Positions 1 through 64,000 of a stretch of 64,000 bases of DNA are shown one piece after another. The translations under genes were made by a program, and so were the position numbers. Source of the stretch: an uncultured Gammaproteobacteria bacterium (GTDB lineage Bacteria; Myxococcota_A; UBA796; JAJRTE01); NCBI GenBank assembly GCA_964418585.1, contig CAYQMG010000045.1, positions 721 to 64,720 on the forward strand, in the 5' to 3' direction. Under the pieces are notes generated by a model. The model was not told the DNA's origin and did no database searches. It was given only the letters and a program-made list of their open reading frames with translations. Within the stretch, counting starts at the first letter, position 1. Each line of letters starts with the position of its first letter.

Positions 1-407
1 TTTTTCACGCTTTTTTTCCAACCCGGATCTTCTTTGCCGCGGACGCCCTCCAACCCCTCGCCGTTTCGGTCTTTTTCTCCGGCCCTCGCCCATGCGTCCG
101 GTCGCTGGTCTCGTTTTTTTCGTCTCTGCACCATGCGATTGCTGCTCTCCCCCTCCCCAGATCACGGGATTCGCGCCGGGTTGTCTCTGCTGCCTCTGTT
201 TCCGCTCCGCCTTCCACGGGCTCTCTGCTCTCGCCTGTCCTCGCCAGGTCCGCGCTTGCATTTTGGGCTCCCGTTGCCCATGCCTCCGTGATAAGATGGC
301 CTCCTTGTGGTCTCGGCACCATCCGAGTTTCGAACCGGGCTTCCCGGGCGGCGAGGCATGGTGTCGGTTGCGTCAACCCCCCGATAATTCATAAAGGGTA
401 CTCAACG

Positions 408-1568
408 ATGGAACAGGAAACCCTGGTACGCCCACTCACGGCCCTTTCCGAGGATGAGCAGATCTTCAAGGATGCGGTTGCTTCGTTTGCTCGCGAGCAA
501 ATTGCGCCCAAGGTTCGCCAGATGGACAAGGAGCAACGCCTGGATCCCGACTTGATCCGACAGTGCTTCGAGCTTGGTATCATGGGCATCGAGATCCCGG
601 TCGAGTACGGTGGGGCCGGCAGTTCATTCTTCATGGCCTGCCTCGCTGTCGAGGAACTCGCTGCTGTGGATCCGGCGCTGGCGGTCCTGGTCGATGTCCA
701 GAACACGTTGTGTGCGAATGCCATTCTTCGATGGGCCACGCCCGAGCAGAAGCAGAAGTATCTCCCCCGCATGGCCACAGACCTGGTCGGTGCCTACGCG
801 CTCAGCGAGGCAGGAAGCGGCTCCGATGCCTTCTCGCTCCGCTGCCGCGCCGAGGATCGCGGGGATCACTGGGTCCTGAACGGCCCCAAGCTCTGGATCA
901 CGAACGGCAACGAGGCGGGGCTGTTCATTGTGTTCGCGACCATCGATCCCTCGAAGGGCTACAAGGGCATCACGGCGTTCCTGGTGGAGAAGGAGTTCGA
1001 GGGATTCCGGGTGGGGAACAAGGAGGACAAGCTGGGTATCCGGGCGAGTTCCACCTGCGAGCTGATCATGGAAGACTGTGTGGTGCCGAAGGAGAACCTG
1101 CTTGGAGAGGTCGGCAAAGGATACAAAATCGCCATCGAGACCTTGAATGAAGGGCGAATCGGTATCGGCGCCCAGATGGTGGGACTGGCCCGAGGCGCTC
1201 TCGACCACTGCCTCCAGTACACCAAGGAGCGTGTGCAGTTCGGCAAGCCGATCTCCTCGTTCCAGGGGGTCCAGTTCCAGCTCGCGCAATGCGCCACCGA
1301 GAACGAGGCGGCGAGATTGATGGTTTACAACGCGGCCAGACTCAAGGACGCTGGCCTGCCGTTCGTCAAGGAAGCGGCCATGGCCAAGTTGTTTGCCTCA
1401 CAGGTGGCGGAGCGCACGGCGTCCACCGTCGTGGATCTGTACGGCGGCTACGGCTACACCACCGACTACCCGGCCGAGAAGTACTACCGCGACTGCAAGA
1501 TCGGGAAGATCTACGAGGGCACGAGCAACATGCAGCTCCAGACCATCGCCAAGCTCATCGAGCCCTGA
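408..1568 (+). CDS. Acyl-CoA dehydrogenase (short/branched-chain type)
   Basis: 386-aa ORF starting MEQETLVRPLTALSEDEQIFKD. It matches the ACAD family throughout (YGGAG, AYALSEAGSGSD, WITNG, GGYGYTTDYPAEKYYRDCKI..YEGTSN). Start chosen at the internal ATG at 408; the ORF table's upstream extension looks non-coding. Confidence 0.85.
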   Translation: MEQETLVRPLTALSEDEQIFKDAVASFAREQIAPKVRQMDKEQRLDPDLIRQCFELGIMGIEIPVEYGGAGSSFFMACLAVEELAAVDPALAVLVDVQNTLCANAILRWATPEQKQKYLPRMATDLVGAYALSEAGSGSDAFSLRCRAEDRGDHWVLNGPKLWITNGNEAGLFIVFATIDPSKGYKGITAFLVEKEFEGFRVGNKEDKLGIRASSTCELIMEDCVVPKENLLGEVGKGYKIAIETLNEGRIGIGAQMVGLARGALDHCLQYTKERVQFGKPISSFQGVQFQLAQCATENEAARLMVYNAARLKDAGLPFVKEAAMAKLFASQVAERTASTVVDLYGGYGYTTDYPAEKYYRDCKIGKIYEGTSNMQLQTIAKLIEP

Positions 1569-1800
1569 GCACCCCTTCGCCCGGCGTTCATCCCTCGAGC
1601 CTGTCCGACCCCACGGTCCGCCTGGTCGCAATGACGGTCGGCAGGCTCCCTTGCGCGATCCCCGCGGCCGGCTGTGCCCGGGTCCGTCCGGGGCACCTGG
1701 TCTGTCGCACGCGGCCTCCACTCAGTGGAATCGTGAGCGATATCGCATGCTCGACCCTCCTCCCCACCCTCATCGAGGCCGGAGGGTTTCTTGGACGATC

Positions 1801-2334
1801 TCAATGATATGGAACCTCGGACTCGCCGATCAAGGCCGGGGGCTCGTCGTCCTCGAGGTAGGCGGAGAGGAGTTGCGCCTGGTCGAAGACCTTGGAACGG
1901 TGGCACCCCCACACGTCGCAGAGGGCCACCACCTGCCCTTCCTCGAGCGACGGGGTGAGATAAAGCGCCACCATGTCTCCTTGCCCGCAAGAACAGCGAG
2001 ACAACCTGGGCAACGGAACATCGCAGATGGGGCAAGAGATCCGGACTCGAGTCCCGTCCTTGAAATCTGTGAACCCAAGGCGTGCGTGGTCCCCGTGGAA
2101 CGGGCTCAGCACCACCTCCCCGCTTCGGGTCCCATCCGACACCTTCAGCCAGATTCCCGGCTGGCCATCGAACAGCCCCTTCGACTCGGTGACGAGATTG
2201 TGCCCGTTTGGACAGAAAACCTGCGTGACCTGGATGACGACGTCGTCGATCTCCTTGATGCGGACATCTTCCGAAGGAGGCTGCGCGCCTTGCGAACGAA
2301 ACAGACGATCTCGTCGGATCTTGACCCTTGCCAC
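1801..2334 (-). CDS. Hypothetical Cys-rich (zinc-ribbon-like) protein
   Basis: 177-aa minus-strand ORF with paired Cys/His motifs (CPNGH, CPICD, CSCGQ, CDVWGCH). No recognised family. It is convergent with the ACAD gene and divergent from the 2649 ORF. Confidence 0.4.
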   Translation of the reverse strand: MARVKIRRDRLFRSQGAQPPSEDVRIKEIDDVVIQVTQVFCPNGHNLVTESKGLFDGQPGIWLKVSDGTRSGEVVLSPFHGDHARLGFTDFKDGTRVRISCPICDVPLPRLSRCSCGQGDMVALYLTPSLEEGQVVALCDVWGCHRSKVFDQAQLLSAYLEDDEPPALIGESEVPYH

Positions 2335-2648
2335 CGGCTACCCTCCATGCCTTGACGCTGGACGCGGGATTGCGCCCTGCGACCTTTTGCCTGCCACTGT
2401 GGCCTTATAGACCGCGCGCAGCGAAACCACAAGGGTTTTTCCATCTTCCTTTTCGCCATCTCCTCTCGTGGGGCCGGAGACACCGGTGCCCTGCACCTCG
2501 ACCACGAACTCGAGGAGGGGCCACGCAGCCTGGGTTTCCACCCGCACAAGGCGCAACGAAGGTGCGCCCAGTCAACAGAATCGAGTATACTCTCGGCCAT
2601 TGTCTCTTGCTGTTCCACCCATGCCGACTTCAGACCAGAGGAGTGCTC

Positions 2649-3965
2649 ATGAGCGTGAACACAAATGACTGGGTTCCTACCCATGCGCGGCCCACAGCGT
2701 TTCTGCCAGCCACGGTGGCTCCAGAAACGGTATTCGAACCGCCTCCGTTCGAGGTCTCCGAGTTCGTCAGGAGGGCGCTCGGGATGCTGGCTTCCGACCG
2801 ATGGATTCGAGCTGCGGGCAAGGAGTTCGACCGGACCCGGCTCCTGCCTTGCAAGTGGAAGTGTGCCGATGAATCCCTGTTCTCGGTGGACCTCGTCCTC
2901 CATGCCTGCACGGGACAGTTTCCTTTCGACAAGGGCAAACTCGGGGGCCGCTTCAACCCCGAATCGCTCCCGGCCGCCTTTCACCACGGGCCGTACCACC
3001 TCGACCTCGGCGGCTCACACGTGGGGGTCGTCGAGGATGGAACAGGCCACCTCGAGGTCGGATACGTGACCCGTCCATTGCAGGGTACTCGCTCGACAGA
3101 CTGCGGCTGGTTGATGCAGGTGCTGGCACCATTCAAGCGCGTCCATGATCAGGCATGTGAATCGATCCTCCTGGCCCGAACGGACGACACGTTGCGGCTG
3201 ACCGTCCCCAACGAGTACCTGCACCCTGGATGGTCGACCAGTCCGGTGAAGCTGTTGCTGAACCTGGACGCGCTGGGCGCTCACCGGGCCGAGACATCGA
3301 GCGGGGACCGCACGCGCCGCCGCCAGGAACCCCTGAACAGCAGTCGCACATCCACGGCCGGACCGCATGCGACCGCAGGGCCGGTGGCAGGTTGCACAAC
3401 CTTTGCCATCCCACCAGACTTCGTGGAACGCCTCTCCAACCGACAACGGCTGCGGCTCGAGGCGGGAGAAGTCGTGCCCGTGGGACAGGGACTTCGCCCG
3501 CACGACTTTCACCTGTATTCCACCGAAACCGTGACCGACCGCGACGGCCTCCCTGTGGACCGGCTCCTGCTCTACGTCAAGGAAATCGTGGCCGGTGGAC
3601 GGGCGCCCTACCCACTGACAGGCGCACTGATCAACGCCTGTATCGAGTACAACGCACTCACCGACGCCCTCCGCCAGGACGCATTCCGGCCGTATGGCGC
3701 TGCGAGTTTCACCGGGGTGTTCATCGACCGCTACGACGAGGCGCTGGGAACCTATGTGAACTTTTTCGCGCCCGTGGCATTCTCCCTCAAGATCCCCGGT
3801 GCACGCGAAATCATCGAGCTGAATGCCGCCGAACTTCGGAACGAACTCCTGGAAGTGCGCCCTGCCGACCCGGCCCGACCGCTGACGGCGGTTCTGGGCT
3901 ACGATCCCACCCGGGCGATTCCTCCACGGTTCGATTTCCCCCGGTCCCACCACCAGGATCTCTGA
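2649..3965 (+). CDS. Hypothetical protein (no recognisable domain)
   Basis: Long ORF; start chosen at MSVNTNDW (ATG 2649, preceded by ggagtg). No recognisable motifs. The composition looks protein-like, not R/P/G low-complexity. Confidence 0.45.
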   Translation: MSVNTNDWVPTHARPTAFLPATVAPETVFEPPPFEVSEFVRRALGMLASDRWIRAAGKEFDRTRLLPCKWKCADESLFSVDLVLHACTGQFPFDKGKLGGRFNPESLPAAFHHGPYHLDLGGSHVGVVEDGTGHLEVGYVTRPLQGTRSTDCGWLMQVLAPFKRVHDQACESILLARTDDTLRLTVPNEYLHPGWSTSPVKLLLNLDALGAHRAETSSGDRTRRRQEPLNSSRTSTAGPHATAGPVAGCTTFAIPPDFVERLSNRQRLRLEAGEVVPVGQGLRPHDFHLYSTETVTDRDGLPVDRLLLYVKEIVAGGRAPYPLTGALINACIEYNALTDALRQDAFRPYGAASFTGVFIDRYDEALGTYVNFFAPVAFSLKIPGAREIIELNAAELRNELLEVRPADPARPLTAVLGYDPTRAIPPRFDFPRSHHQDL

Positions 3966-3986
3966 AACACTTCAGTACGCTTTCCG

Positions 3987-4043
3987 GTTGACATTTTTCA
4001 AGGGAGCAACTAGAAAGGCATTATTGTAGTGAGCACTCAGTAC
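3987..4043 (+). promoter_or_regulatory. Sigma70-like promoter plus imperfect inverted repeat (candidate TetR operator)
   Basis: TTGACA (3987-3992), 17-nt spacer, TAGAAA (4010-4015). It is followed by the inverted repeat GTAGTGAGC/ACTCAGTAC (4026-4043), about 50 nt upstream of the TetR gene start at 4094. Confidence 0.35.
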
Positions 4044-4093
4044 AAGAACTTCCTACGCGACGCCCGGGGAACCGGGGACGCTGGACCGGAGCG

Positions 4094-4708
4094 ATGTCAA
4101 ACAAGAAGCAGGCCATCCTTCGAGCAGCCACGATTTTCTTTGCGGAGAAGGGGTTCACGGAGACATCGATGGCAGACCTGTCGGAGGCGACAGGGGTTGC
4201 CGAGGGGACGTTTTACTATCATTTCGGGACGAAGACGGGGTTGTTTCTTGCCGCGTTGCAGGAGGTGCGGGAAGGGATCATCCACGAGTTTGATGCCTAC
4301 TTTGAAGAGCGGGAGTTCGGGAGCGGGATGGAGATGCTGGAGGAAGTGATTTCCTTTCTCCTGTTCCTGGCGAGCCATCGCCCCGAGTGGTTTTTGTTGT
4401 TGCAGCGGCATCATGCGTTCGAGTTGGCCCGGACGAATCAGGCGTGCCGGGAACACCTGGAAGCGATCTTCAACACGCTCGTGGGTCTTCTCGAGGGAGT
4501 GATTTTGCGGGGCCAGGAGGATGGGTCGATTGGGCCTGTGCCGACGAGGCGGACGGCGCTTCTGCTTTTTTCGATGGTACACGGTCTGCTCTGGGTGAAG
4601 CTGCACGATGTGGCGGACACAGCGGTGCTTCATGAGGATCTGTTGTCGGCCTGTCGGAGGATCGTGGAGCCGCCCGAGGCCGGGCCGAAAGGAGCTTCGC
4701 CGTGTTGA
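4094..4708 (+). CDS. TetR/AcrR family transcriptional regulator
   Basis: N-terminal TetR helix-turn-helix signature (AILRAATIFFAEKGFTETSMADLSEATGVAEGTFYYHFGTKTGLF). 204 aa. It overlaps the downstream SulP gene by 7 nt. Confidence 0.85.
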   Translation: MSNKKQAILRAATIFFAEKGFTETSMADLSEATGVAEGTFYYHFGTKTGLFLAALQEVREGIIHEFDAYFEEREFGSGMEMLEEVISFLLFLASHRPEWFLLLQRHHAFELARTNQACREHLEAIFNTLVGLLEGVILRGQEDGSIGPVPTRRTALLLFSMVHGLLWVKLHDVADTAVLHEDLLSACRRIVEPPEAGPKGASPC

Positions 4709-6837
4709 AACGAATCTTTCCTTTCCTGGACTGGTTTCGGGGTTACGACGTTGGCAGCCTTCGGACGGATCTCGTGGCAGGTCTGACCGTGGCGCTGGTG
4801 CTGATACCGCAGTCGATGGCCTATGCGCAGTTGGCGGGGCTTCCTCCATACTATGGTCTTTATGCGTCGTTTCTCCCGCCGATGGTCGCGGCCTTGTTTG
4901 GGTCCAGTCGGCAACTGGCCACCGGTCCGGTTGCGGTGGTGTCGCTGATGACCTCTGCGTCGCTGGAGCCACTGGCCACGGCGGGGAGCGAGGGGTACAT
5001 CGGATATGCCATTGCGCTGGCGGTGTGCGTGGGGTTGTTCCAGCTTAGCCTGGGTGTCCTGCGTCTGGGGCTTGTGGTCAACTTTCTATCGCATCCGGTG
5101 GTGAACGGGTTCACCAATGCGGCGGCGATCATCATTGCCACGTCCCAACTTTCGAAGTTGTTTGGAGTACATGTAGACAAGGCGGAGCACCACTACGAAA
5201 CGATCCTGCGGGTGTGCCGGGCTGCGTACCACTATACCCACTGGCCGACGCTGTTGATGGGACTGTTTGCGTTCGGGATCATGTACGGACTGAGGCGGTA
5301 TTTTCCTCGAGCGCCGAACGTTCTGGTGGCGGTGGCGGCGGCGACTCTGATCTCGTGGGCGACGGGGTTCGAGCACAATGAGCGGGTTCCCCTGTCGGCG
5401 ATCCATGTTCCGGAGGCGGTTCGTCTGGTAGAGGAATTCAACGAGGTGATGACACGAATACCCGGTCTTGGGGAGCGGCGAACGGAGCTTGGGAACGATC
5501 TGGAAGCGGCGAGGGAATCGGGGGATGTATTTCGAGTCATCGATCTGGAACGGGACCTGGCTCGAGCGTCGGTGGAGTTGGACCTGGCCAAGGAACGTGC
5601 CCACGAACTTCGTGCGAAGTTGAGGGGGTTTCTTTTCGAGCGCCGGGAAGGCCCCGGGGGTGCGTCGAGCTTTGCGTTGCGAGGTGAAGGAGAGGGGGAG
5701 AGCGACGGACGGACGTGGCGATTGAAGATTGGGAATCGTGCGCTGGACACCGAGGCGTTGCTGATGGTGGGAGGAGGCGCGGTGGTGGGCACGATTCCCA
5801 AGGGATTGCCGGCGATCAAGGTACCGGACCTGGACCTGTCCCTGATACTGAAGCTGCTTCCTTCGGCGGTGATCATTTCCCTGTTGGGATTCATGGAGGC
5901 GATCTCGATTGCCAAGGCGATGGCGGCGAAAACGGGTCAGCGCCTGGATCCGAACCAGGAGCTGATCGGCCAAGGGTTGGCGAACATCGTAGGGGCGATG
6001 GGCAAGAGTTACCCGGTGTCCGGGTCGTTCTCCCGTTCTGCGGTGAATCTTCAGGCAGGTGCCATTTCGGGGATGTCGAGTGTGTTCACGAGCTTGGCGG
6101 TGGTGATCGTACTCCTGTTTTTCACCCCGCTGCTCTACCATCTGCCGCAGGCGGTGCTGGCCGCGGTGATCATGATGGCGGTGATCGGCCTGGTGAACGT
6201 GTCCGGGTTCGTGCATGCATGGCGAGCGCAGTGGTACGACGGAGCGATTTCGATCATCTCGTTCGTGTGCACCCTCGTGTTCGCCCCGCACCTGGACAAG
6301 GGGATCATGGTGGGCGTGACGCTTTCGCTGGGCGTGTTTCTGTATCGCAGCATGCGTCCTGCAGTGGTGTCCCTTTCCCGGCACGAGGACGATGCGCTGC
6401 GGAGTTCTTTTGAGCACAGTCTGGCCGAGTGTCGATACATGGATCTGGTGCGATTCGATGGTCCCCTGTTTTTTGCCAACGCGAGTTACCTGGAAGACAA
6501 GATCAATGAGCGGCTGCTGACCAAGACGAGTCTGCGGCACATCATTATTGCGGCCAACGGGATCAACGACATCGATGCCTCGGGAGAGGAGGCCCTGTCA
6601 CTGCTCATCGATCGGGTGCGGAGTGCGGGGGTGGAGATCTCGCTGAGCGGTGTGAACGAAAATGTGATGAAGGTGCTGAAGCAGACCCATCTCCTGGAGA
6701 AGATTGGTGCCGACCACATCTATCCCACGATGGAGAAGGCGATTTGTTCGGTACATGCCAGCGCGCACGAGGGGGGGGTCGAGCAGGACTGTCCGCTCAC
6801 GACGGTGTGCCGTATTTCGACGCACGCCGGAAGGTAG
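4702..6837 (+). CDS. SulP (SLC26) family anion transporter with C-terminal STAS domain
   Basis: Sulfate-transporter family motifs (LVAGLTVALVLIPQSMAYAQLAGLPPYYGLY). C-terminal STAS domain (DGPLFFANASYLEDKI...IDASGEEAL). Contains an internal insertion of roughly 140 aa predicted to be charged coiled coil (DLEAARESGDVFRVIDLERDLARASVELDLAKERAHELRAKL). Confidence 0.85.
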   Translation: MLKRIFPFLDWFRGYDVGSLRTDLVAGLTVALVLIPQSMAYAQLAGLPPYYGLYASFLPPMVAALFGSSRQLATGPVAVVSLMTSASLEPLATAGSEGYIGYAIALAVCVGLFQLSLGVLRLGLVVNFLSHPVVNGFTNAAAIIIATSQLSKLFGVHVDKAEHHYETILRVCRAAYHYTHWPTLLMGLFAFGIMYGLRRYFPRAPNVLVAVAAATLISWATGFEHNERVPLSAIHVPEAVRLVEEFNEVMTRIPGLGERRTELGNDLEAARESGDVFRVIDLERDLARASVELDLAKERAHELRAKLRGFLFERREGPGGASSFALRGEGEGESDGRTWRLKIGNRALDTEALLMVGGGAVVGTIPKGLPAIKVPDLDLSLILKLLPSAVIISLLGFMEAISIAKAMAAKTGQRLDPNQELIGQGLANIVGAMGKSYPVSGSFSRSAVNLQAGAISGMSSVFTSLAVVIVLLFFTPLLYHLPQAVLAAVIMMAVIGLVNVSGFVHAWRAQWYDGAISIISFVCTLVFAPHLDKGIMVGVTLSLGVFLYRSMRPAVVSLSRHEDDALRSSFEHSLAECRYMDLVRFDGPLFFANASYLEDKINERLLTKTSLRHIIIAANGINDIDASGEEALSLLIDRVRSAGVEISLSGVNENVMKVLKQTHLLEKIGADHIYPTMEKAICSVHASAHEGGVEQDCPLTTVCRISTHAGR

Positions 6838-6847
6838 GGAGGAAACC

Positions 6848-8074
6848 ATGTCGGTTGTCACCATCTTCAGCAGTGTTTTCTGCCGGAAGGAGGAGGTCCT
6901 GGCCGAACTCGAGCGTCGCACCGGGTACCGGTTGGTGACCGACGAGGAGGTGGCGGATCGTGCAGCCACCATGTCCGGGCTGGATTCGAAACGCATTCTG
7001 CGGGCACTCTCCTCGAAGACGTCTGTCTTCGACAAGTTCACGCGAGAGAAGGAGCGCGGGGTGGCGTGGCTTCGGATGGCGATGGCCGACATGCTCTCGG
7101 AGGACGGTCTTTTGTTCGACGGGGTGTGCGGTCACCTGATTCCCCGGGCGATTACGCACGTGCTCCAGGTGTGCCTGGTGGCGGACATGAAGTCGCGGGT
7201 GGCGTGGGCGGAGGCGTCAGGCCTTTCGGCCAGGGAAGCGACGTCCCGGATCCGGGCTGCGGACGAGGATCGTGCGAGCTGGGTGGACCGCGTCCGGCAG
7301 GTGCGGGATCCGTGGGCGTCGTCGTTGTATGACATTGTCATACCGACGGACAAGATGGACGTGGATGCGTCGGTCGCCGTCATCGTGGAGAATCTCCGGA
7401 GCGATGTGCTGGGTCCCACGGAGACCTCGAGGCGAGCGGCGGAGGACTTTGGGTTGGCTGCCCGGGTGGGGGTTGCCCTGGTTCGCGAAGGGCACAACGT
7501 GGACGTGGAGGTTCGGGACCGCGCGGTCACGTTGACGGTCAATCAAAACGTGCTCATGCTGGGACGGCTGCAGGAGGAATTGAAGGGGATCGCCTCAAAG
7601 GTACCGGGAGTTTCATCGGTGGAAACGCGCATCGGGAAGGGATTTCACCGAACCGACATCTACCGCAAGTACGACTTCGACGTTCCAAAATTGTTGCTGG
7701 TGGACGACGAACGGGAGTTCGTACACACGCTGTCCGAACGGCTCCAGATACGGGATGTGAACGCGGCCGTCACCTACGACGGTCAAACGGCACTCGAGAT
7801 CGTGGAGGATGACGAACCCGAGGTGATGATACTCGATCTCAAGATGCCCGGGATCGATGGGATCGAGGTACTGAAGAACGTGAAGGCGACTCGCCCGAAC
7901 ATCGAAGTGATCATCCTGACCGGTCATGGTTCCGAGGAAGACCGGCGGCTGTGCCTGTCCCTGGGAGCGTTCGCCTACTTGCAAAAGCCCGTTGACATCG
8001 AGGTCCTGACCGAGACGCTACGCGCGGCCAACGAGCGCATCCGGCGCAAGTCGGCGGGCGATGGCAACGGTTGA
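6848..8074 (+). CDS. Response regulator fusion: cytidylate-kinase-like domain + BON-like domain + receiver (REC)
   Basis: Start at MSVVTIF (ATG 6848, preceded by ggagg). The N-terminal segment resembles the cytidylate-kinase-like family. The middle region VEVRDRAVTLTVNQNVLMLGRLQEELKGIASKVPGVSSVETRI is BON-like. The C-terminal REC domain has phospho-acceptor context LLLVDDE...ILDLKMPGIDGIEVL...LTGHG. Confidence 0.7.
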   Translation: MSVVTIFSSVFCRKEEVLAELERRTGYRLVTDEEVADRAATMSGLDSKRILRALSSKTSVFDKFTREKERGVAWLRMAMADMLSEDGLLFDGVCGHLIPRAITHVLQVCLVADMKSRVAWAEASGLSAREATSRIRAADEDRASWVDRVRQVRDPWASSLYDIVIPTDKMDVDASVAVIVENLRSDVLGPTETSRRAAEDFGLAARVGVALVREGHNVDVEVRDRAVTLTVNQNVLMLGRLQEELKGIASKVPGVSSVETRIGKGFHRTDIYRKYDFDVPKLLLVDDEREFVHTLSERLQIRDVNAAVTYDGQTALEIVEDDEPEVMILDLKMPGIDGIEVLKNVKATRPNIEVIILTGHGSEEDRRLCLSLGAFAYLQKPVDIEVLTETLRAANERIRRKSAGDGNG

Positions 8075-8094
8075 CCCGTGGCCACAGGTGCGAA

Positions 8095-9915
8095 ATGGGA
8101 CTGTTCGCCAATCTGAAGCCGAAATTCTGGCACCATGTCGACGTCAGCCACCGGCCGCACAGGCACCTGTTCAATTTCCGCCGTATCTGGGAAATGACCA
8201 TCGCGCTGACCCTGGCGGTGGCACTCATTCCCCTGATCATCATGGCGGTGATCGATCAACAGGTGAGCCGGAATGCGATCGAATCGGACATTCTTCAGCG
8301 AACGGTGCAGTTGGTCTCGGTGTCGAAGCAGAGTGTCTCCTATTTCCTTGCCGAGCGGCGCGCTGCCTTGCGGCTGGTGGTTCGGGGGCACGACCTGGAG
8401 GAACTCCTGGACGACGCACGCCTCGGTCGTGTCCTGGACAATCTGAAGGAAAGTTTCGGGGGATTCGTGGACCTGGGCGTCATCGACGACCGGGGCATTC
8501 AGAAATCCTACGCAGGTCCCTACCAGCTCAAAGGACGGGACTACCGCAGTGCCGACTGGTTCCAGGAGGTATCACGCAGCGGAATGTACATCAGCCCGGT
8601 GTTCGAGGGATTTCGGGGCGTTCCGCACATGGTGATCGCCATCCGCCATGCAGTGCCCGCCGGAGGAGCCTACGTGCTTCGGGCCACCCTCGACACGGCC
8701 AAGTTCAACAACCTGCTCTCGGTGCTGGACCTGGAAGGACGCGGCGACGCGTTCGTGATCGACCGGGCGGGCGTTCTCCAGACGCCGTCACGCTATCACG
8801 GCAACGTGCTCGATCAGGTCAAAATCCCCGTGCCTCCCTACACACCTCAGCCCACCGTGGAGGAGGTGCAAACCCCCGAAAACGGACCGCTGGTCATCGG
8901 CTACGCCTACGTGCCCGACACGCCGTTCATCCTGATGATCGTAAAGCACAAAACGGTCCTCATGACGGAGTGGGTCCGGGGAAGGCTCACCTTGTTGAGC
9001 TTCCTCGTGATTTCGGTCGCCGCCATCATCCTCGTGGTGCTCGGAGGAATCACCTACCTGGTAAATCAGATCTACATGGCAGACCAACGGCGCCTGATGG
9101 TCCTCCACCAGGCCGAGTACGCGAACAAGATGGCGTCCCTCGGTCGCCTCTCCGCCGGTGTGGCGCACGAAATCAACAATCCCCTGGCGATCATCAACGA
9201 AAAAGCGGGGCTGATCCGGGACCTGTTCGTGTTTCGCCCCGAGTACGGAGAGGATCCCAAGCTGATGAGCTTGATCGACGCCATCATCGCACAGGTGGAA
9301 CGTTGCGCTGGGATCACACGACGCCTTCTGAACTTTGCTCGCTCCTCCGAATCCGACATCAAGGAGGTGGACCTGAAGGAACTGATCCTTGAGGTCCTCG
9401 GATTCGTGGGAAAGGAAGCGGAATATCGGTGCATCGACGTGCAAGTAGAGGTGTCGGAAGACGTTCCGCGGTTCGAAAGTGGCCCCGGCCGTCTCCAGGA
9501 GATCTTCCTCAACCTCATCACGAACGCCTTTGCCGCCGTGGAGGACGGAGGATGGATCCGAATTCAGGCATCACGCAAGGGAGGGAACCGGGTCGAAATC
9601 CGGTTTTCGGATAACGGACACGGAATTCCGCAAAAGGATCTCGAACGTGTGTTCGAGCCGTTCTTCTCCACGCGGCACGGCAAGGGTGGCACCGGATTGG
9701 GGTTGTCGATCACCTATGGCCTGGTTCAGGAACTTGGAGGCAAGCTGACCGTGGCGAGCGAGGTTGGCAAGGGAACCACCTTCACCGTAACCCTTCCGCT
9801 GGTTCCTCCGAAGGCCGCCAACAAGAGCGCATTCGTGGACCGGATGGCGCGGCCTGGGATGGACGCGAATGACACAACAGGGGAGTACACCCATGCGGAT
9901 ACTGCTCGTGGATGA
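8095..9915 (+). CDS. Sensor histidine kinase (TM, Cache-like periplasmic domain, HisKA, HATPase_c)
   Basis: TM segment IALTLAVALIPLIIMAVI. Periplasmic region of about 250 aa, then a second TM. HisKA H-box SAGVAHEINNPLAIINEKAGLI. ATPase N/G boxes (NLITNAFAA, GTGLGLSI). The start could instead be 8071. Confidence 0.8.
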   Translation: MGLFANLKPKFWHHVDVSHRPHRHLFNFRRIWEMTIALTLAVALIPLIIMAVIDQQVSRNAIESDILQRTVQLVSVSKQSVSYFLAERRAALRLVVRGHDLEELLDDARLGRVLDNLKESFGGFVDLGVIDDRGIQKSYAGPYQLKGRDYRSADWFQEVSRSGMYISPVFEGFRGVPHMVIAIRHAVPAGGAYVLRATLDTAKFNNLLSVLDLEGRGDAFVIDRAGVLQTPSRYHGNVLDQVKIPVPPYTPQPTVEEVQTPENGPLVIGYAYVPDTPFILMIVKHKTVLMTEWVRGRLTLLSFLVISVAAIILVVLGGITYLVNQIYMADQRRLMVLHQAEYANKMASLGRLSAGVAHEINNPLAIINEKAGLIRDLFVFRPEYGEDPKLMSLIDAIIAQVERCAGITRRLLNFARSSESDIKEVDLKELILEVLGFVGKEAEYRCIDVQVEVSEDVPRFESGPGRLQEIFLNLITNAFAAVEDGGWIRIQASRKGGNRVEIRFSDNGHGIPQKDLERVFEPFFSTRHGKGGTGLGLSITYGLVQELGGKLTVASEVGKGTTFTVTLPLVPPKAANKSAFVDRMARPGMDANDTTGEYTHADTARG

Positions 9916-10276
9916 CGAAAGGGAGTACGTGAGCACGTTGGCGGAACGACTTTCTCTCCGGGGTATCGAGGCGGACTGGGTGAGCGATCCGGCCGAGGCG
10001 GTGTTGCGTGCGGGGGAGCAGGTGTATGATCTGGCGGTACTGGATGTGAAGATGCCGCGGATCGATGGGATAGCGCTGAAGCGCCTGCTGGAAGCGAAGC
10101 AACCGCGTCTGAAGTTTCTGTTCATCACGGGTCATGGTGAGGAGGGCGCTTTCAAGGCGGGTGTGTCGGAAGCCGGCCCGGACCATTACCTGTTCAAGCC
10201 GGTCATGCTGGACGATTTTCTTCGGAAGATCGACGAGGTGATGTCCGAGGACCGGGAGGAGGGGCGTGATGAGTGA
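9893..10276 (+). CDS. Stand-alone response regulator receiver protein
   Basis: MRILLVDDEREYV...LAVLDVKMPRIDG...FITGHG. It overlaps the HK stop upstream and the next gene downstream. Confidence 0.8.
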   Translation: MRILLVDDEREYVSTLAERLSLRGIEADWVSDPAEAVLRAGEQVYDLAVLDVKMPRIDGIALKRLLEAKQPRLKFLFITGHGEEGAFKAGVSEAGPDHYLFKPVMLDDFLRKIDEVMSEDREEGRDE

Positions 10277-10958
10277 TTCGGTGGGCGAGACAGGGCTGAA
10301 GTTTTTTGGCGTGATGACGGCGTCGATTTCCCACGAACTCAAGAACCGACTGGCGATCATCAACGAGCATGCGGGGTTGCTGAGTGACTTGCTTCGGATG
10401 GTACCGGAGGGAGGGCAGGTGGACCTGTCGCGGCTGGACCGGATTGCGCATTCTGTGTCGGAGCAGGTGTCCCTGGCGAACGACATTATCCGGAACCTCA
10501 ACCGGTTTGCGCACATCATCGACGAGCTTTGGTACGAGGTGGATCTTGGCGACCTGTTGGGCCGGTGTCGAGCACTTTTTTCGCGGCTGGCGGCCATGCA
10601 GTGTGTGACGCTCGAGGTGGCGGTGCCAGCCGATCCTGTGCGGGTTGGGACCTCCCCGTTTTTGCTTCTGAACCTTTTGTGGTTATGCGTGTACGAACTG
10701 GCGCGGGCCTCCACGCAGCCCCGGACGGTGACCCTGCGTTTGGCGAGGGTCGGCGACGGTGTGCGGCTGGAGGTGGAGAGTTTGGGGGGAGGAGGGGAGG
10801 CAGCGCCGCCGAGAGTCAGCGAGGAGATGTCGAAGCTGGCCGAAACCCTTCGCGCCGATGTATCCTGTCCTGCGGGAGCGCATCGGTTTTCTCTGGACCT
10901 GCCGGCGGGCCCTGCCGCGGGTTATGGCAACGACACGGAAGAGGAGCGTGTCATCTGA
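10266..10958 (+). CDS. Soluble histidine-kinase-like protein (HisKA-like H-box, degenerate ATPase domain)
   Basis: H-box-like MTASISHELKNRLAIINEHAGLLSDL with no TM segments. The C-terminal half aligns loosely to HATPase_c (RLEVESLGGG). Confidence 0.6.
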   Translation: MMSDSVGETGLKFFGVMTASISHELKNRLAIINEHAGLLSDLLRMVPEGGQVDLSRLDRIAHSVSEQVSLANDIIRNLNRFAHIIDELWYEVDLGDLLGRCRALFSRLAAMQCVTLEVAVPADPVRVGTSPFLLLNLLWLCVYELARASTQPRTVTLRLARVGDGVRLEVESLGGGGEAAPPRVSEEMSKLAETLRADVSCPAGAHRFSLDLPAGPAAGYGNDTEEERVI

Positions 10959-10972
10959 AGACGGAGGCCGAG

Positions 10973-11401
10973 ATGGCTGAACGAGTGTTGTTGGTGGATG
11001 ACGAAGAGGCGTTCCTCGAGGTAACGAGCGAACGGTTGAGGGCGCGAGGCATGGAGGTGGCGACCTCGAGTTCCGCCCCGGAAGCGTTGGCCATGATCGA
11101 GCAGGATTTGTTCGATGCGGTGGTGCTGGACCTGAAGATGCCAGGCATGGATGGGCTCGAGGCGCTGAAGCGGATTCGAGAGCGGCGTCCTGATGTGCAG
11201 GTCATCTTGCTCACCGGGCACGGGACGTTGGAGAAGGCGGTGGAAGCGATCAAGCGTGGGGCGATGGATTTCATCGAGAAGCCTGCCGACCTGGACGCGA
11301 TTGCGAACAAGATCCGCAAGGCCAAGCAGAAGCGGGTGCTCATCACGGACGAAATGAACAAGGAAAACATCCTGGAGATGCTTCGGCGGTTTGGGGTATG
11401 A
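10973..11401 (+). CDS. Stand-alone response regulator receiver protein
   Basis: MAERVLLVDDEEAFLEV...VLDLKMPGMDGLEAL...LLTGHG. 142 aa. Confidence 0.8.
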   Translation: MAERVLLVDDEEAFLEVTSERLRARGMEVATSSSAPEALAMIEQDLFDAVVLDLKMPGMDGLEALKRIRERRPDVQVILLTGHGTLEKAVEAIKRGAMDFIEKPADLDAIANKIRKAKQKRVLITDEMNKENILEMLRRFGV

Positions 11402-11627
11402 TCGGCACCACATGCCGGGCGGATGGGGTAATCCGTTGGCAAGGATGACGGGAGTGGCTCCTGTGTCCTGTGTGTCCTGGTGACGCGAGGGAGCAGGAGC
11501 TGCTATGTTTGGGGGGCGGTGCTGCGGGCGCGTCCGGGTGGATGGGCCGGTCTGAAGTGGTCCGGGGGTGCCTCTTGGCGGTCGGGATGGCACAGGGAAG
11601 CGTATCACGTTCGAAACAAGCAGAGTC

Positions 11628-13526
11628 ATGACACACACAACTGCCGAAAACACGCCGCCGAAGGGCAAGGTGCTTGCGACCTTGACGCTGGGCGCGCTTG
11701 GGGTGGTCTACGGGGACATCGGCACGAGCCCGCTGTATGCGATGCGGGAATGTTTCCATGGTCCGAACGGGATCGAGGCGGATCCAGCGAACGTGCTTGG
11801 GGTGCTTTCGTTGATCACGTGGTCGTTGATCCTCGTGGTGACGGTGAAGTACCTCCTTTTCGTGATGCGGGCGGACAACGAGGGCGAAGGGGGGATGTTT
11901 GCCTTGAGTGCCTTGCTGTCGCGTGCCGCGAAGGACTCGAGGTTTTCCCGGAACCTGAAGTTTGTGGCCCTGGCGTTGTTTGGCGCAGCGCTTTTTTACG
12001 GGGACGGGATGATCACGCCGGCGATCTCGGTGTTGAGTGCCGTGGAGGGGCTGGAGGTGGCCACCCCGTTTTTCAAGCCGTATGTGATCCCGATAGCGAT
12101 TGCCATCCTTGTGGGATTGTTCCTGTTCCAGCGGCGGGGGACCGGGCGAGTGGGGGCGGTCTTCGGCCCGATCACGGTGGTGTGGTTCATCACGTTGGCG
12201 ACCCTGGGGGTCGTGTCGGTGGTGGAGACTCCGGAAGTGTTCGAGGCCCTGAACCCGGTTCACGGGTGGCGTTTTTTCACTCACAACGGCCGGCGAGGGT
12301 TCCTGGTTCTGGGCGCGGTGTTTCTGGTGATCACCGGGTGCGAGGCGCTCTACGCGGACATGGGCCATTTCGGGCGGCGTCCGATCCGACTTGCGTGGCT
12401 GGGACTGGTGCTTCCGTCTCTGCTGGCCAACTACTACGGGCAAGGGGCGCTGGTCCTCCGGGATCCGGCGAGTGTTGAGAATCCGTTTTACCTGCTCGCG
12501 CCGTCCTGGGCGGTGTACCCGCTGGTCTTTCTGGCCACGGTGGCCACGGTCATCGCGTCGCAAGCGGTGATTTCCGGGGCATTCTCGTTGACGCGGCAGG
12601 CGGTGCAACTCGGCTACCTTCCCCGGTTGGAGATCCGGCACACATCGCGGGAGCACCGGGGTCAGATCTATGTGCCCTGGGTCAACTGGACCCTGTTGGT
12701 ATGCGTGGTGCTCCTGGTCCTCGGATTCCGGTCGTCGAGCAATCTGGCTGCGGCCTATGGGATCGCGGTGGCCACAGACATGGTCATCACGTCGTTTCTG
12801 GTGTTTGCCACTGCGCGCAGTGTGTGGCACTGGAACCGGGCTCTGGCCGGGCTGATGCTGGTGGCTTTCCTGGTGATCGACATTGCCTTCTTTGGTGCGA
12901 ATGCGATGAAGATTCCCCAAGGAGGCTATTTCCCGCTGATGGTGGGCGCGGCGATGTTCACGCTGCTGATCACCTGGAAGCAGGGCCGGGCCCTTTTGTA
13001 CGAGCGGATGGCGGCCGGGATGCTCCCCATCAAGGACTTTCTGGAGAGCTTTTCACGGAGTCGTCCCACGCAGGTACCGGGCACTGCGGTGTTCATGACC
13101 GGGAATCCCGGGGTCGTCCCCCACGCCTTGCTTCACAATCTGAAGCACAACAAGGTGCTGCACGAGCGGGTCGTCTTTCTCAACGTGGTCACGGAAGAGA
13201 AACCGTACGCCGCCGAGTCGGACCGGCTGAAGCTGGAGCGTCTGAAGGAGCCGTTCTGGAGACTCTCGATCCATTACGGGTTCATGGAATCTCCAGACAT
13301 TGTGGAGGTCCTGGCGGGCATCGAGGTGGATGGGAAGCCGTTCGATCCGATGGACACCTCCTTTTTCCTGGGCCGAGAGAACCTGATTGCCACGCGGCGA
13401 GGGCGCATGCGGTTGTGGCGCAAGAAGCTTTTCGTGTTCATCTCGAGGAACGCGGTTGGAGCGACCTCGTTTTTCCGGCTTCCTCCCAACCGGGTGGTGG
13501 AGTTGGGGCAGCAACTGGAACTGTGA
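11628..13526 (+). CDS. kup: KUP/HAK/KT family potassium uptake transporter
   Basis: Start at MTHTTAENT. The highly conserved Kup N-terminus is present (LGALGVVYGDIGTSPLYAMRECF) together with GEGGMFAL. Full-length, about 630 aa. Confidence 0.9.
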   Translation: MTHTTAENTPPKGKVLATLTLGALGVVYGDIGTSPLYAMRECFHGPNGIEADPANVLGVLSLITWSLILVVTVKYLLFVMRADNEGEGGMFALSALLSRAAKDSRFSRNLKFVALALFGAALFYGDGMITPAISVLSAVEGLEVATPFFKPYVIPIAIAILVGLFLFQRRGTGRVGAVFGPITVVWFITLATLGVVSVVETPEVFEALNPVHGWRFFTHNGRRGFLVLGAVFLVITGCEALYADMGHFGRRPIRLAWLGLVLPSLLANYYGQGALVLRDPASVENPFYLLAPSWAVYPLVFLATVATVIASQAVISGAFSLTRQAVQLGYLPRLEIRHTSREHRGQIYVPWVNWTLLVCVVLLVLGFRSSSNLAAAYGIAVATDMVITSFLVFATARSVWHWNRALAGLMLVAFLVIDIAFFGANAMKIPQGGYFPLMVGAAMFTLLITWKQGRALLYERMAAGMLPIKDFLESFSRSRPTQVPGTAVFMTGNPGVVPHALLHNLKHNKVLHERVVFLNVVTEEKPYAAESDRLKLERLKEPFWRLSIHYGFMESPDIVEVLAGIEVDGKPFDPMDTSFFLGRENLIATRRGRMRLWRKKLFVFISRNAVGATSFFRLPPNRVVELGQQLEL

Positions 13527-13634
13527 TTCCGGCTGTGTCGAGGTTCCTGGCCTACCCGGGAATCAGGGAGCGGGGGCGACGGGGGGTCGGAGCCGCATCC
13601 CCGCGCGACACCAGCGTGCGAGGAAGATTCCGCG

Positions 13635-13745
13635 CGCAAAAAAAAGCACAACACACACGTAGCATACCCATATTGCAGCACTATTTCGTTGCCCATTCCT
13701 GCATTGACAGTTCGTTCATCAATTCGATCAACCGTTCATCGCCCC
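13635..13745. promoter_or_regulatory. AT-rich island with TTGACA and phased direct repeats in a 630-bp noncoding gap
   Basis: Locally AT-rich segment in an otherwise GC-rich context. TTGACA at 13704-13709. Direct repeat CGTTCATC at 13713-13720 and 13733-13740, 20 bp apart. An A8 run sits at 13638-13645. Confidence 0.25.
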
Positions 13746-14161
13746 TTCCGTGCGTCGAGGGGATGATTCGGTCATAATCTTTCTCGGTCCTGCGACCTGG
13801 ACTATCCTCTGTCAGGCACGCACCACCACGCGACACGCGACGAAACGGCGGGAACGCAAATCGACACGTTCGAGCTGCGACATGCGGAAGCGGTAGTCAG
13901 CGCCACGTCTTCAGCGGTCATGAACCACGGCCCAGGTCCCGGGTGACGATACCAGAGGTGTGTCCTCACCAGGGAGTTGGCCATCGTCGAGGAATGTCCT
14001 GGTTACAACGGTTCGTTCCATACGGCCGTGCTCCGGGTGGGGGAGGGAGCGCCTGTCAAGGGGGCTCGAGGAACCGGTGTGCGAGGAACGACCTGCTGGA
14101 CCAGTCGATGCTTGGATCTCACACTTGAAACCCTGGTGCGAACCCTGGAGGGAAGCGAACG

Positions 14162-14941
14162 ATGGCTGAAACGTCAAGCTGGAGCAACGTCTCTTCGTTG
14201 TTGGAGGAACTGGTGTGCTTGCTGGTCGATGATCCGGAGCAGGTGCAGGTTCGGGCGCTGCAAGGAAGTCAGTCCACGGTGCTCGAGGTGTCGGTGGCGA
14301 AATCGGACTTTGGGAAATTGATCGGGAAACGGGGGTGTCGGGCGAACGCGATCCGGCAACTCCTGGTGGCGCTTTCCGGTGCGCACGACCGGCGGTTCCT
14401 GCTGGAACTCCTGGAGCCGCACGCGGACGCGCCGACCTCGTCTCGAGGCCGACCGCCGGTGCCTGACGCGGAGGAAGGGGTGACCGCGATCACGGGCATG
14501 CTCCAGCGGCTTGTGGAGCTGCTGGTGGACCACCCGGCGTCGGCGCGGGTGACGGCCTTGCCGGGGAGCCAAGTGGTCGTGTTCGAGGTCGGAGTGGACC
14601 CGGAAGACGTCCCCAGGCTCATCGGCGGCAACGGTCGTACGGCCACGGCGATCCGGGAGTTGCTGGTGGCGATCAGCGGGAAGTTCAAGCGACGGTTGAT
14701 CCTGGACATCACGGAGCCGTCGCGGAGCGGTCGGCCGGAGGCCAAGGCGACCCCGTCCCCGGTGGGCGCCGTGGCGATGTCGACCGGAGCGAGCCCGTCG
14801 AGGCAGGAGGAAGCGGACTCCGGTCCCGAGGTGACCAGGCGGTCGCGTCGCGTCTGGGAGCCGGAGTTGGAGGGGAACGCTGCACCCCAGGCGGCCGGGG
14901 CGGCCACGGGCGGGCCGGGTGAGACGAACCGGGCGGCCTGA
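14162..14941 (+). CDS. Tandem KH-domain RNA-binding protein (two KhpA-like KH_4 modules)
   Basis: Two repeats of the KhpA-like pattern (LVCLLVDDPEQVQVR...VLEVSVAKSDFGKLIGKRGCRANAIRQLL and LVELLVDHPASARVT...VFEVGVDPEDVPRLIGGNGRTATAIRELL), each with the GKxG KH motif. Confidence 0.7.
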   Translation: MAETSSWSNVSSLLEELVCLLVDDPEQVQVRALQGSQSTVLEVSVAKSDFGKLIGKRGCRANAIRQLLVALSGAHDRRFLLELLEPHADAPTSSRGRPPVPDAEEGVTAITGMLQRLVELLVDHPASARVTALPGSQVVVFEVGVDPEDVPRLIGGNGRTATAIRELLVAISGKFKRRLILDITEPSRSGRPEAKATPSPVGAVAMSTGASPSRQEEADSGPEVTRRSRRVWEPELEGNAAPQAAGAATGGPGETNRAA

Positions 14942-15024
14942 TCCTGCGGTATGGGCTCCGGCGAGGGGCCGATCTCAGATCTCGTTCCTTGCCGGGGCCG
15001 GTGTCCCTGTCACCGTTGCCACGG

Positions 15025-15951
15025 TCATCCTGTGATGGAGGTGGCCTCCTCGAGCTGAGCTGTCGGCGGCGGCCCGTCGAACGAGACGCGGAATCCGTCG
15101 GAACTGTAGTCCTTGTGAACCATTCTGACCAGTTCCCCCTGCTCGATCTCATACAGGTTATAGGACGCTTGCACCGGGTGCTCGAGGCCATGATCGTAGG
15201 CGGCGGAGCCGGCGTTGCACAGCAAGGTGACGCGCCCGTCGTCGTGCTTCAGGTGGTTGATGTAGCGCTGGTGGTCATGTCCGTGGAGCACGAGTTCCAC
15301 CGGGTGGCGCTGCAGCACGTCCATGAGGATCTCCCGATTCTCCAGCCTTCGCCAGAACTTGCCGGGTGCTTCGCCGTGTTCGTTCAGCAACGGGTAGTGG
15401 ATGAGGAGCACCTTGAATCGCCGGGCCACGTCCCGCCGAAGCAGCACCGCCTCCAGCCGTTCAGCCTCCACCGGGTCGACCCGCCCGGATGCGCCGAAGC
15501 CCGCCCGATTCGGGTTCATCCCCAGCACAGCGACATCGCCGAGGAAATGCAACGTGGGGTAGGTGGGCTCCTCGAGCGACGCACCAGGAGTGCGAATGTA
15601 CTGCCCGAAATACTGCTCGATGCGATGGAAACGAGCGGCTCCGGCGGTGTAGTAGTCGTGATTCCCCGGCACGATGATGGTGGGAAACCGTGACAGAATC
15701 GGCTCGAGTGCGTCTCGGGCAACCACGAACTCGGCGGGCGATCCCAGGGCGGTGATGTCCCCTGTGATGAGCACGGCGTCGGGGTGATCTGCGACCACGG
15801 CCTGGATGGCCTCGGCCGCGATGCGTGGATTGAAGCGTGCCACCCGCCGGAAGGCGAGCAGGTTGGCAAGCCCTATCAACCGCTTGGTTCTGAGTCCGGA
15901 CCAGTCTGGAAACCGGTAGAAGTGGAGGTCCGAAAGGTGGGCCAACAGCAT
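15025..15951 (-). CDS. Metallophosphoesterase (calcineurin-like phosphoesterase)
   Basis: Motifs LSDLHF, ITGDITALG, GNHDY, LLIHYP, LHGHDHQ match the calcineurin-like phosphoesterase signature (D-x-H...GD...GNHD/E...GH-x-H). Confidence 0.8.
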   Translation of the reverse strand: MLLAHLSDLHFYRFPDWSGLRTKRLIGLANLLAFRRVARFNPRIAAEAIQAVVADHPDAVLITGDITALGSPAEFVVARDALEPILSRFPTIIVPGNHDYYTAGAARFHRIEQYFGQYIRTPGASLEEPTYPTLHFLGDVAVLGMNPNRAGFGASGRVDPVEAERLEAVLLRRDVARRFKVLLIHYPLLNEHGEAPGKFWRRLENREILMDVLQRHPVELVLHGHDHQRYINHLKHDDGRVTLLCNAGSAAYDHGLEHPVQASYNLYEIEQGELVRMVHKDYSSDGFRVSFDGPPPTAQLEEATSITG

Positions 15952-15981
15952 GAGCGACTCCCATCCCGCCCCCGGGGCCTG

Positions 15982-16860
15982 TTACCTTCTGACATGCCTG
16001 CGGGGGGTTCTCGACCGCGGGGACCGGGTGTTCCGGTCGCGCCTGGTCGGCTTTTTCTTGCGCGGCCGCTTTCCGACATCCCGATGTTCATTCAAGATGG
16101 CCGCGATCTGGGCCTCCGGTACCGGGTCAGGCAGGCCGGGCGGAGCGTCTGCCAGGGCTTTCAAGGCGTGCAGTTCGTCGGAAGACACCTTGCGAAAGGT
16201 CCCGGGGGCGAGTCCCTTGACGCTGATGGGACCGAACTGAACCCGCTTGAGCTTGGTGACGGGGTGTCGAAGCTTCATCATGGCGTAACGCAACAGGCGG
16301 TGCCGTACTTCACGCACGGTAACCCGAAGCCAGGCGTTCCGGCCGGTCACGGAGACGAGTGTCACCTCCATGGGCAAGGTACGTCCACCCTGGAGGGGGA
16401 CGCCGACCCGGAGTTTTGCGAGTGTCCTGTCGTCCGGGATTCCGCGGACTTTCATGAGATAGGTTCGCGGGATCCCGGCTCGAGGGTGGTTCAGGGCGTG
16501 GGCGAGGCGGCGGTCAGAGGTCATGAGCATGATCCCCTCGTCGTCGGCCTCGAGCCGGGCCACGGGAACGAGGAGGCGCTTGACACGGCGCAGCTTTTCC
16601 ATGACCGTGGGCCGACCCAACGGGTCGGACGGAACGGACAGCACCCCTCGAGGCTTGTTGACCAGGAGGTAGATCGGTTCGATGGGACGCACGACCTTGC
16701 CGTCGACCTTGAAAACGTCCTGTTCCACCACCACGGGGTGCGCCGGCTCACGGACCACCCGCCCGTTGACCATCACACGTCCCTCGAGCACCATGCGCTC
16801 CGCTTCACGCCTGGTGGCGACCCCGAGTTCGGCCAGGGCCTTGGACAATCGTTGCTTCAT
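15982..16860 (-). CDS. rluB: 23S rRNA pseudouridine synthase (RsuA/RluB family) with Arg-rich C-terminal tail
   Basis: S4 domain (MKQRLSKALAELGVATRREAERMVLEGRVMVNGRVV). Catalytic motif region LLVNKPRGVLS...VARLEADDEGIMLMTSD. Start at MKQ (16860). Confidence 0.85.
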   Translation of the reverse strand: MKQRLSKALAELGVATRREAERMVLEGRVMVNGRVVREPAHPVVVEQDVFKVDGKVVRPIEPIYLLVNKPRGVLSVPSDPLGRPTVMEKLRRVKRLLVPVARLEADDEGIMLMTSDRRLAHALNHPRAGIPRTYLMKVRGIPDDRTLAKLRVGVPLQGGRTLPMEVTLVSVTGRNAWLRVTVREVRHRLLRYAMMKLRHPVTKLKRVQFGPISVKGLAPGTFRKVSSDELHALKALADAPPGLPDPVPEAQIAAILNEHRDVGKRPRKKKPTRRDRNTRSPRSRTPRRHVRR

Positions 16861-16952
16861 GCTGCCCGGTCCTCTCCTGTTGAAGGGTGCGCCACCTCCC
16901 CGTCCCAAGCAGACGGAGAGAATACGGCGGAAATGGCCGGGGCGCCTCCGGT

Positions 16953-17678
16953 CTAGTCACCCCTGCTCCCGGCACGCTCGCCACGGCCGGCCGTTCCAGT
17001 GGCTGCCGATTCCTCCATCCCGCTCAACGTGCTCAATTCGCCCATGGTCGGAAGCTCGGCCAGACTCCGGAGTCCGAACATCCGCAGGAAATCACGCGTG
17101 GTCCCGTAGATCAAGGGACGACCGATGTCGTCCTTGCGGCCCAAAATCCGGACCAACCGCTTCTCGAGCAGGGTTCGGAGCACCGAACCGGATTCCACCC
17201 CACGCACAGCCTCCACTTCGGCCCTCGTCACCGGCTGCCGGTAGGCGATGATCGCGAGACACTCCAGCGCAGCGCGGCTCAGTCGAGGGGGACGGCTCTT
17301 GACCAGAGCACGCAGCCAGGGGGCCAAGTCGGCTCGAGTGCGAAACACCAGCCCACCTGCGACCTCCTTCAACACGATACCACGACGCTCCAGCGAAAGG
17401 TCCGTTCTCAGCCGCTCGATCACCGACAGGAGTTCCTCGCGCTCCGCTCCCAGGATATCCCTGAGTTCCCGGAGGGTCACCGGCCGCTCCGCCGCAAAGA
17501 TCAGCGCTTCCACCACTGCCAGCCGCAAGTCTTCACCCATCTCAAGCCAGGGAGGCCGCTTCTCGTCTCGAGCCGAAACCCCCGGCACATCCGCCTGCGC
17601 CCCCGCCTGGACACCGGATGGTTCCGCCCCTCCTTCACCGGTGGAGATCAACCCTTCCATGTCGTGCGTGTTTTCCAT
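16953..17678 (-). CDS. scpB: Segregation and condensation protein B
   Basis: The ScpB winged-helix core is present (AVVEALIFAAERPVTLRELRDIL...GIVLKEVAGGLVFRT...ALECLAIIAYRQPVTRAEVEAVRGV...RPLIYGTTRDFL). It sits directly upstream of rluB, the conserved scpB-rluB arrangement. No scpA is upstream. Confidence 0.8.
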   Translation of the reverse strand: MENTHDMEGLISTGEGGAEPSGVQAGAQADVPGVSARDEKRPPWLEMGEDLRLAVVEALIFAAERPVTLRELRDILGAEREELLSVIERLRTDLSLERRGIVLKEVAGGLVFRTRADLAPWLRALVKSRPPRLSRAALECLAIIAYRQPVTRAEVEAVRGVESGSVLRTLLEKRLVRILGRKDDIGRPLIYGTTRDFLRMFGLRSLAELPTMGELSTLSGMEESAATGTAGRGERAGSRGD

Positions 17679-18307
17679 CGGGGTGCCAAGGTATCATCCC
17701 GCTCCATCAACGGCAACCGGAAGCTTCCCGAACGGGGCCCCCGGGTCGCCCTGGACCGGGTAGGTCGCCTCGAGACCGCCCGCGCTGGTTGCAGGCCAAC
17801 TGTAGTTCAGGGCGCACGATTGTCAAGCAGGGGACCTGACGCGAGGAAGAAAAAAAGAGGGGACAGGGGTACTCGGTATCGCAGGGGATTTGAGTATAAC
17901 CAGTGGAAGGGCGAAGAGAGCCCCCTGTCCGACAGGCCGGAGTGCCGCAGTGGTCGCGAGGCGACCGTGGACCGAACCGTTTCCTGGAATCACGCCTGCC
18001 ATCGCTTCTCCCCGAGTCGGCCCTGTCGTCTCGCGCCGTCGGCCCATCGAAATGCGCGAGGGGCACTGGTTCGGGTCGGGGAACGAAGTGCTGGCGATTC
18101 TCCGACACCCTCTGAGGCGAGGAGGTACAAGCAGCATGCCAGGATGGGCGAGGGCGTGGGATTCTTTTCGATCTTGCCGGAAAACGCCGGGTCATTCCGG
18201 GTTGGCGGGGGGATTACCGCGGCAGGATTGAGCGGCGGTGCTGTAATCCGTCCAGTTCCACCGTACCGAGTCCGGGAATTCCGGACAGAGTCCGAAAAAA
18301 TCGGACG

Positions 18308-19717
18308 CTACCTCGGCACGACCATTCCGTGCACCTTGAGCAGTTCGTACAGACGCGACCGGGAGAGCCCGGAGATCTGACAGGCGCGCTTGATGTCCGG
18401 GCCGACAAGGGTCATGAGGTCGCGGAGGTAGGCTCGCTCGGCCTGCCGAATGGCGTCCTTGCGGTATGTACGAAACGGGGGGAGTGAGCGGGCATGTTCG
18501 GGTGGGGGTTGGGCGTCATCCTCGACATGGGTGCTGGAGGCGACGGCGTTTCTTGCCACGAACACTCTGAGGTTGACGGGCAGGTGTCGAGCGAACAGGG
18601 TGTGCTCCCCGGCCGCGGCTGCGAGTGCGGACTCGAGGGTATTGACCAGCTCCCGGACGTTTCCGGGCCAGTCGTAGCGCATGAGTGCTTCGAAGAAATC
18701 TGGAGAGAATCCCTTGATGGGGGAGCGATGGCGGGCGCAGAACTTGTGGAGGTGGTGGAGCACGATGGGACGGATGTCCTCGGGCCGTTCGCGGAGCGGG
18801 GGGAGGTGAATGGTCATGGATCGGATGCGGTAGAGGAGGTCCTCACGGAACCGTCCTTCGGCCACCATCTGGTCGAGGTCGCGATTGGTTGCGGCGATGA
18901 GTCGGAAGTCAGAGGATTCCTCGAGTTCGCCGCCGACCGGTCGGAAGCGGTGTTCCTGGAGGACCCTGAGAAAGACTTTCTGGATGGTGGGAGGGAGTTC
19001 TCCGATTTCGTCGAGGAAGAGTGTGCCGCGGTGGGCCTGCTTGACGAGTCCGGGGGCGGATCGATCTGCGCCGGTGTAGGCGCCGCGTGCATGGCCGAAG
19101 AGGAGGGATTCGGCGAGGGTGTCGGGGAGGGCGGCGCAGTCGACCACGATGAACGGGCCATCGGCTCGGCGGCTGTTGTCGTGGATGGCTCGAGACACGA
19201 GTTCTTTTCCGGTGCCTGTCTCGCCGGTGATGAGCACGTTGGCCTCGGTCACGGCCGCCTGGGCGAGCAGGTCGAAGCAGGCCTTCATGGGGGGGCTTTC
19301 TCCGACCAGTTCCGGGTGCTCGAGGGCGACGATGGGGGGGCGTTCCGAGCGCTCGCGCCGGTATTCGAGCACGCGGGTGAGCTGGAGGGCGGTATCCTTG
19401 AGAGAGACGGGTTTTTCGAGGTAGGCCCAGGCGCCGCTCTTGATGGCGAGTTCGGCCCCGTCCGGGTCTCCCTCCCCGGTGATGATGATCACTTCCGGAG
19501 ATCCCCTGGATGCGCGCACATCCGGGATGGCGCTCAGCCCGTTGCCGTCCGGAAGTTGAACGTCCAGCAAGACCACATCGAACGTCTGTTTTCGGAGGCG
19601 ATCGAACCCGTCGTGGAGCGAGAGGGCGTATTCGGCCTCGTGCTTCATCATCTGCAGGTGCCGGTGCATCATCTCACACAGCATCAGATCGTCATCGATC
19701 ACCAGAACGCGTCCCAT
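18308..19717 (-). CDS. Sigma-54-dependent response regulator (NtrC family: REC + AAA+ + HTH)
   Basis: REC domain (VLVIDDD...[11 protein letters not shown]). Sigma-54 activator AAA+ motifs [14 protein letters not shown]-like GAYTGA, and ESELFGH-like ESLLFGH. C-terminal HTH. Start at MGRV (19717) with a GGAGG Shine-Dalgarno. Confidence 0.85.
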
Positions 19718-20059
19718 CCCTGTTTCCTCCCCCACGGGCCGGTTTCCGATTCGGGAATCCGGCTTCATCGAACAGATCAGCGGTGTTCCCGCTCCCCGCG
19801 AGACACGGTTGTCCATCTTAGCGCCGCCCACAGGTCCTTGCAAGCGTGCACGAGCGTTCCCGGAGACGCGGGGGCCGGCCAGTCTCGAGGTCCCCTCCGG
19901 GAAAGAGGTACCGGCCGACGCCTCCGAGACCGGGCACCGGGCCGCCCGCCACGTCTCGCCTCCAGTTGTTGACACCTCGAGCACCAACCCGTTACCATGC
20001 CCGCGTGCGTCTCCTGCGCATTGCGGCGAACACGGAAACCTGGTGATGGAGACCCGGGC

Positions 20060-21718
20060 ATGCGGCCAGCAACCGCCCTTCCCTTGCCGATGCTCTTTTG
20101 GCTTGCGTCCGTTCTGTGGTCAGCGCTCCCGTCGTGCCAGCCCGAGGACACTTCGCCGGTGCTGGAGGTGGGGTTCGTGCTCCCCGAAGATTCGAGTTTC
20201 CTCGGGGAGGTGTCCACGTACACGGCTCAAGTCACCTACTCCGGCGGGGAAAAGAACGGCATGCTCCTCGAGACCACGTTCCCGGCCGGGTCTGTGGACG
20301 CGGTGTTCGACGGCCTTCCCCCCACCGGTGAAGGCGAAACGGTGCAGATCCACGTGGAAGGACACGCGACCGGGGACGGGGCGGAAGCGCCGGTCATTAC
20401 ACGGGCCACGTCCGGACCGCTGACCCTTGCGGCGGGGAGTGCAACCCGGGTAAGGCTTTTCCTCGGGCAGGTCGGGGCGGTCAACATGCTGGTATCGCGG
20501 TTGCCTACCGGCGCAATGGGCCAGGTCGCGGTCAGCTTTCCAGACGGCACCACCTTGATTGCCGGCGGGATGGACAGGAGCGGCAACCTGACGCCGGACA
20601 CCACCTGGTTCGACGACGGCTTCACAGGGCTCGAGTTCGGGCTGGTGACGCCGGGTCCCCCTCTTTCGACGCCTCGAATGCACCACGTGGCAGCGCTCCT
20701 GGATGAATCCGGGCAAGACGGCCCTGTGCAGGCCGCGCTCCTGGGCGGAGACACGTTTGAACGCTTGACGCTCACCGATGTGGAGGGCCTCCAGGTTCCG
20801 AGTATCGACCTGGGCGGCCCGGCTCCCCTGGCATCGGTGGAAACCCTGACGCCGGGTGCCGACGGGTTCGAGGCCGGTCCCCCGCTCCGGTCGCCTCGAG
20901 CGTACGCCACGGCCTTGCAACCTTCCTCGTCCACGGTGCTCCTCTGTGGAGGGATCGAGTCCCAGGAAGGAAGTTCTGCGATTTCCGATACCTGTGAGCA
21001 CTGGCGCGCCGATGGCACCACCAACACTTTCGGCCTTCACTACCGCCGCGTGCTCCATCAGGCGACGTGGCTTCGGAGCGGTGAGGTACTGCTGACCGGC
21101 GGGACATCGGAGCCCTTGCTGTCGCCGGAATCCCTGTTGCTCGAGAACGAGGTGTTCGATCCGGAGGCGCCCTCCCCTTCTCGTGCCGGCTTCCTCCTCT
21201 ATCCGAGGGTGGGCCACCAGGCGGTGGTCATTCCGGGCACGGACGGCGAAGTGCTTGTGACCGGGGGGTACACTCGAGAACCGACCCCATCAGGCGCGGC
21301 GTTCCGCCTCACCCTTGCGGAATACGCGGAGATCTACCAGCCGGAAAGCGCGTCCTCCCGGCCGTTCGTCCGAGGTCCGGCCATGCAGTGCCCCCGAGCA
21401 TTTCACAAGGCTGTTCCGGTCGGCGACGGGTTGGTGCTCATCGTGGGCGGAATCGGGGCCGATGGTCACAGCTTGCCCCCGCCCGAACTCTATGATCACC
21501 TTGCCAATGATGGAGCAGGCGCTTTCCTTCTCCTGGACGACTCGGATACCCTGTGCGGACAGGGGGTGGAGGCGTCCGGCCCACTCCTCTCCGTGAACGG
21601 CCCCACGGCCTCGAGGCTCAGTACCGGGGACGTGTTGATTGGGGGTGGAGACTGGAACCCTGGCAACGGCGGGGGTGCTGACGATGCAGGGCTGGCCGTG
21701 TTCGTTGCACCGCGGTAG
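20060..21718 (+). CDS. Kelch-repeat (beta-propeller) lipoprotein
   Basis: Signal peptide with lipobox (LWSALPSC). Multiple Kelch-like repeats with GG doublets (LIAGGMD, ALLGGD, LLCGGIE, LLTGGT, LVTGGY, LIVGGIG, LIGGGD). Confidence 0.65.
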   Translation: MRPATALPLPMLFWLASVLWSALPSCQPEDTSPVLEVGFVLPEDSSFLGEVSTYTAQVTYSGGEKNGMLLETTFPAGSVDAVFDGLPPTGEGETVQIHVEGHATGDGAEAPVITRATSGPLTLAAGSATRVRLFLGQVGAVNMLVSRLPTGAMGQVAVSFPDGTTLIAGGMDRSGNLTPDTTWFDDGFTGLEFGLVTPGPPLSTPRMHHVAALLDESGQDGPVQAALLGGDTFERLTLTDVEGLQVPSIDLGGPAPLASVETLTPGADGFEAGPPLRSPRAYATALQPSSSTVLLCGGIESQEGSSAISDTCEHWRADGTTNTFGLHYRRVLHQATWLRSGEVLLTGGTSEPLLSPESLLLENEVFDPEAPSPSRAGFLLYPRVGHQAVVIPGTDGEVLVTGGYTREPTPSGAAFRLTLAEYAEIYQPESASSRPFVRGPAMQCPRAFHKAVPVGDGLVLIVGGIGADGHSLPPPELYDHLANDGAGAFLLLDDSDTLCGQGVEASGPLLSVNGPTASRLSTGDVLIGGGDWNPGNGGGADDAGLAVFVAPR

Positions 21719-21784
21719 AGGAGACCGAAGTCGGCGGGCCGAGACCTTCCACCTCCTGCACGGGACCTCCGGGTGAACGCGCGG

Positions 21785-22261
21785 TCAGCGGGCATACTCG
21801 GCGACCGCGTCACAGGCGTTGTCCGTGCCGCTCTTGAGGCGGAGGTTGGTGAGGATGACCTCGTCGGTCTGGAGCTTGCACTGCTCGTCCTGCTGCGAGG
21901 TGATGTCCTCGTAGGCGCGACGACACTGGACGAGTTCGTCGTCCGAGAACGGCACGCCGCAGGAATCGAACACGTCGGCCATGCGGTCACAAAGTTTCTG
22001 GCACTCGTTCTTGCAAGCAACGCTGAACAGGGCGCTAGCCGCCAGGAGCGCAAGGACCGCCGGAGACCGCCAACGCCTGGGTGCAGCCGTGCTGAAGTGC
22101 GTCGCACCAGGGAGCGTCTCCAGTTTCGGCGAGTTGCCGGAATTTTCTGCACAGGTCACGCCGTTGCTCGTAATCTCGCTCACGTGTGTCCACCACTGCG
22201 TCGAAATCCCTGAGAAGAGCTTCGAAGCAGGTTGCCTTGCAACAGGATCGTAGCTCGTCAC
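21785..22261 (-). CDS. Cys-rich lipoprotein, paralog 1 (start uncertain)
   Basis: Signal peptide RRWRSPAVLALLAASALFSVAC followed by a Cys-rich domain (C-x3-CQKLCD...). The signal-peptide codons overlap the 3' end of paralog 2 in another frame. No canonical start codon lies immediately before the signal peptide; the table ATG at 22261 gives a 64-aa N-terminal extension. Confidence 0.4.
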   Translation of the reverse strand: MTSYDPVARQPASKLFSGISTQWWTHVSEITSNGVTCAENSGNSPKLETLPGATHFSTAAPRRWRSPAVLALLAASALFSVACKNECQKLCDRMADVFDSCGVPFSDDELVQCRRAYEDITSQQDEQCKLQTDEVILTNLRLKSGTDNACDAVAEYAR

Positions 22262-22541
22262 AGGTGGGATTCAAGAAGTCTTGCTCACACCGCCTGGCCT
22301 CGTAGTCAGCTTGCTGCCTCAGATTCTGCGGATCGCTGGTGCCAGGCTCGCAGCGGTCCGGATGGTATCGGTCGTGCGCTGCGAACAGGGCGCACCGGAG
22401 GTCCATCTGGTAAAAGGACTCGCACAGACGTTGACACCGGTTGGGGGTGCAGGCCATCCAGCTCGAGCAGAGCGAGAGGATTGCGAGCGGTACCAGGTAG
22501 CGAGGCCACGGCACGACGGCACCCTCCACGGGCCGGTTCAT
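22035..22541 (-). CDS. Cys-rich lipoprotein, paralog 2
   Basis: Start at MNRPVEG. Signal peptide with lipobox (LAILSLCSSWMAC). About 10 Cys, with a shared C-x3-CQRLCE motif. Similar to paralog 1 (C-x3-CQKLCD). Confidence 0.5.
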   Translation of the reverse strand: MNRPVEGAVVPWPRYLVPLAILSLCSSWMACTPNRCQRLCESFYQMDLRCALFAAHDRYHPDRCEPGTSDPQNLRQQADYEARRCEQDFLNPTCDELRSCCKATCFEALLRDFDAVVDTRERDYEQRRDLCRKFRQLAETGDAPWCDALQHGCTQALAVSGGPCAPGG

Positions 22542-22650
22542 GGGCTGGGCAGGCCCGGACGCAAGGGCGCGGGGTTGCCCCGAATGGAGACACGGGCCGA
22601 TTCGGCCGGCGGAGTACCGGCAAGGTCGACCGCCCATTCGGGGGGAATTC

Positions 22651-22683
22651 TGTCACGACGCCTGTCAGGCGTCAAGCCTGTCA
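22651..22683. promoter_or_regulatory. Inverted repeat GACGCC-TGTCA-GGCGTC with TGTCA triplet in the divergent intergenic region
   Basis: TGTCA occurs at 22651, 22663 and 22679. A perfect 6-bp inverted repeat (GACGCC/GGCGTC) flanks the central TGTCA. It lies between the Cys-rich lipoprotein gene and the radical SAM gene. Confidence 0.3.
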
Positions 22684-22773
22684 TCCTCCTCGACGGACCT
22701 GGGAGGCGCTGGTATACTTCAAATTCGATTCGTGAATCATGCCTGGTCCGGCGCAAGGTGGCTCGAAGGGGCG

Positions 22774-23607
22774 ATGAGGGAACCCATTCACTGCGGCGTG
22801 TTGCAGATCGAACCGACCGACGTGTGCAACCTTCGGTGCCGGATGTGCGCCCCTCAGCTCGAGGCGTCGAGGACCGTGCACGGGTCGGTTCCCAAGGGGT
22901 ACATGTCCCTGTCCGTGCTGCGCCGGATTGTGGAGGGCATTGCACGCAGTCCCGTGCGGTTCGACCACCTGATCTTTCAGTGGCTGGGGGAACCGACCCT
23001 GCACCCGCGCCTGGTGGACATGGTGAGCCTGTGTCACGAGCGTATCCGGGACCGCTTCGACTACTTCCGGATCGACACGAACGGGGTGGCACTGACCCCC
23101 GAGAAGATAGACGGACTGGTGGAGATCTACGAGCGGGATCGCGGGTTTCCGCTGCTTATCGTCTTCTCTCTGGACGCGGTGACCGAGGCCACTTACCGAC
23201 GGGTGAAAGGAGCGCCTCGAGGTACCTTTTCACGGGTCCTGAAGCACATTGATCACCTGCTGGACCGGCGGGCGGCGTTGAAGGGGGAGCCGGTGAACCT
23301 GAACCTGGAGTTTCAGTTCGTGCTCCAGGGCGGGAATGCGCACGAGACGCGGGCGTTCCTGGAGTACTGGGACCAATACCTGGCCGAGGGGCGACGAGGG
23401 GTCGGGTACAACGAGGTGATGATCAAACGCCTCAGCGTGGCGGCAGGAGGGGAAGGGCAACGGCGGGCGGACGAACTTTACGACGAGACGATGCGGATTT
23501 TTGGGATCCGGCCGTTCGACAAGCCGCACATTCACCTGGCGACCTGGAAGGACAGGACATGGGAACGGGACGTCGCCCCTGCCCGGGGCTCTGGAAAACC
23601 CCTGTAA
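22774..23607 (+). CDS. Radical SAM protein (CxxxCxxC core), N-terminal and core part; apparently truncated by a frameshift
   Basis: Start at MREPIHCGV. Radical SAM cluster motif CNLRCRMC. The ORF ends at 23607 after ...TWKDRTWERDVAPARGSGKPL; the SPASM-like continuation is in another frame. Confidence 0.65.
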   Translation: MREPIHCGVLQIEPTDVCNLRCRMCAPQLEASRTVHGSVPKGYMSLSVLRRIVEGIARSPVRFDHLIFQWLGEPTLHPRLVDMVSLCHERIRDRFDYFRIDTNGVALTPEKIDGLVEIYERDRGFPLLIVFSLDAVTEATYRRVKGAPRGTFSRVLKHIDHLLDRRAALKGEPVNLNLEFQFVLQGGNAHETRAFLEYWDQYLAEGRRGVGYNEVMIKRLSVAAGGEGQRRADELYDETMRIFGIRPFDKPHIHLATWKDRTWERDVAPARGSGKPL

Positions 23608-23897
23608 TCCGATGGGATGGCCAGCTCACCGTATGCTGCGCGGATGTGCGGGGCCAGATCGAGGTCGGCAACGTGGCAGAGGCAGACTTTGACACACTCT
23701 GGAATGGACCGCGCATGACCCGGTACCGTATCTGGCACATTCTGGGCCAGTTTGACCGCATGCCTCTGTGCGCCGGTTGCGGTGGCATCAACTTCTATCG
23801 AATGACCGATGACGAAATTCGGGCCTATCTTGCCCGGATTGGTCGTCTGGACCTGTTTCCTCGCTATCTCGCCCGCATGAAGGAGGCGGGGGAATAG
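23559..23897 (+). CDS. SPASM/twitch-domain C-terminal fragment of the radical SAM protein (different frame)
   Basis: RPCPGLWKTPVIRWDGQLTVCCAD and PLCAGCGG are classic SPASM auxiliary-cluster motifs. It overlaps the upstream rSAM ORF by 49 nt in another frame, so this is either a frameshifted gene (pseudogene or sequencing error) or programmed frameshifting. Confidence 0.55.
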   Translation: MGTGRRPCPGLWKTPVIRWDGQLTVCCADVRGQIEVGNVAEADFDTLWNGPRMTRYRIWHILGQFDRMPLCAGCGGINFYRMTDDEIRAYLARIGRLDLFPRYLARMKEAGE

Positions 23898-23906
23898 GCG
23901 GAACTC

Positions 23907-24929
23907 ATGGGGACCTCGCCAACCGATCCCGACGATCGTTTCCTGCTGTGGGTGGGGTTTTCCGCGCTGCTCCATCTGGCTGTTGCCGCCGCACTGCCAG
24001 GTCCGGGAACGGGGTTGACCGTCCAGCAGGCGGATTTCACGGTGCAGTGGGTGGCGCTCGCCACCCCTGTCCCGGCGGCTGCGTTTCCGAGGCATGAGGA
24101 GACCGCGGAGCCGGAGGCGACCGTGGCGACGGCGCCGAAGCAGGTGGACCGCGCGCCCTCGGTACCGCGGGGTTCGCGCCAACCGAATGTCCGTGCGAAC
24201 GCGGGTCGGCCGGAGCCGAGGCAGTCGGATTCGGCCGAGGTATCTGCAGGGAAACTGCCGGAGGCGGTGCTGTCTCCAGAGCGTTGGCCGGGGCTGTCCA
24301 TGCGTGCGACCGACTCGAAGTTGGGGAGCGCGGGAGGGGATCGGCGTGGGGAGGGATCGGATGGCTCTGGATGGGGCGACGGGACCGGCCGCGGCACGGG
24401 GTTGGTTCCGATTCCTGTGGTGGAACGGCGTATCGAGGAGGAGGGGCGGCGCGTTGTGGCCCGGGATCGCGTGGCTCGAGGCCTGGTTTCTCCGGAATTG
24501 AACGCAGTGTCGACCCGCATGGAGTCTGAATGGCGGGTGACCCACGAGGACCTGCAGCGGTGGCCGGTACGCCCGGAGACTCGAGTGGAGTACTACACGC
24601 CGGAGGGAGCGGGTGAGGATGTGCCGGCCACATCCTGCACATACCAGCGTTACTCGCTGGCCCGGGTGCGGGTGACCATCGACCGGGACGGGTCGCTGGT
24701 ATCGTCCGAGATCGTCCGGTCCTCGGGCAGCCGCCGGCTGAACCGGGAGGTGCTGGACCTGGTACGCAAGTCGGCTCCGTTTCCGCCGCCACCCGAGTAC
24801 GAACTGGATGCCTCGGGCACGGTATCCGGGGTGTGGGATGTGGGGGTGAGAGACTACAGTCGATCGTCCTGCTTCTTTTTTCACCGCAGCAAGGTAGTCA
24901 AGGACATCGTGTTCCTGGGTTCCTACTGA
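23907..24929 (+). CDS. TonB C-terminal domain protein (energy transducer TonB-like)
   Basis: N-terminal TM (FLLWVGFSALLHLAVAAAL). Pro/Ala-rich linker. C-terminal TonB-C motif (YPELARRLGIEGTV-like: RVTIDRDGSLVSSEIVRSSGSRRLNREVLDLVRKSAPFPPPP). Confidence 0.65.
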   Translation: MGTSPTDPDDRFLLWVGFSALLHLAVAAALPGPGTGLTVQQADFTVQWVALATPVPAAAFPRHEETAEPEATVATAPKQVDRAPSVPRGSRQPNVRANAGRPEPRQSDSAEVSAGKLPEAVLSPERWPGLSMRATDSKLGSAGGDRRGEGSDGSGWGDGTGRGTGLVPIPVVERRIEEEGRRVVARDRVARGLVSPELNAVSTRMESEWRVTHEDLQRWPVRPETRVEYYTPEGAGEDVPATSCTYQRYSLARVRVTIDRDGSLVSSEIVRSSGSRRLNREVLDLVRKSAPFPPPPEYELDASGTVSGVWDVGVRDYSRSSCFFFHRSKVVKDIVFLGSY

Positions 24930-24984
24930 GAGATGGCGCCGGGCCGGGAACCGATACCGGGTGACAAGAAGGGGGAGGTCGCGG

Positions 24985-27900
24985 TCAACCTCTTCGGAGA
25001 GAGACCAGCAACCGCACCTCGGGCCGGGAGTCGAACCGGGCGCACATGGCCGATGACATGTCCCTCCGGATTTCGTGGATGAGCTTGAATGCCTCGTCCA
25101 CGTGGCTCCGGACCCGGGACGGTTTGCGGTTCATGGAGGCCAGCCGGGCGCTGAGTGCGAGTGCACGAAGCAGGAGGAGGCGGAGCCCGACCGACTTGAG
25201 GCGCGGCCGGATGTCGGCGAGGACGCTCCATGCCTCGTCGCGTTCGCCACGGACCACCAGACCTTCTGCGAGGAACAGGTCGGCTTCCAACATGCCCGGC
25301 ACGTCCCCCAGTTTTTCCGCAGCGGCCACGCCCCGCCGGATGGTGAGGATACCGTTCCGAAGCGATCCTGCATGGATGAGCGCCGAGCCGGAGAATCGCT
25401 GGGCACGTGCCTGAAGCGCCCGGTAGTGGCCTGCGTCGGCCTGTTCCAACGCTTCTCCAAACGCGACGAGCGCCATCTTGGGCTTGCCTCGAGCCAGGGC
25501 CAACTGCCCCATGAGAAGTTGCCGCACACACCGCACATGCTGGTGGGGCCTGCGCTTGAGCAACTCTGCCACCTGGTCCAGCATCTTTTCCGCCCGGTCC
25601 AGGTCCCGCAGCTCGAGAGCCACGGCGGCGGTGGCGACGGCGGCGGCGGCCACATCGGGTTGGTGGCCGACCTGGCGCAAGGCGAGCACGGTATTGGAAG
25701 CCAGGGAGAGGGCCGAGACGAGGTCGCCGGTGGCGGCGTGCACCAGAGCCTCGTCTCCCTGGCAGACGAGGTGGAACGTGTCATGTCCCCAACTTCTCGA
25801 CAGGTTGGCCGCCTCGACGAAATGCCGAGCTGCCTGCCGAAGCCGGCCCTCGTGGAACGCGATCAGTCCCAGCCCGTGCACGGCGCGGCTCGAGAGGCCG
25901 GGGTCGTTGAGCTTGTTTGCTTCAGTGAGGGCGTCTGCAAAGAGCTTTCTGGCGGGTTCGCATTCCCCGAGGTAGCACATGCTGAGGGCCATGTCCGCGG
26001 TGGTCCGGACCAGGGCGTCGCGGGCGCCGCTTCGACGCTGGACCTTGGCAGCTTCCCCGTATTGAACGCTTGCTGTACGATAGTCTCCTCTCTGCGCCGC
26101 CAGTTCGGCCAGGGTGAACAGGGCCTCTCCTTGCACATCGAGTGCGCCCTGGTCCCCGGCTCGACTCGCCGCGGTCCGGAGATGGCTCGAGGCCTTTTCG
26201 CCTGCCCCCTGCTCTCGAAGGACCTGACCCAACCGAAGATGGGCGCGCGCGGCCACCTCGGGCTCCACCCCAGGTGCACGCCTGGCAGCTTCCAGGGCTT
26301 TCTCGAGCAGAGGGGCACAGGTGTCATGGAGGCCGAGACGCAGCCTGGCCTCGGCGGCCTTGAGGAGACGGGGGGCGGCGCGGTCCCATGCCCGTCCTTC
26401 GAACAGGTGGAGGGCGGTCATCTCGAGGCTGCCGTCTTCCTGGTCGCCATGCACGGTCATCCAGGCATCTGCGGCGGCGCGATGAAGCTGCTCTGCCTGG
26501 TCCCGCTCGAGCTGTCCGAGGAGGACGCGGGCCATCCAGGGGTGGTAGAAGGCGAACAGGCCGCGACGCTCGCCCGGGATTTCGACCAGGATTCGCCGGG
26601 CCATGACCCGGTCGAGTATGTCCAGGAGTTCGTCCTCGGCCACCGGCGTCACCACGCGCAGCCATGGATAGGGGCAGGGCCGCCCCAGTACGGCCATGTG
26701 GTCGAGCATGCGCCTGGTCGGCTCCGGCAGGAGTGCCACGCGCTCGAGGAATGCGTTGCGAAAGGCCGAGGCCATTTCTGCGACCGTGTCCGACTCGTCC
26801 GGGACGAGGAGGGTCCATCCGGAGACCTCGTCGCCGGCAACGGAATGGGGTGAGAGGTCGCCGCGATCCACCATCATGCGGATGGCCTCCACGACGTGAA
26901 GGGGGTTGCCTCGAGTTTCCTCGTGGAGCACGGTTCCGACCCGGCCGAGGTCGATGTGTCCCCCCAACATGGAGTCCACCAGGCGGTCCACCTCACTGCG
27001 GTCGAACGGCTGCACCTGGAGGCTTTCGATGAGGATAGGTCCCTCGAGCCCCCACCGTTGGAGCACGTGGTTTTTCTCGGAATCTTCGGAACTGACCGAA
27101 GCCACCACGAGGACGGGGGCATGATTCGGGTCGGGATGGCGCAACGCCACTGCCTCGAGCAAGTCGATGGTGGCCGGGTCGGCCCACTGGAGGTCGCGAA
27201 GGGCGAGCACGGTGGGGGAGGTGAGCACGGCGTCGAGGAAAGCCATCAGGGCGTCTCGAAGCCGCTCGCGTTCCACGTGAGGGGAAGCGTCGCGCACTTC
27301 CGGGAAGTGAGCGGGAAGCAGTCGAGCCACGGGAGGGAAGGCCCGGGCCAGGATGGGGAGGTGATTCCCCAGCTCCACCTGGACGAGGTTGACCTCGCGC
27401 CGGAGCAGGTGATTCACGATGGCCTCGAGCAACTCCACCATCCCGTGATACGGGCCTCCTCCGCCGGGATAGCAGCGACTGCTGAACACGACAAGACCTC
27501 GGGCCCGGGCGCCAGAGAGTGCGTCGTTGACCAACTGGCCCTTTCCGATGCCGGGTTCTCCAAGGACCACGTCGATTCCCCCCACCCCGGCCTGGAGCAA
27601 GGAGATGGAGCCGGCCAGTCGTTTCCGGGCGTACTCGCGCCCCACGAATGCAGGTTCGAACAGCCGGACGGTCCGGGGTGTCTCGGTGGGCACGACTCGA
27701 GGCGCGGCCAGTCCCTCCCGTCGCCACACTTCCTCGACGAACGCCTTGAGCACGCCCTCGACCTCGCGCCCGCTTTGGGGGCGTGCCATGGGGTCCTTGG
27801 CGAGAAGTTTCAACACGATGTCGCGGAGCGGGGCCGGCACGTCGGGATAGTAGGTCTCGAGGGGGACCGGGGGGTCGTTGACGTGTTTCAGGATGTAGGC

Positions 27901-28572
27901 GATGGCCTCCTCGGCGACGAACGGGAGTTCCCCGGTCAGAAGGAGGTAGAGCACGACTCCGAACGAATAGAGGTCGGAACGGTGGTCACACGGGGCTCCG
28001 GTGACCTGTTCAGGGGAACAGAAAGCGAACGTTCCCACCCCATCCGGTCCCTGGGCTGGACGGTCTGCGTCCAACTCACGGGCGATTCCGAAGTCGATGA
28101 GCTTGACCCGTTCGTCCGGTGTGACCAGGATGTTGGCCGGCTTGAGGTCCAGGTGGACGAGGTGACGACTGTGGATGTGGTCCAGGGCACTGGCGATCTG
28201 GATGCCGAGCAGGGCGGCCATCTTGTCCCGTTCCGGCCCCGGGTCCAGGTTCCGCTCCTCCAGAAAATCGGTCAAGGACACGCCGTCCACGAACTCCATC
28301 ACCAGGTAGGGACAGCCCTCGTGAACCCCGCTGTCATAGCTCCGAATCACGTTCGGATGGTCGCACCGGGACATCGCGCGGTGTTCCCTGCGGTAGTTCA
28401 ACTGGACCGCTTCCTTGTCGATGGGTGCGTAGTGGATTTTCAGCGCGAAGTAGCGGCCGGAGCGGGTGTCCTGCACCTTGAGGACCTGGCCCATACCTCC
28501 CACGCCGATGGTGGTGACCACGCGGTAAGGACCGATTCTGTCGTCGACTGCGCCGGGATGCTGGTTGCTCAC
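24985..28572 (-). CDS. Ser/Thr protein kinase fused to STAND (AAA/NB-ARC-like) ATPase and TPR repeats
   Basis: Hanks kinase motifs (GVGGMGQV, ALK, HLDLKPANIL, DFG, SPE). P-loop GEPGIGKGQL. A long C-terminal TPR/helical-repeat region. 1195 aa. Confidence 0.85.
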   Translation of the reverse strand: MSNQHPGAVDDRIGPYRVVTTIGVGGMGQVLKVQDTRSGRYFALKIHYAPIDKEAVQLNYRREHRAMSRCDHPNVIRSYDSGVHEGCPYLVMEFVDGVSLTDFLEERNLDPGPERDKMAALLGIQIASALDHIHSRHLVHLDLKPANILVTPDERVKLIDFGIARELDADRPAQGPDGVGTFAFCSPEQVTGAPCDHRSDLYSFGVVLYLLLTGELPFVAEEAIAYILKHVNDPPVPLETYYPDVPAPLRDIVLKLLAKDPMARPQSGREVEGVLKAFVEEVWRREGLAAPRVVPTETPRTVRLFEPAFVGREYARKRLAGSISLLQAGVGGIDVVLGEPGIGKGQLVNDALSGARARGLVVFSSRCYPGGGGPYHGMVELLEAIVNHLLRREVNLVQVELGNHLPILARAFPPVARLLPAHFPEVRDASPHVERERLRDALMAFLDAVLTSPTVLALRDLQWADPATIDLLEAVALRHPDPNHAPVLVVASVSSEDSEKNHVLQRWGLEGPILIESLQVQPFDRSEVDRLVDSMLGGHIDLGRVGTVLHEETRGNPLHVVEAIRMMVDRGDLSPHSVAGDEVSGWTLLVPDESDTVAEMASAFRNAFLERVALLPEPTRRMLDHMAVLGRPCPYPWLRVVTPVAEDELLDILDRVMARRILVEIPGERRGLFAFYHPWMARVLLGQLERDQAEQLHRAAADAWMTVHGDQEDGSLEMTALHLFEGRAWDRAAPRLLKAAEARLRLGLHDTCAPLLEKALEAARRAPGVEPEVAARAHLRLGQVLREQGAGEKASSHLRTAASRAGDQGALDVQGEALFTLAELAAQRGDYRTASVQYGEAAKVQRRSGARDALVRTTADMALSMCYLGECEPARKLFADALTEANKLNDPGLSSRAVHGLGLIAFHEGRLRQAARHFVEAANLSRSWGHDTFHLVCQGDEALVHAATGDLVSALSLASNTVLALRQVGHQPDVAAAAVATAAVALELRDLDRAEKMLDQVAELLKRRPHQHVRCVRQLLMGQLALARGKPKMALVAFGEALEQADAGHYRALQARAQRFSGSALIHAGSLRNGILTIRRGVAAAEKLGDVPGMLEADLFLAEGLVVRGERDEAWSVLADIRPRLKSVGLRLLLLRALALSARLASMNRKPSRVRSHVDEAFKLIHEIRRDMSSAMCARFDSRPEVRLLVSLRRG

Positions 28573-28699
28573 GAGACACGATTCCAGTGACGGCTCGAGC
28601 GACGGTCAAGGCCACGGGAGCCGTGGGTTCGTTGTGTAGGAGCGGGGAAGGGAGTACCCGGGACTCCGCTGGCCCCACCCATGTCCCACCTGGTGACAA

Positions 28700-28752
28700 C
28701 AGAGCGATTCTATAGCTCAACAGGCCCATCCTGCAATAAAATTGCAATCCCT
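28700..28752 (-). promoter_or_regulatory. Candidate sigma70-like promoter with AT-rich palindrome upstream of the kinase gene
   Basis: On the minus strand: TTGCAG-N16-TATAGAAT. Perfect palindrome TGCAAT-AAA-ATTGCA at 28732-28746 overlaps the -35 region. It is about 150 nt upstream of the kinase ATG (28572). Confidence 0.3.
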
Positions 28753-28777
28753 GGTATCGAATGGTGCGCCTGCTTTG

Positions 28778-30739
28778 TCAGGATTCAGAGCCTGTTCGGC
28801 GGTTCAGGGCTTCCCGCACCACCGCGGCCAGGCGTCTCGAAAGACTCGCCTGCGTCAGTGTCTCGAGCCGGGCCTCGGCGGTCTGCAAGGCGTTCTCGAG
28901 CCGGCTGCACCTGGCTTCCCATGTGGCGCAGGCCTCCCGATGCGCGTTCAAGGCGGCCTCGAGCTGCTCCACCTGACGCCGTGCGCGTGTCTCTGCGCCG
29001 ACTCGAGCCGCGTCGGCGGCCTGGAGTCGGGCGGAGAGGTCGGCCAGGTCGTCGTTGAGTCGGTCGCGAGTCTCCCACAGAGCCTGGATCTCCTCCTGTT
29101 TCTTGCCCAGTTCACCGCGCAGGCGTGTGATCTCGGAACGGGCTGCAGCCAGTTGCTCTTCGGTGGATGCCTGACGGGCACGCCACGAAGCGGCCTCCTG
29201 CAATGCATCCTCGAGACGGTGCTGCGCCGCCTGACAGGCGGTCTCGAGCCTGGCGACTCCGGCCTCGAGGTCGTCACGCTGGGCGAGCGCCTTTTCCAGT
29301 TCCGCGGTCTTCTTGGCAACCTCCCGCCGGGCTGCGGCCAGGGCGCGATGGGCAGCGGCCAGGTCACCCCCGAGCGTTTCCTCCCGCTCCGCCGCCAGCA
29401 TGGCGGTACTCTCCTGCTGGTGGGTCGCGGCCTCGAGAGAGTTGCTCAACTTGCCGACCACGTCCATGAGCGTATGGACCTGATCCACCAGGGCGGCAAT
29501 CTCCTGGTCCTTTTTCTTGAGGTCGTCCTGGAGTGTTCTTGCGGTTCGACGGGTTTCGGCCAAGGCGGCTTCCAGGGTATCGGCTTCGCGACTTCTGCGA
29601 GAAAGGACCTCGGTCACAGTCTCCCGGCCTCGACGACGGGAAGGGGTGCGCACCAGTGCTGCGAACCGGGCCAGGGCCACCTCGGGATCGAGGCGTTCCG
29701 ATGCAAGACGCAAGGCATTCCGGCCTCGTTCCGAGACCTCTGGCTCATCTTCGAGTGCCTGGTCCAGCGCCGCGTTGAGGGCGGCCTCGTCACCGTGGGG
29801 CACGACCCATCCGGCGCGATACGCCTGGACCCAGGCGGCCAGGGGCTGGTGGTCGCCGATGAGCAGCGGCGTGCCGCAGGCGAGGGCGTCGACCTGCCGG
29901 AACGAGAGGGCCATTTCACGCTCCAGGTTTCGCGCGGTGAGGTCCACGACGCACCAGGCCGAGGTCAGCAAGGCACACATGTCCGGATGGTCGAGCAGGG
30001 AATGGCACACGACTCGAGGCCCGGGTGGCACGGGTGGGGGTGCGAGGTGGTGGTGCTCCGGGTCGAGAGGATAGGGGCCGCGCAAGAGGTGGAGCGTTCC
30101 CCGGCCCATCTGTTCGAGTCGGGCGGCGACGCAACCGAGGGCCCATGAGGAATCCTGCCACGGCCAGGCCACGCCCCCGGATACGAGGGTGGGTTCGGCG
30201 GTCCGTGCCGTTGCCCCGGGTCTGGCAACCGCGGCGATGGGCACCACGGCGATGCGCTCCTCGCGGCAATCCACCCCGGCGAGGGCGAGTGCGCCCACGT
30301 AGAAATACTTCTGCCTTTCCGACGTGACCAGGAAGTAGTCGGCCCGGGTCAGGGCGCCCATCAGGGAGAGCATTTCCCGGGATATGTCCGCGTCCTGCCA
30401 CTGCGCCTCGAGCACCCTTGGCGCGAACAGGTCCACGGCGATTGGGATGTCGAGGTCCTCGAGGAGTCCCACATCGTAAGTGCCTTCGACCAGGACGAGA
30501 TCCGGTGCCACGGCCCGGGCCAGGGCGAGGAGTTCCTGCTTGCCTTCGAACGGGTGCACGGGAGGCAACCCTGGCACGGGAGGACCCTCGAGGTCCCTGC
30601 GACGACTGGCATACACCACCTCGGCGCCATGGGCGGTCAACCCCAGACCGTTGCCGTAGGCCCGAACCGCCATCCCTGCCGCCGGATAGGGTCCGCCCGG
30701 AAGGCGCCCGTGAAACACGATCAGCACTCGCATGGTCAT
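28778..30739 (-). CDS. Glycosyltransferase family 1 (GT-B fold) fused to a long C-terminal coiled-coil domain
   Basis: N-terminal roughly 380 aa has the GT4/GT1 layout (MRVLIVFHG..., E-x7-E-like region ...GTPLLIGDHQPLAAWVQ...). The C-terminal roughly 270 aa is a heptad-rich, Ala/Glu/Arg/Leu-rich coiled coil (AALVDQVHTLMDVVGKLSNSLEAATHQQ...LENALQTAEARLETL). Confidence 0.7.
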   Translation of the reverse strand: MTMRVLIVFHGRLPGGPYPAAGMAVRAYGNGLGLTAHGAEVVYASRRRDLEGPPVPGLPPVHPFEGKQELLALARAVAPDLVLVEGTYDVGLLEDLDIPIAVDLFAPRVLEAQWQDADISREMLSLMGALTRADYFLVTSERQKYFYVGALALAGVDCREERIAVVPIAAVARPGATARTAEPTLVSGGVAWPWQDSSWALGCVAARLEQMGRGTLHLLRGPYPLDPEHHHLAPPPVPPGPRVVCHSLLDHPDMCALLTSAWCVVDLTARNLEREMALSFRQVDALACGTPLLIGDHQPLAAWVQAYRAGWVVPHGDEAALNAALDQALEDEPEVSERGRNALRLASERLDPEVALARFAALVRTPSRRRGRETVTEVLSRRSREADTLEAALAETRRTARTLQDDLKKKDQEIAALVDQVHTLMDVVGKLSNSLEAATHQQESTAMLAAEREETLGGDLAAAHRALAAARREVAKKTAELEKALAQRDDLEAGVARLETACQAAQHRLEDALQEAASWRARQASTEEQLAAARSEITRLRGELGKKQEEIQALWETRDRLNDDLADLSARLQAADAARVGAETRARRQVEQLEAALNAHREACATWEARCSRLENALQTAEARLETLTQASLSRRLAAVVREALNRRTGSES

Positions 30740-30773
30740 CCTCCCGGGGGTCGCGTCCCCCTTCCCTGCGGGT

Positions 30774-33110
30774 TCACCTCCGACGACCTCCCCGCCACCC
30801 GGACAGCTCCTCCACCGAAATCGTGGGGGCGTTGGGAGAGAACGGGTAACGGCAGTCTCGACAGGGCTCCATTGTGTGCAGACGCCCCTGAATCACCGCC
30901 CGCCGAAGTTCCTCCACGTGCGGCCCATCCCACCACAGGTGCACCAGGTCGTCCCGGGTGACCTCGCCCAGCCTCAGCTTCAGGAAACGGTCCTGGTCGC
31001 ACACGGTCACCTTGCCGTCCCAGGTGATGGTCGGCGTCTTGAACGGAGCGGCGCACCGCGGGACACGGCCTGTGTCCCGGTCCACCAGCACCTCTGTCAC
31101 CCCCAGCGCTTGCGCCGCACGACGCAGGCGCTCGTTGGCCTCATGCTGCGCCAGATAGGTGGCCTCGTCCTTGCGACGGAACAGAATGACATCCGGTACA
31201 GGTCCAGCCGGTTCTTCCCCGGCCCGCGCAATTCTCCCGGAGTGCCATGCAGGAACGCTCATGCCCTCACCCACCCGCACTCGAGGTGCCGGGAGCCCCT
31301 GTTCGGTGAGGCGGTGGGTCCAGACATCGCGGAACCGGACCACTTCATCGACGTTGTCCTCGAGGACCGTGAACACGAAAACCAGTCGAACATGGTCGGC
31401 TCTGACGGCAGCCTTGCGTGCAATCAGGTAGGCCAGGCGCTCCTCGACCACCGGGAGCAGGTCGGCGCCATTGACCTGGAGGTAGGTCTCCCGGGTGGCG
31501 GCGTCGAGCACGACGAACCACGTCTGGGGTAGATGTGCGGCCTCGAGGGTGAGGTCCGCATACTCGGTATTGAGCAACGTGGCGAAGGTGTCGATCCGGA
31601 TCGATCGGAACACCCCATGCGCCTGGGCGCGCGCCAGCAGGTACCGGTAGACCGGGACGAACTCGGGATGAAGCAGAGGGTCTCCGCGCAGGCCGAGACG
31701 CACCTCGTCGACCTGGACCCCGGCATCGGTCAATTCGGGCACGAACTTCCGGATCAGCTCGAATCCCATGAACCCGCGGTTGAAATTCAGGTAACCCCGG
31801 TTCCTCATCTCGTAGTACTCGAACGGGTCCTGATAGCAGCGTTCAAAAGGGACCGGGAGCCTGGAGATCAACTGTTCGAACCGGTCGCGAGACCGTGCGG
31901 GGTCGTGGGGCGGGTGAAGGTCCGAGACATCGGACAGCTCGAGGCACAGGGATGTGCCCTGGAGGGGTGTGGGCCGTTTCCGGTGTGCGGGGAATCGGCG
32001 CCGGACGACCTGGTGCAGGGTTCTTGCGAATTCGAAGGAAATGCGCATGAGCGAGTCCGATGATTCTCTCAGGTAGCAGTCCTGGATACACGGTGTGGTG
32101 CAGGCCTTCACCGCCTTTCGGCGCTCCCTGAGCAGGGGAGAATCCCACAGTTCCCGCAAGGTACGGCTCCGGACGTTGCCGAACGCGCCGGCAAGGAAGT
32201 CCAGGTGACCATCGCACATGATGGCCTGCCCGTCGGCGTTGATGTAGAGTTCCTTCCAGCCGGCGTAGCAAGGGGCCCGACGCGGAGGCAGGATTCCTCG
32301 CACGTACCGTTTCATGATTTCGAGTTCGTGCCGGGTGTTGACGACCGAGAAGCGGTTGGGGTCGTCGGTCTCCTTGCGGTGCAGCACCTGGTCGACCATG
32401 CGGTCGAGTTCATCCCAGCGTGATTCCGGGATCCAGAGGGCCTCGGCGGCAGGAGAAGCGAAGCCCCCGGGGGGCTTGAACAGGGTGAGGAGTTGGACCC
32501 CCTGGAACCCTTGCTGCTCGCACCAGTCGATGAACGAGGGGATGTGCTCGAGATCGAGTGCGTTGACCACACAGTTGACCACGATTTTCCTCGGCGGATT
32601 GCCCGCAGCCGTGTCGGCGGCCCGGATGGCGTGATATCCCTGGAGTGCCCGGTGGAACGAGCCCACCCCGCGCACCCGGTCATGCACCTCCCGGGGTCCG
32701 TCGAGGGACAGGTTGAAGTGAAGCCGGTCATAGGCAATGCGGGCGATACCTCGAGCCCGTTCAGGGGAGATGAGCGTCCCGTTCGTGGTCACGGTGATGT
32801 AGAAATCCTTCAAGCAGGCGTACTCGAGGATCTCCACGATGTCGTCCCGGATGAAGGGCTCGCCGCCGAGCGGGTTGAGGATTCGAACGCCCCACAGCGC
32901 GACCTGGTCGATGAGGTCCTTGATTTCCCGGGTCTCGAGTTCATCCTGGACAGGGTAGCAGGTGGTGCACATGGGGCAGGCAAGGTTGCACCGGAGGGTG
33001 AGGTTGATGGAGACCCAGTCGGGGCGAACCAGGGACCGCCTGGTCGCGCGCGACAGGTTGAACAGGAAGTCGGTCCTGAGTTCGTCCAGGGTCCGGGTCA
33101 TGATCCACAT
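30774..33110 (-). CDS. Tandem radical SAM/SPASM fusion protein (canonical rSAM-SPASM module + second, Cys-triad-less rSAM-like/SPASM module)
   Basis: Module 1: CNLACPMC plus SPASM (CYAGWKELYINADGQAIMCDG, ACTTPCIQDC). Module 2 lacks CxxxCxxC but keeps the TIM-barrel-like core and a SPASM-like end (CAAPFKTPTITWDGKVTVCDQD, PCRDC). It is recognisably homologous to the separate rSAM at 22774 (FRIDTNG vs IRIDTF; PVIRWDGQLTVC vs PTITWDGKVTVC). Confidence 0.75.
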   Translation of the reverse strand: MWIMTRTLDELRTDFLFNLSRATRRSLVRPDWVSINLTLRCNLACPMCTTCYPVQDELETREIKDLIDQVALWGVRILNPLGGEPFIRDDIVEILEYACLKDFYITVTTNGTLISPERARGIARIAYDRLHFNLSLDGPREVHDRVRGVGSFHRALQGYHAIRAADTAAGNPPRKIVVNCVVNALDLEHIPSFIDWCEQQGFQGVQLLTLFKPPGGFASPAAEALWIPESRWDELDRMVDQVLHRKETDDPNRFSVVNTRHELEIMKRYVRGILPPRRAPCYAGWKELYINADGQAIMCDGHLDFLAGAFGNVRSRTLRELWDSPLLRERRKAVKACTTPCIQDCYLRESSDSLMRISFEFARTLHQVVRRRFPAHRKRPTPLQGTSLCLELSDVSDLHPPHDPARSRDRFEQLISRLPVPFERCYQDPFEYYEMRNRGYLNFNRGFMGFELIRKFVPELTDAGVQVDEVRLGLRGDPLLHPEFVPVYRYLLARAQAHGVFRSIRIDTFATLLNTEYADLTLEAAHLPQTWFVVLDAATRETYLQVNGADLLPVVEERLAYLIARKAAVRADHVRLVFVFTVLEDNVDEVVRFRDVWTHRLTEQGLPAPRVRVGEGMSVPAWHSGRIARAGEEPAGPVPDVILFRRKDEATYLAQHEANERLRRAAQALGVTEVLVDRDTGRVPRCAAPFKTPTITWDGKVTVCDQDRFLKLRLGEVTRDDLVHLWWDGPHVEELRRAVIQGRLHTMEPCRDCRYPFSPNAPTISVEELSGWRGGRRR

Positions 33111-33229
33111 CCACGCCGGTCGGAAGCACGATGAGGTATGATAGCATCTCGAGACCTTTTTGCCTGTCGGTTCGGAGCGGGCGGCCGTATAATCCTCCCC
33201 GCTGCACATGGTGGTGGCAGGGGAGGTCC

Positions 33230-34321
33230 ATGAGAGAGAATCGGTTGCAATGGACCGTGGGCAGATGCTGGACGGCTCCGGCCGGGAAGGGTCCGGCGGA
33301 GAAGGCCGGAGACGCACGGGGTCTGCTCGTTGCGCTCCAGGCCCGGGTGTTCCCCGCACTGCTCCTGGCCGTGACGCTCGGGGCGCTCCAGGCCTGCGCG
33401 CACGAGGTCGGGCCCCGACACGGACTCTACATGAGCATGCGGTATACCTACTATGCCGCACTCCCTCGAGATGCCGGCGCACTCCGGGAGGAGGCCCACG
33501 AGATGGTGCTGCCCGAACTTGGAGTGTTCGACCCTCGAACCGTCACATTCACCGATTTCGCTGGAACCGTGCGCGTCCCGGTCGGCCCGAACGCACCTCG
33601 AGACGACCGGAAGCACGAGGCCCTGGCGGATCTGCCGAGGCGGTGCCGAACCGTGTTCGGTGAGCAGGTCCGGGTGCTCGCCTGGATCTTCCTCAGCCGA
33701 ACCGGCCCGGAACGCACGGGGTCGCCGAGGGCCGACACGGCAATACCGGTGTTCGACCCGGCCGACCCGCGGCATCGCGCCGCCCTGGTGACTGCGGTCC
33801 AGCACCTGCACGGACTCGGGTTCGACGGTGTTCAGCTCGATCTCGAGCCCTTCCCGGTGGCGGACGTGGCCCATGTGGTGGACCTGCTGGAGGAAATCCG
33901 GGAGGCGACGGGACCGGAGTTCGCCCGATCGGTGTTCTGCCCCAAGTATGTGCCGACCACAGACGCACGGCTCCATCCGGGCTTCACCTGGTCCTCTCCT
34001 CGAGCCTACCGGCGGCTGGCCCGCCATGGCGAGCAGGTGGTGATTCCCCTCTATGATTTCGGCGCCATCGCCGACACCGAGGAGGCATACCGCACCCTCG
34101 TGCTGGAGGCGGTCCGCGTGCTCCCTCATCGGATCCGTGCAGCACGCAAGTACTGGTTGGCCCTACCCACGTATCGACACACGGCGCAACACCCGCCGAC
34201 CGAGGAGGCTGCGACGGCCTTGGCTCTGATCGCCCACATGCGGCCTCGGCCCGGTGGTGTCCTGTTCTTCGTGCACACGGGCGAACCGCTCGACTACGTC
34301 CCAGGGGTACTCCCACGATGA
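33230..34321 (+). CDS. Hypothetical lipoprotein (possible TIM-barrel glycoside-hydrolase-like; DGVQLDLE motif)
   Basis: Signal peptide and lipobox (LLLAVTLGALQAC). Motif FDGVQLDLEP resembles the GH18-type DG-x-D-x-D-x-E catalytic motif (weak). Start uncertain (33131 or 33230). Confidence 0.4.
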   Translation: MRENRLQWTVGRCWTAPAGKGPAEKAGDARGLLVALQARVFPALLLAVTLGALQACAHEVGPRHGLYMSMRYTYYAALPRDAGALREEAHEMVLPELGVFDPRTVTFTDFAGTVRVPVGPNAPRDDRKHEALADLPRRCRTVFGEQVRVLAWIFLSRTGPERTGSPRADTAIPVFDPADPRHRAALVTAVQHLHGLGFDGVQLDLEPFPVADVAHVVDLLEEIREATGPEFARSVFCPKYVPTTDARLHPGFTWSSPRAYRRLARHGEQVVIPLYDFGAIADTEEAYRTLVLEAVRVLPHRIRAARKYWLALPTYRHTAQHPPTEEAATALALIAHMRPRPGGVLFFVHTGEPLDYVPGVLPR

Positions 34322-34515
34322 ACCACCCCGTTCCCTGCGGAATACCGCCGTGCTCCGGACGCGCACGTTCTGCCGAGGTCGAGCCGGCGAGGCCCTGGTT
34401 CCGGACTCAAGACGGCGTCCAGGACTGAACGGGCGGGCACCGGGATGTTACAATGGGTCGCAAGGCGCCACGCCACGGTGGCTCCGGGACAACCTGCACA
34501 GGGAGCACAACGATC

Positions 34516-37164
34516 ATGCAGCACCGGAAAGCGCACGAACCATCTTTTCTCGCCGCGGGAATCCTGCTCCTCCTCATGGCCGGCCCGCCTGGTTGCGGTC
34601 CCCAGGATGACGAGGGGTCCCCGACGCCCGGTACAGAAACCCCGGTGCCGGGTCCCACGTCCACTCCGGTCCCGGCCTCGACCACGCCGACGCCGACGGA
34701 ATCGCCGGACACCTACATGGGGTACGATTTTTCTGGAGTGGAGATTCACCCGGATCGATTCAGCCTGGTTGTGGACGGAGACATCCAATTCGGGGTTCCG
34801 GATCAGCCGTTCACCCTCACCGCGCGGGTAACCGGCGGAGTCCGGAAGGGTGACCTCTCATTTGCCTGGACCGTGTCTGCTCCGGAGGCAGCGACGTTGA
34901 GTGCGAGCGGAGCGGAAGCCGAGGTTCGGTTTTCCGAGCCCGGCGACTACCTGGTCCAGGTGGAAGCCACGGACGAGGATGGGGAGCAGACTCGAGCGGG
35001 TGCGTACATTCGAGTTTTCGAGCTGGACCCGGGAACGCCTTTCGCGGTGGGGGATCTGGACGGGGACGGAGCCGTCACGACTTCGGACGTGGAGCTTCTG
35101 GAATCCTACCTGTCGGGCAAGGAACCGTTCGACCGGGACGAAGCCCGGGAGGCGGACGTCGATCGGAACGGGGTGGTGGACGAGGTGGATGCCGTGTTGA
35201 TCCAGGAGGCGGTGGATGCGGGTGAGCGTGCGCCCACCCATCTTTCGAGCCTCACCGGCCATGCGGGGGCGCGGTTTCTGATGATCCATCCAGCACTTCT
35301 GCACCCGGACCGGGTGGCGTCGGTGAGCGTGACCACGGTTTCGGAAGGCACGTGGGATTCCGAGTGCCTGACCGGTCTGGAAGAGGAGCCCCGGGCCGAC
35401 CAGGTGCCGTTCGTACGCGGTGCGCCGGGCTACCTCACGTTCGCCCTCCCCATCCGTTTCGCATGCCTCACCTCGGCAGAGGAGGTGTCGGTGGAATTGA
35501 CGACCACGGACGGGGCCGAATCGGAGACGTTCACCGTTGGGACAGTGACGGTCAATCCGCTCGAGCCAGCCGGAGATCCGGCCGGGGACCTGGTGCTGGA
35601 GGCCATGGCCCGCATGCGGATGGCGATGGAAGAGGCCGCAGACACGCTCGAGACCTACGCTGACCTGGTGGGAGCCGGAGACGAGGAGCGGGCCGTACTG
35701 ATGGGGACCTGGGCAGCCGCGCTGGACATGCTCGCCGAGGCGCATGAGCAATTTCACGTGGCGTTCGAGGATCTGGACGAAGTTACCAGGGCGATGTTCG
35801 AGCAACTGGCTCGCTCCAGCGGTCTGGCCGATTCGGTGGCGTTGCTCCGGGAACGCACGGAGACACTGAAGGCGTACCAACGGATTCCGGCCATGACCCC
35901 GGACCAGGGGGAACTCATGGCTGACATCCTGTGCACTCTCCATGCGCTCGAGGACGTGAGTATCCAGGTGGCGAGTGTTTCGATGACCGTGGGGGACATC
36001 CTGGGAATCTACGAACACTTCCCCATCGGACGCCGTGAGGAGATTGGACCGATCCTGGAGTTCATCGCCAACATCACGGTCACGGTGCACGTGTCGATCG
36101 ACGTGGCCAAGTTGGTGGAGCAGTACCTGCCCAGCACCGGGGACGAGCTGACGGCCCAGGCGTCGCCCGATACCTTGTTTTTGGGAGATTCGACCGAACT
36201 GTCGGCATCCATCGACCTGGTGATGCCTCCGGGCCTGTGCGACGGGGGCGACCCTCCGACCATCGAGGTGCAACTCGGGGCGGTGGTCGAGTTCTACATG
36301 GATTCGCTCCCCGCGGACAACAACCAGGTTTTCCGGTTCGGGACCTACCTGGAGGAACATTTTGACGAAATCACAGCCCGGATCGAGGCGGTCATCCTGG
36401 ATCTGATTCCGGCGAGCCTGGAGGTCGAAGTGCCCATTGCCATGCTCACGGAGAAAATCTGCGACACGTTCCAGGATGAGACCCTCCCGCTCGACCCCTC
36501 GTTTCTCCAGGCGAGTTGCGGTGGTCTGGCCGACGACCACTGGACATGCGAGGAGGCGTGCCTGGGGCTGGTCACATTTTCGGGAAAACGAGAGGTTTGC
36601 GAGCAGGAACTGGATGCGGACGCCAAGGTGCAATGTGAAGATCCAGACGCCGGTCCTCCGAACCCGCCCCCGGTGGTCGCCGCTCCTCCGGCCGAGGGAC
36701 AGGAGAAGGCGTTGCCGCCCCCGGAATCGGGAGACTCCCCGCCCTATCGCGTGCACGCCTACTCCACGATCATGGACGAGCCTTCGGGGGCCGAGGCCTG
36801 TCCTGATGAGAGTTCGGAAGACTACTACCACATCGCCTGCGGTGGTGCAGGGGCCGGCTTCACCTTGTGGCTGGATTATGACATCCTCTCCGGCGATGGG
36901 CGCGTGGGCGCCATGTTCCTCGCGGCAACAGCCCTGGACCCGGACGCCGAACCGATCACGGCCTACTGGGAGTTCACGGGGATGGAAGACCCTTACACGG
37001 GCGAGGGCTGGGGTTCGGTCCCCCTTCCGCTCACCATCGCGGATGACGCACCCCCAGGCGAGTATCAACTGGACGTGGCGATCGCTCCGCCCGGCGAAAC
37101 CGACGTGTACGACCCGACGCAGGTCAGCAATTATGTAAGTTTCGACCTCGTCGTCGTCCCCTGA
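34516..37164 (+). CDS. Large acidic secreted lipoprotein with dockerin-type Ca-binding repeat
   Basis: Lipoprotein signal (LLLLMAGPPGC). Pro/Thr linker. Dockerin-like pair (GDLDGDGAVTTSDVELLESYL...ADVDRNGVVDEVDAVLIQEAV). The rest is acidic with no recognised catalytic motif. Confidence 0.6.
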   Translation: MQHRKAHEPSFLAAGILLLLMAGPPGCGPQDDEGSPTPGTETPVPGPTSTPVPASTTPTPTESPDTYMGYDFSGVEIHPDRFSLVVDGDIQFGVPDQPFTLTARVTGGVRKGDLSFAWTVSAPEAATLSASGAEAEVRFSEPGDYLVQVEATDEDGEQTRAGAYIRVFELDPGTPFAVGDLDGDGAVTTSDVELLESYLSGKEPFDRDEAREADVDRNGVVDEVDAVLIQEAVDAGERAPTHLSSLTGHAGARFLMIHPALLHPDRVASVSVTTVSEGTWDSECLTGLEEEPRADQVPFVRGAPGYLTFALPIRFACLTSAEEVSVELTTTDGAESETFTVGTVTVNPLEPAGDPAGDLVLEAMARMRMAMEEAADTLETYADLVGAGDEERAVLMGTWAAALDMLAEAHEQFHVAFEDLDEVTRAMFEQLARSSGLADSVALLRERTETLKAYQRIPAMTPDQGELMADILCTLHALEDVSIQVASVSMTVGDILGIYEHFPIGRREEIGPILEFIANITVTVHVSIDVAKLVEQYLPSTGDELTAQASPDTLFLGDSTELSASIDLVMPPGLCDGGDPPTIEVQLGAVVEFYMDSLPADNNQVFRFGTYLEEHFDEITARIEAVILDLIPASLEVEVPIAMLTEKICDTFQDETLPLDPSFLQASCGGLADDHWTCEEACLGLVTFSGKREVCEQELDADAKVQCEDPDAGPPNPPPVVAAPPAEGQEKALPPPESGDSPPYRVHAYSTIMDEPSGAEACPDESSEDYYHIACGGAGAGFTLWLDYDILSGDGRVGAMFLAATALDPDAEPITAYWEFTGMEDPYTGEGWGSVPLPLTIADDAPPGEYQLDVAIAPPGETDVYDPTQVSNYVSFDLVVVP

Positions 37165-37223
37165 TCCGCCCGCCTGCCACCTGAATCAGGCCTCGAGGCG
37201 CCCAGACGGACCGAGCGGCCTGT

Positions 37224-38051
37224 TCAATGAGCCTGGGAGGCGTTTTTTTCACGATCCAGGGAGTCGGGCCCGTCATGGTCGGCCGGGGGTGGTCCTGGCG
37301 GGACCCCGGCAAAGGTGAGATGGTGATTGATCTTTCTCAGAAATCCCAGCAGGTTGCGCACCTCCTGCTCGTCCAGGGCCAACCGGCCCGCGATTCCCTG
37401 CACCAGAGCTCGAACCTGGGCCTGGTTGCGCGATTTCTGATACTCGACCCGCTGCGCCAACCGCATGACCTCGTCTACCAGCCGCCGCCGGACCGACCAG
37501 GGCGCCACCGTGCGCGGCTCTGAGCCGGTATCGGGATACTGGGCCAACATCAATTCATAGGAAACGATGAGCACTGCCTGAGCCAGATTCAGACTCTTCA
37601 GGCCCGCGGTGGGGATCTGAACCACCAACTCGCACAGACCCACCACCTCATTCGGCAGACCATAGTCCTCCCGGCCAAACAGGATCGCCACCCGACTTTC
37701 CACGGCTCGAGGCAACAGGTAAGGCCCCAGCTCCCGCGGTCCCACCACGGGCACCCGCCAGTGCCGCCTCCGGGCGGTCGTGCCCACGATGGTCCCCACA
37801 TCGGCGAGCGCGTCGTCCAGATGATCGAACACCTCCATCGTCTCGAGAAGGTCCCGGGCGCCTGCGGCCATCCACCGGGCCTTTTCCATGTCGCTGGAGG
37901 CCGGATCCACCACACGCAACCGACAAAGGCCCATGTTCTTCATCGCCCGGCAGGCCGACCCGATATTTCCAGGGTGCTGAGGTTGCACCAGGACCACCAC
38001 GATGTGATCCGGATCGAACGGAAGTGTGGTCTCTGTCAAAAGTCCCTCCAA
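37224..38051 (-). CDS. SpoU/TrmH-family RNA 2'-O-methyltransferase (TrmJ-like)
   Basis: SPOUT motifs (VVLVQPQHPGNIGSACRAMKNMG, AILFGREDYGLPNE, LNLAQAVLIVSYEL). It overlaps the upstream GCS2 gene by 16 nt. Confidence 0.8.
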   Translation of the reverse strand: MEGLLTETTLPFDPDHIVVVLVQPQHPGNIGSACRAMKNMGLCRLRVVDPASSDMEKARWMAAGARDLLETMEVFDHLDDALADVGTIVGTTARRRHWRVPVVGPRELGPYLLPRAVESRVAILFGREDYGLPNEVVGLCELVVQIPTAGLKSLNLAQAVLIVSYELMLAQYPDTGSEPRTVAPWSVRRRLVDEVMRLAQRVEYQKSRNQAQVRALVQGIAGRLALDEQEVRNLLGFLRKINHHLTFAGVPPGPPPADHDGPDSLDREKNASQAH

Positions 38052-39253
38052 ACCGGTCCGCCGTCCTTGAGGGGTTTTCGGAAACGAGTGATCCCCTCGT
38101 CCTCGTGGGAAGCGGCCTCGGTGGCCAAGGCTCGTTCCCCCGCACAGGACGACCGCAATTCCTGCTCGAGACTCATTACCACGGCCTCGAGTGAGTTGGT
38201 CTCACGAAAAACGCGCCGCTGTCGGTCCGCGCTGGAGCCTGTCTCGAGCATGCGCTCGATGGTCTTGAGATAGGGCCAGGAACCCAGAGCCTCGGACACG
38301 GGAGCCAGGGATTCGAGCATCTCTTCCAACACGGTACGGAAACGCTGCTGGCCTCCGGATTCGTCGGTCACCAGACGACAGTCCATGCCCCACCGCACGG
38401 CCCGCCACTTGTTCTCCTGCACAATCCAGTGCCTGGGCACGGGTTGCGGGACACCGCGTTCGTACAGGTCACCCAACCAGACGACCAGGGCCTGGGCAAA
38501 AGCGACCACGGCCAACAACTCGTCCAGGCGCGGCATGGCGTCACAGACCCGAAGCTCGAGGGTCCCGTACTGGGAATGCGGCCGAACATCTCCCCACAGT
38601 TCCTGAATCGACTCGATGGTCCCGATCTGCTGCAAGATTCGGATCATTCGCTGGAACTCGGTCCAGTTCCTCATCTGGTAGGGAACCCCCCCACCAGGCA
38701 AGGACTCGAACACCTTCGACCGCGCACTCACCAAGCCGGTATCCATTCCCTCCCAAAAAGGAGAGGAGGCAGACAGGGCAAGGAGCAACGGAATGTAGGC
38801 GGGAAACACGTTGAAAATGGACATCGCTTTCTCGGCCGTGTCCACCCCGATGTGGATATGCAACCCAAAAGTCAGCATGCGGCGTGCAGTCCACTGCGTG
38901 CGCTGAAGCTGCGTATGATACCGGGCATCCGGGGTCACTTCCTGGTCTGTCCAGTGCCCAAACGGATGCGTGCCCGCGGCGATCAAACGGTATCCCATCT
39001 CATCCGCAGCCCGTATGATGGACGACACCCGCTCCCGCAAATCGGCCTCGACCTCCCCCACCGTGCGGCAAACTCGAGTGTCCAGCTCCAGACAGCACTG
39101 GAGGAGTTCCTTCTTGACATGCGGGTCCTCCCGAAACCGATTCAACAGGGCCGGAGCACCGGAAGCCAGATCCAGGGTTTCCGGCTCCACTGTCTGAAGC
39201 TCGATCTCCACGCCAATCGTGGGCTCGGGAGAGCCCGGAAACGTGATCCCCAT
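38036..39253 (-). CDS. Carboxylate-amine ligase, GCS2 (YbdK) family, paralog A
   Basis: Start at MGITFPGS. Glutamate-cysteine ligase family 2 motifs (IGVEIELQTV, AAGTHPF, GLHIHIGV, SASSPFW, GTLELRVCD). Confidence 0.8.
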   Translation of the reverse strand: MGITFPGSPEPTIGVEIELQTVEPETLDLASGAPALLNRFREDPHVKKELLQCCLELDTRVCRTVGEVEADLRERVSSIIRAADEMGYRLIAAGTHPFGHWTDQEVTPDARYHTQLQRTQWTARRMLTFGLHIHIGVDTAEKAMSIFNVFPAYIPLLLALSASSPFWEGMDTGLVSARSKVFESLPGGGVPYQMRNWTEFQRMIRILQQIGTIESIQELWGDVRPHSQYGTLELRVCDAMPRLDELLAVVAFAQALVVWLGDLYERGVPQPVPRHWIVQENKWRAVRWGMDCRLVTDESGGQQRFRTVLEEMLESLAPVSEALGSWPYLKTIERMLETGSSADRQRRVFRETNSLEAVVMSLEQELRSSCAGERALATEAASHEDEGITRFRKPLKDGGPVWRDF

Positions 39254-39291
39254 ACGCACACCCCGCCGAGGGCACCATATCCACCATCTGG

Positions 39292-40410
39292 TCAGATAAT
39301 CATCCGGTCCTCGAGCAACTCCTCCATGATGCGCCCCGGCACCTGCGCGAGTCCATGGGCGGCACACACCTGCCGCTGACGCACGTACCCGGGCCCCTTC
39401 GCCATGACTTCCTCGAGCACCGCGAACTGGTCCCGCACGCCCAGGCGGTCCACCAATCCCCCCAGTTGGGCCACCACTTGCCGGAAGAACTCGCGAACCG
39501 AGGCCAGACCCCCTTCCTGGTTCGTCACCAGTTCTGCGTCCAGTCCAAACCGGGTCGCCCGCCACTTGTTTTCGCGCACGATCCAGGGATCTTGCTGCGG
39601 AATGACGTTCCCAGCCTCGTAGTTCTGCAGCAGCCAGACCACCACTGCCTGGGCAAGCCCCATCATGGCCGATGCCTCACGCAATGTGTGGGGTGCATCG
39701 CACGCCTGAAGCTCGAGGGTGCCGAGCTTGAGGTTTGGACGGGTATCCCACCAGATGTCCCCGATCTGTTCGATGGTCTCCGCTGCCCGGAGCGTCCGCA
39801 CGTAGGCCTGGAAATCGCCGAAATTGAGCAGCAGGGGAGGCAACCCGGCATTGGGGATGTTCTCGATGACTCGAGTCCTGCACGAAGCGAGGCCGGTGTC
39901 GTGCCCACGCCAGAACGGGCTGGAGGCACTCAAGGCCACGAACAGGGGCACCAGGGTGGTGAGGGCGTTTCCGATGGCGATGGCCTTTTCCCCATCCGGG
40001 ACGCCCACGTGCAGCCGCAACCCGAACACGGCGGCCCGACGGCCGACCCATTGCAATCGCCGCACAAAGGCCTGTGCCCTGGGGGCGTCGTCGATGTGCA
40101 GGTCTCTCCATCCTGCAATGGGGTGTGTTGCAGAAGAGAGGAGGCCGATCCCCATGGGCTCGCACGCCGTTCGAAGCCGGTCGACCCGCTCGTAGAGTTC
40201 CCGGCTGGCGTCTGCCACGGTGTGATGCAGTCCGGTTTCCACCTGCACCAGCGACTGGTAGAGGCTGCGAGAGTAGCCCGGCTCCCCGGCCAACTGCTCG
40301 AGCACGCCCGGAGCAGCAGGGATAGGCAACTCGTTCTCCAGGTCCACAAGCTGAAGTTCCAGGGCGGCCCCGACCACGGGGTCTGCACGACCGACGAACC
40401 TAAGACGCAT
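39292..40410 (-). CDS. Carboxylate-amine ligase, GCS2 (YbdK) family, paralog B
   Basis: Start at MRLRF (Shine-Dalgarno GGAG). Co-linear paralog of the downstream gene (ALELQLV, SATHPI, GLRLHVGV, SASSPFW, GTLELQACD). Confidence 0.8.
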   Translation of the reverse strand: MRLRFVGRADPVVGAALELQLVDLENELPIPAAPGVLEQLAGEPGYSRSLYQSLVQVETGLHHTVADASRELYERVDRLRTACEPMGIGLLSSATHPIAGWRDLHIDDAPRAQAFVRRLQWVGRRAAVFGLRLHVGVPDGEKAIAIGNALTTLVPLFVALSASSPFWRGHDTGLASCRTRVIENIPNAGLPPLLLNFGDFQAYVRTLRAAETIEQIGDIWWDTRPNLKLGTLELQACDAPHTLREASAMMGLAQAVVVWLLQNYEAGNVIPQQDPWIVRENKWRATRFGLDAELVTNQEGGLASVREFFRQVVAQLGGLVDRLGVRDQFAVLEEVMAKGPGYVRQRQVCAAHGLAQVPGRIMEELLEDRMII

Positions 40411-40605
40411 GGGGTACTCCCCGGTCCTCGTTGCCGACTCGACCCCTCCTGGGCGCCGGCGCGGGCCGACGTTGACCGGGTGATGGAACACCGGGGAGCC
40501 GAGAAGCCGCCGGTGGACGGGCTACGAGGCAGGTCATGGCGTTGCTCGAGACGGGTTGGGCGTGGTGTGGGTCCTCCGCACGACAGGCGGTTCGGATGAC
40601 TGCGC

Positions 40606-42795
40606 TCAGGGCGTTCGGCCGGTGAGCTTGCGCCACAGGGAACGGAACCAGTCCGCGATCCGGGCGAAGAACCGGCCCAGGGCCGATTCGGGTTGCACCG
40701 GTGCGACCGCCTTGGTTTCCGGCGTCGGTTCCCTGGCAGGTCCCTCCTTGCCCTTGCCTCCTGCGGGTTCGGTTTCGGCCTTGGGCTGCTCCGCCGCCGG
40801 CTTTTCCACTGGAGGCTCCGGCTTCTTCGCCTCGACCGCTCGAGGCTTTTCCGGCTCGGGTGCCGGCTTCCCGGTTTCCTTGGGAGCTGCCTGTGCGCCT
40901 CCAGATTCGCCTTCCCGAGGGGGTGGCTCTTCTCGAGGAGGCTCTTCCGGGGCCGGAGCGGTCTTGCCGGCCTTGGCAGCCTCCATCTCCGCCTTGGCCT
41001 GGGCCAGAATCTTGGACACACTTTCCTTGGGAAGTTCCCGGGTCGCCTTGTCGAACACCGGGTCATGCCACTTCTTTCTCGTGGGCGTGGTGGGAGTGGG
41101 CGGCGGCAGGGTTCCGGCACTGTCCGTTGCCGTTTCCCAGGGCGCCTTCTTGCTCGCACCGGCCTTGGACCGCGTCGCCGGCGCCGGCGCCTTCACCGCT
41201 TTCCCGGTTCGCTTCTTGACCGTCTTTACCGCGGTCTTTCCCCCCTTGGTCCGCTTGATCGTGGTCTTCTTCTCGGAACCGTCCTCGCTGGTGGATTTCA
41301 CCTTGAGCACGGTCTCCATCTGCTGACCGGTGTCCTTGTCCTTGGCGCTGAGCGTGAGAATCCCCTCGGAATCAATGTGGAACAGCACCTCGACCTTGAC
41401 CGTCCCCTTCTTGGCCTTCCGGATTCCGGAGAAGATGAATGTGCCCAGGATCTCGTTCTCGGCCGCCACCTCGTGGTCGCCCTGATAGATCTTGAGCATG
41501 ATCGACTTCTGGTTGTCCTTGGAATTGGTCAGAATCAAGGACTTGTAACTCGGGATCGGACTGAACTTCGGGAAAAGACGGAGCAGGGTGCCGTCCACCT
41601 TGGCGATCCCGATGGCCATGGGCAACACGTCCAGCAACTCCACCTTGTGGTAGCTCTGGTCGGTCAACGAGTGGGCCATGATGGCCGCACCCACGGCCAC
41701 CGCTTCATCAGGATGAACCCCCTTGCACGGCTGTCGCTTGAACGCCTCGGTCACCTTGCGCTGCACGAGCGGCATGCGGGATTGCCCACCCACGAGCAGG
41801 ACCTCATCCAGGTCCTTGAGTTCGAGCTTGGCCTCCTTGAGCACGCGCATGCAGGTATTGAGCGTGCGGTCCACCAGGTCGTGGGTCAGTTCCTCGAGCT
41901 TCTCTCGTGTGAGGACCATGTCCACGTTCAGCGTGCCCTTGGGGCCTCGAGCAATGAAGGGGATGTTGATCCGCGTCTCCTCGAGACTCGACAGGTCGAT
42001 CTTGGCGCGCTCGGCAGATTCCTTGATCCGCTGGACCGCCACAATGTTGTTGGAAAGGTCGATCCCGTGGTCCTTTTCGAAACTGGAGATGATCCACTCC
42101 ATCACCCGGTTGTCGAAGTCGATCCCTCCCAACATGGTATCGCCGCCGGTGGCGATCACCTCGAAGATCTTGTCCTTGACCTCGATGATGGAAATGTCGA
42201 ACGTGCCCCCGCCGAGGTCGTAGACGGCGAGCTTCTGGTTGAGATTCTTGCCAAGGCCGTAGGCGAGGGCAGCGGCCGTGGGCTCATTGAGGATCCGGAT
42301 GACATTGAGCTTGGCCATCTTCCCCGCGTTCCGGACCGCCTGCCGCTGGCGCTCATTGAAGTAGGCGGGGACGGTGATCACGGCGCTGGTGATCTCGTCG
42401 TGGAGGTACTCCTCGGAGACTTCCCGGATCTTGTCGAGAATGTGAGCGGAGATCTGCTCGAGGGAGAAGATCTGGTCCTTGATCTTGACCAAGACCTCGT
42501 TCTGGTCGCCCTCCATGATCTCGTAGGTAAAGAGCTGACGGACCTTTTCGATGGTCTTGGACCCGTAGTTCCTGCCCAACAGGCGCTTCGAGCCGTAGAT
42601 GGTGCCGGCCGGATTGAGCTGAGAGATCTTCTTGGCGTCGTGTCCGACGAGCTTGTTACCCGCGTCATCGACGGCGAACATGGACGGAATGGTATAGTTT
42701 CCGCCCTTGTACATGATGATCTTGGGTTGGTTGTTCTCCACCACGGCTGCACAGGAGTTGGTGGTGCCGAGGTCAATTCCAATTGCCTTTCCCAT
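40606..42795 (-). CDS. Atypical Hsp70-family ATPase with roughly 250-aa low-complexity K/P/A/E-rich C-terminal tail
   Basis: Hsp70 signatures (IGIDLGTTNS, DLGGGTFD, LVGGQSRMP). Start at MGKAIGIDLG with an AAGGAG Shine-Dalgarno. The substrate-binding-domain region is recognisable. The tail (KAPAPATRSKAGASKKAP...PEPEKPRAVEAKKPEPPVEKPAAEQPKAE) is disordered-type. Codon usage looks AT-richer than neighbouring genes. Confidence 0.85.
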   Translation of the reverse strand: MGKAIGIDLGTTNSCAAVVENNQPKIIMYKGGNYTIPSMFAVDDAGNKLVGHDAKKISQLNPAGTIYGSKRLLGRNYGSKTIEKVRQLFTYEIMEGDQNEVLVKIKDQIFSLEQISAHILDKIREVSEEYLHDEITSAVITVPAYFNERQRQAVRNAGKMAKLNVIRILNEPTAAALAYGLGKNLNQKLAVYDLGGGTFDISIIEVKDKIFEVIATGGDTMLGGIDFDNRVMEWIISSFEKDHGIDLSNNIVAVQRIKESAERAKIDLSSLEETRINIPFIARGPKGTLNVDMVLTREKLEELTHDLVDRTLNTCMRVLKEAKLELKDLDEVLLVGGQSRMPLVQRKVTEAFKRQPCKGVHPDEAVAVGAAIMAHSLTDQSYHKVELLDVLPMAIGIAKVDGTLLRLFPKFSPIPSYKSLILTNSKDNQKSIMLKIYQGDHEVAAENEILGTFIFSGIRKAKKGTVKVEVLFHIDSEGILTLSAKDKDTGQQMETVLKVKSTSEDGSEKKTTIKRTKGGKTAVKTVKKRTGKAVKAPAPATRSKAGASKKAPWETATDSAGTLPPPTPTTPTRKKWHDPVFDKATRELPKESVSKILAQAKAEMEAAKAGKTAPAPEEPPREEPPPREGESGGAQAAPKETGKPAPEPEKPRAVEAKKPEPPVEKPAAEQPKAETEPAGGKGKEGPAREPTPETKAVAPVQPESALGRFFARIADWFRSLWRKLTGRTP

Positions 42796-43166
42796 AGACT
42801 CCAGAGACTCCTTCGGTGGCACCGTTCACTGTTGGCACCGGATGTATCCGCCAAGGGGTCCCGCCGAGCGGTGGAGTGAGACCGCGGCCTCCGAACCGCG
42901 TCCCCATCGAGGCCGGTGCGCACACACGGCACCCTCGCCCCAGCCCGGACCCGGACACGTCCAATCCGTTGCAGACAAAGAACTTCCCCGCATCTACCGG
43001 CCAGATGTCACTTGTACCAGATCATGTCTCAAAGGTCAACTCGCAAAGTCCGGCCTGCCCGAAAAAAACTGACCCCAGGCCTGCCGGTTGTCGCGCGCCG
43101 CGTCACCGGAGAAGTGCCTGGGCAGCCTGACGGTGGAGACCACCACCTGGAAGACGGAGGCCGGAC

Positions 43167-44555
43167 TCAGTTTCTCAGGGACTGAATAGGAGCCGGGATA
43201 CGCCCGCCGGCCCGGACGAACCCCCGCGCCGAGAAACTGTTCACCGCCATGATCGGAGCCTCGCCCAACAACCCTCCGAAAACGGCGCGATCCCCCACTC
43301 CCTTGCCTGGAACCGGGATGATCCGCACGGCAGTCGTCTTGTTGTTCATCACCCCGATGGCGGCCTCGTCGGCGATGATCGCGGCGATGGTCTCGGGAGG
43401 CGTATCCCCCGGGATGGCCACCATGTCCAGGCCCACCGAGCAGATGCTGGTCAAGGCCTCGAGCTTTTCGAGGGTCAGGGCGCCTGCGTCCACTGCTTCG
43501 ATCATTCCCCGGTCCTCACTCACCGGGATGAACGCGCCAGACAACCCACCCACGTACGAGGATGCCATCACCCCGCCCTTTTTGACCGCATCGGTCAGGA
43601 GGAAAAGCGCTGCGGTGGTACCCGGCGCCCCTGTCCGTTCCAGTCCCATCGCCTCGAGAATGTTGGCAACGGAATCGCCCACCGCCGGAGTCGGCGCGAG
43701 GGAGAGGTCCACGATCCCGAATTTCACGCCGTTGCCCAGTCGCCGCACGACCTCCCGGCCGGCCCACTCCCCGGCCCGGGTCACCTTGAATGCTGTTCGC
43801 TTCACCGTATCGGCCAGGGCACCCAGATCCACCGGTCGACCCGATTCCTTGAGTTCCTGAATCGCCTTCAGGACCACGCCCGGACCGGAGACTCCCACAT
43901 TGATCACACAGTCCGGTTCCCCTACCCCAACCATGCCGCCGGCGATGAACGGATTGTCCTCCGCAGCGTTGGCAAACACCACCAACTTGCAACAGCCGAT
44001 GGCATCCCGGTCGGCCGTGCGGCGCGCCGTTTCCAGGATCACTTCCGACATCCTGGACACCGCGTCCATGTTGATCCCCGCCCGACTGGTGGCCACGTTC
44101 ACGGAACTGCACACCCTCGAGGTTTCGGCCAGGACGGTCGGAATTGCGTCCAGCAGCGCCCGGTCCCCCGGCGTGATCCCCTTGTGTACAAGGGCGGAAA
44201 ACCCGGCCAGGTAGTCCACTCCCAGGTCGCGCGCTACCCGGTCGAGTGTGCGGGCCAGGGGAAGCATCGCGTCCGGCCCGGCCGCTCCAGCGATGAGCGC
44301 GATGGGGCTGACCGATACCCGCTTGTTCACGATGGGGATCCCGAAATCGTCCTCGACCGATCGGGCAACCCGGACCAGGTCCTTGGCGCACCGATGGATC
44401 TTGTCCCGCACGCGGCGACACAGTTCCGGAACCGAAGGGGAGACGCAGTCGTGGAGCGAGATCCCCATGGTGACGGTTCGAACGTCCAGATGGTTGGAAT
44501 ACACCATCTGGATGATCTCCCGGATTTCCTCGATCGACCAGTACATCCCACACAC
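43167..44555 (-). CDS. UPF0210 / DUF711 family protein
   Basis: Full-length match by recall to the UPF0210 family (N-terminal M..EI.E...[16 protein letters not shown]; about 450 aa). The family is classically paired with an upstream ACT-domain UPF0237 protein, as here. Confidence 0.75.
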
Positions 44556-44597
44556 CCATCAGGGGCCTCGCGGACAGCCCCTGCCTTGCCGTCGGGG

Positions 44598-45095
44598 TCA
44601 AATACGTTGCATACCCCGAAAAATCTCCTCGTGAACAGCCACCACCTGCACCCCCAATCGCTGGCCCTGGGCCAGGAGGCGCTGCTTCAACTCGTTGAAG
44701 TTGCGCCCCCTCCGTGAAAGGCCGTTCAAGTCCAGGATCATGATCATCGTGAAGAATCCGCCCACGATGGTCTGCGAAATGTCCAGGATGTCGGCGTCGA
44801 ATTCGGCTACCAGCGAGGCGAACGCGGCCACGATCCCGGTCCGGTTCATCCCGGTCACGGTCACCACACCCCGGTTTTGAAGTTCGGGTTGCTCGCCGGC
44901 CTTGCAGCGGACACACTCGGCGTACCCGGGTGCGGCAGCAGGAGCGCTCGAGAGGTCCGTGGACGCCCCCCCCCGCCGGTCCACGGCGTCGACCACCTCG
45001 CGGACGATGGCCTGGACCACCTCGGGGTCGACCTCGCCCACCTCCTGGCGCACCAGGCGGACGATTTCTTCTTCCATGCCTTGCTCAATCGCCAT
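44598..45095 (-). CDS. ACT-domain protein (UPF0237 family)
   Basis: C-terminal ACT fold region (VVTVTGMNRTGIVAAFASLVAEFDADILDISQTIVGGFFTMIMILDL). It lies immediately upstream of the UPF0210 gene. Its start overlaps the preceding BMC-P gene; an alternative start at MEEEIV (45077) is possible. Confidence 0.7.
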   Translation of the reverse strand: MAIEQGMEEEIVRLVRQEVGEVDPEVVQAIVREVVDAVDRRGGASTDLSSAPAAAPGYAECVRCKAGEQPELQNRGVVTVTGMNRTGIVAAFASLVAEFDADILDISQTIVGGFFTMIMILDLNGLSRRGRNFNELKQRLLAQGQRLGVQVVAVHEEIFRGMQRI

Positions 45096-45426
45096 GGGAA
45101 CTCCTCGCGCTTTCCTCCGGGTCCGGGTTCACGGAAAACCGGTCCACGATGGCCACGACCGCGGCATCCACCGGGATTGACGGCCTGGCGTCCTCGGGCA
45201 AGTCAGGCTCGAGAGACACCCGGGCGGCATGACCGTATGCGACGACGACATCTTCGCCGGGCCCGGCGCCGTAACAATCTGCGGCGACCACGGCATCGCT
45301 GGTGGGTTCGCCCCGTCCTGCGAGCGCATCCAGGGTGTAGGGCCGCACCAGCAACAGCTTGACCCCCTCCAGTTCCTGCCATTTCACCGTCGACCAGACG
45401 ACGCCGACGACCCGGGCCAAAAACAT
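45085..45426 (-). CDS. BMC vertex protein (EutN/CcmL/PduN family, BMC-P), paralog 4
   Basis: MFLARVVGVVWSTVKWQELEGVKLLLVRP...AGPGEDVVVAYGHAAR...PVDAAVVAIVD. Textbook EutN_CcmL pattern (CcmL: M.IA.V.GTVVST.K...L.G.KLLL...G.GEWVL...GS.AR...PVDAAVVAIID). Confidence 0.75.
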   Translation of the reverse strand: MFLARVVGVVWSTVKWQELEGVKLLLVRPYTLDALAGRGEPTSDAVVAADCYGAGPGEDVVVAYGHAARVSLEPDLPEDARPSIPVDAAVVAIVDRFSVNPDPEESARSSHGD

Positions 45427-45433
45427 GACCACC

Positions 45434-45739
45434 TCACCATGTTTTTTCGAAGACCTCTGCCAGCACCACGGACACGGCGGCGTCGGCGAGCACGGTGCCA
45501 CGCCCGCGGGGAGAAACCGCGTTCCGGGCCCCACTCCCCCAACTCACCAGGACTTCCTGCCCAGGCGCTGCGTCCAGGGTGTCGATGGCCACCACCACCT
45601 CGCCGGTGGGAACGCCTCTTCCGGACCCGCCCTCTTGCTCGGCGGCACGGATCACCTCGACCATCACCAGCTTGCGACCGGCCATGGCGGGATGTTTCCT
45701 GGTCGCCCACACTTCCCCGATGATTCGCCCGCGTATCAT
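45434..45739 (-). CDS. BMC vertex protein (EutN/CcmL/PduN family, BMC-P), paralog 3
   Basis: MIRGRIIGEVWATRKHPAMAGRKLVMVEVI...AAPGQEVLVSWGSGAR...LADAAVSVV. ATGA start/stop overlap with paralog 2. Confidence 0.7.
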   Translation of the reverse strand: MIRGRIIGEVWATRKHPAMAGRKLVMVEVIRAAEQEGGSGRGVPTGEVVVAIDTLDAAPGQEVLVSWGSGARNAVSPRGRGTVLADAAVSVVLAEVFEKTW

Positions 45740-46104
45740 GCCCCCTCTCCCGTTTTCCACCCGGGTGGCGTCACCCCCTTTGGCAACGGTCCGGGTTCGA
45801 AACAAAACGGGGCATCCGGGTCGGACCAGGCGGCGGGGTCCACCTCGGTGCGATCCACCACCGCACAGACGGCGGCCTCCACGGGATAGTTGCGCCCGCC
45901 CAGACTCCATCGGGCCGGGGTGCCGAACGTGACCACCACGTCGTCGCCCACACCGGCGTCGAGACGGTCCACAGCCACGACGTGCGCGGCGTCGTGCGGG
46001 GGGAGGTACCACCCGTAAGGACGGACGACGAGAAGTTTCTGTCCGTCCAGGCGCGTATCCTTTCGCGTGGCCCAGACGGTTCCCACGACCCTCCCGAGAA
46101 ACAT
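45736..46104 (-). CDS. BMC vertex protein (EutN/CcmL/PduN family, BMC-P), paralog 2, with about 30-aa C-terminal extension
   Basis: MFLGRVVGTVWATRKDTRLDGQKLLVVRP...AGVGDDVVVTFGTPAR...PVEAAVCAVVD. It carries an extra Pro/Gly-rich C-terminus. Confidence 0.75.
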   Translation of the reverse strand: MFLGRVVGTVWATRKDTRLDGQKLLVVRPYGWYLPPHDAAHVVAVDRLDAGVGDDVVVTFGTPARWSLGGRNYPVEAAVCAVVDRTEVDPAAWSDPDAPFCFEPGPLPKGVTPPGWKTGEGA

Positions 46105-46154
46105 GCACCCTCCCTGTGGGCACGGACCAGTCCGTCCCCGATTGAGGACGAGCA

Positions 46155-46466
46155 TCACCCGCGTTCGGGCACCCGCCCCGCCGGTTCGTCGGCCATCCAG
46201 ACGTCGTCCACGATGGCGATCACCACGTCCTTGGCCGGGACCCCCTCGCCAAACCCGATGTCTCGCACCCGACTGCCGTGCGCCACCAGCACCCGGTCTC
46301 CGGGGCCGGCCTGCAACCGGTCGAGCGCCACCCAGGTGGTTTCTCCAGGGGCAAGACCTCCCCCGGCACCGAACTCCAGGGCACGGACCTCGAGAAGCTT
46401 TACCGACTCCAGGCCCTCCGCCCGCACGTCCCCCCACAAAGCCCGCTCCACTCGTGCCAGTCTCAT
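46155..46466 (-). CDS. BMC vertex protein (EutN/CcmL/PduN family, BMC-P), paralog 1
   Basis: MRLARVERALWGDVRAEGLESVKLLEVRA...AGPGDRVLVAHGSRVR...AKDVVIAIVDDV. ATGA overlap with the ADH stop, indicating translational coupling. Confidence 0.7.
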   Translation of the reverse strand: MRLARVERALWGDVRAEGLESVKLLEVRALEFGAGGGLAPGETTWVALDRLQAGPGDRVLVAHGSRVRDIGFGEGVPAKDVVIAIVDDVWMADEPAGRVPERG

Positions 46467-47647
46467 GAGAACCGCACCATGATTTTGCCGTCCGTCCGTG
46501 TGGTGGATCGCTCGAGGGCGTCCAGCACCTGGGCGAACGGGTAGCGGGCCGTGATCATCTTCGCCGCCGGAATCCGCCCGGTGGCGAGCATCCGAATGAT
46601 ATTCGGAAAGATACCGTAACCCGCGTGGCCTCGAGCACCCGCGATGGAGTTTGCATTGCTGACGAGGACATCGAGCTGGGCTTCCACCGCGGTGGCCGCG
46701 CGCCCCAGGTAGACCATTTTCCCGTTTGGTGCGTAACTCTGCTCAATCTCCGGCACCGTGTGGGGCGCTGCACCGGCCGCCTCGACGAGCATGTCGGCCC
46801 CATGGCCGTCGGTGATGTCCATGACGATTTCGTGCGGAGAGGTGCCTTCCCGTGCCAGAGCGATGGGATTGTAGGCCGCGTCCGCGCCCATCTCCACGGC
46901 CAGGTTGCACCGCTGGTCAACCACGTCGAACACCACGATCCGGGCTGCCCCGGCAGCTCGAGCCATCAGCACTGCGCCGAGGCCGATGGGACCTGCTCCG
47001 AACACTGCGACATGAGCACCGGGAAGGAATCCGCCGGCAGACACGAACATGCCATTGTAGGAGCAACCAATCGGCTCGATCAAGGCGCCGATTTCGTACA
47101 TCTCCTGGTCGGAATTGCACACCTGACGCAGGTCGTCGAGCTTCCAGCAGTATTTCTCCTTGACCGCGATATACTCGGCAAAGGCCCCCGGGGAACTGAA
47201 CCCCACCATCTCCAGGTGCCGACACTGGTTCGGGTGGCCGGTTCGACAGGGGCGACACACGCCGCACCACAACATGCCCTCGGGAGCCACCGGGTCGCCC
47301 ACCTTGAGTGTGGTGACGGCCCGTCCCACCTCGACCACCTCTCCGGAGTACTCGTGTCCCATGATGACCGGGAGCTTGACAGGTCCAGAGAAGATCACAT
47401 AGCCGTCGGGGTCGGTTTCAAAGCAGTGGGTATCGCTGCCGCACACGCCGCAGGCCTTGACCTTGAGCAGCACCTCGTCGTCGGCAATGCGGGGAACAGG
47501 CTGGTGCTCGAGCGTGATCTTCGGGTTGCGCCAGACCGCGCTGGCGCAGGTGGCCTTTCCGCTCTCCTGCTCTTGCCGGCTCACCACGTAGCCGTCCTTT
47601 GGATCCCAGTCTCCCCTCAGCACGAGTGCTTGCATGTTGTCACCCAT
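46463..47647 (-). CDS. Zn-dependent alcohol dehydrogenase (MDR superfamily; sorbitol/threonine-dehydrogenase-like)
   Basis: Catalytic and structural Zn motifs (CGVCGSDTH, GHEYSGEVVEVG, C-x2-C-x2-C-x7-C: CGVCRPCRTGHPNQC). Rossmann motif GAGPIGLG. Confidence 0.85.
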   Translation of the reverse strand: MGDNMQALVLRGDWDPKDGYVVSRQEQESGKATCASAVWRNPKITLEHQPVPRIADDEVLLKVKACGVCGSDTHCFETDPDGYVIFSGPVKLPVIMGHEYSGEVVEVGRAVTTLKVGDPVAPEGMLWCGVCRPCRTGHPNQCRHLEMVGFSSPGAFAEYIAVKEKYCWKLDDLRQVCNSDQEMYEIGALIEPIGCSYNGMFVSAGGFLPGAHVAVFGAGPIGLGAVLMARAAGAARIVVFDVVDQRCNLAVEMGADAAYNPIALAREGTSPHEIVMDITDGHGADMLVEAAGAAPHTVPEIEQSYAPNGKMVYLGRAATAVEAQLDVLVSNANSIAGARGHAGYGIFPNIIRMLATGRIPAAKMITARYPFAQVLDALERSTTRTDGKIMVRFS

Positions 47648-47784
47648 GGAGCGCCTCCAGTCTCGTCGTCGAGTGATTCCAGACGTGTCCGCGCAGCGGA
47701 CCCCGGGGCCGGGCGAAGTCCGACCTCGAGCCAGCAAAGCCTACCCTGGAATGGAGGCGAGATCAACGGCAATCACCGCCGTCC

Positions 47785-48618
47785 TCATGCCTGCGGGTGC
47801 GCCCGGGAGTTTTCGTGTCCTTCGGGAGAGAAGAAGAGGTAGGCCCCGTATCCCACGACCTCGGTCCTGGGGCCTGCCGTATCACCGGAATTCCGCAGGT
47901 CCACGGTGTGCACCCGCAGGCCCTTGCGCCGGGCCACCACCAACAGGCCGCGAAGGGGGTAGAACCCGCACGCCTGATGGTGGTCGATCCGGTCCGGGTC
48001 CAGGTCCTCGATGGCCCGGGACACGGCGGCGTCGAGTTTGCGGGCAACCTCGTAGGGTTCGTAATGACTCAGGTCCGAACTCACGACCACGAGGGTTTCG
48101 GGTCCTCCCCACAGGGATTCCAGCACCTCGGCGACCTGCTCCGGAGTGGCGCTGCCGACCACGAGGGGCACGAGGGAAAAGGCATCGAGCGTTTCCTGGA
48201 GGAATGGGAGGTGCACCTCGAGGCTGTGCTCGAGGGCATGGGCGGCGTTGGAGACCTGCACCTGGGGCAACCTGGCCAGTGCAGCACACGCGTCGGCGTC
48301 GAGGGGCACGTCTCCGAGGGGAGTACGAAAAGCGTCGACCGAGGGCAATGCCAGACCGACGACCGGGAAACGATGTGCAGGACCCAGGAGCACGACCCGG
48401 GTAATGGTCGAGCGTGCGGGCAGGAGATGGACATAGGCGGAGCCGGCGATGGGCCCGGAGTAGATGTACCCTGCATGAGGCGCCACGAGCGCCTTGGGCA
48501 CGGCGTCCCCGTCCATCTTCCTCGCCGTTTCCAGGTACCCTGCCACGGCCCGCTTCACCTCTCGAGCGTCGGCCGGATAGAAGCTACCAGCGACTGCGGG
48601 TTGTCTCACGGCAGACAT
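47785..48618 (-). CDS. Memo-like protein (AmmeMemoRadiSam system protein B family)
   Basis: N-terminal AGSFYP and VAPHAGYIYSGP, then HSLEVHLPFL, are the hallmark MEMO1/AmmeMemoRadiSam-B motifs. No AMMECR1 or activating rSAM partner is adjacent. Confidence 0.8.
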   Translation of the reverse strand: MSAVRQPAVAGSFYPADAREVKRAVAGYLETARKMDGDAVPKALVAPHAGYIYSGPIAGSAYVHLLPARSTITRVVLLGPAHRFPVVGLALPSVDAFRTPLGDVPLDADACAALARLPQVQVSNAAHALEHSLEVHLPFLQETLDAFSLVPLVVGSATPEQVAEVLESLWGGPETLVVVSSDLSHYEPYEVARKLDAAVSRAIEDLDPDRIDHHQACGFYPLRGLLVVARRKGLRVHTVDLRNSGDTAGPRTEVVGYGAYLFFSPEGHENSRAHPQA

Positions 48619-48942
48619 GGCTCACTCCAGGGAACGAGGTTCGCAATTCGGCGTGCGCACGCCGGTTCTCTCGGCACAGGATACCGCCAGGGCGATGGTG
48701 GGTGCAAGAGAGAACTTGAGGGTGTTCCCGGCGAGTTTGAGACGTTCGGCGGGTCTGGATTCCCCGGAATCGGGTCGAGGCGGAGTTGTGTCGTTGCGAT
48801 GTGGTCGAAAATGGGGAACTGCGGGGCAGGGGAAGCGTGCGGGGGGAGGTGTGGAGGAAACTTGGCCGTGTAACGGTAGAGATCGGTTGCAGGGATGGGA
48901 CATGTGGAGCCCAAGTGGAGCCAATTCGTGAGCAAAATGGCA

Positions 48943-48971
48943 TTGACAGGCGTGGAACACTACGGTATCGT
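48943..48971 (+). promoter_or_regulatory. Candidate sigma70-like promoter for the Oar-like receptor operon
   Basis: TTGACA (48943-48948), 17-nt spacer, TATCGT (48966-48971). It sits about 220 nt upstream of the ATG at 49193. Confidence 0.3.
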
Positions 48972-49119
48972 CGCATAAGTTTGGACAGCCGTATCGAGTC
49001 CCCCCGTTGCGGCGAGGCCGATGGTTGGAAGGAGTTGGAAAGCGGGCCTTTCTGCGATTCGTTCGGTGCTGTGACGGAGAAGAGCGCCGCGCGAAGGTCG
49101 TATTACATTGGGTTGACTT

Positions 49120-49148
49120 GTTCAATCATGTTCAACAACGTTCAACAA
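49120..49148 (+). repeat. Three direct repeats GTTCAA(T/C)(C/A)A phased exactly 10 bp apart (candidate regulator binding site)
   Basis: GTTCAATCA (49120), GTTCAACAA (49130), GTTCAACAA (49140). The array ends 44 bp upstream of the receptor ATG, where a Shine-Dalgarno AGGAG follows. Confidence 0.4.
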
Positions 49149-49192
49149 ACCTGGGTCTCATTCGTTCCACAACCCCTGATGAGGAGTAAAGG

Positions 49193-52100
49193 ATGATTCC
49201 ACTCGAGAATCAGCGCGGAAGGTCATGGATCTTCGTGGTCCTGGCACTTCTACTGGCGTCGGCCACCGCAATGGCTGGGACGACCGGAAACCTGACCGGT
49301 TACGTGGTGGGTCCTGATGGCGCCCCCCTTCCGGGCGTCACGGTGACGGTCACTGCGCCGGTGCTGCAAGGCAGCCGGACGGTCACAACCGATTCCCAAG
49401 GCTTTTATCGCCTGACACAACTCCCCCCCGGCGACCGGTACAATGCCCGATTCGAGGCGACCGGCTACAAGCCCACCGTGCGGTCCGGTATCGTGATCCA
49501 CATCGACGAGACCATCAAGCTTCCCACAGTGAAGATGCAGACCGTGCAGGTCGAGGAAGCGATCGAGGTGGTGGAGGTGGCCCCGGTCATCGACCAGGGT
49601 TCCACGACCATCGGCCGCAACCTCACCAATGAGTTCCTTGAAGCAATCCCGACCGCCCGTTCGACCACCGGCGTGCTCACGTTGGCCCCGGGTTCTGCGA
49701 GCGACTCCTACGGTGTGTCGTTCCGTGGAGCGACGTCGCCGGAGAACCACTACGTCATCGACGGGTTGAACACGACCGGCGTGATGTACGGGACGGCTTC
49801 CTCCTCGCTTCCCATCGAATTCATTCAGGAAGTGCAGGTGAAGACCGGTGGCTATGAGCCCGAGTATGGGCGTGCGACCGGTGGCCAATCGATCGTGATC
49901 ACCAAGAGCGGTGGTAACGAGTTCCATGGAGACATCTTCCTCTACACCACGCCCATCGAGGGTGAGCGTTCGACGGTGGTGAGCGGGGAGGACTATCCGG
50001 GCACGGCGCACGAGGAGGCTTCCTATATTGCGCAGTCGAAGCTGATTCACAGCTCCCAGATCGGATTCGACCTGGGCGGCTACATCATCAAGGATCGCCT
50101 TTGGTTCTTCGTCGGGTACGCTCCGTCCCTGTATCGGCGGGACTACGGGTATGAATTCCGGCTCCCGAGCACGTTCACGGACGAGCAGCGTGAGAAGCTG
50201 GCCAACAACATCAACCCCGAAGTGCCTCTGAGCGAGAATGCGATCTGGGACAGCTACAAGAGCCTGTCTCACTACTTCATGGCGAAGTTCACGTTGAACA
50301 TCAACCAGAACCACTCGGTGTGGGTCTCCTTCTCCGGGAAGCCTGGCAAGGGCTGGGGATACCTGGGTGGCCACAACGGTCTTCCGAGCAGCTTCATGGG
50401 AACCATCGAGGCGGGCGCGGTGGACTACATCTTGTCCTACAACGGGAAGTTCCTCGGCGGACTGGTCAACCTGGACACGATTCTCGGGTACCATACCGAG
50501 TACGGCCGGACCATTCCGTTCACCGGGATCTATGAGAGCGCGTCCGGCAACAGCCCCTACGACGGCCAGGAGTTCGATGGCAATACCTACTTGTACTACC
50601 ACTCGAACTACGATTTCGCCGCACCGGGCTTCACCTGTGAGACGACCGACGGCGAGCAGGTGCCCTGCTACCGCTACGGGTTCATGACCGGTGGCTACGG
50701 GTTCGTCGAGGACACGAACGCGAGCCGTCTCACCTTCAAGCCGATCCTGTCCATCTACCTGAACAACATGGTCGGCAACCACGTGATCAAGCTCGGTGGC
50801 GACTATGAGCGCAACCACGTGGTCAACGCCAAGGGGTACACCGGCGGTTTCTACACGGTGGACCGGGGCTCCTACCACTACGAGAGGTACTACTCGCTGG
50901 CCGGAGAGCCGGTGGACGTGCTGAACACCGACACCTTCACCCACAACTCGGCCGCCTTTGCCCAGGACAACTGGAGCGTGCTCTCCAACCTGACCCTGAG
51001 TCTCGGCGTCCGCTGGGAACAGCAGATTCTGCAAGACATCAATGGTGTCACGCGGCTGAAGATCGACGACAACATCGCGCCTCGCGTCGGTATCATCTAT
51101 GACCCGACCAAGCAGGGCCGCAGCCGAATCATCGCCAACTTCGGCCGATACTACTCCTCCATCCCGCAGGACCTGAACGACCGGGCGATGGTTCCGGAAG
51201 GATTCCTCTACTTCCGTTTCTACGACTCGGAATATCCCAACTACGAGCCCGGCACGTATGAACTGCCGGTGGAAGAGGCGTGGCTGAACTTCGGTCAGGA
51301 GCAGGCCTACATCCAGAAGGACCTCAAGGGCATGTACTCCGACGAAATCGTGATCGGCTTCGACTACGAGGTCATGAAGGACATCGGGGTGGGCGTCAAT
51401 GCCGTGCAGCGGAAGCTGGGCAACATCATCGAGGACATCTCCCCGGATGACGGAAATACCTACCTCGTCGCCAACCCGGGCGCCGACCCGATGCAGTTCT
51501 ACGGCGTGGACCCGGAGAACCCGGATGGCCCCTCGGTGCTCGTCACCGACGAAAATGGCGACCCGGTCACGTTCCGGCGCTGCTTCGCCGGGATGGACCC
51601 TCTGTCCCAGGCTCCGGTCACCTACTGCTTCCCCAAGGCCACCCGGACCTACCGTGCGCTCGAGTTCACCTTCCAGAAGCGGTTCTCCGACAACTGGCAG
51701 GCTCAGGCATCCTACACGCTGTCCAGGACCTGGGGTAACTACCCCGGCCTCTTCACCGAGTCCAACCTCCAGCTCGACCCCAACATCACGTCCATGTACG
51801 ACGTGGCCAGCGCCCTCGCCAACCGCGACGGGCTCCTCGAGCAGGACCGGACCCACAACATCAAGCTGGCCGGTGCTTACCTGTTCAACTTCGGCACCTC
51901 GCTCGGCGTGACCACCTTCATCTACTCCGGAACGCCCATCGCGTTCCTCGGCTACAACGCCGCTTACTTCGGCCCTGAAACCTTCATCCTCCCCAGAATG
52001 GCTACTCCGGAGTTCCACAGCGACGGCACCACCTACGACGTGAAGTCCCGGACGCCCTGGATTTACTACGTCAACGCCAACGTTCGACACCACTTCCGGT

Positions 52101-52360
52101 TCGCCAACAAGCACTCACTGGTACTCGGATTCCTCGTCTCCAACGTCCTCAATGCGCAGGGCGCCACCCGGATCGACCAGGTCTACACGTACCAGTTCGC
52201 AACGCCCTATGCGGGCGGCAACAGCCTGCAGGATGTGATGTGCTACGACGATGCTTTCTGGATCTACACGTCACACTGCGAGCGAAACCCGAATTTCGGG
52301 AATCCGACGAGCTACCAGTCGCCCTTCTCGGTACGTTTCGAAGCCAAGTATACCTTCTGA
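49193..52360 (+). CDS. TonB-dependent outer-membrane receptor-like protein with N-terminal carboxypeptidase-regulatory-like domain (Oar-like)
   Basis: Signal peptide. CarbopepD_reg-like N-domain (NLTGYVVGPDGAPLPGVTVTV...TDSQGFYRL). Plug-like region (VIDGLNTT) and long beta-barrel. C-terminal aromatic residue (..EAKYTF). About 1055 aa, as for Myxococcus Oar. Confidence 0.85.
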   Translation: MIPLENQRGRSWIFVVLALLLASATAMAGTTGNLTGYVVGPDGAPLPGVTVTVTAPVLQGSRTVTTDSQGFYRLTQLPPGDRYNARFEATGYKPTVRSGIVIHIDETIKLPTVKMQTVQVEEAIEVVEVAPVIDQGSTTIGRNLTNEFLEAIPTARSTTGVLTLAPGSASDSYGVSFRGATSPENHYVIDGLNTTGVMYGTASSSLPIEFIQEVQVKTGGYEPEYGRATGGQSIVITKSGGNEFHGDIFLYTTPIEGERSTVVSGEDYPGTAHEEASYIAQSKLIHSSQIGFDLGGYIIKDRLWFFVGYAPSLYRRDYGYEFRLPSTFTDEQREKLANNINPEVPLSENAIWDSYKSLSHYFMAKFTLNINQNHSVWVSFSGKPGKGWGYLGGHNGLPSSFMGTIEAGAVDYILSYNGKFLGGLVNLDTILGYHTEYGRTIPFTGIYESASGNSPYDGQEFDGNTYLYYHSNYDFAAPGFTCETTDGEQVPCYRYGFMTGGYGFVEDTNASRLTFKPILSIYLNNMVGNHVIKLGGDYERNHVVNAKGYTGGFYTVDRGSYHYERYYSLAGEPVDVLNTDTFTHNSAAFAQDNWSVLSNLTLSLGVRWEQQILQDINGVTRLKIDDNIAPRVGIIYDPTKQGRSRIIANFGRYYSSIPQDLNDRAMVPEGFLYFRFYDSEYPNYEPGTYELPVEEAWLNFGQEQAYIQKDLKGMYSDEIVIGFDYEVMKDIGVGVNAVQRKLGNIIEDISPDDGNTYLVANPGADPMQFYGVDPENPDGPSVLVTDENGDPVTFRRCFAGMDPLSQAPVTYCFPKATRTYRALEFTFQKRFSDNWQAQASYTLSRTWGNYPGLFTESNLQLDPNITSMYDVASALANRDGLLEQDRTHNIKLAGAYLFNFGTSLGVTTFIYSGTPIAFLGYNAAYFGPETFILPRMATPEFHSDGTTYDVKSRTPWIYYVNANVRHHFRFANKHSLVLGFLVSNVLNAQGATRIDQVYTYQFATPYAGGNSLQDVMCYDDAFWIYTSHCERNPNFGNPTSYQSPFSVRFEAKYTF

Positions 52361-52374
52361 CAAGGAGAGGATAG

Positions 52375-54198
52375 ATGTTCTTCAGAATACGAACGCTTAG
52401 TTTGAGCTTGGCGTGCGGAGGACTGGGGCTACTCGTTTCATGCGAACCGGTCACTCCGCCCTCGACCCCTGCTGTCTGGGACGAGCAGAACACCACGATC
52501 GAGTTCGGTATGAAGACCGACGACCAGGGAAATCCGATCACCCTCAGCGAGGGGCTTACCGACGTCATCTTCAACCAGTGGTTCGGCCTCAACATGGGGT
52601 GGCCGGACGCGGTGATCCGCGTTCACGCGGCCCTGGAAAACTTCACCATCCGCGAAACCACCCCTGCGTCGCACGACCGTCCTCCCGGCATCGAGGACGA
52701 CTACACGGACTCGTACACCCCCGGGTGCGAGGATACCTACTGGTCCAGGGAAACCATTGCAGGCGGTGGTATCCTGTTCTACTACTTCGAGCCGCTGTGG
52801 AGTCCATACGACTGCCCGGGACCGGAGACGGGCGGCACCGAGTCGTGGGACGAGTGGAACAGCGCTGGCCACATCCAGGTGTTCTTCAACGGAATCTACG
52901 TGGGTTCCGGCTACAGCGAGGATTTCGAGCTGGAAATCCTTCGTCAGCCTCTTTTCTACACGCCTGACTGGGGCATGGGCGTGCTCGACCGCAACGGCGT
53001 CATCCAGCCCTGGGTGGACCTGAACGGAGACTGGAGTGTCGACTTCGGCCAGGACTGGGACGGTGACGGCGTCATCAGCAGCGACGCGGAAGAGGACCTC
53101 GACGGTGACGGGTTCTTCGACATCTACGAACCGGACACCGACCTGGACGGGGTGTGCGACCTGTTCAACGAGGACTACGACGGAGACGCGCACCTGGATG
53201 TCAACGAGGACAGCCCGGCCAACGGTGGCGACGGCAACGGCATTCCCGGTCTGGTCATCAAGTACGACAGCGACGGGGACGGAACGCCTGAGGACTATGT
53301 CGGGGCCATGAGCTACTTCTATGACTTCGACGCGCGCGCCTGGGACGGGGAGTACCTCCCCAACATCGTGGGCGAGGACCTCAATGGCAACGGCGAAATC
53401 GACCAGAACGAGGTCGACGAGTGGGGTTGCTGGGAGGACCTCGACGGCGACGGTGAAATCGACCAGGTTCGTATCGACGTCGACGGTGACGGCGTGGCCG
53501 ACTTCCTGACCGAGGACTTCAATGGAAACGGCACGCTCGACCCTGGCCCAGACCCGGACCTGGACGGCGACGGCTTCATCGACATGCCGGACAACAACAA
53601 CGACGGGGTGCCTGAAGACAGCGAGGACTTCAACGGCGACGGCAATCTCGACGTTGATGAGGACCTCAATGGGGACGGCGAGTGCACCTTCGACTATGCC
53701 GACGTGGAAGACGTGGATGGGGACGGTATCCAGGACATCGACGAGACCGCGATCAATCCTCAGTGTTCTGACAAGCCCTTCGGATGTGAGGGTGACGACG
53801 TGGTGCTCGTCACTTCTGGTGACTACCTCATGTCGATTCCACTGATTTATCCCCTCTTCATGGGCGGCGCAAACGGGCACGACAGCTTCTATACCTGGGA
53901 CAGCTCGTGGGAGGATATCTGCACCGACACGCTGGACCAGAATGTTATCGCCAAGATCACGCTCAAGCTCGTCCACGACGACCACTCGGACATCTACGGC
54001 GCTCCCATGTTCAACTACTACGTGACCTTGAAGGACATGATGGACATGGGCGTGGTCTCCTGCTGGCCGACCGACCCGATCTACAACCCTCAGTGGATGG
54101 TCGACCAGGGAATCTACGAATGCAGCACGGTGTTTGGTTGGCTCGACGGCTACTACACCTACTATCCTGAAAGCGAGATTCCCGAGGAATATCGGTAG
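52375..54198 (+). CDS. Lipoprotein with thrombospondin-type-3-like / EF-hand-like Asp-rich Ca-binding repeats
   Basis: Lipobox LSLACGG. At least 12 repeats of D-x-D/N-G-D/N-G-x-x-D (DWDGDGVISSD, DLDGDGFFD, DYDGDAHLD, DLNGNGEID, DLDGDGEID, DVDGDGVAD, DFNGNGTLD, DLDGDGFID, DFNGDGNLD, DLNGDGEC, DVDGDGIQD). It starts 15 nt after the Oar-like gene. Confidence 0.7.
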   Translation: MFFRIRTLSLSLACGGLGLLVSCEPVTPPSTPAVWDEQNTTIEFGMKTDDQGNPITLSEGLTDVIFNQWFGLNMGWPDAVIRVHAALENFTIRETTPASHDRPPGIEDDYTDSYTPGCEDTYWSRETIAGGGILFYYFEPLWSPYDCPGPETGGTESWDEWNSAGHIQVFFNGIYVGSGYSEDFELEILRQPLFYTPDWGMGVLDRNGVIQPWVDLNGDWSVDFGQDWDGDGVISSDAEEDLDGDGFFDIYEPDTDLDGVCDLFNEDYDGDAHLDVNEDSPANGGDGNGIPGLVIKYDSDGDGTPEDYVGAMSYFYDFDARAWDGEYLPNIVGEDLNGNGEIDQNEVDEWGCWEDLDGDGEIDQVRIDVDGDGVADFLTEDFNGNGTLDPGPDPDLDGDGFIDMPDNNNDGVPEDSEDFNGDGNLDVDEDLNGDGECTFDYADVEDVDGDGIQDIDETAINPQCSDKPFGCEGDDVVLVTSGDYLMSIPLIYPLFMGGANGHDSFYTWDSSWEDICTDTLDQNVIAKITLKLVHDDHSDIYGAPMFNYYVTLKDMMDMGVVSCWPTDPIYNPQWMVDQGIYECSTVFGWLDGYYTYYPESEIPEEYR

Positions 54199-54647
54199 TC
54201 TCTCGCGCCTTCCCACCTCATCCTTCCTCCCCGCCCTTTTGCTCGGCAACATCTGACGCCTGAATCAAGCATCTTCCTTTTTCAGTTTTTCTCTTGCACT
54301 CACTTCTTGCCTCGCAAGCAGGAGCCCTCGAGCCTGGTCTCCCGCCCCCCCTGCAGACGCCGAAGCCGCCGGCCCGACAGCCGCTGTGTCGCAACGTCCA
54401 CCGTGACATCCTGCGACATCCTGCGCCAATCAAACAGGCCAGGGTGTCTGGTCCCCGGTAACGCCGAGCCGAATGTGCTGCGGGCCACTCAGGAGACATC
54501 CTGTCCTGTCGGTGGGGTGTGAGAAGCTGACAAGAGCCGGTTCAAAGGCTGTGCCGGGTATCGGTGTTCAGGGGCCGGAGGTGAGCCGTGGAGCAACCGT
54601 GTAAGGAAAACGGGAAAAGATTCGAGACCGGTGTGACGGGTGGAGGA

Positions 54648-55511
54648 CTACTGGTGTTTCGAAGCCCTGAGGGAAGCACCGTTTGCCTCGAAGGCGGCGA
54701 GCAGTTCCTTTTTCAAGTACTCAACCGCTTCTTCCGGCGTATCGCTGAAGTGGATCAGGTCCAGGTCTTCCGGACTGATCGTCCCCCAACGCACCATGGC
54801 GTCAAAGTGAATGACCTCTTTCCAGTACTCGGACCCGTACACGACGATGGGCAGGGACTTGGATACCTTCCGAGTCTGAAGAAGTGTGATAACCTCCATC
54901 AACTCGTCGAAGGTCCCGAATCCGCCGGGGAAAACAACCATGGCCTTGGCCAGGTACACGAACCAGAACTTGCGCATGAAGAAGTAGTGGAACTCGAAAT
55001 TGAGTTCCCTGGATATGTAGGGGTTGGGCGCCTGCTCGAACGGGATACTGATGTTGAGCCCGACTGAACGGCCCCCGGCCTGAGATGATCCCAGGTTGGC
55101 CGCCTCCATGATCCCGGGTCCACCTCCGGAACAAATGACAAACGACGGTCCATCCTTCCCAAGGGAATGCGACCACTCGGTCAACCTGCGTGACACCTCG
55201 ACCGCATCTTCGTAGTACGCCGACATCTTCAGCGCACGCCGGGCAGCCTCGAGTTCCGCCACCGTCTCCGATGTCTCCCCTTGCGCGTCCACGAGTGCCT
55301 GTGCCCGCTCGAGCCTTTCCCTGGCTTCTGCAGGCGGCACCGTGCGAGCGGAACCAAAAAACACGATGGTGTTCTCGACCGCGTACTTTTCGAAGCGTGC
55401 CTGAGGCTCCAGAAACTCCGCCAGTAGCCGCAAAGGTCTCGCCTCGGGCGAATGCAGGAACTCTCGATTTGCATATGCCTTGGGTGCTCGAACGCCTGTC
55501 TTGCGTGTCAT
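54648..55511 (-). CDS. LOG family protein (TIGR00730 Rossmann-fold nucleotide-binding / cytokinin riboside 5'-monophosphate phosphoribohydrolase-like)
   Basis: Motifs [11 protein letters not shown] and [14 protein letters not shown] match the LOG PGGxGTxxE signature. Start at MTRKTG. Confidence 0.8.
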
Positions 55512-55571
55512 GGCTGGTCCTTTCGTGGTGGTCCGAATGAAGCCGGACCTTGCGAGGCTCCGGTTGCGCAA

Positions 55572-55607
55572 GCCGGAGTCGATGCCGGAGTCGATGCCGG
55601 AGTCGAT
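55572..55607. repeat. Perfect 12-bp tandem repeat x3 (GCCGGAGTCGAT)
   Basis: Seen directly in the sequence, 60-95 nt upstream of the LOG gene start on the minus strand. Noncoding. Confidence 0.6.
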
Positions 55608-56002
55608 GTTCGCCCTTCGGTCAGGGCCCGGAGGACAACACCGAAGTGTGCCTCTTCGGCAAGAATGGAGACATCACAAGTCTCCAAGGTCCCTCCGCGA
55701 CCGGAAAGAGCGCTGTTCAACCGCCCCCTTGCCATTGTCTCCCGGCTTCCGTGCCGTCTCAGAGCCGGGACGAGCCGCAAGGCTGCGAGGACATCAGGTG
55801 CCGCTCTCTGGTTCTTGACGTCCTTCCTGCCAGGACCAGGGACTACAGCCGACGTGCGTCCCCGCCAGGCATGCGCCCCAACCCAAAGCGAAACCGAGCC
55901 CTTCCCGGAGACACAGCTCGGGCTGATCCATTGATGGCCGTGAGGCGCAGTCAGACTGTGGTCAGGTCGTCGGGGAGGTGAGACGAGGTGGCGGAGCCGT
56001 CC

Positions 56003-56473
56003 CTACCAGCGATAGTGAGCAAATGCCTTGTTGGCCTCGGCCATCTTGTGCACGTCTTCCCGCTTCTTCACCGAGGACCCTCGACCGGCCGCAGCGTCCA
56101 TCAACTCTGCAGCGAGTCGCTCCTGCATGGTCTTGCCGCCCCGGGACCTCGAGTACTGAATGATCCACCGGAGGCCCAACGCCAGGCGACGGTCAGGCCG
56201 CACCTCGACCGGGACCTGGTAGGTGGACCCGCCGACCCGGCGGGACTTCACCTCGATCATGGGCTGGACGTTCTCCAGCGCCTTCTTGAACACCTTGACA
56301 GGGTCCTCTTTCGTTCGCTCCTCGATCAGTCGGAACGCGCCATACACGATCCGCTCAGAGGTGCTCTTCTTCCCGTTCAGCATCACATCGTTGATAAGCT
56401 TCGCAACGATGACGTCATTGTACACGGGATCGGGCAGAACACGGCGCTTGGCTGCTACTCGACGACGTGGCAT
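56003..56473 (-). CDS. rpsG: 30S ribosomal protein S7
   Basis: [47 protein letters not shown]...; canonical S7. Confidence 0.95.
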
Positions 56474-56488
56474 CACATACTCCCACTA

Positions 56489-56860
56489 TTATTTCGGGCG
56501 CTTGGCCCCATACTTCGAACGTCCCTGGCGACGCGCTTCCACTCCCACAGCGTCCAACGTACCTCGAATGATGTGGTACCGAACACCAGGAAGGTCCTTC
56601 ACACGACCGCCACGAATCAACACGACGGAATGCTCCTGAAGATTGTGACCGACCCCGGGGATGTAGGAAGTCACCTCGATGCCGTTGGTAAGCCGCACTC
56701 TGGCAACCTTTCTGAGCGCCGAGTTGGGCTTTTTGGGCGTGGTCGTGTACACTCTGACGCACACGCCCCGCTTTTGCGGGCACCCTTTCAACGCAGGAGC
56801 GGTGGTACGGTTGGCTGTTTTCTTCCTTCCTTTTCTGACCAACTGGTTGATCGTAGGCAT
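56489..56860 (-). CDS. rpsL: 30S ribosomal protein S12
   Basis: [14 protein letters not shown]...[59 protein letters not shown]; canonical S12. Confidence 0.95.
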
Positions 56861-57104
56861 CAGTCACATTCTCCTTGATTCCGTCGAAACAGCCGGCCTT
56901 CCTTGTGCGGCCGTTCCACTCCATCCTCGCCGCAGCCGAAGTGTGCCTTCGAGAAGACGGCTTGTCAACCGATTCCTGCCCGTTGGTGCGGCACGGGTCT
57001 TCCCTCCGCGGGGTGTGTCGAGTCACCCGGTTGGAGCGACCGCCGCCCGTTGGTCGGTCGCCCTTGCGGGGTGAGCGCCCATGTGGCAGAGGGCGTTCCC
57101 TGCG

Positions 57105-60100
57105 TCATGCAGCGGACGGGCTTGAGGGGCCTTCTTCCTCCTTGACCTCGGGTGGCCCGGCTTCGTCCACGGCGATTCCGAGCCGGTGATACTGTGCGAA
57201 CCCCGTTCCGGCGGGGATCAGGCGTCCCATGATCACGTTTTCCTTCAGGCCGCGCAGGAAGTCGATCTTGCCTGCGATAGCGGCCTCGGTGAGCACGCGT
57301 GTGGTCTCCTGGAACGAGGCGGCGGAAATGAAGGAATCCGTGATGAGGGATGCCTTCGTGATACCGAGCAGCAATGGTTCTGCTGTGGCAGGCTGTCCAC
57401 CCTCCCGTCGTACGCGTTCATTCACTTCTTCGAAAACGTGCTTCTCCACCTGCTGGTCGATGAGGAAGTCGGTATCGCCGACATCGGTCACCTTTACGCG
57501 CCGGAGCATCTGGCGGACAATGACCTCAATGTGCTTGTCGTTGATACGGACACCTTGCAGACGATAGACTTCCTGCACCTCGTCGACCAGGTATTTCGCC
57601 AGTTCCTTTTCCCCACGAATGCGCAGGATGTCGTGAGGGTTGGGCGCGCCGTCCATGAGCGGGTCACCGGACTTGACGTAGTCGCCTTCGTTGTAGGCGA
57701 TGTGCTTCCCTTTGGGAATGAGGTATTCTCGAGGCTCTCCCTTGTCCGGAGTCACGATGACCCGACGCTTTCCCTTCAGGTCCTTGCCGAACGAGATACG
57801 TCCGTCGATGTCGCTGACCACTGCGACTTCCTTGGGCTTCCTGGCCTCGAACAGCTCCGCGACGCGCGGGAGACCACCCGTGATGTCCTTGGTCTTGGTG
57901 GTTTCTCGCGGAATCTTTGCCAGTACATCGCCCTGCTGGACTTCATCGCCGTCCTCACAATTGATGATGGATCCGACTGCGAGGAAGTAGCGTCGCTTTT
58001 CGCCCTTGGCGTCCTTGACCACGATACAGGGCCGTGTGTCCGGGTCCCGGTTTTCGATGATGACCTTTCGAGCCATCCGGGTCACCTCGTCGATCTGCTC
58101 CTGCATGGTGGTGCCTTCGATGATGTCCACGAACCGAACGGTCCCGGACACCTCGGTCAGGATGGGCGTGGCAAACGGATCCCAGCGGGCAAGTGTTTGT
58201 TGTGCCTCCACGCGCGCCCCGTCCTCGACGAGCAACTGGGCCCCGTAGGGGATGCCGTATTTCTCGCGCTCCCGCCCGGTTTCGTCCACGATGACCAGCT
58301 CTCCATTGCGGCTCATCACCGTGAGCTGGCCTTCGCGGTTCATTACCGGGTTCAACCCCTGGTAGCGGACCCGCCCCTCGTTCCGAGGGGCCAGCTCGCT
58401 CTGGGCCGCCCGGCCACTCGCCGCACCGCCGATGTGGAACGTGCGCATGGTGAGCTGGGTGCCCGGCTCCCCGATGGACTGAGCGGCAATGACCCCAATG
58501 GCTTCCCCGATATTCACCTTCTTGCCCCGGCCCAGATCCCGACCATAGCACTCGGCACAAACGCCCCGTCGCGAACGGCAGGTCAGCACGGACCGGATCC
58601 GGACCTTCTCCACACCCGCAGCCTCGATGCGCGCAAGGCGCTCCTCGTCAATCTCCACCCCACTTGGAACAATGATCTCTCCGGTCACACGATCGAGCAC
58701 GTCACCCTGGGTGACCCTCCCGAGGATACGCTCGGACATGTGCTCAATGACATCCCCGCCTTCTACCAGCGAGCTGACCTCAATACCGTCATCCGTCCCA
58801 CAATCCCGCTCGGTGATGATACTGTCCTGCACCACGTCCACGAGTCGCCGAGTCAGATACCCGGAGTTCGCAGTCTTGAGGGCCGTGTCCGCCAACCCCT
58901 TGCGTGCACCGTGGGTGGAGGTGAAATACTGCAACACGGTCAGACCTTCGCGGAAATTGGCGGTGATGGGTGTCTCAATGATCTCCCCGGTGGGCTTCGC
59001 CATCAAGCCCCGCATGCCGGCCAACTGCCGGATCTGCTGCATACTTCCTCGAGCCCCGGAATCCACCATCATGTAAATCGGGTTGAAGCTCGGTATGCGC
59101 CGTTCCTTCCCCTCGGAGTCGATGACGACATCGGTGCTGATCTCGTCCATCATTTCCTGGGTGATGTCGTCGGTCACCTTGGCCCAGATGTCGATCACCT
59201 TGTTGTACTTCTCACCGGCGGTGATCACACCTTCATTGTAATGCTCTTCGGTCTCCCGCACCTCGGCATAGGCTCTCTCGAGCAACTCCTGTTTCTTGGA
59301 CGGGATCTTCATGTTGTCGATACAGATCGAAATTCCCGCCTGGGTGGAGAAGTGGAAGCCGAGGTTCATCATCCGGTCTGCAAGCAACACGGTCTTCTTG
59401 GCGCCTGCCGACCGGAAACACTGGTCCATCAACTCGCCGAGTGCGCCCTTGTCCATCGCCCGATTGATCACGGAGAAGGGGATCTCCTCTGGAACAATCT
59501 CGCGGAACAAGGTCCGGCCCACAGTGGTGTCGATTCGCTTGCCGTCCATACGGACCTTGATGGGTGCATGCAGGTCCACCTCGCCTGCTTCGTAAGCGAT
59601 TCGCACCTCGTCCAGGTCGCCGAAGACGCGCCCCTCTCCCTTTACGCCCAACATTTCCCGGGTCATGTAGTAGATACCCAGCACGATGTCCTGGGACGGG
59701 ACGATGATGGGCTTCCCGTTGGCAGGAGAGAGGATGTTGTTGGTGGACATCATCAGTACACGAGCCTCGATCTGAGCCTCGATGGACAGCGGCACATGCA
59801 CTGCCATCTGGTCGCCGTCGAAGTCCGCATTGAAGGCAGCACACACCAGCGGGTGCAGGCGAATGGCCTTTCCCTCGATCATGATTGGCTCGAACGCCTG
59901 AATTCCCAACCGGTGAAGTGTCGGGGCGCGATTGAGCATCACCGGGTGCTCTCGAATCACCTCCTCGAGGATGTCCCACACCTCGGGCCGCTCTTTCTCA
60001 ACCAGCTTCTTGGCTGCCTTGATCGTGGTGACAAATCCCTTCTCCTCGAGCCGGTTGTAGATGAAGGGCTTGAAAAGTTCGAGCGCCATCTTTTTCGGCA

Positions 60101-61205
60101 AACCGCACTGGTGCAGCCTGAGGTTCGGTCCGACCACGATGACGGACCGCCCGGAGTAGTCGACCCGCTTACCCAACAAGTTCTGCCGGAAGCGGCCTTG
60201 CTTGCCCTTGAGCATGTCAGAGAGAGAACGCAACGGCCGCTTGTTGGGACCGGTGAACACCTTCCCTCGCCGCCCGTTGTCGAACAGCGCATCCACCGCC
60301 TCCTGAAGCATTCGCTTCTCGTTCCGGATGATAATCTCCGGTGCGTTCAGTTCCTGCAGTCGGCGGAGACGATTGTTTCGATTGATCACACGCCGATACA
60401 GGTCGTTCAGGTCGGAGGTGGCGAAGCGTCCACCATCGAGTGGCACGAGGGGCCGAAGGTCCGGCGGAATCACCGGAATCACCTCGAGCATCATCCACTC
60501 GGGCCGGTTGGTCGAATCCTTGAACGCTTCCACGATTTTCAGGCGCTTTGCCAGCTTCTTCCGGTTGGCCTCGGAGGTGGCCTCTTTCATCTGCCGCCGA
60601 AGGGTCACGGCGAGGCTGTCGATGTCCAGGCGTGCGAGCATGTCCCGAATGACCTCGCCGCCGAGACCGACCTCGAAGCTGTCATAGCCGTGCTCCTTGC
60701 ACGCTTCCTGGTACTCGTCCTCGGAAAGAACGGCGCCCTCGGTGAGCGGCGTGTCCTTGGGGTCGGTCACAATGTAGGATTCGCAGTAGAGGACCTTCTC
60801 GAGTTCCCGGAGGGGGATGTCGAGCAGGTTGCCGATACGACTGGGCAGACTTCTCAAGAACCAGATGTGCGCCACCGGGGTGGCCAGGTTGATGTGCCCC
60901 AACCGCTCACGCCTGACCTTGGACTGAATGACCTCGACACCACACTTCTCACAGGTGATGCCCCGGTGCTTCATGCGCTTGTACTTGCCGCAATTGCACT
61001 CGTAGTCCTTGACGGGGCCAAAGATCTTGGCGCAGAACAGACCGTCCCGCTCCGGCTTGAACGTTCGATAGTTGATGGTCTCGGGCTTCTTGACCTCTCC
61101 GTGGGATCGCATGCGGATCTTGTCCGGAGATGCCAGCGAAATACGTACTGCACTGTAGTTCAACGGGTCTTTCGGCTTCTCGAACAGGCTGCTGATATCT
61201 TTCAA
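57105..61205 (-). CDS. rpoC: DNA-directed RNA polymerase subunit beta'
   Basis: 1366 aa. Zn-finger [23 protein letters not shown]. Catalytic NADFDGDQM motif. Confidence 0.97.
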
Positions 61206-61265
61206 GGCTGTCTCCCCAATACCGTCTGGACGAAACCACGTCCACAGACCAAAACATTCAAGCGA

Positions 61266-64000
61266 TCAGGTACCGGCTTCTGCCTCCTCTATCAGGTCCA
61301 CGTCCAGAGCCAGACTTTGCAGCTCCTTCACGAGGACGTTGAACGACTCAGGCAACCCAGCCTCCAGTGTATTCTCACCCTTCACGATGGACTCGTACAT
61401 CCGGGTACGCCCCGCCACGTCGTCCGACTTGACGGTCAGGAACTCCTGCAGCCCAAACGCGGCTCCGTAGGCCTCCAGCGCCCAGACTTCCATCTCGCCG
61501 AGCCGTTGCCCGCCAAACTGCGCCTTCCCGCCCAACGGCTGCTGCGTCACAAGCGAGTAGGGCCCGATGGACCGGGCATGAATCTTGTCGTCCACCAGAT
61601 GGTGAAGCTTCAACATGTACATCACGCCCACGGTGACCCGCGAGTCAAACGGCTCACCCGTCCTCCCATCGTACAGGGTGGCCTGCCCGGTAGGATCCAG
61701 GCCCGCCAACTTCAGGAACGTGCGAATCTCACTCTCCTCGGCATGGTCGAATACCGGGGTGGCCACGTGAACGCCGTTGCGAAGCTTGTCGGCAAGCGCG
61801 AACACCTCGTCGTCTCCAGCCTCCTCGAGGAACGATTCCACTTCCTTCGAGCCAGCGTATATCTCCCTCAGCAATTCCCGAACCCGGTCGGCCGACCGGT
61901 AGAGATCCACCAATTCCCCAATCTTGGCACCAAGACCACGTGCAGCCCACCCGAGATGCGTCTCGAGGATCTGACCCACGTTCATCCGAGATGGCACGCC
62001 CAGAGGATTCAACACGATGTCCACCGAACTGCCATCCTCAAGGAACGGCATGTCCTCCTCGGGAAGAACCTTGGAGATCACACCCTTGTTTCCATGACGA
62101 CCAGCCATCTTGTCGCCCACCGACAGCTTGCGCTTGATCGCCACGTAGACCTTCACAAGCTTGATGACCCCTGGCGGCAGCTCGTCTCCACGCTTCAGGC
62201 GCTCTATGCGCTGGTCCGAATTCTCACGAATACGATCCACCTGGTCATTCACCAGTTGGTACAGCTTGTGCACCTCCTCCTCGACCACCTCGTCGCCATC
62301 GATGGCAATCTCTTGCCACTTCTCGAACGGGAGAATCGTCACAATCTCCTCGTTGAACGTCTCCCCCATCCCGATGATGACCTCACCGGTATCATCATCC
62401 ACAATTCGCGTGGCGGAACGCCGCCCCTCGACAAGCTTCTGAAGTTGCCGATAGCCACTGTGGTAAACGGTACGAAGCTGCTCCTCGCAATCGCGCCGGA
62501 TACGGTTGATCTCCTGGTCCTGAATCGCCTTGGCTCGAGCGTCCTTTTCGACGCCTTCCCGGGCGAATACCTGGGCGTGAATCACCGTCCCCTGCACGCC
62601 AGGCGGCACCCGCAATGAGGTATCCCGAACGTCGCCCGCCTTCTCCCCGAAAATGGCCCGCAAAAGCTTCTCCTCGGGCGAAAGCTGAGTCTCCCCCTTC
62701 GGCGTGATCTTGCCCACCAGAATGTCACCGGTCCGCACCTCGGCACCAATACGCACAATGCCGCTGTCGTCCAGATCTTTCAGGGCCTCGTCGCCAACGT
62801 TCGGTATATCCCGGGTGATCTCCTCCTTGCCAAGCTTGGTGTCTCGAGCCGCGACTTCGAAATCCTCAATATGAATGCTCGTAAACACATCGTCCCGCAC
62901 CAGGCGCTCGCTCACCAGGATCGAGTCCTCAAAGTTGTACCCGCCCCACGGCATGAAGGCGACCACCACATTCTGACCCAACGCCAATTCACCAAGCGAA
63001 CTGGAAGGCCCGTCGGCCAACACATCCCCTGCCTCCACCCGGTCCCCGACACGGACCACAGGCTTCTGGTTCAGACAGGTGCTCTGATTGGAACGCCGGA
63101 ACTTGATCAGATTGTAGATATCCACCTCGTTCCCGGGCTCGCCGTCGTCCCCAAAGGTCTTCACCACCAACCGCGTGGCATCCACACTGTCAACAATACC
63201 CGCTCGCCGGGCCAATACCGTGCCACCGGAGTCCCGTGCCACCACCCGCTCGATGCCTGTTCCGACAAAGGGGCTGTTCGCACGAAGCAAGGGCACTGCT
63301 TGACGCTGCATGTTCGAGCCCATCAGTGCTCGGTTGGCGTCGTCATTTTCCAGGAACGGAATCAACGACGCGGCCACGCTCACCAACTGATTCGGGGACA
63401 CGTCCATCAGCGTCACTTCCTCGGGCCGCACCATGGTGGGCTCACCTTTGCGCCGGGCAGAGACGGTTTCCCGGAGAAAACGTCCGTCCGGTCCGACCTC
63501 GGCATTGGCCTGAGCAATGACGTGCTTTTCCTCGTCGAGCGCGGTGTAGTAGTTCACGTCCCGGGTGACCACGCCCTTTTCCACGGTACGGTACGGTGTT
63601 TCGATGAAGCCGTATTCGTTGACACGCGCGTAGGTACTCAAGGAGGCGATCAAGCCGATGTTGGGGCCTTCCGGGGTCTCGATGGGACAGATACGACCGT
63701 AGTGGGTGGCGTGAACGTCGCGAACGTCGAACCCGGCCCGCTCCCGGGTCAACCCACCGGGTCCCAGGGCCGAGAGACGACGCTTGTGTGTGACCTCGGA
63801 CAAGGGATTGGTCTGGTCCATGAACTGGGATAGCTGGCTGGAGCCGAAGAACTCCTTCACGACCGCGGAGACCGGTTTTGCATTGATGAGGTCGTGCGGC
63901 ATCAAGGTCTCGACCTCGGACAGGCTCATCTTTTCCTTGATGGCCCGCTCCATTCGCACCAGCCCGATCCGGTACTGGTTCTCCAGCAGCTCGCCCACGG
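61266..64000 (-). CDS. rpoB: DNA-directed RNA polymerase subunit beta (C-terminal ~910 aa; gene continues beyond window end)
   Basis: Conserved RpoB C-terminal region ([37 protein letters not shown]...). The ORF runs off the window edge. Confidence 0.97.

Follow-up and report, generated by a model that had tools for sequence, protein, structure and literature searches.

Two genes for small cysteine-rich, lipoprotein-like proteins (CysA and CysB) in the window, i.e., the whole 64,000-nt stretch of DNA analyzed here, diverge from a radical SAM enzyme that is predicted to consist of two separately encoded subunits (Table 1), and with this arrangement the window carries its copy of an uncharacterised module that is conserved among uncultured Myxococcota. 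The pairing of enzyme and lipoprotein genes is bidirectional and far beyond chance. Literature on the pairing, on PEGA kinases together with radical SAM enzymes and on split SPASM/twitch enzymes was searched, and nothing relevant was found.

Table 1. Features at and near the enzyme-lipoprotein locus (positions within the window)
Feature	Position	Strand	Description and basis
Kelch-repeat exported protein	19997..21718	+	Pfam Kelch_4; convergent with CysA
CysA	21785..22159, or ..22183 per existing JGI gene call (132 aa)	-	Small acidic Cys-rich lipoprotein-like protein; ORF and codon table
CysB	22035..22541; alternative ATG at 22637	-	168 aa, or 200 aa from ATG 22637; longer predicted paralogue of CysA
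Divergent intergenic region	22542..22773		232 nt; two sigma-70-like sites
Promoter-like site of CysB	22675..22647	-	TTGACG-17-CAGAAT; sigma-70-like
Perfect 17-bp palindrome	22657..22673		GACGCCTG-T-CAGGCGTC; inverted repeat
Promoter-like site of radical SAM gene	22690..22718	+	TCGACG-17-TATACT; sigma-70-like
Radical SAM core subunit	22774..23607	+	277 aa; CNLRCRMC at residues 18-25; Pfam PF04055
Stand-alone twitch (auxiliary Fe-S) subunit	23559..23897	+	112 aa; different frame; PF13186
Two-module radical SAM protein	30774..33482	-	902 aa; Pfam, NCBIfam and sequence

Pairing of the enzyme and lipoprotein genes across genomes

Coupling was examined from both sides. In the forward test, a family HMM for the lipoprotein was applied to the flanks of 80 species-level enzyme loci, and a lipoprotein gene was found upstream on the opposite strand in 73 of them, directly adjacent in 71. 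Since two of the seven misses were without upstream flank, this amounts to 73/78 testable loci (~94%). The lipoprotein gene was missing within 10 kb at five enzyme loci and lay 5 kb off in two more, and the HMM gave zero matches elsewhere in the flanks. In the reverse test, metagenome loci were retrieved via the lipoprotein with a narrow alignment (A4), and the enzyme was divergent at 18 of the 21; at the remaining three, the sequence upstream ran for only 4, 79, and 288 nt, leaving 18/18 usable loci. The pairing persisted down to 42% enzyme identity, in fused and split forms of the enzyme alike. The co-occurrence check that an earlier note on this DNA had proposed therefore found the two genes coupled in both directions.

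Neighboring genes were traced by targeted phmmer; six-frame ORF clustering was noisy from antisense ORFs in high-GC DNA. Directly behind the lipoprotein gene, on the same strand, 68 of 80 relatives encode a receptor Ser/Thr kinase whose ectodomain is of the PEGA type, and the lipoprotein-kinase linkage was at least as tight as the lipoprotein-enzyme linkage. This kinase was absent from the lipoprotein locus in the window's clade (the window, L001, and L002), where the enzyme-lipoprotein pair was retained despite its loss. Since the clade has no kinase gene at that position, the receptor kinase of the conserved module was invisible from the window alone. The Kelch gene sits where most relatives have the PEGA kinase; it is a clade-level neighbor (L001, L002), and phmmer matches to its product were found in L001, L002, L012, and L014, the last a weak relative in the same position. 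The 902-aa radical SAM protein combines a first module carrying CNLACPMC and SPASM-like Cys with a second that is paralogous to the small enzyme, without CxxxCxxC and with the four twitch Cys kept. An orthologue lay <=10 kb away in 25 of 80 related loci, and the protein possibly belongs to the same neighborhood. No conserved sugar or cofactor pathway genes were found around the pair.

The lipoprotein family

As the earlier note had described, two adjacent minus-strand Cys-rich ORFs have hydrophobic signal regions, ending in ...LFSVAC in CysA (LLAASALFSVAC) and in ...LCSSWMAC, i.e., the noted SSWMAC, in CysB. The shared motif, given there as C-x3-CQ(K/R)LC(D/E), is present in both proteins as C-x3/4-CQ(K/R)LC(D/E), and C, C, Q, L, C, and three further Cys were invariant in the alignment with relatives. 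The noted count of 8-10 Cys was incorrect: the mature domain of CysA (76 aa; C-KNE-CQKLC...) has 7, including the lipobox Cys, and the mature part of CysB, which begins with TPNR-CQRLC after the signal region, has 14. Judged by these sequences, CysA and CysB are paralogous exported proteins (family HMM scores of 68.9 and 30.6 bits, respectively), and CysB is the counterpart of the "type-1" paralogue in two-gene relatives. P0145 was identical to CysA, and the three homologues of CysB (P0121-P0123; 62-73% identity) each share a contig with a close radical SAM homologue. The start of CysA is uncertain, as a canonical start codon near the signal peptide is absent; the nearest starts, GTG 22159 and GTG 22183, both lie within the overlap with the end of CysB.

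A lipobox Cys was present in 97/97 family sequences, with G, A, or S at -1 in 94 and L at -3 in 48, and the strict pattern ([LVI][ASTVI][GAS]C at the end of the signal peptide) was fitted by 35 of the 97. In the window, both boxes (F-S-V-A-C and S-W-M-A-C) have A at -1 but no L/V/I at -3, and lipidation is putative. The family comprised 188 clusters among 1.84 billion representatives, and its gene was duplicated in 19 of 80 loci, where the enzyme gene was single. Neither CysA nor CysB matched Pfam or NCBIfam at E <= 0.01, and 35 family members compared with these databases at E <= 1 gave scattered sub-threshold matches only.

The structure prediction suggested in the earlier note yielded a confident five-helix globule for the mature domain of CysA (AF2; pLDDT 91.5), for which no fold match was found in the PDB (best E = 3). 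Three Cys are placed in helix 1 and at its C-terminal end and one each in helices 2, 3, and 5, and in this model the six non-lipobox Cys could pair as three ordinary disulfides. The invariant N3 and Q6 are compatible with a helix N-capping box. Sequence and model thus point to an uncurated lipoprotein family with seven Cys, five predicted helices, and no PDB fold match.

Class of the radical SAM enzyme

The core matched PF04055 with 49.8 bits (cut-off, 29.5) and the twitch subunit PF13186 with 48.3 bits (cut-off, 21.5), and the model of a fused homologue (pLDDT 95.5) matched radical SAM structures, so that the enzyme can be assigned to the radical SAM superfamily. A twitch domain is a shortened form of the SPASM domain that keeps the first four motif Cys and binds one auxiliary cluster. 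The C-terminal domain here has C-x12-G-x4-C...C-x2-C and one adjacent extra Cys, and just these five Cys were invariant across 77 family members. The full SPASM motif comprises seven Cys (CX9-15GX4C-gap-CX2CX5CX3C-gap-C) and two auxiliary clusters (PMC6231123); its CX5CX3C and final Cys were absent from the domain. The profile aligned to the BtrN twitch domain (4M7S residues 164-240) with four Cys in register. Since only C-x12-G-x4-C...C-x2-C and the one extra Cys are present, the enzyme is best classed as a twitch type with four of the seven SPASM Cys; the SPASM/twitch domain proposed in the earlier note stands as a twitch-type domain and not as a full SPASM domain.

None of the NCBIfam equivalogs reached its cut-off. 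The best was TIGR04317 (W_rSAM_matur; 72.8 bits vs. 380); the scores against other models included MoaA (TIGR02666; 40.4 vs. 284), CcpM (TIGR04068; 33.4 vs. 500), and PapB (NF047865; 24.3 vs. 340), and those against the ScmE/F models were likewise below the curated cut-off. By this HMM classification, which the earlier note had also proposed, the enzyme appears to belong to no housekeeping or cofactor family. No PqqD-like RiPP recognition element (RRE) was found; the CNLRCRMC motif begins at residue 18, and there is no additional Pfam domain. The nearest structures by fold were DesII (E 1.9e-11), BtrN (E 2.8e-10), anSME (E 2e-9), and BlsE (8.5e-09), and BtrN was also matched by profile (E 1e-9). 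The enzyme therefore seems to represent an uncurated twitch radical SAM clade.

Comparison with known systems

BtrN, the 2-deoxy-scyllo-inosamine dehydrogenase of butirosin (4M7S/4M7T), and DesII (8HZV) likewise consist of a radical SAM core and a C-terminal twitch-type domain; BtrN gave the best profile match and DesII the best fold match, and the four twitch Cys align with the cluster ligands of BtrN. However, identity to them is only 13-18%, with TM-scores of 0.45-0.75, and the window has no aminoglycoside or deoxysugar genes near the enzyme, whose family is instead paired with a lipoprotein and a kinase. The window enzyme also has the extra invariant Cys (CC) and is split in two polypeptides in this clade.

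Lacking an RRE, anSME acts in the cytoplasm, before export, and modifies a Cys or Ser in a sulfatase that is still unfolded and carries its signal peptide. The window enzyme is similarly without an RRE and has anSME among its top fold matches (TM ~0.6), but it scored 23.5 bits against the anSME model (TIGR03942; cut-off, 349), and its partner is a 75-150 aa helical Cys-rich lipoprotein without a C/S-x-P/A-x-R motif, not a sulfatase. QhpD is a radical SAM enzyme that modifies the small acidic Cys-rich periplasmic QhpC, the gamma-subunit of quinohemoprotein amine dehydrogenase, and not a short peptide. In contrast to that pair, the enzyme in the window is of the twitch type, not SPASM, and its partner is a lipoprotein for which a regular fold of five helices is predicted; no equivalog, QhpD included, came near its cut-off, and no qhp genes lie nearby. 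The NCBIfam short name of TIGR04133, "rSAM_w_lipo," hints at a lipoprotein link, and we take this to be an uncharacterised, lipoprotein-paired radical SAM/SPASM family. At 24.8 bits against a cut-off of 425, the window enzyme is a non-member, and the lipoproteins match no NCBIfam or Pfam model. SkfB, a twitch-domain sactisynthase, modifies a ribosomal peptide, so that a twitch domain is compatible with a protein substrate (PMC6231123); SkfB was absent among the sequence or fold matches listed for the window enzyme.

The divergent intergenic region

The intergenic region, estimated in the earlier note at ~230 bp and found to be 232 nt, contains two promoter-like sites where 0.2 were expected in shuffles, and the TATACT region is alignable with L001. 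The inverted repeat noted there is real and had been described too short, as it forms a perfect 17-bp palindrome that shares sequence with both the -35 box and the spacer in the promoter-like site on the minus strand. Since the palindrome was missing in L001, L002, L007, and L092, it was rejected as a family-wide operator. Considering that a sigma-54 activator gene lies in the neighborhood, sigma-54 promoters (TGGCAC-N5-TTGCW) were also sought and rejected, with 23 matches vs. 24 expected and zero in the intergenic region. An Rfam scan of the whole window gave no matches.

Are the lipoproteins substrates of the enzyme?

The best reading of the module, quite possible if short of probable, is that the lipoproteins are protein substrates of the divergent radical SAM enzyme, which would then be a maturase. 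The substrate identity, modification before export, chemistry, and link to the kinase ectodomain that we infer would fit together as follows. The two promoters of the shared intergenic region would co-express enzyme and precursors, and the cytoplasmic twitch-type enzyme would bind the unfolded lipoprotein precursor, as anSME does with sulfatases. The 5'-deoxyadenosyl radical would abstract a hydrogen atom from the precursor and the second electron would pass to the fully Cys-ligated auxiliary cluster, the net two-electron oxidation leaving either a side chain oxidized as by anSME or a crosslink, thioether or otherwise. Export would follow, with lipidation on the lipobox Cys and folding into the five-helix domain at the membrane surface. 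In most relatives, the lipoprotein's partner at this site would presumably be the receptor Ser/Thr kinase encoded directly behind it, by way of the PEGA ectodomain. The fuller scheme, in which the lipoprotein is modified by the split-or-fused enzyme before export and then serves as ligand or co-sensor of this kinase, is a more doubtful proposition.

Several observations argue for a maturase and its substrates. These are the forward and reverse gene coupling, holding to 42% enzyme identity; the presence of anSME, a protein-modifying enzyme without an RRE, among the nearest structures; the lack of fit to any housekeeping family; the divergent promoter-like sites in a common intergenic region; and the similar sizes of the two families (188 lipoprotein clusters vs. 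130 enzyme loci in species genomes). The single enzyme gene beside duplicated lipoprotein genes would likewise suit multiple precursors served by one maturase, and the retention of the pair where the kinase was lost favors the same reading.

The strongest competing explanation is that the enzyme acts on a small molecule and is co-regulated with a sensor formed by lipoprotein and kinase. The enzyme would be an oxidoreductase of the BtrN/DesII kind, with a sugar or cyclitol, for example, as its substrate; the lipoprotein would be a disulfide-bonded periplasmic partner of the kinase, and the genes would be linked by one regulatory or sensory circuit. We consider this rather unlikely, and the points in its favor are largely those that count against a protein substrate: DesII and BtrN are the top structural and sequence neighbors, with BlsE, another sugar-modifying enzyme, also listed and anSME placed between BtrN and BlsE; the enzyme has no RRE; the lipoprotein has a confidently predicted fold of its own, in which the Cys are placed suitably for three disulfides; and the lipoprotein gene is linked at least as tightly to the kinase gene behind it. 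The four twitch Cys align with the fully ligated cluster of BtrN, which also argues against a sactisynthase-like binding of substrate Cys (PMC6231123). The five enzyme loci lacking a nearby lipoprotein gene, the two with the gene 5 kb off, and the fit of N3 and Q6 to a helix N-capping box were likewise counted against a maturase. However, the small-molecule alternative has to contend with the absence of sugar or cofactor pathway genes conserved around the pair and with the survival of the pair after kinase loss. Moreover, a divergent radical SAM gene and small Cys-rich precursor-like gene, conserved at this frequency, are the usual signature of a maturase and its substrate. The maturation of exported Cys-rich lipoproteins suggested in the earlier note therefore withstood both of the refutation tests set there, being favored by the coupling and by the lack of a housekeeping class. 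It is weakened by the missing SPASM domain and RRE, by sugar enzymes among the nearest relatives, by a predicted well-folded Cys-rich domain that disulfides could account for, and by the receptor kinase of the conserved module.

A two-cistron enzyme

The radical SAM gene of the earlier note, with its CNLRCRMC motif and PF04055 domain, was confirmed, but it is not a single ORF: it is divided between two cistrons that use different frames. A TAA (23605..23607) closes the core within a variable linker, after the conserved WKDRTWERD, and CPGLWKTPVIRWDGQLTVCCAD is in the separate downstream ORF. The two ORFs overlap by 49 nt, with the twitch frame -1 (+2) relative to the core; the twitch ATG is embedded in ACATGG, where the core encodes T-W, and GGAAGGA precedes it by 6 nt. 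The Cys of the twitch subunit are arranged as C8-x12-G-x4-C26, C27, then C71-x2-C74. P0001 is 99% identical to the core, also 277 aa long, and has PF04055 only.

The overlap, the -1 (+2) frame, and the fused single protein encoded by ~65 relatives might suggest an assembly frameshift, a pseudogene, or one protein made via programmed -1 frameshifting. These readings are very improbable, and we reject them because the split recurs with varied junctions, appears in an independent assembly, and leaves the Cys conserved. The two-cistron layout was found in 17 species genomes and the window, with junctions ranging from 4-nt ATGA/GTGA overlaps through 40-70-nt overlaps to 95-147-nt spacers, and with two in-frame stops in L059. 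An independent Logan assembly (L116) gave the same calls of 277 and 112 aa, the twitch ORF being a PF13186 gene. Across the clade, identity among the twitch ORFs is 57-77%, and 17/17 preserve the Cys pattern. The twitch ORFs have start codons of their own, e.g., in L007 and L059, where GGAGGAAGG is followed 6 nt later by a GTG ~35 codons ahead of the twitch Cys; in related marine loci, the start is presumed and an upstream C-frame peptide (KGARGSxLLRVL) is conserved. No slippery heptamer was found before the first twitch Cys codon. We therefore read the enzyme here as composed of a core of 277 aa and a twitch protein of 112 aa as separate subunits, both halves being maintained.

The least credible alternative, in which inherited gene order and no functional link explains the adjacency and the Cys-rich ORFs are incidental neighbors, draws on the collinearity of the whole region in the three closest genomes (sigma-54 regulator, Kelch, CysA, CysB, radical SAM, TonB, and kinase), which by itself says little on function, and is already contradicted by the forward and reverse coupling (18/18 usable loci in the latter), by the retention of the pair while its surroundings change and the enzymes are only 42-57% identical, and by the finding of neither family alone in bulk.

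Implications

The module joins two undescribed families with a one-to-one genomic signature, and the question of what the enzyme acts on is directly testable. The conserved two-cistron form amounts to a natural experiment: can an auxiliary-cluster domain function as a subunit in its own right? Should the substrate be a small molecule, the genes would still form an unrecognised three-gene unit, present in uncultured lineages only. Should it be the lipoprotein, protein maturation by radical SAM enzymes would reach to Sec-exported lipoproteins and would be tied to eukaryote-like kinase signaling in Myxococcota. Under the fuller scheme with the kinase, this would be the first lipoprotein matured by a radical SAM enzyme and the first natural twitch/SPASM enzyme made of two polypeptides.

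Co-occurrence of the radical SAM enzyme and the Cys-rich lipoprotein genes

The earlier note proposed that a radical SAM enzyme matures two Cys-rich lipoproteins, CysA and CysB, whose genes diverge from its own. This interpretation was partly supported: the tests of co-occurrence and of enzyme classification were consistent with it, while its details on the SPASM domain, the single enzyme gene and the Cys counts had to be corrected. Close homologues of CysB occur on three contigs only, every one of which also has a close enzyme homologue, and a marine Myxococcota contig (enzyme 54% identical) carries two genes with a lipobox and C-x3-CQELC in the same divergent position. A scan restricted to one genome per species covered 80 loci of the 130 relatives found, all of them metagenome-assembled genomes labeled Myxococcota, Deltaproteobacteria or with unreliable bin names; no cultured organism was among the relatives listed. 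An HMM built from the lipoprotein genes detected a minus-strand lipoprotein ORF upstream of the enzyme in 73/80 loci, immediately upstream in 71 and ~5 kb off in two (L066 and L077), and found no matches elsewhere in the flanks of the 80 loci. Two of the seven loci lacking a match have no upstream sequence at all. Conversely, when 21 metagenome loci were fetched via the lipoprotein alone, the enzyme was divergent in 18, and in the other three the sequence upstream runs to just 4, 79, and 288 nt. The coupling holds in both directions. Searching 1.84 billion representative proteins exhaustively with an HMM yielded just 188 lipoprotein-family members, all small and single-domain, a family size of the same order as that of the enzyme.

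Positions of features in the window and in related loci
Feature	Locus	Position	Strand	Description
CysA	window	stop at 21785; start GTG 22159 or GTG 22183	-	ORF
CysB	window	22035..22541	-	168 aa; 200 aa if upstream ATG 22637 used
Palindrome	window	22657..22673		perfect, 17 bp
Radical SAM core	window	22774..23607	+	277 aa; CNLRCRMC; TAA stop
Twitch ORF	window	23559..23897	+	MGTGRRPCPGLWKTPVIRWDGQLTVCCAD...; 112 aa; other frame, 49-nt overlap with core
Two-ORF enzyme	window	22774..23897
Two-ORF enzyme	L012, L047, L048, L051, L053, L056, L059, L061, L064, L066, L067, L069, L071, L073-L075, L077
TonB C-terminal-domain protein	window	23907..24929	+	starts 10 nt after twitch ORF stop
Glycosyltransferase/coiled-coil protein	window	28778..30739	-	653 aa; group-1 glycosyltransferase domain + about 270 aa coiled coil; directly upstream of large radical SAM gene
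Two-module (large) radical SAM protein	window	30774..33482	-	902 aa; ortholog <=10 kb from small enzyme in 25/80 loci
PEGA receptor kinase	L007	4728..6875
PEGA receptor kinase	L092	7557..9494
PEGA receptor kinase	L093	7444..9420
PEGA receptor kinase	about 65 further loci
FG-GAP/MopE-like repeat protein	L007	1..1529
FG-GAP/MopE-like repeat proteins	L092	5659..7542; 15948..17852

Classification of the enzyme

The joined enzyme exceeded the Pfam cut-offs for Radical_SAM and SPASM, and no model reached its cut-off in an NCBIfam scan. The best, TIGR04317, scored 72.8 bits (cut-off 380), and lower scores were obtained for MoaA (40.4; 284), CcpM (33.4; 500), TIGR04133 'rSAM_w_lipo' (24.8; 425), PapB (24.3; 340), and anSME (23.5; 349); the enzyme fell into no housekeeping class. 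Its C-terminal domain holds C-x12-G-x4-C, one adjacent Cys, and C-x2-C, and the remainder of the seven-Cys SPASM motif is missing, so that, by the definitions of twitch and SPASM domains in PMC6231123, this domain is a twitch domain rather than the SPASM domain originally described. In a search with the family profile, the best solved relative was BtrN (E = 1e-9), to which both core and twitch aligned with the four twitch Cys in register with the BtrN cluster ligands; anSME and DesII came next (E about 0.007). A fused homologue was modeled (pLDDT 95.5, pTM 0.92), and its predicted structure matched, in order, DesII (1.9e-11), BtrN (2.8e-10), anSME (2e-9), SuiB, BlsE, and PqqE, with TM-scores of 0.45-0.75.

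A two-polypeptide form of the enzyme

What had been read as one radical SAM gene proved to be two ORFs in different frames. The enzyme is fused in 63/80 species genomes and encoded by two ORFs in the window and in 17 other genomes; these 17, and no others, have cores sharing 53-74% identity with that of the window, indicative of a single clade. Within it, the twitch ORF is 57-77% and the core 52-74% identical to those of the window, all twitch Cys are kept (17/17), and the split point always falls in the linker, whose length varies among fused members. The junctions are diverse: overlaps of 40-70 nt with the ATG inside conserved T-W codons (window and the related loci L001 and L002), 4-nt overlaps (L047 and L051), and spacers of 95-147 nt (marine clade). 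In L007/L059, which share a marine contig, GGAGGAAGG is followed 6 nt on by a GTG, ~35 codons ahead of the twitch Cys, and the upstream C-frame peptide KGARGSxLLRVL is kept in related marine loci; in L059 both parts lie in one frame with two stop codons between them. An independent assembly again gave calls of 277 + 112 aa. Since the junctions vary, both halves and the twitch Cys are conserved, and the assemblies agree, a sequencing error, pseudogene, or programmed frameshift is very improbable, and we rejected the reading of the enzyme as artefactual or frameshifted. The searchable literature yielded no naturally split enzyme of the twitch/SPASM type, which is not proof of absence.

The lipoprotein genes and their family

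Two minus-strand ORFs lie between 21785 and 22541. CysB (...LAILSLCSSWMAC-TPNR-CQRLCE...) has 14 Cys in its mature part and CysA (...AVLALLAASALFSVAC-KNE-CQKLCD...) has 7 in a mature part of 76 aa, as opposed to the 8-10 noted earlier. No ATG, GTG, or TTG is found in the vicinity of the CysA signal peptide; the nearest, in the stretch 22013..22183, are the two candidate GTGs, 48 and 56 codons ahead of the lipobox Cys, and from either of them the gene shares 125-149 nt with the 3' end of CysB. The start at 22183 is that of an existing 132-aa gene call (P0145, identical to CysA). In L001 and L002 the CysA start likewise overlaps the end of CysB, with starts 16-35 codons before the Cys, and in the independent assembly the automatic gene caller dropped CysB and kept the 132-aa CysA. 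Neither protein matched Pfam or NCBIfam. The mature domain of CysA was modeled as five helices (pLDDT 91.5), with three Cys on helix 1 and its C-terminal end and one each on helices 2, 3, and 5; a PDB fold search with this model gave no match (best E = 3).

A typical family member is 85-110 aa with a lipobox-like motif (n = 97; G/A/S at -1 in 94/97, L at -3 in 48/97) and a very acidic mature part containing seven Cys and an Asn at +3 that are invariant, as well as a nearly invariant Gln at +6. Both the split clade and a single subclade of fused enzymes (L013, L014, L017, L018, and L089) have two paralogues. Type 1, which includes CysB, has W/F-Y/F-x-Y after CQxLC and extra C-terminal Cys; type 2, which includes CysA, has A-D-x-W/Y-x-x-C-G. 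Since both types occur in both groups, the duplication is older than the enzyme split.

The 232-nt spacer between CysB and the radical SAM gene contains two divergent sigma-70-like sites (0.2 expected by chance). The intergenic inverted repeat reported earlier was confirmed as a perfect palindrome overlying the minus-strand site at its -35 box and spacer. A -10-like hexamer on that strand, CAGAAT (within 22637..22675), has its end 9 nt upstream of the alternative ATG of CysB (22637), a spacing that would fit a leaderless transcript for the 200-aa CysB. Upstream of the CysB ATG at 22541, no Shine-Dalgarno-like sequence was found.

The kinase and the wider neighborhood

In 68/80 loci, and in every locus of the reverse test with enough downstream sequence, an orthologous Ser/Thr kinase is encoded behind the lipoprotein gene in the same orientation. 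Against the L007 kinase, orthologues scored 345-950 bits (L059, from the same contig, 1600) and unrelated kinases about 90. From its N terminus, the protein comprises a kinase domain, a single transmembrane segment, and a stretch of about 250-300 aa made up of Cys-free PEGA-type repeats. This kinase is missing from the window, L001, and L002, where a Kelch-repeat gene convergent with CysA stands in its stead and a different, 1195-aa kinase lies beyond the TonB-like gene. The latter, apparently in the same operon as the twitch ORF, is confined to the window's clade (L001/L012) and is not in the wider family.

Module 1 of the large radical SAM protein is of the ordinary rSAM/SPASM-like type (CNLACPMC). 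Module 2 (about aa 550-900), paralogous to the small enzyme, lacks CxxxCxxC and keeps four twitch Cys (C810, C828, C874, and C877). The orthologue of this large protein is often beside a long coiled-coil protein; in L093 and L094, the place equivalent to that of the glycosyltransferase/coiled-coil protein is taken by a coiled-coil protein ~800 aa long. In L007, a MYXO-CTERM HExxH protease and a cytochrome c adjoin the large radical SAM gene. Secreted FG-GAP/MopE-like 'Cu-binding' repeat proteins also recur near the module in several relatives.

Possible function of the pair

That the enzyme and the lipoprotein genes are functionally linked is close to certain. As to the nature of this link, our preferred though tentative inference is that the enzyme may modify the precursor of the lipoprotein in the cytoplasm, ahead of its Sec export, by analogy with anSME, which modifies sulfatases. 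With an auxiliary cluster that is BtrN-like and fully ligated, one would expect a two-electron oxidation or the formation of a crosslink. Such maturation is suggested by the near-obligate divergent pairing, by duplication of the small gene, with the enzyme single, in 19/80 loci, by the persistence of the pair in loci that lost the kinase, and by the position of the enzyme outside the housekeeping classes. However, the enzyme has no RiPP recognition element, its nearest relatives are mostly sugar-acting, and the lipoprotein is predicted to fold alone with a Cys layout that suits three disulfides, its N3 and Q6 being compatible with a helix N-capping box. The main rival, in which the enzyme is instead a small-molecule oxidoreductase in one circuit with a lipoprotein-kinase sensor, appears rather unlikely. 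Mere synteny is scarcely credible, as the pairing is conserved both ways, and was rejected.

A radical SAM SPASM/twitch enzyme beside a small, Cys-rich, precursor-like protein is a known general kind of system. Not described before are the clade to which the enzyme belongs, the family of the lipoproteins, the coupling of both to a PEGA receptor kinase, and the two-polypeptide enzyme.

Follow-up and report, generated by a model that had tools for sequence, protein, structure and literature searches.

Two predicted radical-SAM enzymes and a putative glycosyltransferase with a coiled-coil tail form a conserved gene set in uncultured Myxococcota

Judged by gene sequence and gene order, a putative glycosyltransferase with a coiled-coil tail (GT-CC) and two predicted radical-SAM enzymes (rSAM-A and rSAM-B) are a conserved, unnamed three-enzyme set in uncultured Myxococcota. 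No description of the GT-CC/rSAM-A/rSAM-B set was found in curated families, defense models, or the literature. The window, that is, the whole stretch of 64,000 nucleotides analyzed here, would hold one copy; that this copy works as the cytoplasmic module proposed below is, in our estimate, an even bet. The best reading is a cytoplasmic machinery for radical modification and glycosylation whose target is bound for the envelope. The core features are as follows.

22774..23607, plus strand: rSAM-B core, 277 aa, with CNLRCRMC; predicted active paralog of module 2
23559..23897, plus strand: separate SPASM-domain open reading frame (ORF), 112 aa (Pfam SPASM, E=1.6e-13)
28778..29644, minus strand: coiled-coil tail, residues ~373 to 640 (heptad score, AlphaFold2 helices, ortholog alignment)
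29645..30733, minus strand: putative GT4-type GT-B head, ~363 aa (PF00534, AlphaFold2, Foldseek, invariant columns)
30774..33101, minus strand: fusion gene, rSAM-A plus a degenerate copy of rSAM-B (ORF, translation, Pfam, homologs, AlphaFold2)
30774..31955, minus strand: module 2, pseudo-radical-SAM domain (weak PF04055, SPASM, alignment to rSAM-B)
31995..33101, minus strand: module 1, predicted intact radical-SAM core and SPASM-type domain (Pfam, conserved residues, folds)

RESULTS

Conservation and gene order

A sequence-only reading of this DNA had linked the fusion gene to the GT gene, and the relatives' loci bear this out: of 81 fusion loci, 55 contain a GT homolog, as do 24 of the 28 whose flanks extend 8 kb or more in each direction. 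The association has been conserved through rearrangement. The GT gene lies downstream of the fusion gene in the window but is adjacent and divergent in 36 relatives and upstream and codirectional in 2; the codirectional "operon" described earlier is a layout specific to the window's lineage. Orthologs of rSAM-B (~50% identity) occur near the fusion in 20 loci and also in L090 and L093, although they lie within 10 kb of it in only 15 of the 28 well-flanked loci. The set also turns up in distant lineages: locus L090 encodes a GT-CC of 1,819 aa and a fusion of 756 aa and has rSAM-B in split form; in L093, an operon runs GT-CC, unfused rSAM-A, rSAM-B; and in L091, GT-CC is divergent from a twitch-type radical-SAM gene.

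All of these relatives are metagenome-assembled genomes of related uncultured lineages, so common descent, and not function, may account for part of the synteny. One could go further and suppose that the genes have no joint function and merely inherited their synteny, or that the locus is an anti-phage defense island, given PADLOC matches to pVip (54.9 bits; viperin-like radical-SAM) and to kinases. The PADLOC matches, however, amount to generic superfamily likeness, and the flanking genes are housekeeping genes (RuvABC, DapAB, YebC, and HSP70). The association, moreover, outlasts changes in order, orientation, and fusion state, and it holds in lineages whose GT identity is only 36 to 41%. We regard this explanation, in either form, as extremely improbable.

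The fusion protein

The likelier start of the fusion gene is the ATG at 33101, giving 775 aa, as in the public gene call, rather than the ATG at 33110 (778 aa), which had been taken earlier as the start of a protein of about 780 aa. Residue numbers here are nevertheless counted from 33110. Among 285 homologs, the best 120 are mostly full length, at 40 to 72% identity; no NCBIfam equivalog came near its cutoff (the best was AhbC, 101 bits against 650). Pfam, the AlphaFold2 model (pLDDT 92.5, pTM 0.83, with strand/helix alternation in the core of each half), and the presence of a single CX3CX2C motif in the whole protein, CNLACPMC, agree with the initial description of two radical-SAM-like modules, the second without a Cys triad.

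Module 1 is predicted, from its sequence, to be a catalytically competent radical-SAM core. Pfam places Radical_SAM at residues 35 to 165 (E=6e-22) and SPASM at residues 281 to 345, with PF04055 and PF13186 both above cutoff. The cluster site consists of C41, C45, and C48 in CNLACPMC, accompanied by an invariant C51 and a GGEP motif. The SPASM-type domain has five invariant Cys (C281, C299, C337, C341, and C345), so that, even with C51, this is not the 7-Cys "full SPASM" claimed at first. The nearest solved folds are anSME, SkfB, SuiB, CteB, BlsE, and PqqE (Foldseek E ~1e-12). A free-standing ortholog of module 1 in L093 is 45% identical over 376 aa.

In module 2, Pfam on the C-terminal half alone detects a second SPASM (E=1.7e-8) and a faint PF04055 (E=0.22). 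Its beta-1 strand, LCLELSD, is followed at the expected CX3CX2C position by VSDLHPPHD and a conserved insert of ~25 residues; the replacing loop includes invariant residues. RGDPLLHPE is kept, R436, F443, G446, G476, and H481 are invariant, and four Cys (C686, C704, C750, and C753) mark a SPASM/twitch-like C terminus. The model and the alignments both show a radical-SAM fold. The proposed paralogy with the gene at 22774 holds as well: module 2 aligns end to end, at 27 to 33% identity, with a concatenation of the 22774 protein and its SPASM ORF, and BLASTP against the 22540 ORF gives E=1e-13.

Among 114 family members, the module 2 loop has a canonical CX3CX2C in 2, CxCx4C in 30, and one or no Cys in 81, a distribution that fits descent from an active enzyme. 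Since L093 has GT-CC, rSAM-A, and rSAM-B unfused in one operon, the fusion in the window can be read as rSAM-A plus a degenerate rSAM-B copy. From this comparison, we propose that a duplication of rSAM-B in the clade supplied the copy that became fused to rSAM-A. That fused copy would then, in most lineages including the window's, have lost its SAM-cleaving cluster but kept the fold, an auxiliary site of four Cys, and a loop that is newly conserved. Rates of substitution indicate that module 2 is under constraint equal to that on module 1 and that every part is under purifying selection; dN/dS is 0.176 for module 1, 0.179 for module 2, 0.17 for the GT head, and 0.31 for the coiled-coil tail, rough figures given a dS of 1.0 to 1.5, near saturation.

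rSAM-B and its neighbors

The stand-alone rSAM previously read as one gene at 22774 is actually two overlapping ORFs, 22774 to 23607 and 23559 to 23897. The last 49 nt of the core are shared, in a different frame, with the SPASM ORF, for which a separate ATG and SD-like sequence are present. L005 has an identical junction, and a split pair is also found in L090; the orthologs in L085, L086, and L093 are single ORFs of 359 to 386 aa. Two further genes lie in this region.

21785..22183, minus strand: small Cys-rich predicted lipoprotein (lipobox SVAC, then KNECQKLC...C...C...C...C)
24985..28572, minus strand: Ser/Thr kinase with AAA_16 and TPR, 1,195 aa (Pfam), located between rSAM-B and the fusion/GT pair

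The split rSAM-B and the lipoprotein, 7 to 11 kb from the fusion/GT pair, are conserved partners that had been overlooked.

The lipoprotein gene is divergent from rSAM-B, and its product is a possible substrate or partner. In one scenario, rSAM-B together with the fusion protein would modify the lipoprotein precursor before Sec export, much as anSME acts on sulfatases, and the GT would then glycosylate it. Besides the window, L090 (with two copies) and, by tblastn, 17 distinct relatives' loci have the lipoprotein beside rSAM-B, and its Cys pattern is conserved; the top structural matches of the fusion include SPASM enzymes that modify protein or peptide (anSME, SkfB, SuiB, CteB, and PqqE). However, the sugar-modifying radical-SAM enzymes BlsE and DesII rank high as well, none of the components yielded an RRE/PqqD-like recognition domain, and the six Cys past the lipobox are compatible with three ordinary disulfides. 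The module versions in L093 and L091 lack the lipoprotein. In some relatives, a PEGA kinase gene follows 20 nt downstream of it, so that it may belong with the kinase instead. By analogy, this scenario is conceivable but, on balance, unlikely.

Whether the window kinase belongs to the module is uncertain; a PEGA-type kinase adjoins rSAM-B in ~20 relatives, with an architecture different from that of the window kinase. The two lipoproteins first suggested as pathway partners are not members of the set. The GH18-motif lipoprotein (33230) is common only to the closest relative, with a weak GH18 match below cutoff (E=0.024), and the dockerin protein (34516) was not found in any fetched relative locus.

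The glycosyltransferase and its tail

The GT gene (28778 to 30733, minus strand) likely starts at 30733, giving 651 aa, with the SD sequence GGGAGG 6 nt upstream; public calls agree. Modeling identifies the putative head as a GT4-type GT-B enzyme: AlphaFold2 predicts a GT-B fold (pLDDT ~90), which Foldseek matches to MshA and sucrose-phosphate synthase (E ~1e-15) and to BshA, WaaG, and PglA (~1e-12). The sequence itself matched no PDB chain at E<0.1; PF00534 is marginal (28.7 bits against a 26.4 cutoff), and PF13692 and PF13524 match weakly. The family, with 680 representatives, has the motifs DLFAPRxLE, GGVxWPWQD, NxERExAxSFR, and AGW.

The tail, of 270 residues, is a genuine coiled coil in the same ORF as the head, as was first proposed, and not a separate, frameshifted gene. 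AlphaFold2 predicts helices at 373 to 449 and 461 to 649, a crude heptad score flags 93% of the tail (shuffles, mean 43%, maximum 80%), and the protein aligns full length with its L085 ortholog. Described at the outset as unusual, such tails are the norm within the family, reaching at least 100 aa in 98 of 135 representatives and ranging from 75 to over 1,380 residues; every complete fusion-linked ortholog has one. The C-terminal tip is basic and amphipathic (SLSRRLAAVVREALNRR), and tips are basic in 84 of 137 family members. Judging by charge and hydrophobic moment alone, we infer that the tip may bind membrane.

WbdD, WbbB, and Klebsiella pneumoniae ORF7-O4 and ORF6-O7 are coiled-coil rulers in ABC-transporter-dependent O-antigen assembly (PMC11231755). 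By analogy, GT-CC might terminate or polymerize such a polysaccharide, with the coiled coil setting glycan length and the radical-SAM enzymes modifying the glycan. The order of N-terminal catalytic head, coiled coil, and C-terminal basic amphipathic tip matches WbdD, WbbB, and ORF7(O4). A distant short-tailed member (L088) lies within a Wzm/Wzt(Wzt_C) cluster with GT2/GT4 genes, and P0140 joins a GT of the GT-CC family to a methyltransferase, a GT4 domain, and a coiled coil. Yet neither the window nor, L088 apart, any fetched locus yielded a Wzm/Wzt homolog, the only extra GT among the radical-SAM-fusion loci is one weak GT2 match (L022), and no sugar-nucleotide biosynthesis genes were found nearby. 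Stalks of up to ~1,380 residues (~200 nm if extended) would also be far longer than known rulers. The initial idea of a ruler or scaffold has real precedent in WbdD/WbbB (PMC11231755), but the glycan-export setting that defines those systems is missing here; a ruler function seems quite unlikely.

Alternatively, the coiled coil could build filaments or a polar scaffold that localizes the GT head and the radical-SAM enzymes, rather than measuring distance. Tails of orthologs beside the same fusion gene vary more than tenfold in length, the shortest having 75 aa and the longest at least 1,280. The tail also weakly resembles SMC, tropomyosin (with CCDC39 a further weak match), and intermediate-filament models, and three [LV]xKKxxE[LI] motifs, spaced 67 and 70 residues, mark a repeat of ~68 to 70 residues. 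The likeness to filament models is compositional only, all scores being below cutoff, and the repeat is not significant in BLAST self-comparison. We consider a cytoskeleton-like scaffold very unlikely.

DISCUSSION

Returning to the cytoplasmic module, we propose, from the logic of fusion and synteny, that rSAM-A and rSAM-B form a complex in which the dead module 2 would act as a scaffold or dock the substrate. Radical chemistry by this complex would precede or follow glycosylation of the same substrate by the GT head, and the stalk and basic tip would keep the head at a fixed distance from the inner membrane or a partner. A target that ends up in the cell envelope is suggested by the absence of transmembrane segments from the module proteins, by the lipoprotein encoded nearby, and by the envelope kinases.

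Like GT-CC, the O-antigen rulers WbdD, WbbB, ORF7-O4, and ORF6-O7 have a catalytic head, an extended coiled coil of variable length, and a C-terminal membrane-proximal amphipathic region (PMC11231755). Their heads, however, are kinase/methyltransferase, GT99, or GT137, whereas that of GT-CC is a GT4-type GT-B; radical-SAM-linked GT-CC members have no nearby Wzm/Wzt and almost no other GT, their partners being radical-SAM enzymes. With the retaining GT4 enzymes (MshA, BshA, sucrose-phosphate synthase, WaaG, PglA, and PimA), GT-CC shares the GT-B fold (target-normalized TM-score 0.65 to 0.72) but only 10 to 18% identity, and it has its own motifs (DLFAPRxLE and GGVxWPWQD) and the coiled-coil tail.

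Module 1 shares CX3CX2C, GGE, a partial TIM barrel, and a C-terminal Cys-rich auxiliary-cluster domain with SPASM/twitch enzymes (anSME, SkfB, SuiB, CteB, and PqqE; BlsE and DesII). Its identity to the solved enzymes is only 13 to 20%, however, its SPASM domain has five Cys rather than seven, an RRE domain is lacking, and a dead paralog is fused to it. Module 2, with a radical-SAM fold, no SAM cluster, and a SPASM-type end, resembles TIGR04347 ("pseudo-SAM/SPASM") and TIGR04321 ("spiro-SPASM"), which, from their names, we take to be pseudo-radical-SAM/SPASM families. TIGR04321 matches module 2 (residues 469 to 576) and rSAM-B at 66 and 51 bits, against a cutoff of 250, and TIGR04347 matches module 1 only, at 83 bits against 525; unlike in those proteins, the dead domain here is fused to a live radical-SAM, with a predicted active paralog nearby. 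FbiC (CofG-CofH) likewise combines, in a single polypeptide, two radical-SAM-fold modules whose counterparts elsewhere are separate genes, as in L093 here. Both modules of FbiC are catalytic, whereas the second module of the window fusion, as in most lineages, has lost its cluster.

RESULTS

A fusion gene followed by a tailed glycosyltransferase gene

Both genes described in the sequence-only reading, a fusion of two radical-SAM-like modules and a glycosyltransferase (GT) with a coiled-coil tail, were borne out. Residues of the fusion are numbered from the ATG at 33110.

30774-33110, minus strand: fusion ORF; likely start at 33101, 775 aa in public gene calls
28778-30739, minus strand: GT ORF; likely start at 30733, 651 aa in public gene calls

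The GT ORF lies 35 to 41 nt downstream of the fusion, with no terminator-like site between the two genes. Its start at 30733 has GGGAGG 6 nt ahead of the ATG, and homologues open with MRVLIVFHG. GC content is about 65% across the window. A scan for sigma-54 promoters found 23 sites where 24 were expected, sigma-70 and terminator scans stayed at background level, and Rfam had no match over window 18 to 38 kb.

The window's own GT protein is recorded in a public metagenome assembly (P0271, locus L087; P- and L-numbers denote homologous proteins and loci of relatives). The window's nearest relative in public data is a deep-sea Myxococcota MAG (L001/L005), whose genes run in the same order and whose proteins are about 70% identical. 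Window 38000-45600 and L001 1-7000 share a syntenic block made up of DUF711, HSP70, two genes resembling GCS2 glutamate-cysteine ligase, and a SpoU methylase; the genes under study are thus surrounded by housekeeping-type genes.

Module 1 retains a radical-SAM site

The Radical_SAM Pfam match covers fusion residues 35-165 (E=6e-22), with a PF04055 score for module 1 of 79 bits against a cut-off of 29.5. The SAM-cluster motif CX3CX2C is present as C41/C45/C48 (CNLACPMC); C41 and C45 are found in 111 of 114 family members, the remaining three being gaps, and C48, C51, C281, C299, C337, C341, and C345 are invariant. A SPASM domain (PF13186/TIGR04085) spans residues 281-345, with a whole-protein score of 70.8 bits.

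The canonical SPASM motif has seven cysteines, CX9-15GX4C...CX2CX5CX3C...C, serving two auxiliary clusters. The domain in module 1, previously taken for a full SPASM, has the pattern CX12GX4C and then CX3CX3C, that is, five invariant cysteines plus C51 instead of seven, and the second SPASM domain holds four. From these residues, each domain appears to fit a single auxiliary, twitch-like cluster.

An AlphaFold2 model of the fusion built on the 114-sequence alignment (pLDDT 92.5, pTM 0.83) has strand/helix-alternating cores in both halves, and module 1 takes the form of a partial TIM barrel. Its nearest solved folds in Foldseek are anSME, SkfB, SuiB, CteB, BlsE, and PqqE (E about 1e-12, 16-20% identity). 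The NCBIfam equivalogs AhbC, NirJ, AhbD, MftC, StsB, and spiro-SPASM all fell under their curated cut-offs, the top scores being AhbC (101 against 650), MftC (95 against 265), and spiro-SPASM (66 against 250).

Module 2 is a degenerate but constrained paralogue of a neighboring radical-SAM protein

The second half of the fusion had been read as having lost its CxxxCxxC triad while keeping a SPASM-like end, and this holds. CX3CX2C is absent from module 2 of the window, where the loop reads VSDLHPPHD; PF04055 reaches only E=0.22 on the C-terminal half. When that half is scanned alone, a second SPASM is found near the C terminus (E=1.7e-8, 35 bits against a cut-off of 21.5). The model of this module has six alternating strands and helices at pLDDT above 90.

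Paralogy with the stand-alone radical-SAM/SPASM protein at 22774 (rSAM-B) was likewise confirmed. Module 2 aligns end to end, at 27-33% identity, with the 22774 protein joined to its separate SPASM ORF, and equally with the single-ORF rSAM-B orthologues of L085 and L086; BLASTP against the stand-alone protein gave E=1e-13. LCLELSD of module 2 corresponds to LQIEPTD of rSAM-B, and RGDPLLHPE to LGEPTLHP; the C...TPxIxWDG...C...C..C end is matched as well. The site of the paralogues' CNLRCRMC is occupied by VSDLHPPHD and a 25-residue insert. Within the insert and its surroundings, R436, F443, and G446 are invariant and R410, P419, R445, and F447 nearly so; C686, C704, C750, and C753 of module 2 are kept in 112 to 113 of the 114 family members.

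Cysteines in the module-2 loop of the fusion family
No Cys: 71/114 sequences
One Cys: 10/114 sequences
Two Cys: 1/114 sequences
CxCx4C: 30/114 sequences
Canonical CX3CX2C: 2/114 sequences (P0011, P0018)

Because some relatives keep CX3CX2C or CxCx4C, the "dead" loop of the window is one end of a graded series. Sequences with such loops include P0011, P0018, P0060, P0065-P0072, and others, in the columns of alignment A3 that correspond to window residues 386-412. Comparison with L005 puts dN/dS at 0.176 in module 1 and at 0.179 in module 2, values that are approximate because dS is about 1.0-1.3; by these values, the dead module is maintained by selection and is not decaying.

The stand-alone protein, small lipoproteins, and a kinase

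The genes on the far side of the GT are the following.

22774-23607, plus strand: rSAM-B core ORF
23559-23897, plus strand: rSAM-B SPASM ORF
21785-22183, minus strand: small predicted lipoprotein
24985-28572, minus strand: Ser/Thr kinase with AAA_16 and TPR

The two rSAM-B ORFs overlap by 49 nt in different frames (junction window 23520-23640), with AAGGACAGGAC immediately ahead of the internal ATG. The 72%-identical relative has essentially the same junction (L005, about 19520-19640), and rSAM-B is split differently in L090 (15464-16791; 295 plus 146 aa); it is a single ORF in L085, L086, and L093. By this comparison, the split in rSAM-B appears to be fixed and its two ORFs translationally coupled, and a sequencing error looks unlikely.

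Small predicted lipoproteins of about 100-130 aa are encoded at window 21785-22183, L085 5209-5505, L086 6698-7015, and L090 16891-17569. They share a lipobox Cys followed by xNxCQxLC...EC...C...C...WxC, and their genes are always divergent from rSAM-B in this clade, with two tandem copies in L090. In Pfam they match only DUF2845, and weakly (E=0.007). Radical-SAM systems of the RiPP or protein-maturase kind (sactisynthases, anSME, PqqE/MftC) are marked by a recognition element (RRE/PqqD) or by an adjacent precursor; searches of Pfam and NCBIfam models for an RRE-like domain found none. We regard the small Cys-rich lipoprotein as the most concrete substrate candidate. Against this, the L093 and L091 versions of the gene set lack it, and it could simply be a disulfide-rich envelope protein.

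A Ser/Thr kinase gene also adjoins the gene set in many relatives, among them L085 (3213-5189) and L086 (4422-6461), but its architecture differs from that in the window. The relatives' kinase has a transmembrane segment and PEGA repeats, with a 429-aa PEGA protein alongside. Only 20 nt separate the end of the small lipoprotein gene from the kinase gene that follows it in L085.

Conservation of the gene set

Relatives of the fusion were sought in one genome per GTDB species. The scan gave 344, of which the top 80 come without exception from MAGs of uncultured Myxococcota or "Deltaproteobacteria." Many of the carrier MAGs (L007-L041) are titled "uncultured Rickettsiales," "uncultured Enterobacterales," "Klebsiella pneumoniae," or "Cognaticolwellia"; such titles probably reflect misassigned taxonomy of the deposited bins. 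Genes of the relatives were taken from public gene calls and targeted tblastn, longest-ORF calling having given antisense ORFs on GC-rich loci.

A GT homologue (29-44% identity) is present in 55 of 81 non-redundant fusion loci and in 24 of the 28 with at least 8 kb on both sides, so the pair proposed earlier is indeed conserved.

Position of the GT gene relative to the fusion gene
Immediately upstream, divergent, less than 300 nt: 36 loci
Further upstream, divergent: 16 loci
Upstream, co-directional: 2 loci
Downstream, co-directional: 1 locus (L005; window layout identical)

Linkage of the GT and the radical-SAM genes thus survives rearrangements. A third partner, an rSAM-B orthologue (about 50% identity, with the SPASM part), lies within 10 kb of the fusion in 20 loci. 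Two further genes beside the fusion had been counted as pathway members.

33230-34321, plus strand: predicted lipoprotein with a GH18-like FDGVQLDLE (DxxQxDxE, not DxxDxDxE)
34453-37164, plus strand: PKD and dockerin type I protein, 903 aa

This membership was not upheld. PF00704 is sub-threshold on the first (E=0.024, 14.8 bits against 29.6), which has a homologue (57% identity) only in L001/L005 among the fetched loci; the dockerin protein has no counterpart in any fetched locus, syntenic L001/L005 included. The SpoU methylase gene sits nearer to the gene set in L001/L005, and the dockerin gene is probably an insertion in the window's lineage. The earlier interpretation, an uncharacterized glycoconjugate or modified-peptide pathway, is supported in part: the radical-SAM and GT genes stand, and these two lipoprotein genes do not.

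More distant lineages bear on how the fusion arose. L090 has a 1819-aa tailed GT (head identity 39%) near a 756-aa fusion, the split rSAM-B, and the two small Cys-rich lipoproteins. In L093, a 677-aa tailed GT is directly followed by a 374-aa radical-SAM/SPASM protein and then a 359-aa one. The 374-aa protein lacks module 2 and matches module 1 at 45% identity across 376 residues; the 359-aa protein is 47% identical to the 22774 core and 60% to its SPASM ORF, and carries CNLRCVMC. In L091, a 680-aa tailed GT is divergent from a 306-aa radical-SAM protein with a Cys-rich end and a GT2.

In the simplest history suggested by these arrangements, the trio of tailed GT, rSAM-A (module 1), and rSAM-B would be ancestral. 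One would then envision that rSAM-B was duplicated, that one copy was joined to rSAM-A, and that its SAM cluster was lost stepwise there. Such a fusion, of one partner's paralogue to the other, is classically taken to hint that the partners interact physically.

A GT4-like head on a stalk of variable length

PF00534 matches the GT at 28.7 bits against a cut-off of 26.4, confined to residues 283-342, and no PDB sequence was matched. The AlphaFold2 head (pLDDT about 90) has a GT-B fold; Foldseek placed it nearest to sucrose-phosphate synthase and MshA (E about 1e-15), followed by BshA, WaaG, PglA (to 1e-12), and PimA. In the predicted structure, the head is thus closest in fold to retaining GT4 enzymes. 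An invariant block, NxERE...R...G.P, does not map cleanly onto the EX7E catalytic motif.

The strongly predicted heptad coiled coil reported for the tail was reproduced. The model has two long helices, 373-449 and 461-649, and a crude heptad score flags 93% of the tail, whereas 200 shuffled versions averaged 43% and never exceeded 80%. There is one Pro, and A, R, L, and E are abundant. An [LV]xKKxxE[LI] motif occurs three times, at spacings of 67 and 70 residues; the units are in register at the KK motifs, yet BLAST self-comparison of the tail was not significant. The fusion, rSAM-B, and GT proteins have no transmembrane segments. With dN/dS of 0.31 against 0.17 for the head, the tail evolves faster yet remains constrained.

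The tail had been thought unusual for such an enzyme; across the family, it is common. An exhaustive HMMER scan with the head (E at most 0.001) gathered 680 representatives, 123 of them at 1e-30 or below. Among 135 analyzed, the tail is at least 100 aa in 98, at least 250 in 64, and at least 600 in 20, the longest protein having 1819 aa. In 15 representatives, the first and second KK motifs again stand 67 residues apart. The C-terminal 30 residues carry a net charge of at least +3 in 84 of 137 family proteins, compared with a median of -0.6 per 30 residues in the body ahead of the tip; the median maximal hydrophobic moment is 0.41. All complete GT genes adjoining a fusion gene encode tails (75 to 862 aa), an incomplete one has at least 1,280 aa, and the tips of these fusion-linked tails include RRGLFRR and SKRRFL.

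Giant members of 1,400-1,819 aa (P0138 at L090 10001-15460, P0136, P0141, P0145, and P0148) have tails made of many degenerate repeats marked D[LV]xKKxxE[LA]; these tails would span roughly 150-200 nm if extended. Two earlier impressions were discarded. A lineage-specific tail, suggested by tblastn with the SEG filter on, was overturned by full-length alignment of L085 and by the family tail statistics. Rarity of the head (one homologue in a word-index search, 23 with a profile) was a sensitivity artefact, judging from locus tblastn and the exhaustive HMMER scan.

The L005 GT gene (12370-14328; L001 12370-12726 plus 12730-14325) has one in-frame TAA, DVS*EML, where the window has ISREML (Arg). 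Apart from this codon the gene is intact, and purifying selection acts on it; the TAA reflects either a nonsense mutation of recent date or a fault in the assembly.

DISCUSSION

The components of the trio belong to known superfamilies. No description of such a gene set was found in the literature, and the conserved trio, the series of pseudo-enzyme fusions, and the very long GT stalks appear to be undescribed. Judging from the motifs, module 1 and rSAM-B each have a live radical-SAM site, and each of the three units with a radical-SAM fold also contains an auxiliary Cys site.

We imagine that both radical-SAM proteins act together, with the dead module 2 serving as a docking or scaffold domain. 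The GT would add a sugar, drawn from a common nucleotide-sugar pool, to the same substrate, and the stalk and basic tip might tether its head to the membrane or to a partner. A possible, if somewhat doubtful, reading of the whole is that the trio forms an undescribed machine, in which an obligate radical-SAM/SPASM pair, one member repeatedly becoming a fused pseudo-enzyme, is combined with a lone GT4 head on a stalk whose evolved length ranges between about 10 and about 200 nm. The machine would make a new glycoconjugate of the Myxococcota cell envelope that bears a radical modification, and this might be the small lipoprotein in modified, glycosylated form. If this is true, stalk length would set the site of the chemistry or its distance from the membrane.

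Other readings were considered and rejected. For prokaryotic viperin, in a PADLOC defense search, pVip scored 54.9 bits over the generic core only, and the PADLOC matches to JetC and LmuB reflect coiled-coil composition only. A sterol or lipid function, suggested by 3-beta-HSD and P450 genes by L003, has no like context in the other annotated loci.

Hundreds of uncultured Myxococcota-like species thus share a conserved gene set that has no name. It also offers a natural series from radical-SAM enzyme to pseudo-enzyme, running from separate active genes through a fused active copy and CxCx4C to a Cys-free, strongly constrained domain.

The chain-length rulers of ABC-transporter-dependent glycan assembly, WbdD, WbbB, and ORF7(O4), consist of a head, an extended coiled coil, and a C-terminal amphipathic, membrane-proximal region (PMC11231755). 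Some short-tailed, distant homologues within the GT family are encoded in ordinary glycan clusters, such as L088 (Wzm, Wzt with Wzt_C, GT2, GT4, and a methyltransferase) and L092 (three tandem paralogues). Wzm/Wzt exporter genes were absent from the window ORFs scanned with Pfam, and tblastn with the L088 Wzm and Wzt found no match in the window or in any fetched locus besides L088; an extra GT in fusion-bearing loci amounts to one weak GT2 match (L022). Thus, the window GT resembles WbdD and WbbB in having a head, a coiled coil, and an amphipathic C-terminal tip, all as predicted, but differs from them in not being clustered with a Wzm/Wzt exporter and polymerizing GTs. The enzyme-on-coiled-coil-stalk design known from O-antigen chain-length control would in this way extend to a GT4 family with radical-SAM partners, on stalks up to ten times longer than the O-antigen ones.

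Follow-up and report, generated by a model that had tools for sequence, protein, structure and literature searches.

The genes P1-P2-P3-P4-glyXS-glyXL constitute a six-gene module specific to Myxococcota, in which microcompartment vertex-type proteins (BMC-P) are encoded together with the enzyme pair GlyXS/GlyXL. This combination of a BMC-P array with a GlyXS/GlyXL operon is absent from the searched literature and is kept in many uncultured Myxococcota. Our tentative reading is that BMC-P pentamers, in particular those of P4, tether or enclose GlyXS-GlyXL, with a slight lean towards an arrangement that manages without BMC-H hexamers.

Gene content and organization of the locus

Positions 43167-48618 of the window, that is the whole 64-kb stretch of DNA analysed, hold eight genes that all run in one direction on the minus strand. 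The operon begins with a Memo-like gene (47785-48618), whose product falls into the AmmeMemoRadiSam system protein B family (PF01875, E 3.5e-52; TIGR04336, E 2.3e-79), and continues with a gene for an IolM-type Zn-dependent dehydrogenase of the scyllo-inosose 3-dehydrogenase family (46463-47647; PF08240 and PF00107; NCBIfam NF041097, 528 bits at a cutoff of 450). Four genes with matches to PF03319 follow, namely P1 (46155-46466; E 2.4e-14, the match beginning at residue 1), P2 (45736-46104; E 4.2e-22), which has a non-conserved C-terminal tail, P3 (45434-45739; E 1.2e-17, over positions 1-69 of the 83 in the profile) and P4 (45085-45426; E 4.5e-22), a BMC-P of the EutN/CcmL family. The stretch ends with glyXS (44598-45095), encoding an ACT-domain small subunit (UPF0237; PF13740, E 2.3e-14; NCBIfam PRK00194, 85.5 bits at a cutoff of 74, residues 74-165 only), and glyXL (43167-44546), encoding a DUF711/UPF0210 large subunit (PF05167, E 4.7e-181; NCBIfam PRK05313, 703 bits at a cutoff of 440). 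The window contains exactly four EutN-type ORFs, and all four exceed the PF03319 gathering score of 25 bits. Coordinates and Pfam matches agree with the first-pass annotation, which had described seven to eight co-directional minus-strand genes, four of them coding for BMC-P proteins; these four are genuine members of the family.

Translational coupling had been suggested for the whole series, and this holds in part. ATGA overlaps can be read in the sequence at the dehydrogenase/P1 and P2/P3 junctions, whereas a gap of 137 nt separates the Memo-like gene from the dehydrogenase gene, leaving this pair uncoupled. In the window, P1 and P2 are separated by 50 nt containing a GGGAGGG stretch, P3 and P4 by 7 nt and glyXS and glyXL by ~50 nt, while 11 nt are shared by the end of P4 and the start of glyXS.

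Four diverged BMC-P paralogues

As judged from their sequences, P1-P4 are four anciently diverged BMC-vertex-type proteins. Their pairwise identities range from 35 to 58%, the upper value being that of P2 and P4, which bears out the earlier proposal of an old paralogue family rather than a recent duplication. Identities to shell-forming BMC-P proteins of the HO type are 36-53%, i.e. the four proteins are as distant from these as from each other. P4 is the best conserved of the four: it is present in every related locus and is always the P gene that adjoins glyXS, and an alignment of 22 orthologues has 35 invariant columns. Among PDB entries it best matches 5V74, a shell BMC-P of Haliangium (E 2.3e-10), and the top Foldseek matches of its AlphaFold2 (AF2) model, which is of moderate quality (pLDDT 68), are all BMC-P proteins. 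The canonical BMC-P motifs are retained in P1, P2 and P4. In P3, the most divergent paralogue, the canonical GAGxGE motif is lost, as is the IVD motif at the C-terminus; its orthologue family of 62 sequences is distinct and has a signature of its own. The P1 and P2 families comprise 61 sequences each, and a conserved signature is found in each of the four distinct P families. These signatures and the invariant P4 columns indicate that the P genes are not pseudogenes.

The GlyXS/GlyXL pair

By family assignment, the ACT-domain and DUF711 proteins of the window belong to the GlyXS and GlyXL families and are full length. GlyXL, whose ten-stranded beta/alpha barrel is a distant relative of RNR/PFL, matches PDB 2HA9, which is S. 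pneumoniae GlyXL according to the GapMind preprint (bioRxiv 10.1101/2024.10.14.618325), over its full length (E 2.7e-155). The 2026 version of this preprint describes GlyXS/GlyXL as a GlyA-independent glycine-synthesis system and proposes glyoxylate, an aldehyde, as product. Thus, a function that the first-pass annotation had overlooked, glycine synthesis via glyoxylate, is proposed for the ACT/UPF0210 pair. As in the published system, both window proteins exceed the NCBIfam equivalog cutoffs and their genes lie side by side on one strand, in the order customary for the pair. However, the published description names no BMC-P partner, whereas here one or four BMC-P genes precede the pair.

The P proteins might simply be small regulatory or chaperone subunits that build no higher-order assembly and, for example, gate or stabilise GlyXS-GlyXL, with the N-terminal helices of GlyXS (see below) serving its self-association. 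A stoichiometric operon layout is compatible with such a role, ACT proteins are usually regulators (bioRxiv 10.1101/2024.10.14.618325), and the OB-like barrel of BMC-P proteins is reported to stem from cellular proteins. Nevertheless, we regard this as improbable: four paralogues in a fixed order would be excessive for a simple accessory subunit, canonical pentamer-type motifs are kept, and GlyXS-GlyXL of Bifidobacterium breve is functional in E. coli without a BMC-P partner (bioRxiv 10.1101/2024.10.14.618325).

Conservation of the module

A genome scan yielded 530 P4-encoding stretches, and 80 assemblies carry the module. The 82 unique related loci all stem from uncultured Myxococcota-type MAGs. 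GlyXS and GlyXL are encoded directly after P4 in 57 of the 69 informative loci, in line with the link between BMC-P, ACT and UPF0210 genes that the first-pass annotation had put forward. That this association was undescribed likewise holds for the BMC catalogues, stored supplements and full-text literature searched, none of which contains a description of it; pfam05167 is absent from the stored supplements of the 2021 BMC catalogue (PMC8217296). P1-P3 are present in 55 of 74 loci and P4 occurs on its own in 18, all of which have downstream sequence and keep GlyXS-GlyXL; this P4-only form of the module had escaped the first-pass annotation. Four-nucleotide overlaps join P1 to P2 in 53 and P2 to P3 in 58 of 60 loci, and the P3 and P4 genes abut across the related loci. 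Both the order of the genes and the overlaps of stops with starts are thus kept in dozens of species.

The conserved core comprises P1-P2-P3-P4-ACT-DUF711, and the Memo-like and dehydrogenase genes are members of the window operon that lie outside it. A Memo-like gene is found with the array in just two cases, the window and its closest, 79%-identical relative, and the IolM-type dehydrogenase gene only in the window/L001 and in L003/L006; other loci carry different genes upstream of the array. The earlier view that these two genes belong to the association is therefore not supported, and the idea of new cargo is supported for ACT/UPF0210 but not for the Zn-dependent dehydrogenase and the Memo-like protein. 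One-carbon and amino-acid genes such as those for MetH and MTHFR are found near related loci.

Conservation of this kind could also arise if the array and glyXS-glyXL had merely been inherited side by side, or if the P genes were decaying remnants of a lost microcompartment, so that no mechanism is shared. All loci belong to one phylum, which inflates the counts through shared ancestry, and 12 loci keep P1-P4 with no glyXS-glyXL within 10 kb, showing that the array does not strictly depend on this adjacency. We nonetheless find this explanation unlikely. Adjacency of P4 to GlyXS/GlyXL survives down to 46-60% P4 identity despite rearrangement of all other neighbours, the P4-only lineage lost P1-P3 and still kept P4 beside glyXS, the genes overlap or abut, and the signatures and invariant columns described above argue against decay. 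The distribution of the GlyXS extension, to which we turn now, points in the same direction.

An N-terminal extension of GlyXS

GlyXS of the window carries a lineage-specific N-terminal extension of 73 residues. In this lineage the extension measures 73-120 aa, whereas the few GlyXS sequences retrieved from outside it are 90-97 aa long and begin at the ACT core. Every P-adjoining GlyXS with a readable N-terminus has the extension, which is absent from these few canonical proteins. Two amphipathic helices in the extension, EEEIVRLVRQEV and PEVVQAIVREVVDAV, precede a disordered linker, after which comes a CxxC motif. AF2 places the helices at residues 2-19 and 24-43 and the linker at 43-58 (pLDDT <50), ahead of an ACT core with pLDDT >90. 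A heptad-type hydrophobic pattern is present in 25 of 45 orthologue extensions (0.67 per 100 aa as compared to 0.10 in the background), and the same pattern occurs in the encapsulation peptides of PduD, EutC and EutE.

Encapsulation peptides are defined as terminal amphipathic helices, 15-20 residues long, that a flexible linker connects to the enzyme. The helices predicted by AF2, the hydrophobic pattern and the alignments suggest that the extension, overlooked in the first-pass annotation, resembles such peptides, with the candidate region encoded at 44973-45077 on the minus strand. It shares a terminal amphipathic helix, a flexible linker and equal hydrophobic spacing with the Pdu/Eut peptides (PduD, PduP, EutC, EutE), but has two helices instead of one and a conserved CxxC after the linker. 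Sequence homology to known encapsulation peptides was not detected, and none is expected.

Hexamer genes and the proposed assembly

Searching the window in all six frames with an HMM made from five BMC-H references gave no BMC-H/T (best E 0.17), as the first-pass annotation had stated from inspection. Likewise, no BMC-H/T was found within 10 kb of the 82 loci (1.23 Mb of locus sequence searched), whereas in three HO-type loci serving as positive control the same HMM retrieved BMC-H at ~1e-48 and BMC-T at 1e-11 to 1e-13. In these three main loci, fetched from Polyangia- or Proteobacteria-labelled MAGs, BMC-P lies directly beside BMC-H.

We propose that the P proteins form pentamers, with P4 as the essential paralogue and P1-P3 co-produced at roughly equal amounts. 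The pentamers would bind the encapsulation-peptide-like helices of GlyXS and, since a pentamer offers several binding sites and ACT proteins tend to form oligomers, may gather GlyXS-GlyXL into a compact assembly built from microcompartment-derived parts, which could confine or channel a reactive aldehyde. If this assembly is hexamer-free, a vertex protein would have been redeployed from the corner of a full shell to scaffold a single enzyme. The identity of P1-P4, the BMC-P fold of P4, module conservation, gene coupling, the GlyXS extension, the hexamer searches, the different make-up of HO loci and the one-carbon/amino-acid setting are consistent with this proposal. On the other side, the P4 model is of moderate quality, glyoxylate is only a preprint proposal, and encapsulation peptides, which reportedly bind hexamers or make cargo aggregate, are not known to bind pentamers.

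Nearly tied with the hexamer-free assembly, and only a shade less probable, is a true but dispersed microcompartment. The first-pass annotation had raised both a satellite locus and a pentamer-only role. In this case, BMC-H/T would be encoded elsewhere, as in FRAG and HO type I, P1-P4 would cap the shell, and GlyXS-GlyXL would be the peptide-tagged signature enzyme of a new glyoxylate-forming metabolosome. Canonical BMC-P sequence and fold, the helix-linker extension and the proposed aldehyde product are three hallmarks of metabolosomes. P4 is 47-53% identical to HO shell-forming BMC-P proteins, a similarity equal to that between shell BMC-P proteins of different BMC types and expected if P4 still fits a hexamer lattice. 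Moreover, scattered shell genes and BMC-P satellites with an enzyme are already documented (PMC8217296), and HO-type BMC-H loci do occur in Polyangia MAGs, from the soil MAG series that also supplied 13 of the related loci. However, none of the three HO-type assemblies identified (DATFWX01, CAYMOR01, JAKSDA01) belongs to the 80 module-carrying assemblies, none of the 82 loci has BMC-H/T within 10 kb, and the window locus contains no AldDh, PTAC, other core metabolosome enzyme or cofactor-recycling partner. In addition, the 2021 catalogue lists exactly a BMC-P triplet per HO locus and no DUF711 neighbour (PMC8217296), and coupling of four P genes to their cargo would suggest similar output, which is odd for a protein required at just 12 vertices.

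Comparison with known microcompartments

Among the closest known systems are the HO-type microcompartments of Haliangium ochraceum and other Myxococcota (PMC8217296), which share the phylum, the possession of several BMC-P paralogues, some of them in a satellite locus with an enzyme, and, in 5V74, the best solved match of P4. According to Sutter et al. [quoted passage not shown] FRAG microcompartments, found in Ignavibacteriae, Gemmatimonadetes, Planctomycetes and candidate phyla, have scattered shell genes lying far apart and share BMC-P multiplicity as a hallmark with the module (PMC8217296). They are defined by BMC-H plus a BMC-P triplet anywhere in the genome, whereas our BMC-H search spans 10 kb around the loci, and they differ from the fixed tandem order of four P genes in one operon with one specific enzyme. 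Finally, CsoS4A and CsoS4B of alpha-carboxysomes are likewise diverged BMC-P paralogues, invariably found as a tandem pair, but there are two instead of four, and, unlike the module described here, they always reside within a full shell-gene locus whose cargo is Rubisco and carbonic anhydrase.

Four EutN/CcmL paralogues share a compact operon with an ACT-DUF711 gene pair

The operon at 43167-48618 (minus strand) comprises eight genes, in sequence a Memo-like gene, a Zn-dependent dehydrogenase gene, four small EutN/CcmL (BMC-P) genes named P1 to P4, an ACT-domain gene (glyXS) and a DUF711 gene (glyXL). The first-pass annotation had recognized the four small genes by their motifs, and the Pfam search for PF03319 returned 54.1 bits for P1, 78.9 for P2, 64.7 for P3 and 78.8 for P4, all far above the gathering threshold of 25 bits. 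HMMs of the respective orthologue families retrieved exactly these four EutN-type ORFs from the 64 kb. Reading of the DNA also verified the ATGA overlaps that had been claimed at the dehydrogenase/P1 and P2/P3 junctions. P3 and P4 are separated by 7 nt, P4 and the ACT gene overlap by 11 nt, and gaps of ~50 nt are present between P1 and P2 as well as between the ACT and DUF711 genes, while the spacing from Memo to the dehydrogenase gene is 137 nt. A promoter and terminator scan for the operon boundaries yielded nothing above chance.

The paralogues share 35-58% pairwise identity, and each is 36-53% identical to the shell-forming BMC-P of the Haliangium ochraceum (HO)-type microcompartments of Myxococcota. 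Thus, P1 to P4 are as distant from one another as from the HO-type proteins, which argues for an old duplication and agrees with the earlier proposal of an old paralogue family. P1 to P4 each define a separate orthologue family marked by a conserved signature of its own. Conservation is strongest in P4, and the P3 family lacks the GAGxGE and IVD motifs. The best solved relative of P4 is the Haliangium shell vertex protein 5V74 (E 2.3e-10). An AlphaFold2 model of moderate quality (pLDDT 68) was obtained for P4, the only paralogue modelled, and displays the BMC-P beta-barrel fold: the top Foldseek matches were all BMC-P structures, namely GrpN, CcmL, EutN and HO BMC-P, with a probability of 1.00 each and TM scores of ~0.5-0.68. 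The P proteins would presumably form pentamers, the state in which BMC-P proteins cap shell vertices. The retention of canonical BMC-P motifs and the 47-53% identity of P4 to a shell vertex protein speak for a true microcompartment whose genes are dispersed.

The BMC-P genes and glyXS-glyXL are conserved as a module in uncultured Myxococcota

The protein database contains 979 relatives of P4, and scanning a single genome of each species identified 530 stretches encoding such a relative. The best 80 of these 530 all derive from uncultured metagenome-assembled genomes (MAGs), labelled as Myxococcota, Polyangia, Myxococcales, Anaeromyxobacteraceae or unclassified Delta-/Proteobacteria, apart from one each carrying the labels Oligoflexales, Pseudomonadota and "uncultured bacterium". 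The closest relative is Myxococcota bacterium Dive96_bin1.27 with 79% identity in P4. Its neighbourhood equals that of the window throughout, from the TonB receptor gene to SpoU, which places the window in Myxococcota.

Altogether, 82 unique loci were analysed, using as denominators the loci with enough downstream (69) or upstream (74) sequence. The ACT and DUF711 genes directly follow P4 in 57 of 69 loci, which substantiates the previously noted link between the BMC-P genes and the ACT/UPF0210 pair. P1, P2 and P3 are present in the same order in 55 of 74 loci. P4 stands alone in 18 loci, and the ACT-DUF711 pair is kept there wherever downstream sequence exists; conversely, 12 loci have P1 to P4 with no ACT-DUF711 pair within 10 kb. 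Overlaps of 4 nt recur at the P1/P2 (53/60 loci) and P2/P3 (58/60 loci) junctions, and P3 and P4 mostly abut. Two P4-type loci (L014 and L022) lie on different contigs of the same MAG, CAIOFV01 (MJ-time_bin-5834), so that either the module can be duplicated or this bin is mixed.

The Memo and dehydrogenase genes do not share this conservation. Only the window and its closest relative have them beside the array. The upstream genes differ elsewhere, so that the claimed link to these two genes is not supported and we excluded them from the system. The "Zn-ADH" is in fact an IolM-type scyllo-inosose 3-dehydrogenase (NF041097, 528 bits; equivalog cutoff 450), and no further inositol-pathway genes occur among the annotated neighbours (17-56 kb of the window). 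The Memo-like protein (47785-48618) matches TIGR04336, AmmeMemoRadiSam protein B, with an E-value of 2.3e-79. The other members of this system are AMMECR1 (protein A) and a radical SAM enzyme (protein C); there is no gene for either next to it and no AMMECR1 gene in the annotated part of the window. Two radical SAM genes are found 15-25 kb away, at 22540-23604 (plus strand) and 30777-33482 (minus strand), the second encoding SPASM domains; one of them could be the partner of the Memo-like protein.

On the other side of the operon, directly 3' of glyXL, the minus strand encodes an Hsp70 whose long C-terminal tail is rich in K, P, E and A (40606-42822) and two tandem GCS2 (glutamate-cysteine ligase family 2) paralogues (39292-40491 and 38036-39565). 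The closest relative, L003, shares the arrangement glyXL-Hsp70-GCS2-GCS2, which more distant loci lack.

Hexamer genes are missing from the neighbourhoods of the module

To search for hexamer and facet shell genes (BMC-H/T), an HMM was built from five BMC-H reference sequences. The six-frame translation of the window contained no match (best E 0.17), and there were likewise zero matches in 1.23 Mb from the 82 related loci, each with 10 kb of flank. As a positive control, the same HMM detected BMC-H (~1e-48) and BMC-T (1e-11 to 1e-13) in three HO-type loci, which upholds the first-pass observation that the 64 kb are free of BMC-H/T genes. The BMC-H (PF00936) that accompanies BMC-P in canonical loci is thus absent from this locus. 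In the HO-type loci BMC-P adjoins BMC-H, unlike in the module loci, and the three BMC-H-bearing assemblies identified with the HO BMC-H, DATFWX01, CAYMOR01 and JAKSDA01, are not among the 80 loci carrying the module. For a BMC satellite locus, as defined by Axen 2014 and Sutter 2021, the genome would have to encode a separate main locus containing BMC-H as well as BMC-P. One HO-type control locus (L092 1-5319, GCA_022360315.1) lies ~4 kb from a gas-vesicle cluster encoding GvpA, GvpK, GvpG, GvpL/F and a CDC48-type AAA ATPase.

Among 20 flanking genes of the window (~16-57 kb), Pfam identified the Hsp70, the two GCS2 ligases, a SpoU methylase, a TonB-dependent receptor, kinases and radical SAM enzymes; none of the 20 encodes an aldehyde dehydrogenase, a phosphotransacylase or a metabolosome-type aldolase. 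We also considered whether unannotated proteins flanking the array could represent a fifth EutN protein or an extra shell component, and rejected this idea as they resemble neither BMC-H nor EutN and have no Pfam match. In the related loci these are a lipoprotein, a basic helical protein and membrane proteins; the window has none of them. In 43 loci (e.g. L067 8629-9090 and L002 8697-9053), but not in the window, the gene directly 5' of P1 and co-directional with it encodes a conserved protein of ~120-154 aa without any Pfam or NCBIfam match. This protein is basic and helical and has a K/A/P-rich, histone-H1-like tail, reminiscent of the disordered, K/R-rich tails that vertex proteins of Asgard microcompartments carry as fusions (preprint PMC12747264).

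GlyXS and GlyXL belong to families implicated in glycine synthesis

GlyXL scored 703 bits with NCBIfam PRK05313 (equivalog cutoff 440), belongs to the PF05167 family and aligns end-to-end with PDB 2HA9 (residues 5-459, E 2.7e-155). GlyXS scored 85.5 bits with PRK00194 (cutoff 74), the match being restricted to residues 74-165. The glyXS gene adjoins glyXL upstream on the same strand, an order also seen in 57 related loci.

The names GlyXL and GlyXS were given to the DUF711/ACT pair in a recent preprint (bioRxiv 10.1101/2024.10.14.618325, latest version July 2026). According to this study, both proteins are required for glycine-free growth of Bifidobacterium breve and Methanococcus maripaludis, which both lack GlyA, and, under aerobic conditions, an E. 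coli glyA mutant is rescued by the B. breve glyXS-glyXL genes; the evidence for function consists of RB-TnSeq and E. coli glyA complementation only. The two proteins co-occur in 885 genera, and glyoxylate is proposed as their product, to be converted to glycine by a transaminase (bioRxiv 10.1101/2024.10.14.618325). Through these names, the pair previously described as "ACT (UPF0237) and UPF0210" gains a proposed function and a proposed aldehyde product. Judging from sequence, GlyXS and GlyXL of the window are members of these families, whose proposed role is GlyA-independent glycine synthesis.

The context of the related loci fits one-carbon and amino-acid metabolism. MTHFR is encoded a few kb downstream in some of them, and the P4-only loci have MetH and a stand-alone 79-aa AsnC/RAM-like protein upstream. 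In three such loci (L040 9696-9971, L022 9545-9781, L007 1515-1751), the gene immediately 5' of P4 encodes a protein of 79-92 aa resembling an AsnC/RAM-type ligand-binding domain. Further 5' lie the genes for a MetH-like methionine synthase of ~1135 aa and a TPR/DnaJ-like protein of 524 aa, a setting suggestive of amino-acid or one-carbon sensing. In L002, a related locus on a 4.33-Mb ENA contig, glyXL is called as a 633-aa DUF711-Cupin fusion (13031-14932). The true GlyXL C-terminus lies in a different frame (13290-14414) and the Cupin is a separate gene in another related locus, L004; the fusion is probably an assembly frameshift error.

GlyXS carries an N-terminal extension resembling an encapsulation peptide

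Canonical GlyXS proteins comprise 90-97 aa and begin at the ACT core. An extra 35-165 N-terminal residues are present in GlyXS of the window and in every P-adjacent orthologue with a readable N-terminus. The invariant element is an amphipathic helix, represented by EEEIVRLVRQEV and PEVVQAIVREVVDAV in the window and by LRRLVAEVTREV in many relatives; a P/A/G/S-rich linker and a CxxC motif come after it. AlphaFold2 predicts helices at residues 2-19 and 24-43 of the window protein, a disordered linker at 43-58 (pLDDT <50) and a confident ACT domain. The spacing [LIVM]xx[LIVM][LIVMA]xx[LIVM][LIVMTA]xx[LIVMA] is present in 25 of 45 extensions, at a density ~7 times that of the background of all ORFs of the related loci. 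The encapsulation peptides of PduD, EutC and EutE share this spacing and have comparable hydrophobic moments. Such peptides are defined as a terminal amphipathic helix of 15-20 aa that a flexible, poorly conserved linker joins to the enzyme (PMC8217296), and the predicted architecture of the GlyXS extension matches this definition. Encapsulation peptides serve in cargo packaging or in binding to shell proteins. When the 73-aa extension was used as query in an exhaustive HMMER search, only GlyXS relatives and matches to low-complexity repeats were retrieved.

The CxxC motif at residues 64-67 (CVRC; window 44895-44906) appears as CASC, CQAC or CAAC in orthologues. It is conserved between linker and ACT core, is not a feature of canonical GlyXS and could be a metal or redox site. 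Many orthologues (L008, L004, L015, L022, L043 and others) additionally possess an N-terminal "TPLAR" domain of ~45 aa with the consensus MKRxIxExDxEALxxDGxxxVxRDMIVTPLARExAxRKGI, which GlyXS of the window lacks. This domain matches PF15953 (PDU_like, putative propanediol utilisation) weakly (E 0.043), and a PDB search gave no significant match.

A candidate enzyme assembly based on vertex proteins

Taken together, our data show that glyXS-glyXL and either one or four BMC-P genes constitute a conserved operon core, with an encapsulation-peptide-like extension on GlyXS and no facet genes nearby. Mechanistically, P pentamers may bind the GlyXS helices, and this binding would gather the enzyme into a BMC-derived assembly that confines the reactive product. 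We tentatively lean towards an assembly that operates without hexamers, at a likelihood somewhat short of even. This reading is favoured by the complete absence of BMC-H/T from the 82 neighbourhoods, by the contrast with HO-type loci, where BMC-P adjoins BMC-H, by the translationally coupled, cargo-linked gene layout, and by the 2021 catalogue (PMC8217296), which has a BMC-P triplet for HO loci and no DUF711 in the available part of its supplements. A dispersed true microcompartment is a serious contender, since the combination of encapsulation peptide, aldehyde and vertex proteins represents the exact hallmarks of a metabolosome; although we consider it rather less than evenly probable, the two readings are almost equally likely. 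The remaining probability is taken together by a non-assembly accessory role of the P proteins and by a neighbourhood that reflects no shared mechanism. In its more specific form, the hexamer-free reading holds that the four co-translated BMC-P proteins build a scaffold, a condensate nucleator or a tiny cage that captures GlyXS-GlyXL via the encapsulation-peptide-like helix and confines glyoxylate, which we regard as possible but on balance doubtful.

Four paralogues in one operon with one defined enzyme offer a concrete test system for an extra role of BMC-P. Moreover, a GlyXL lineage associated with aldehyde-sequestering machinery and a targeting-like helix lends independent circumstantial support to a reactive aldehyde product. 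The hexamer-free reading, if true, would provide the first BMC-H-independent function of BMC-P and a minimal form of enzyme compartmentalisation; should hexamers be absent from the genomes altogether, this would amount to a new minimal protein-compartment principle that synthetic biology might exploit. Should the genomes encode hexamers, the module would define a new functional type of microcompartment, biosynthetic and glyoxylate-forming, in a group of soil and freshwater Myxococcota that is itself widespread.

Neither pfam05167, DUF711, pfam13740 and pfam01875 nor the MAG names tried from module loci appear in the available portion of the supplements of the 2021 catalogue, absences that are only suggestive, and its text does not mention DUF711/ACT neighbours of BMC-P (PMC8217296). 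A full-text literature search returned no paper linking EutN/BMC-P to DUF711/UPF0210 and none on BMC-P without BMC-H, and the GapMind preprint does not mention BMC-P (bioRxiv 10.1101/2024.10.14.618325). The arrangements described in the catalogue are single BMC-P genes, the CsoS4A/B pair and triplets (PMC8217296). All component families of the module are already known, and there is a substantial chance of something more unusual.
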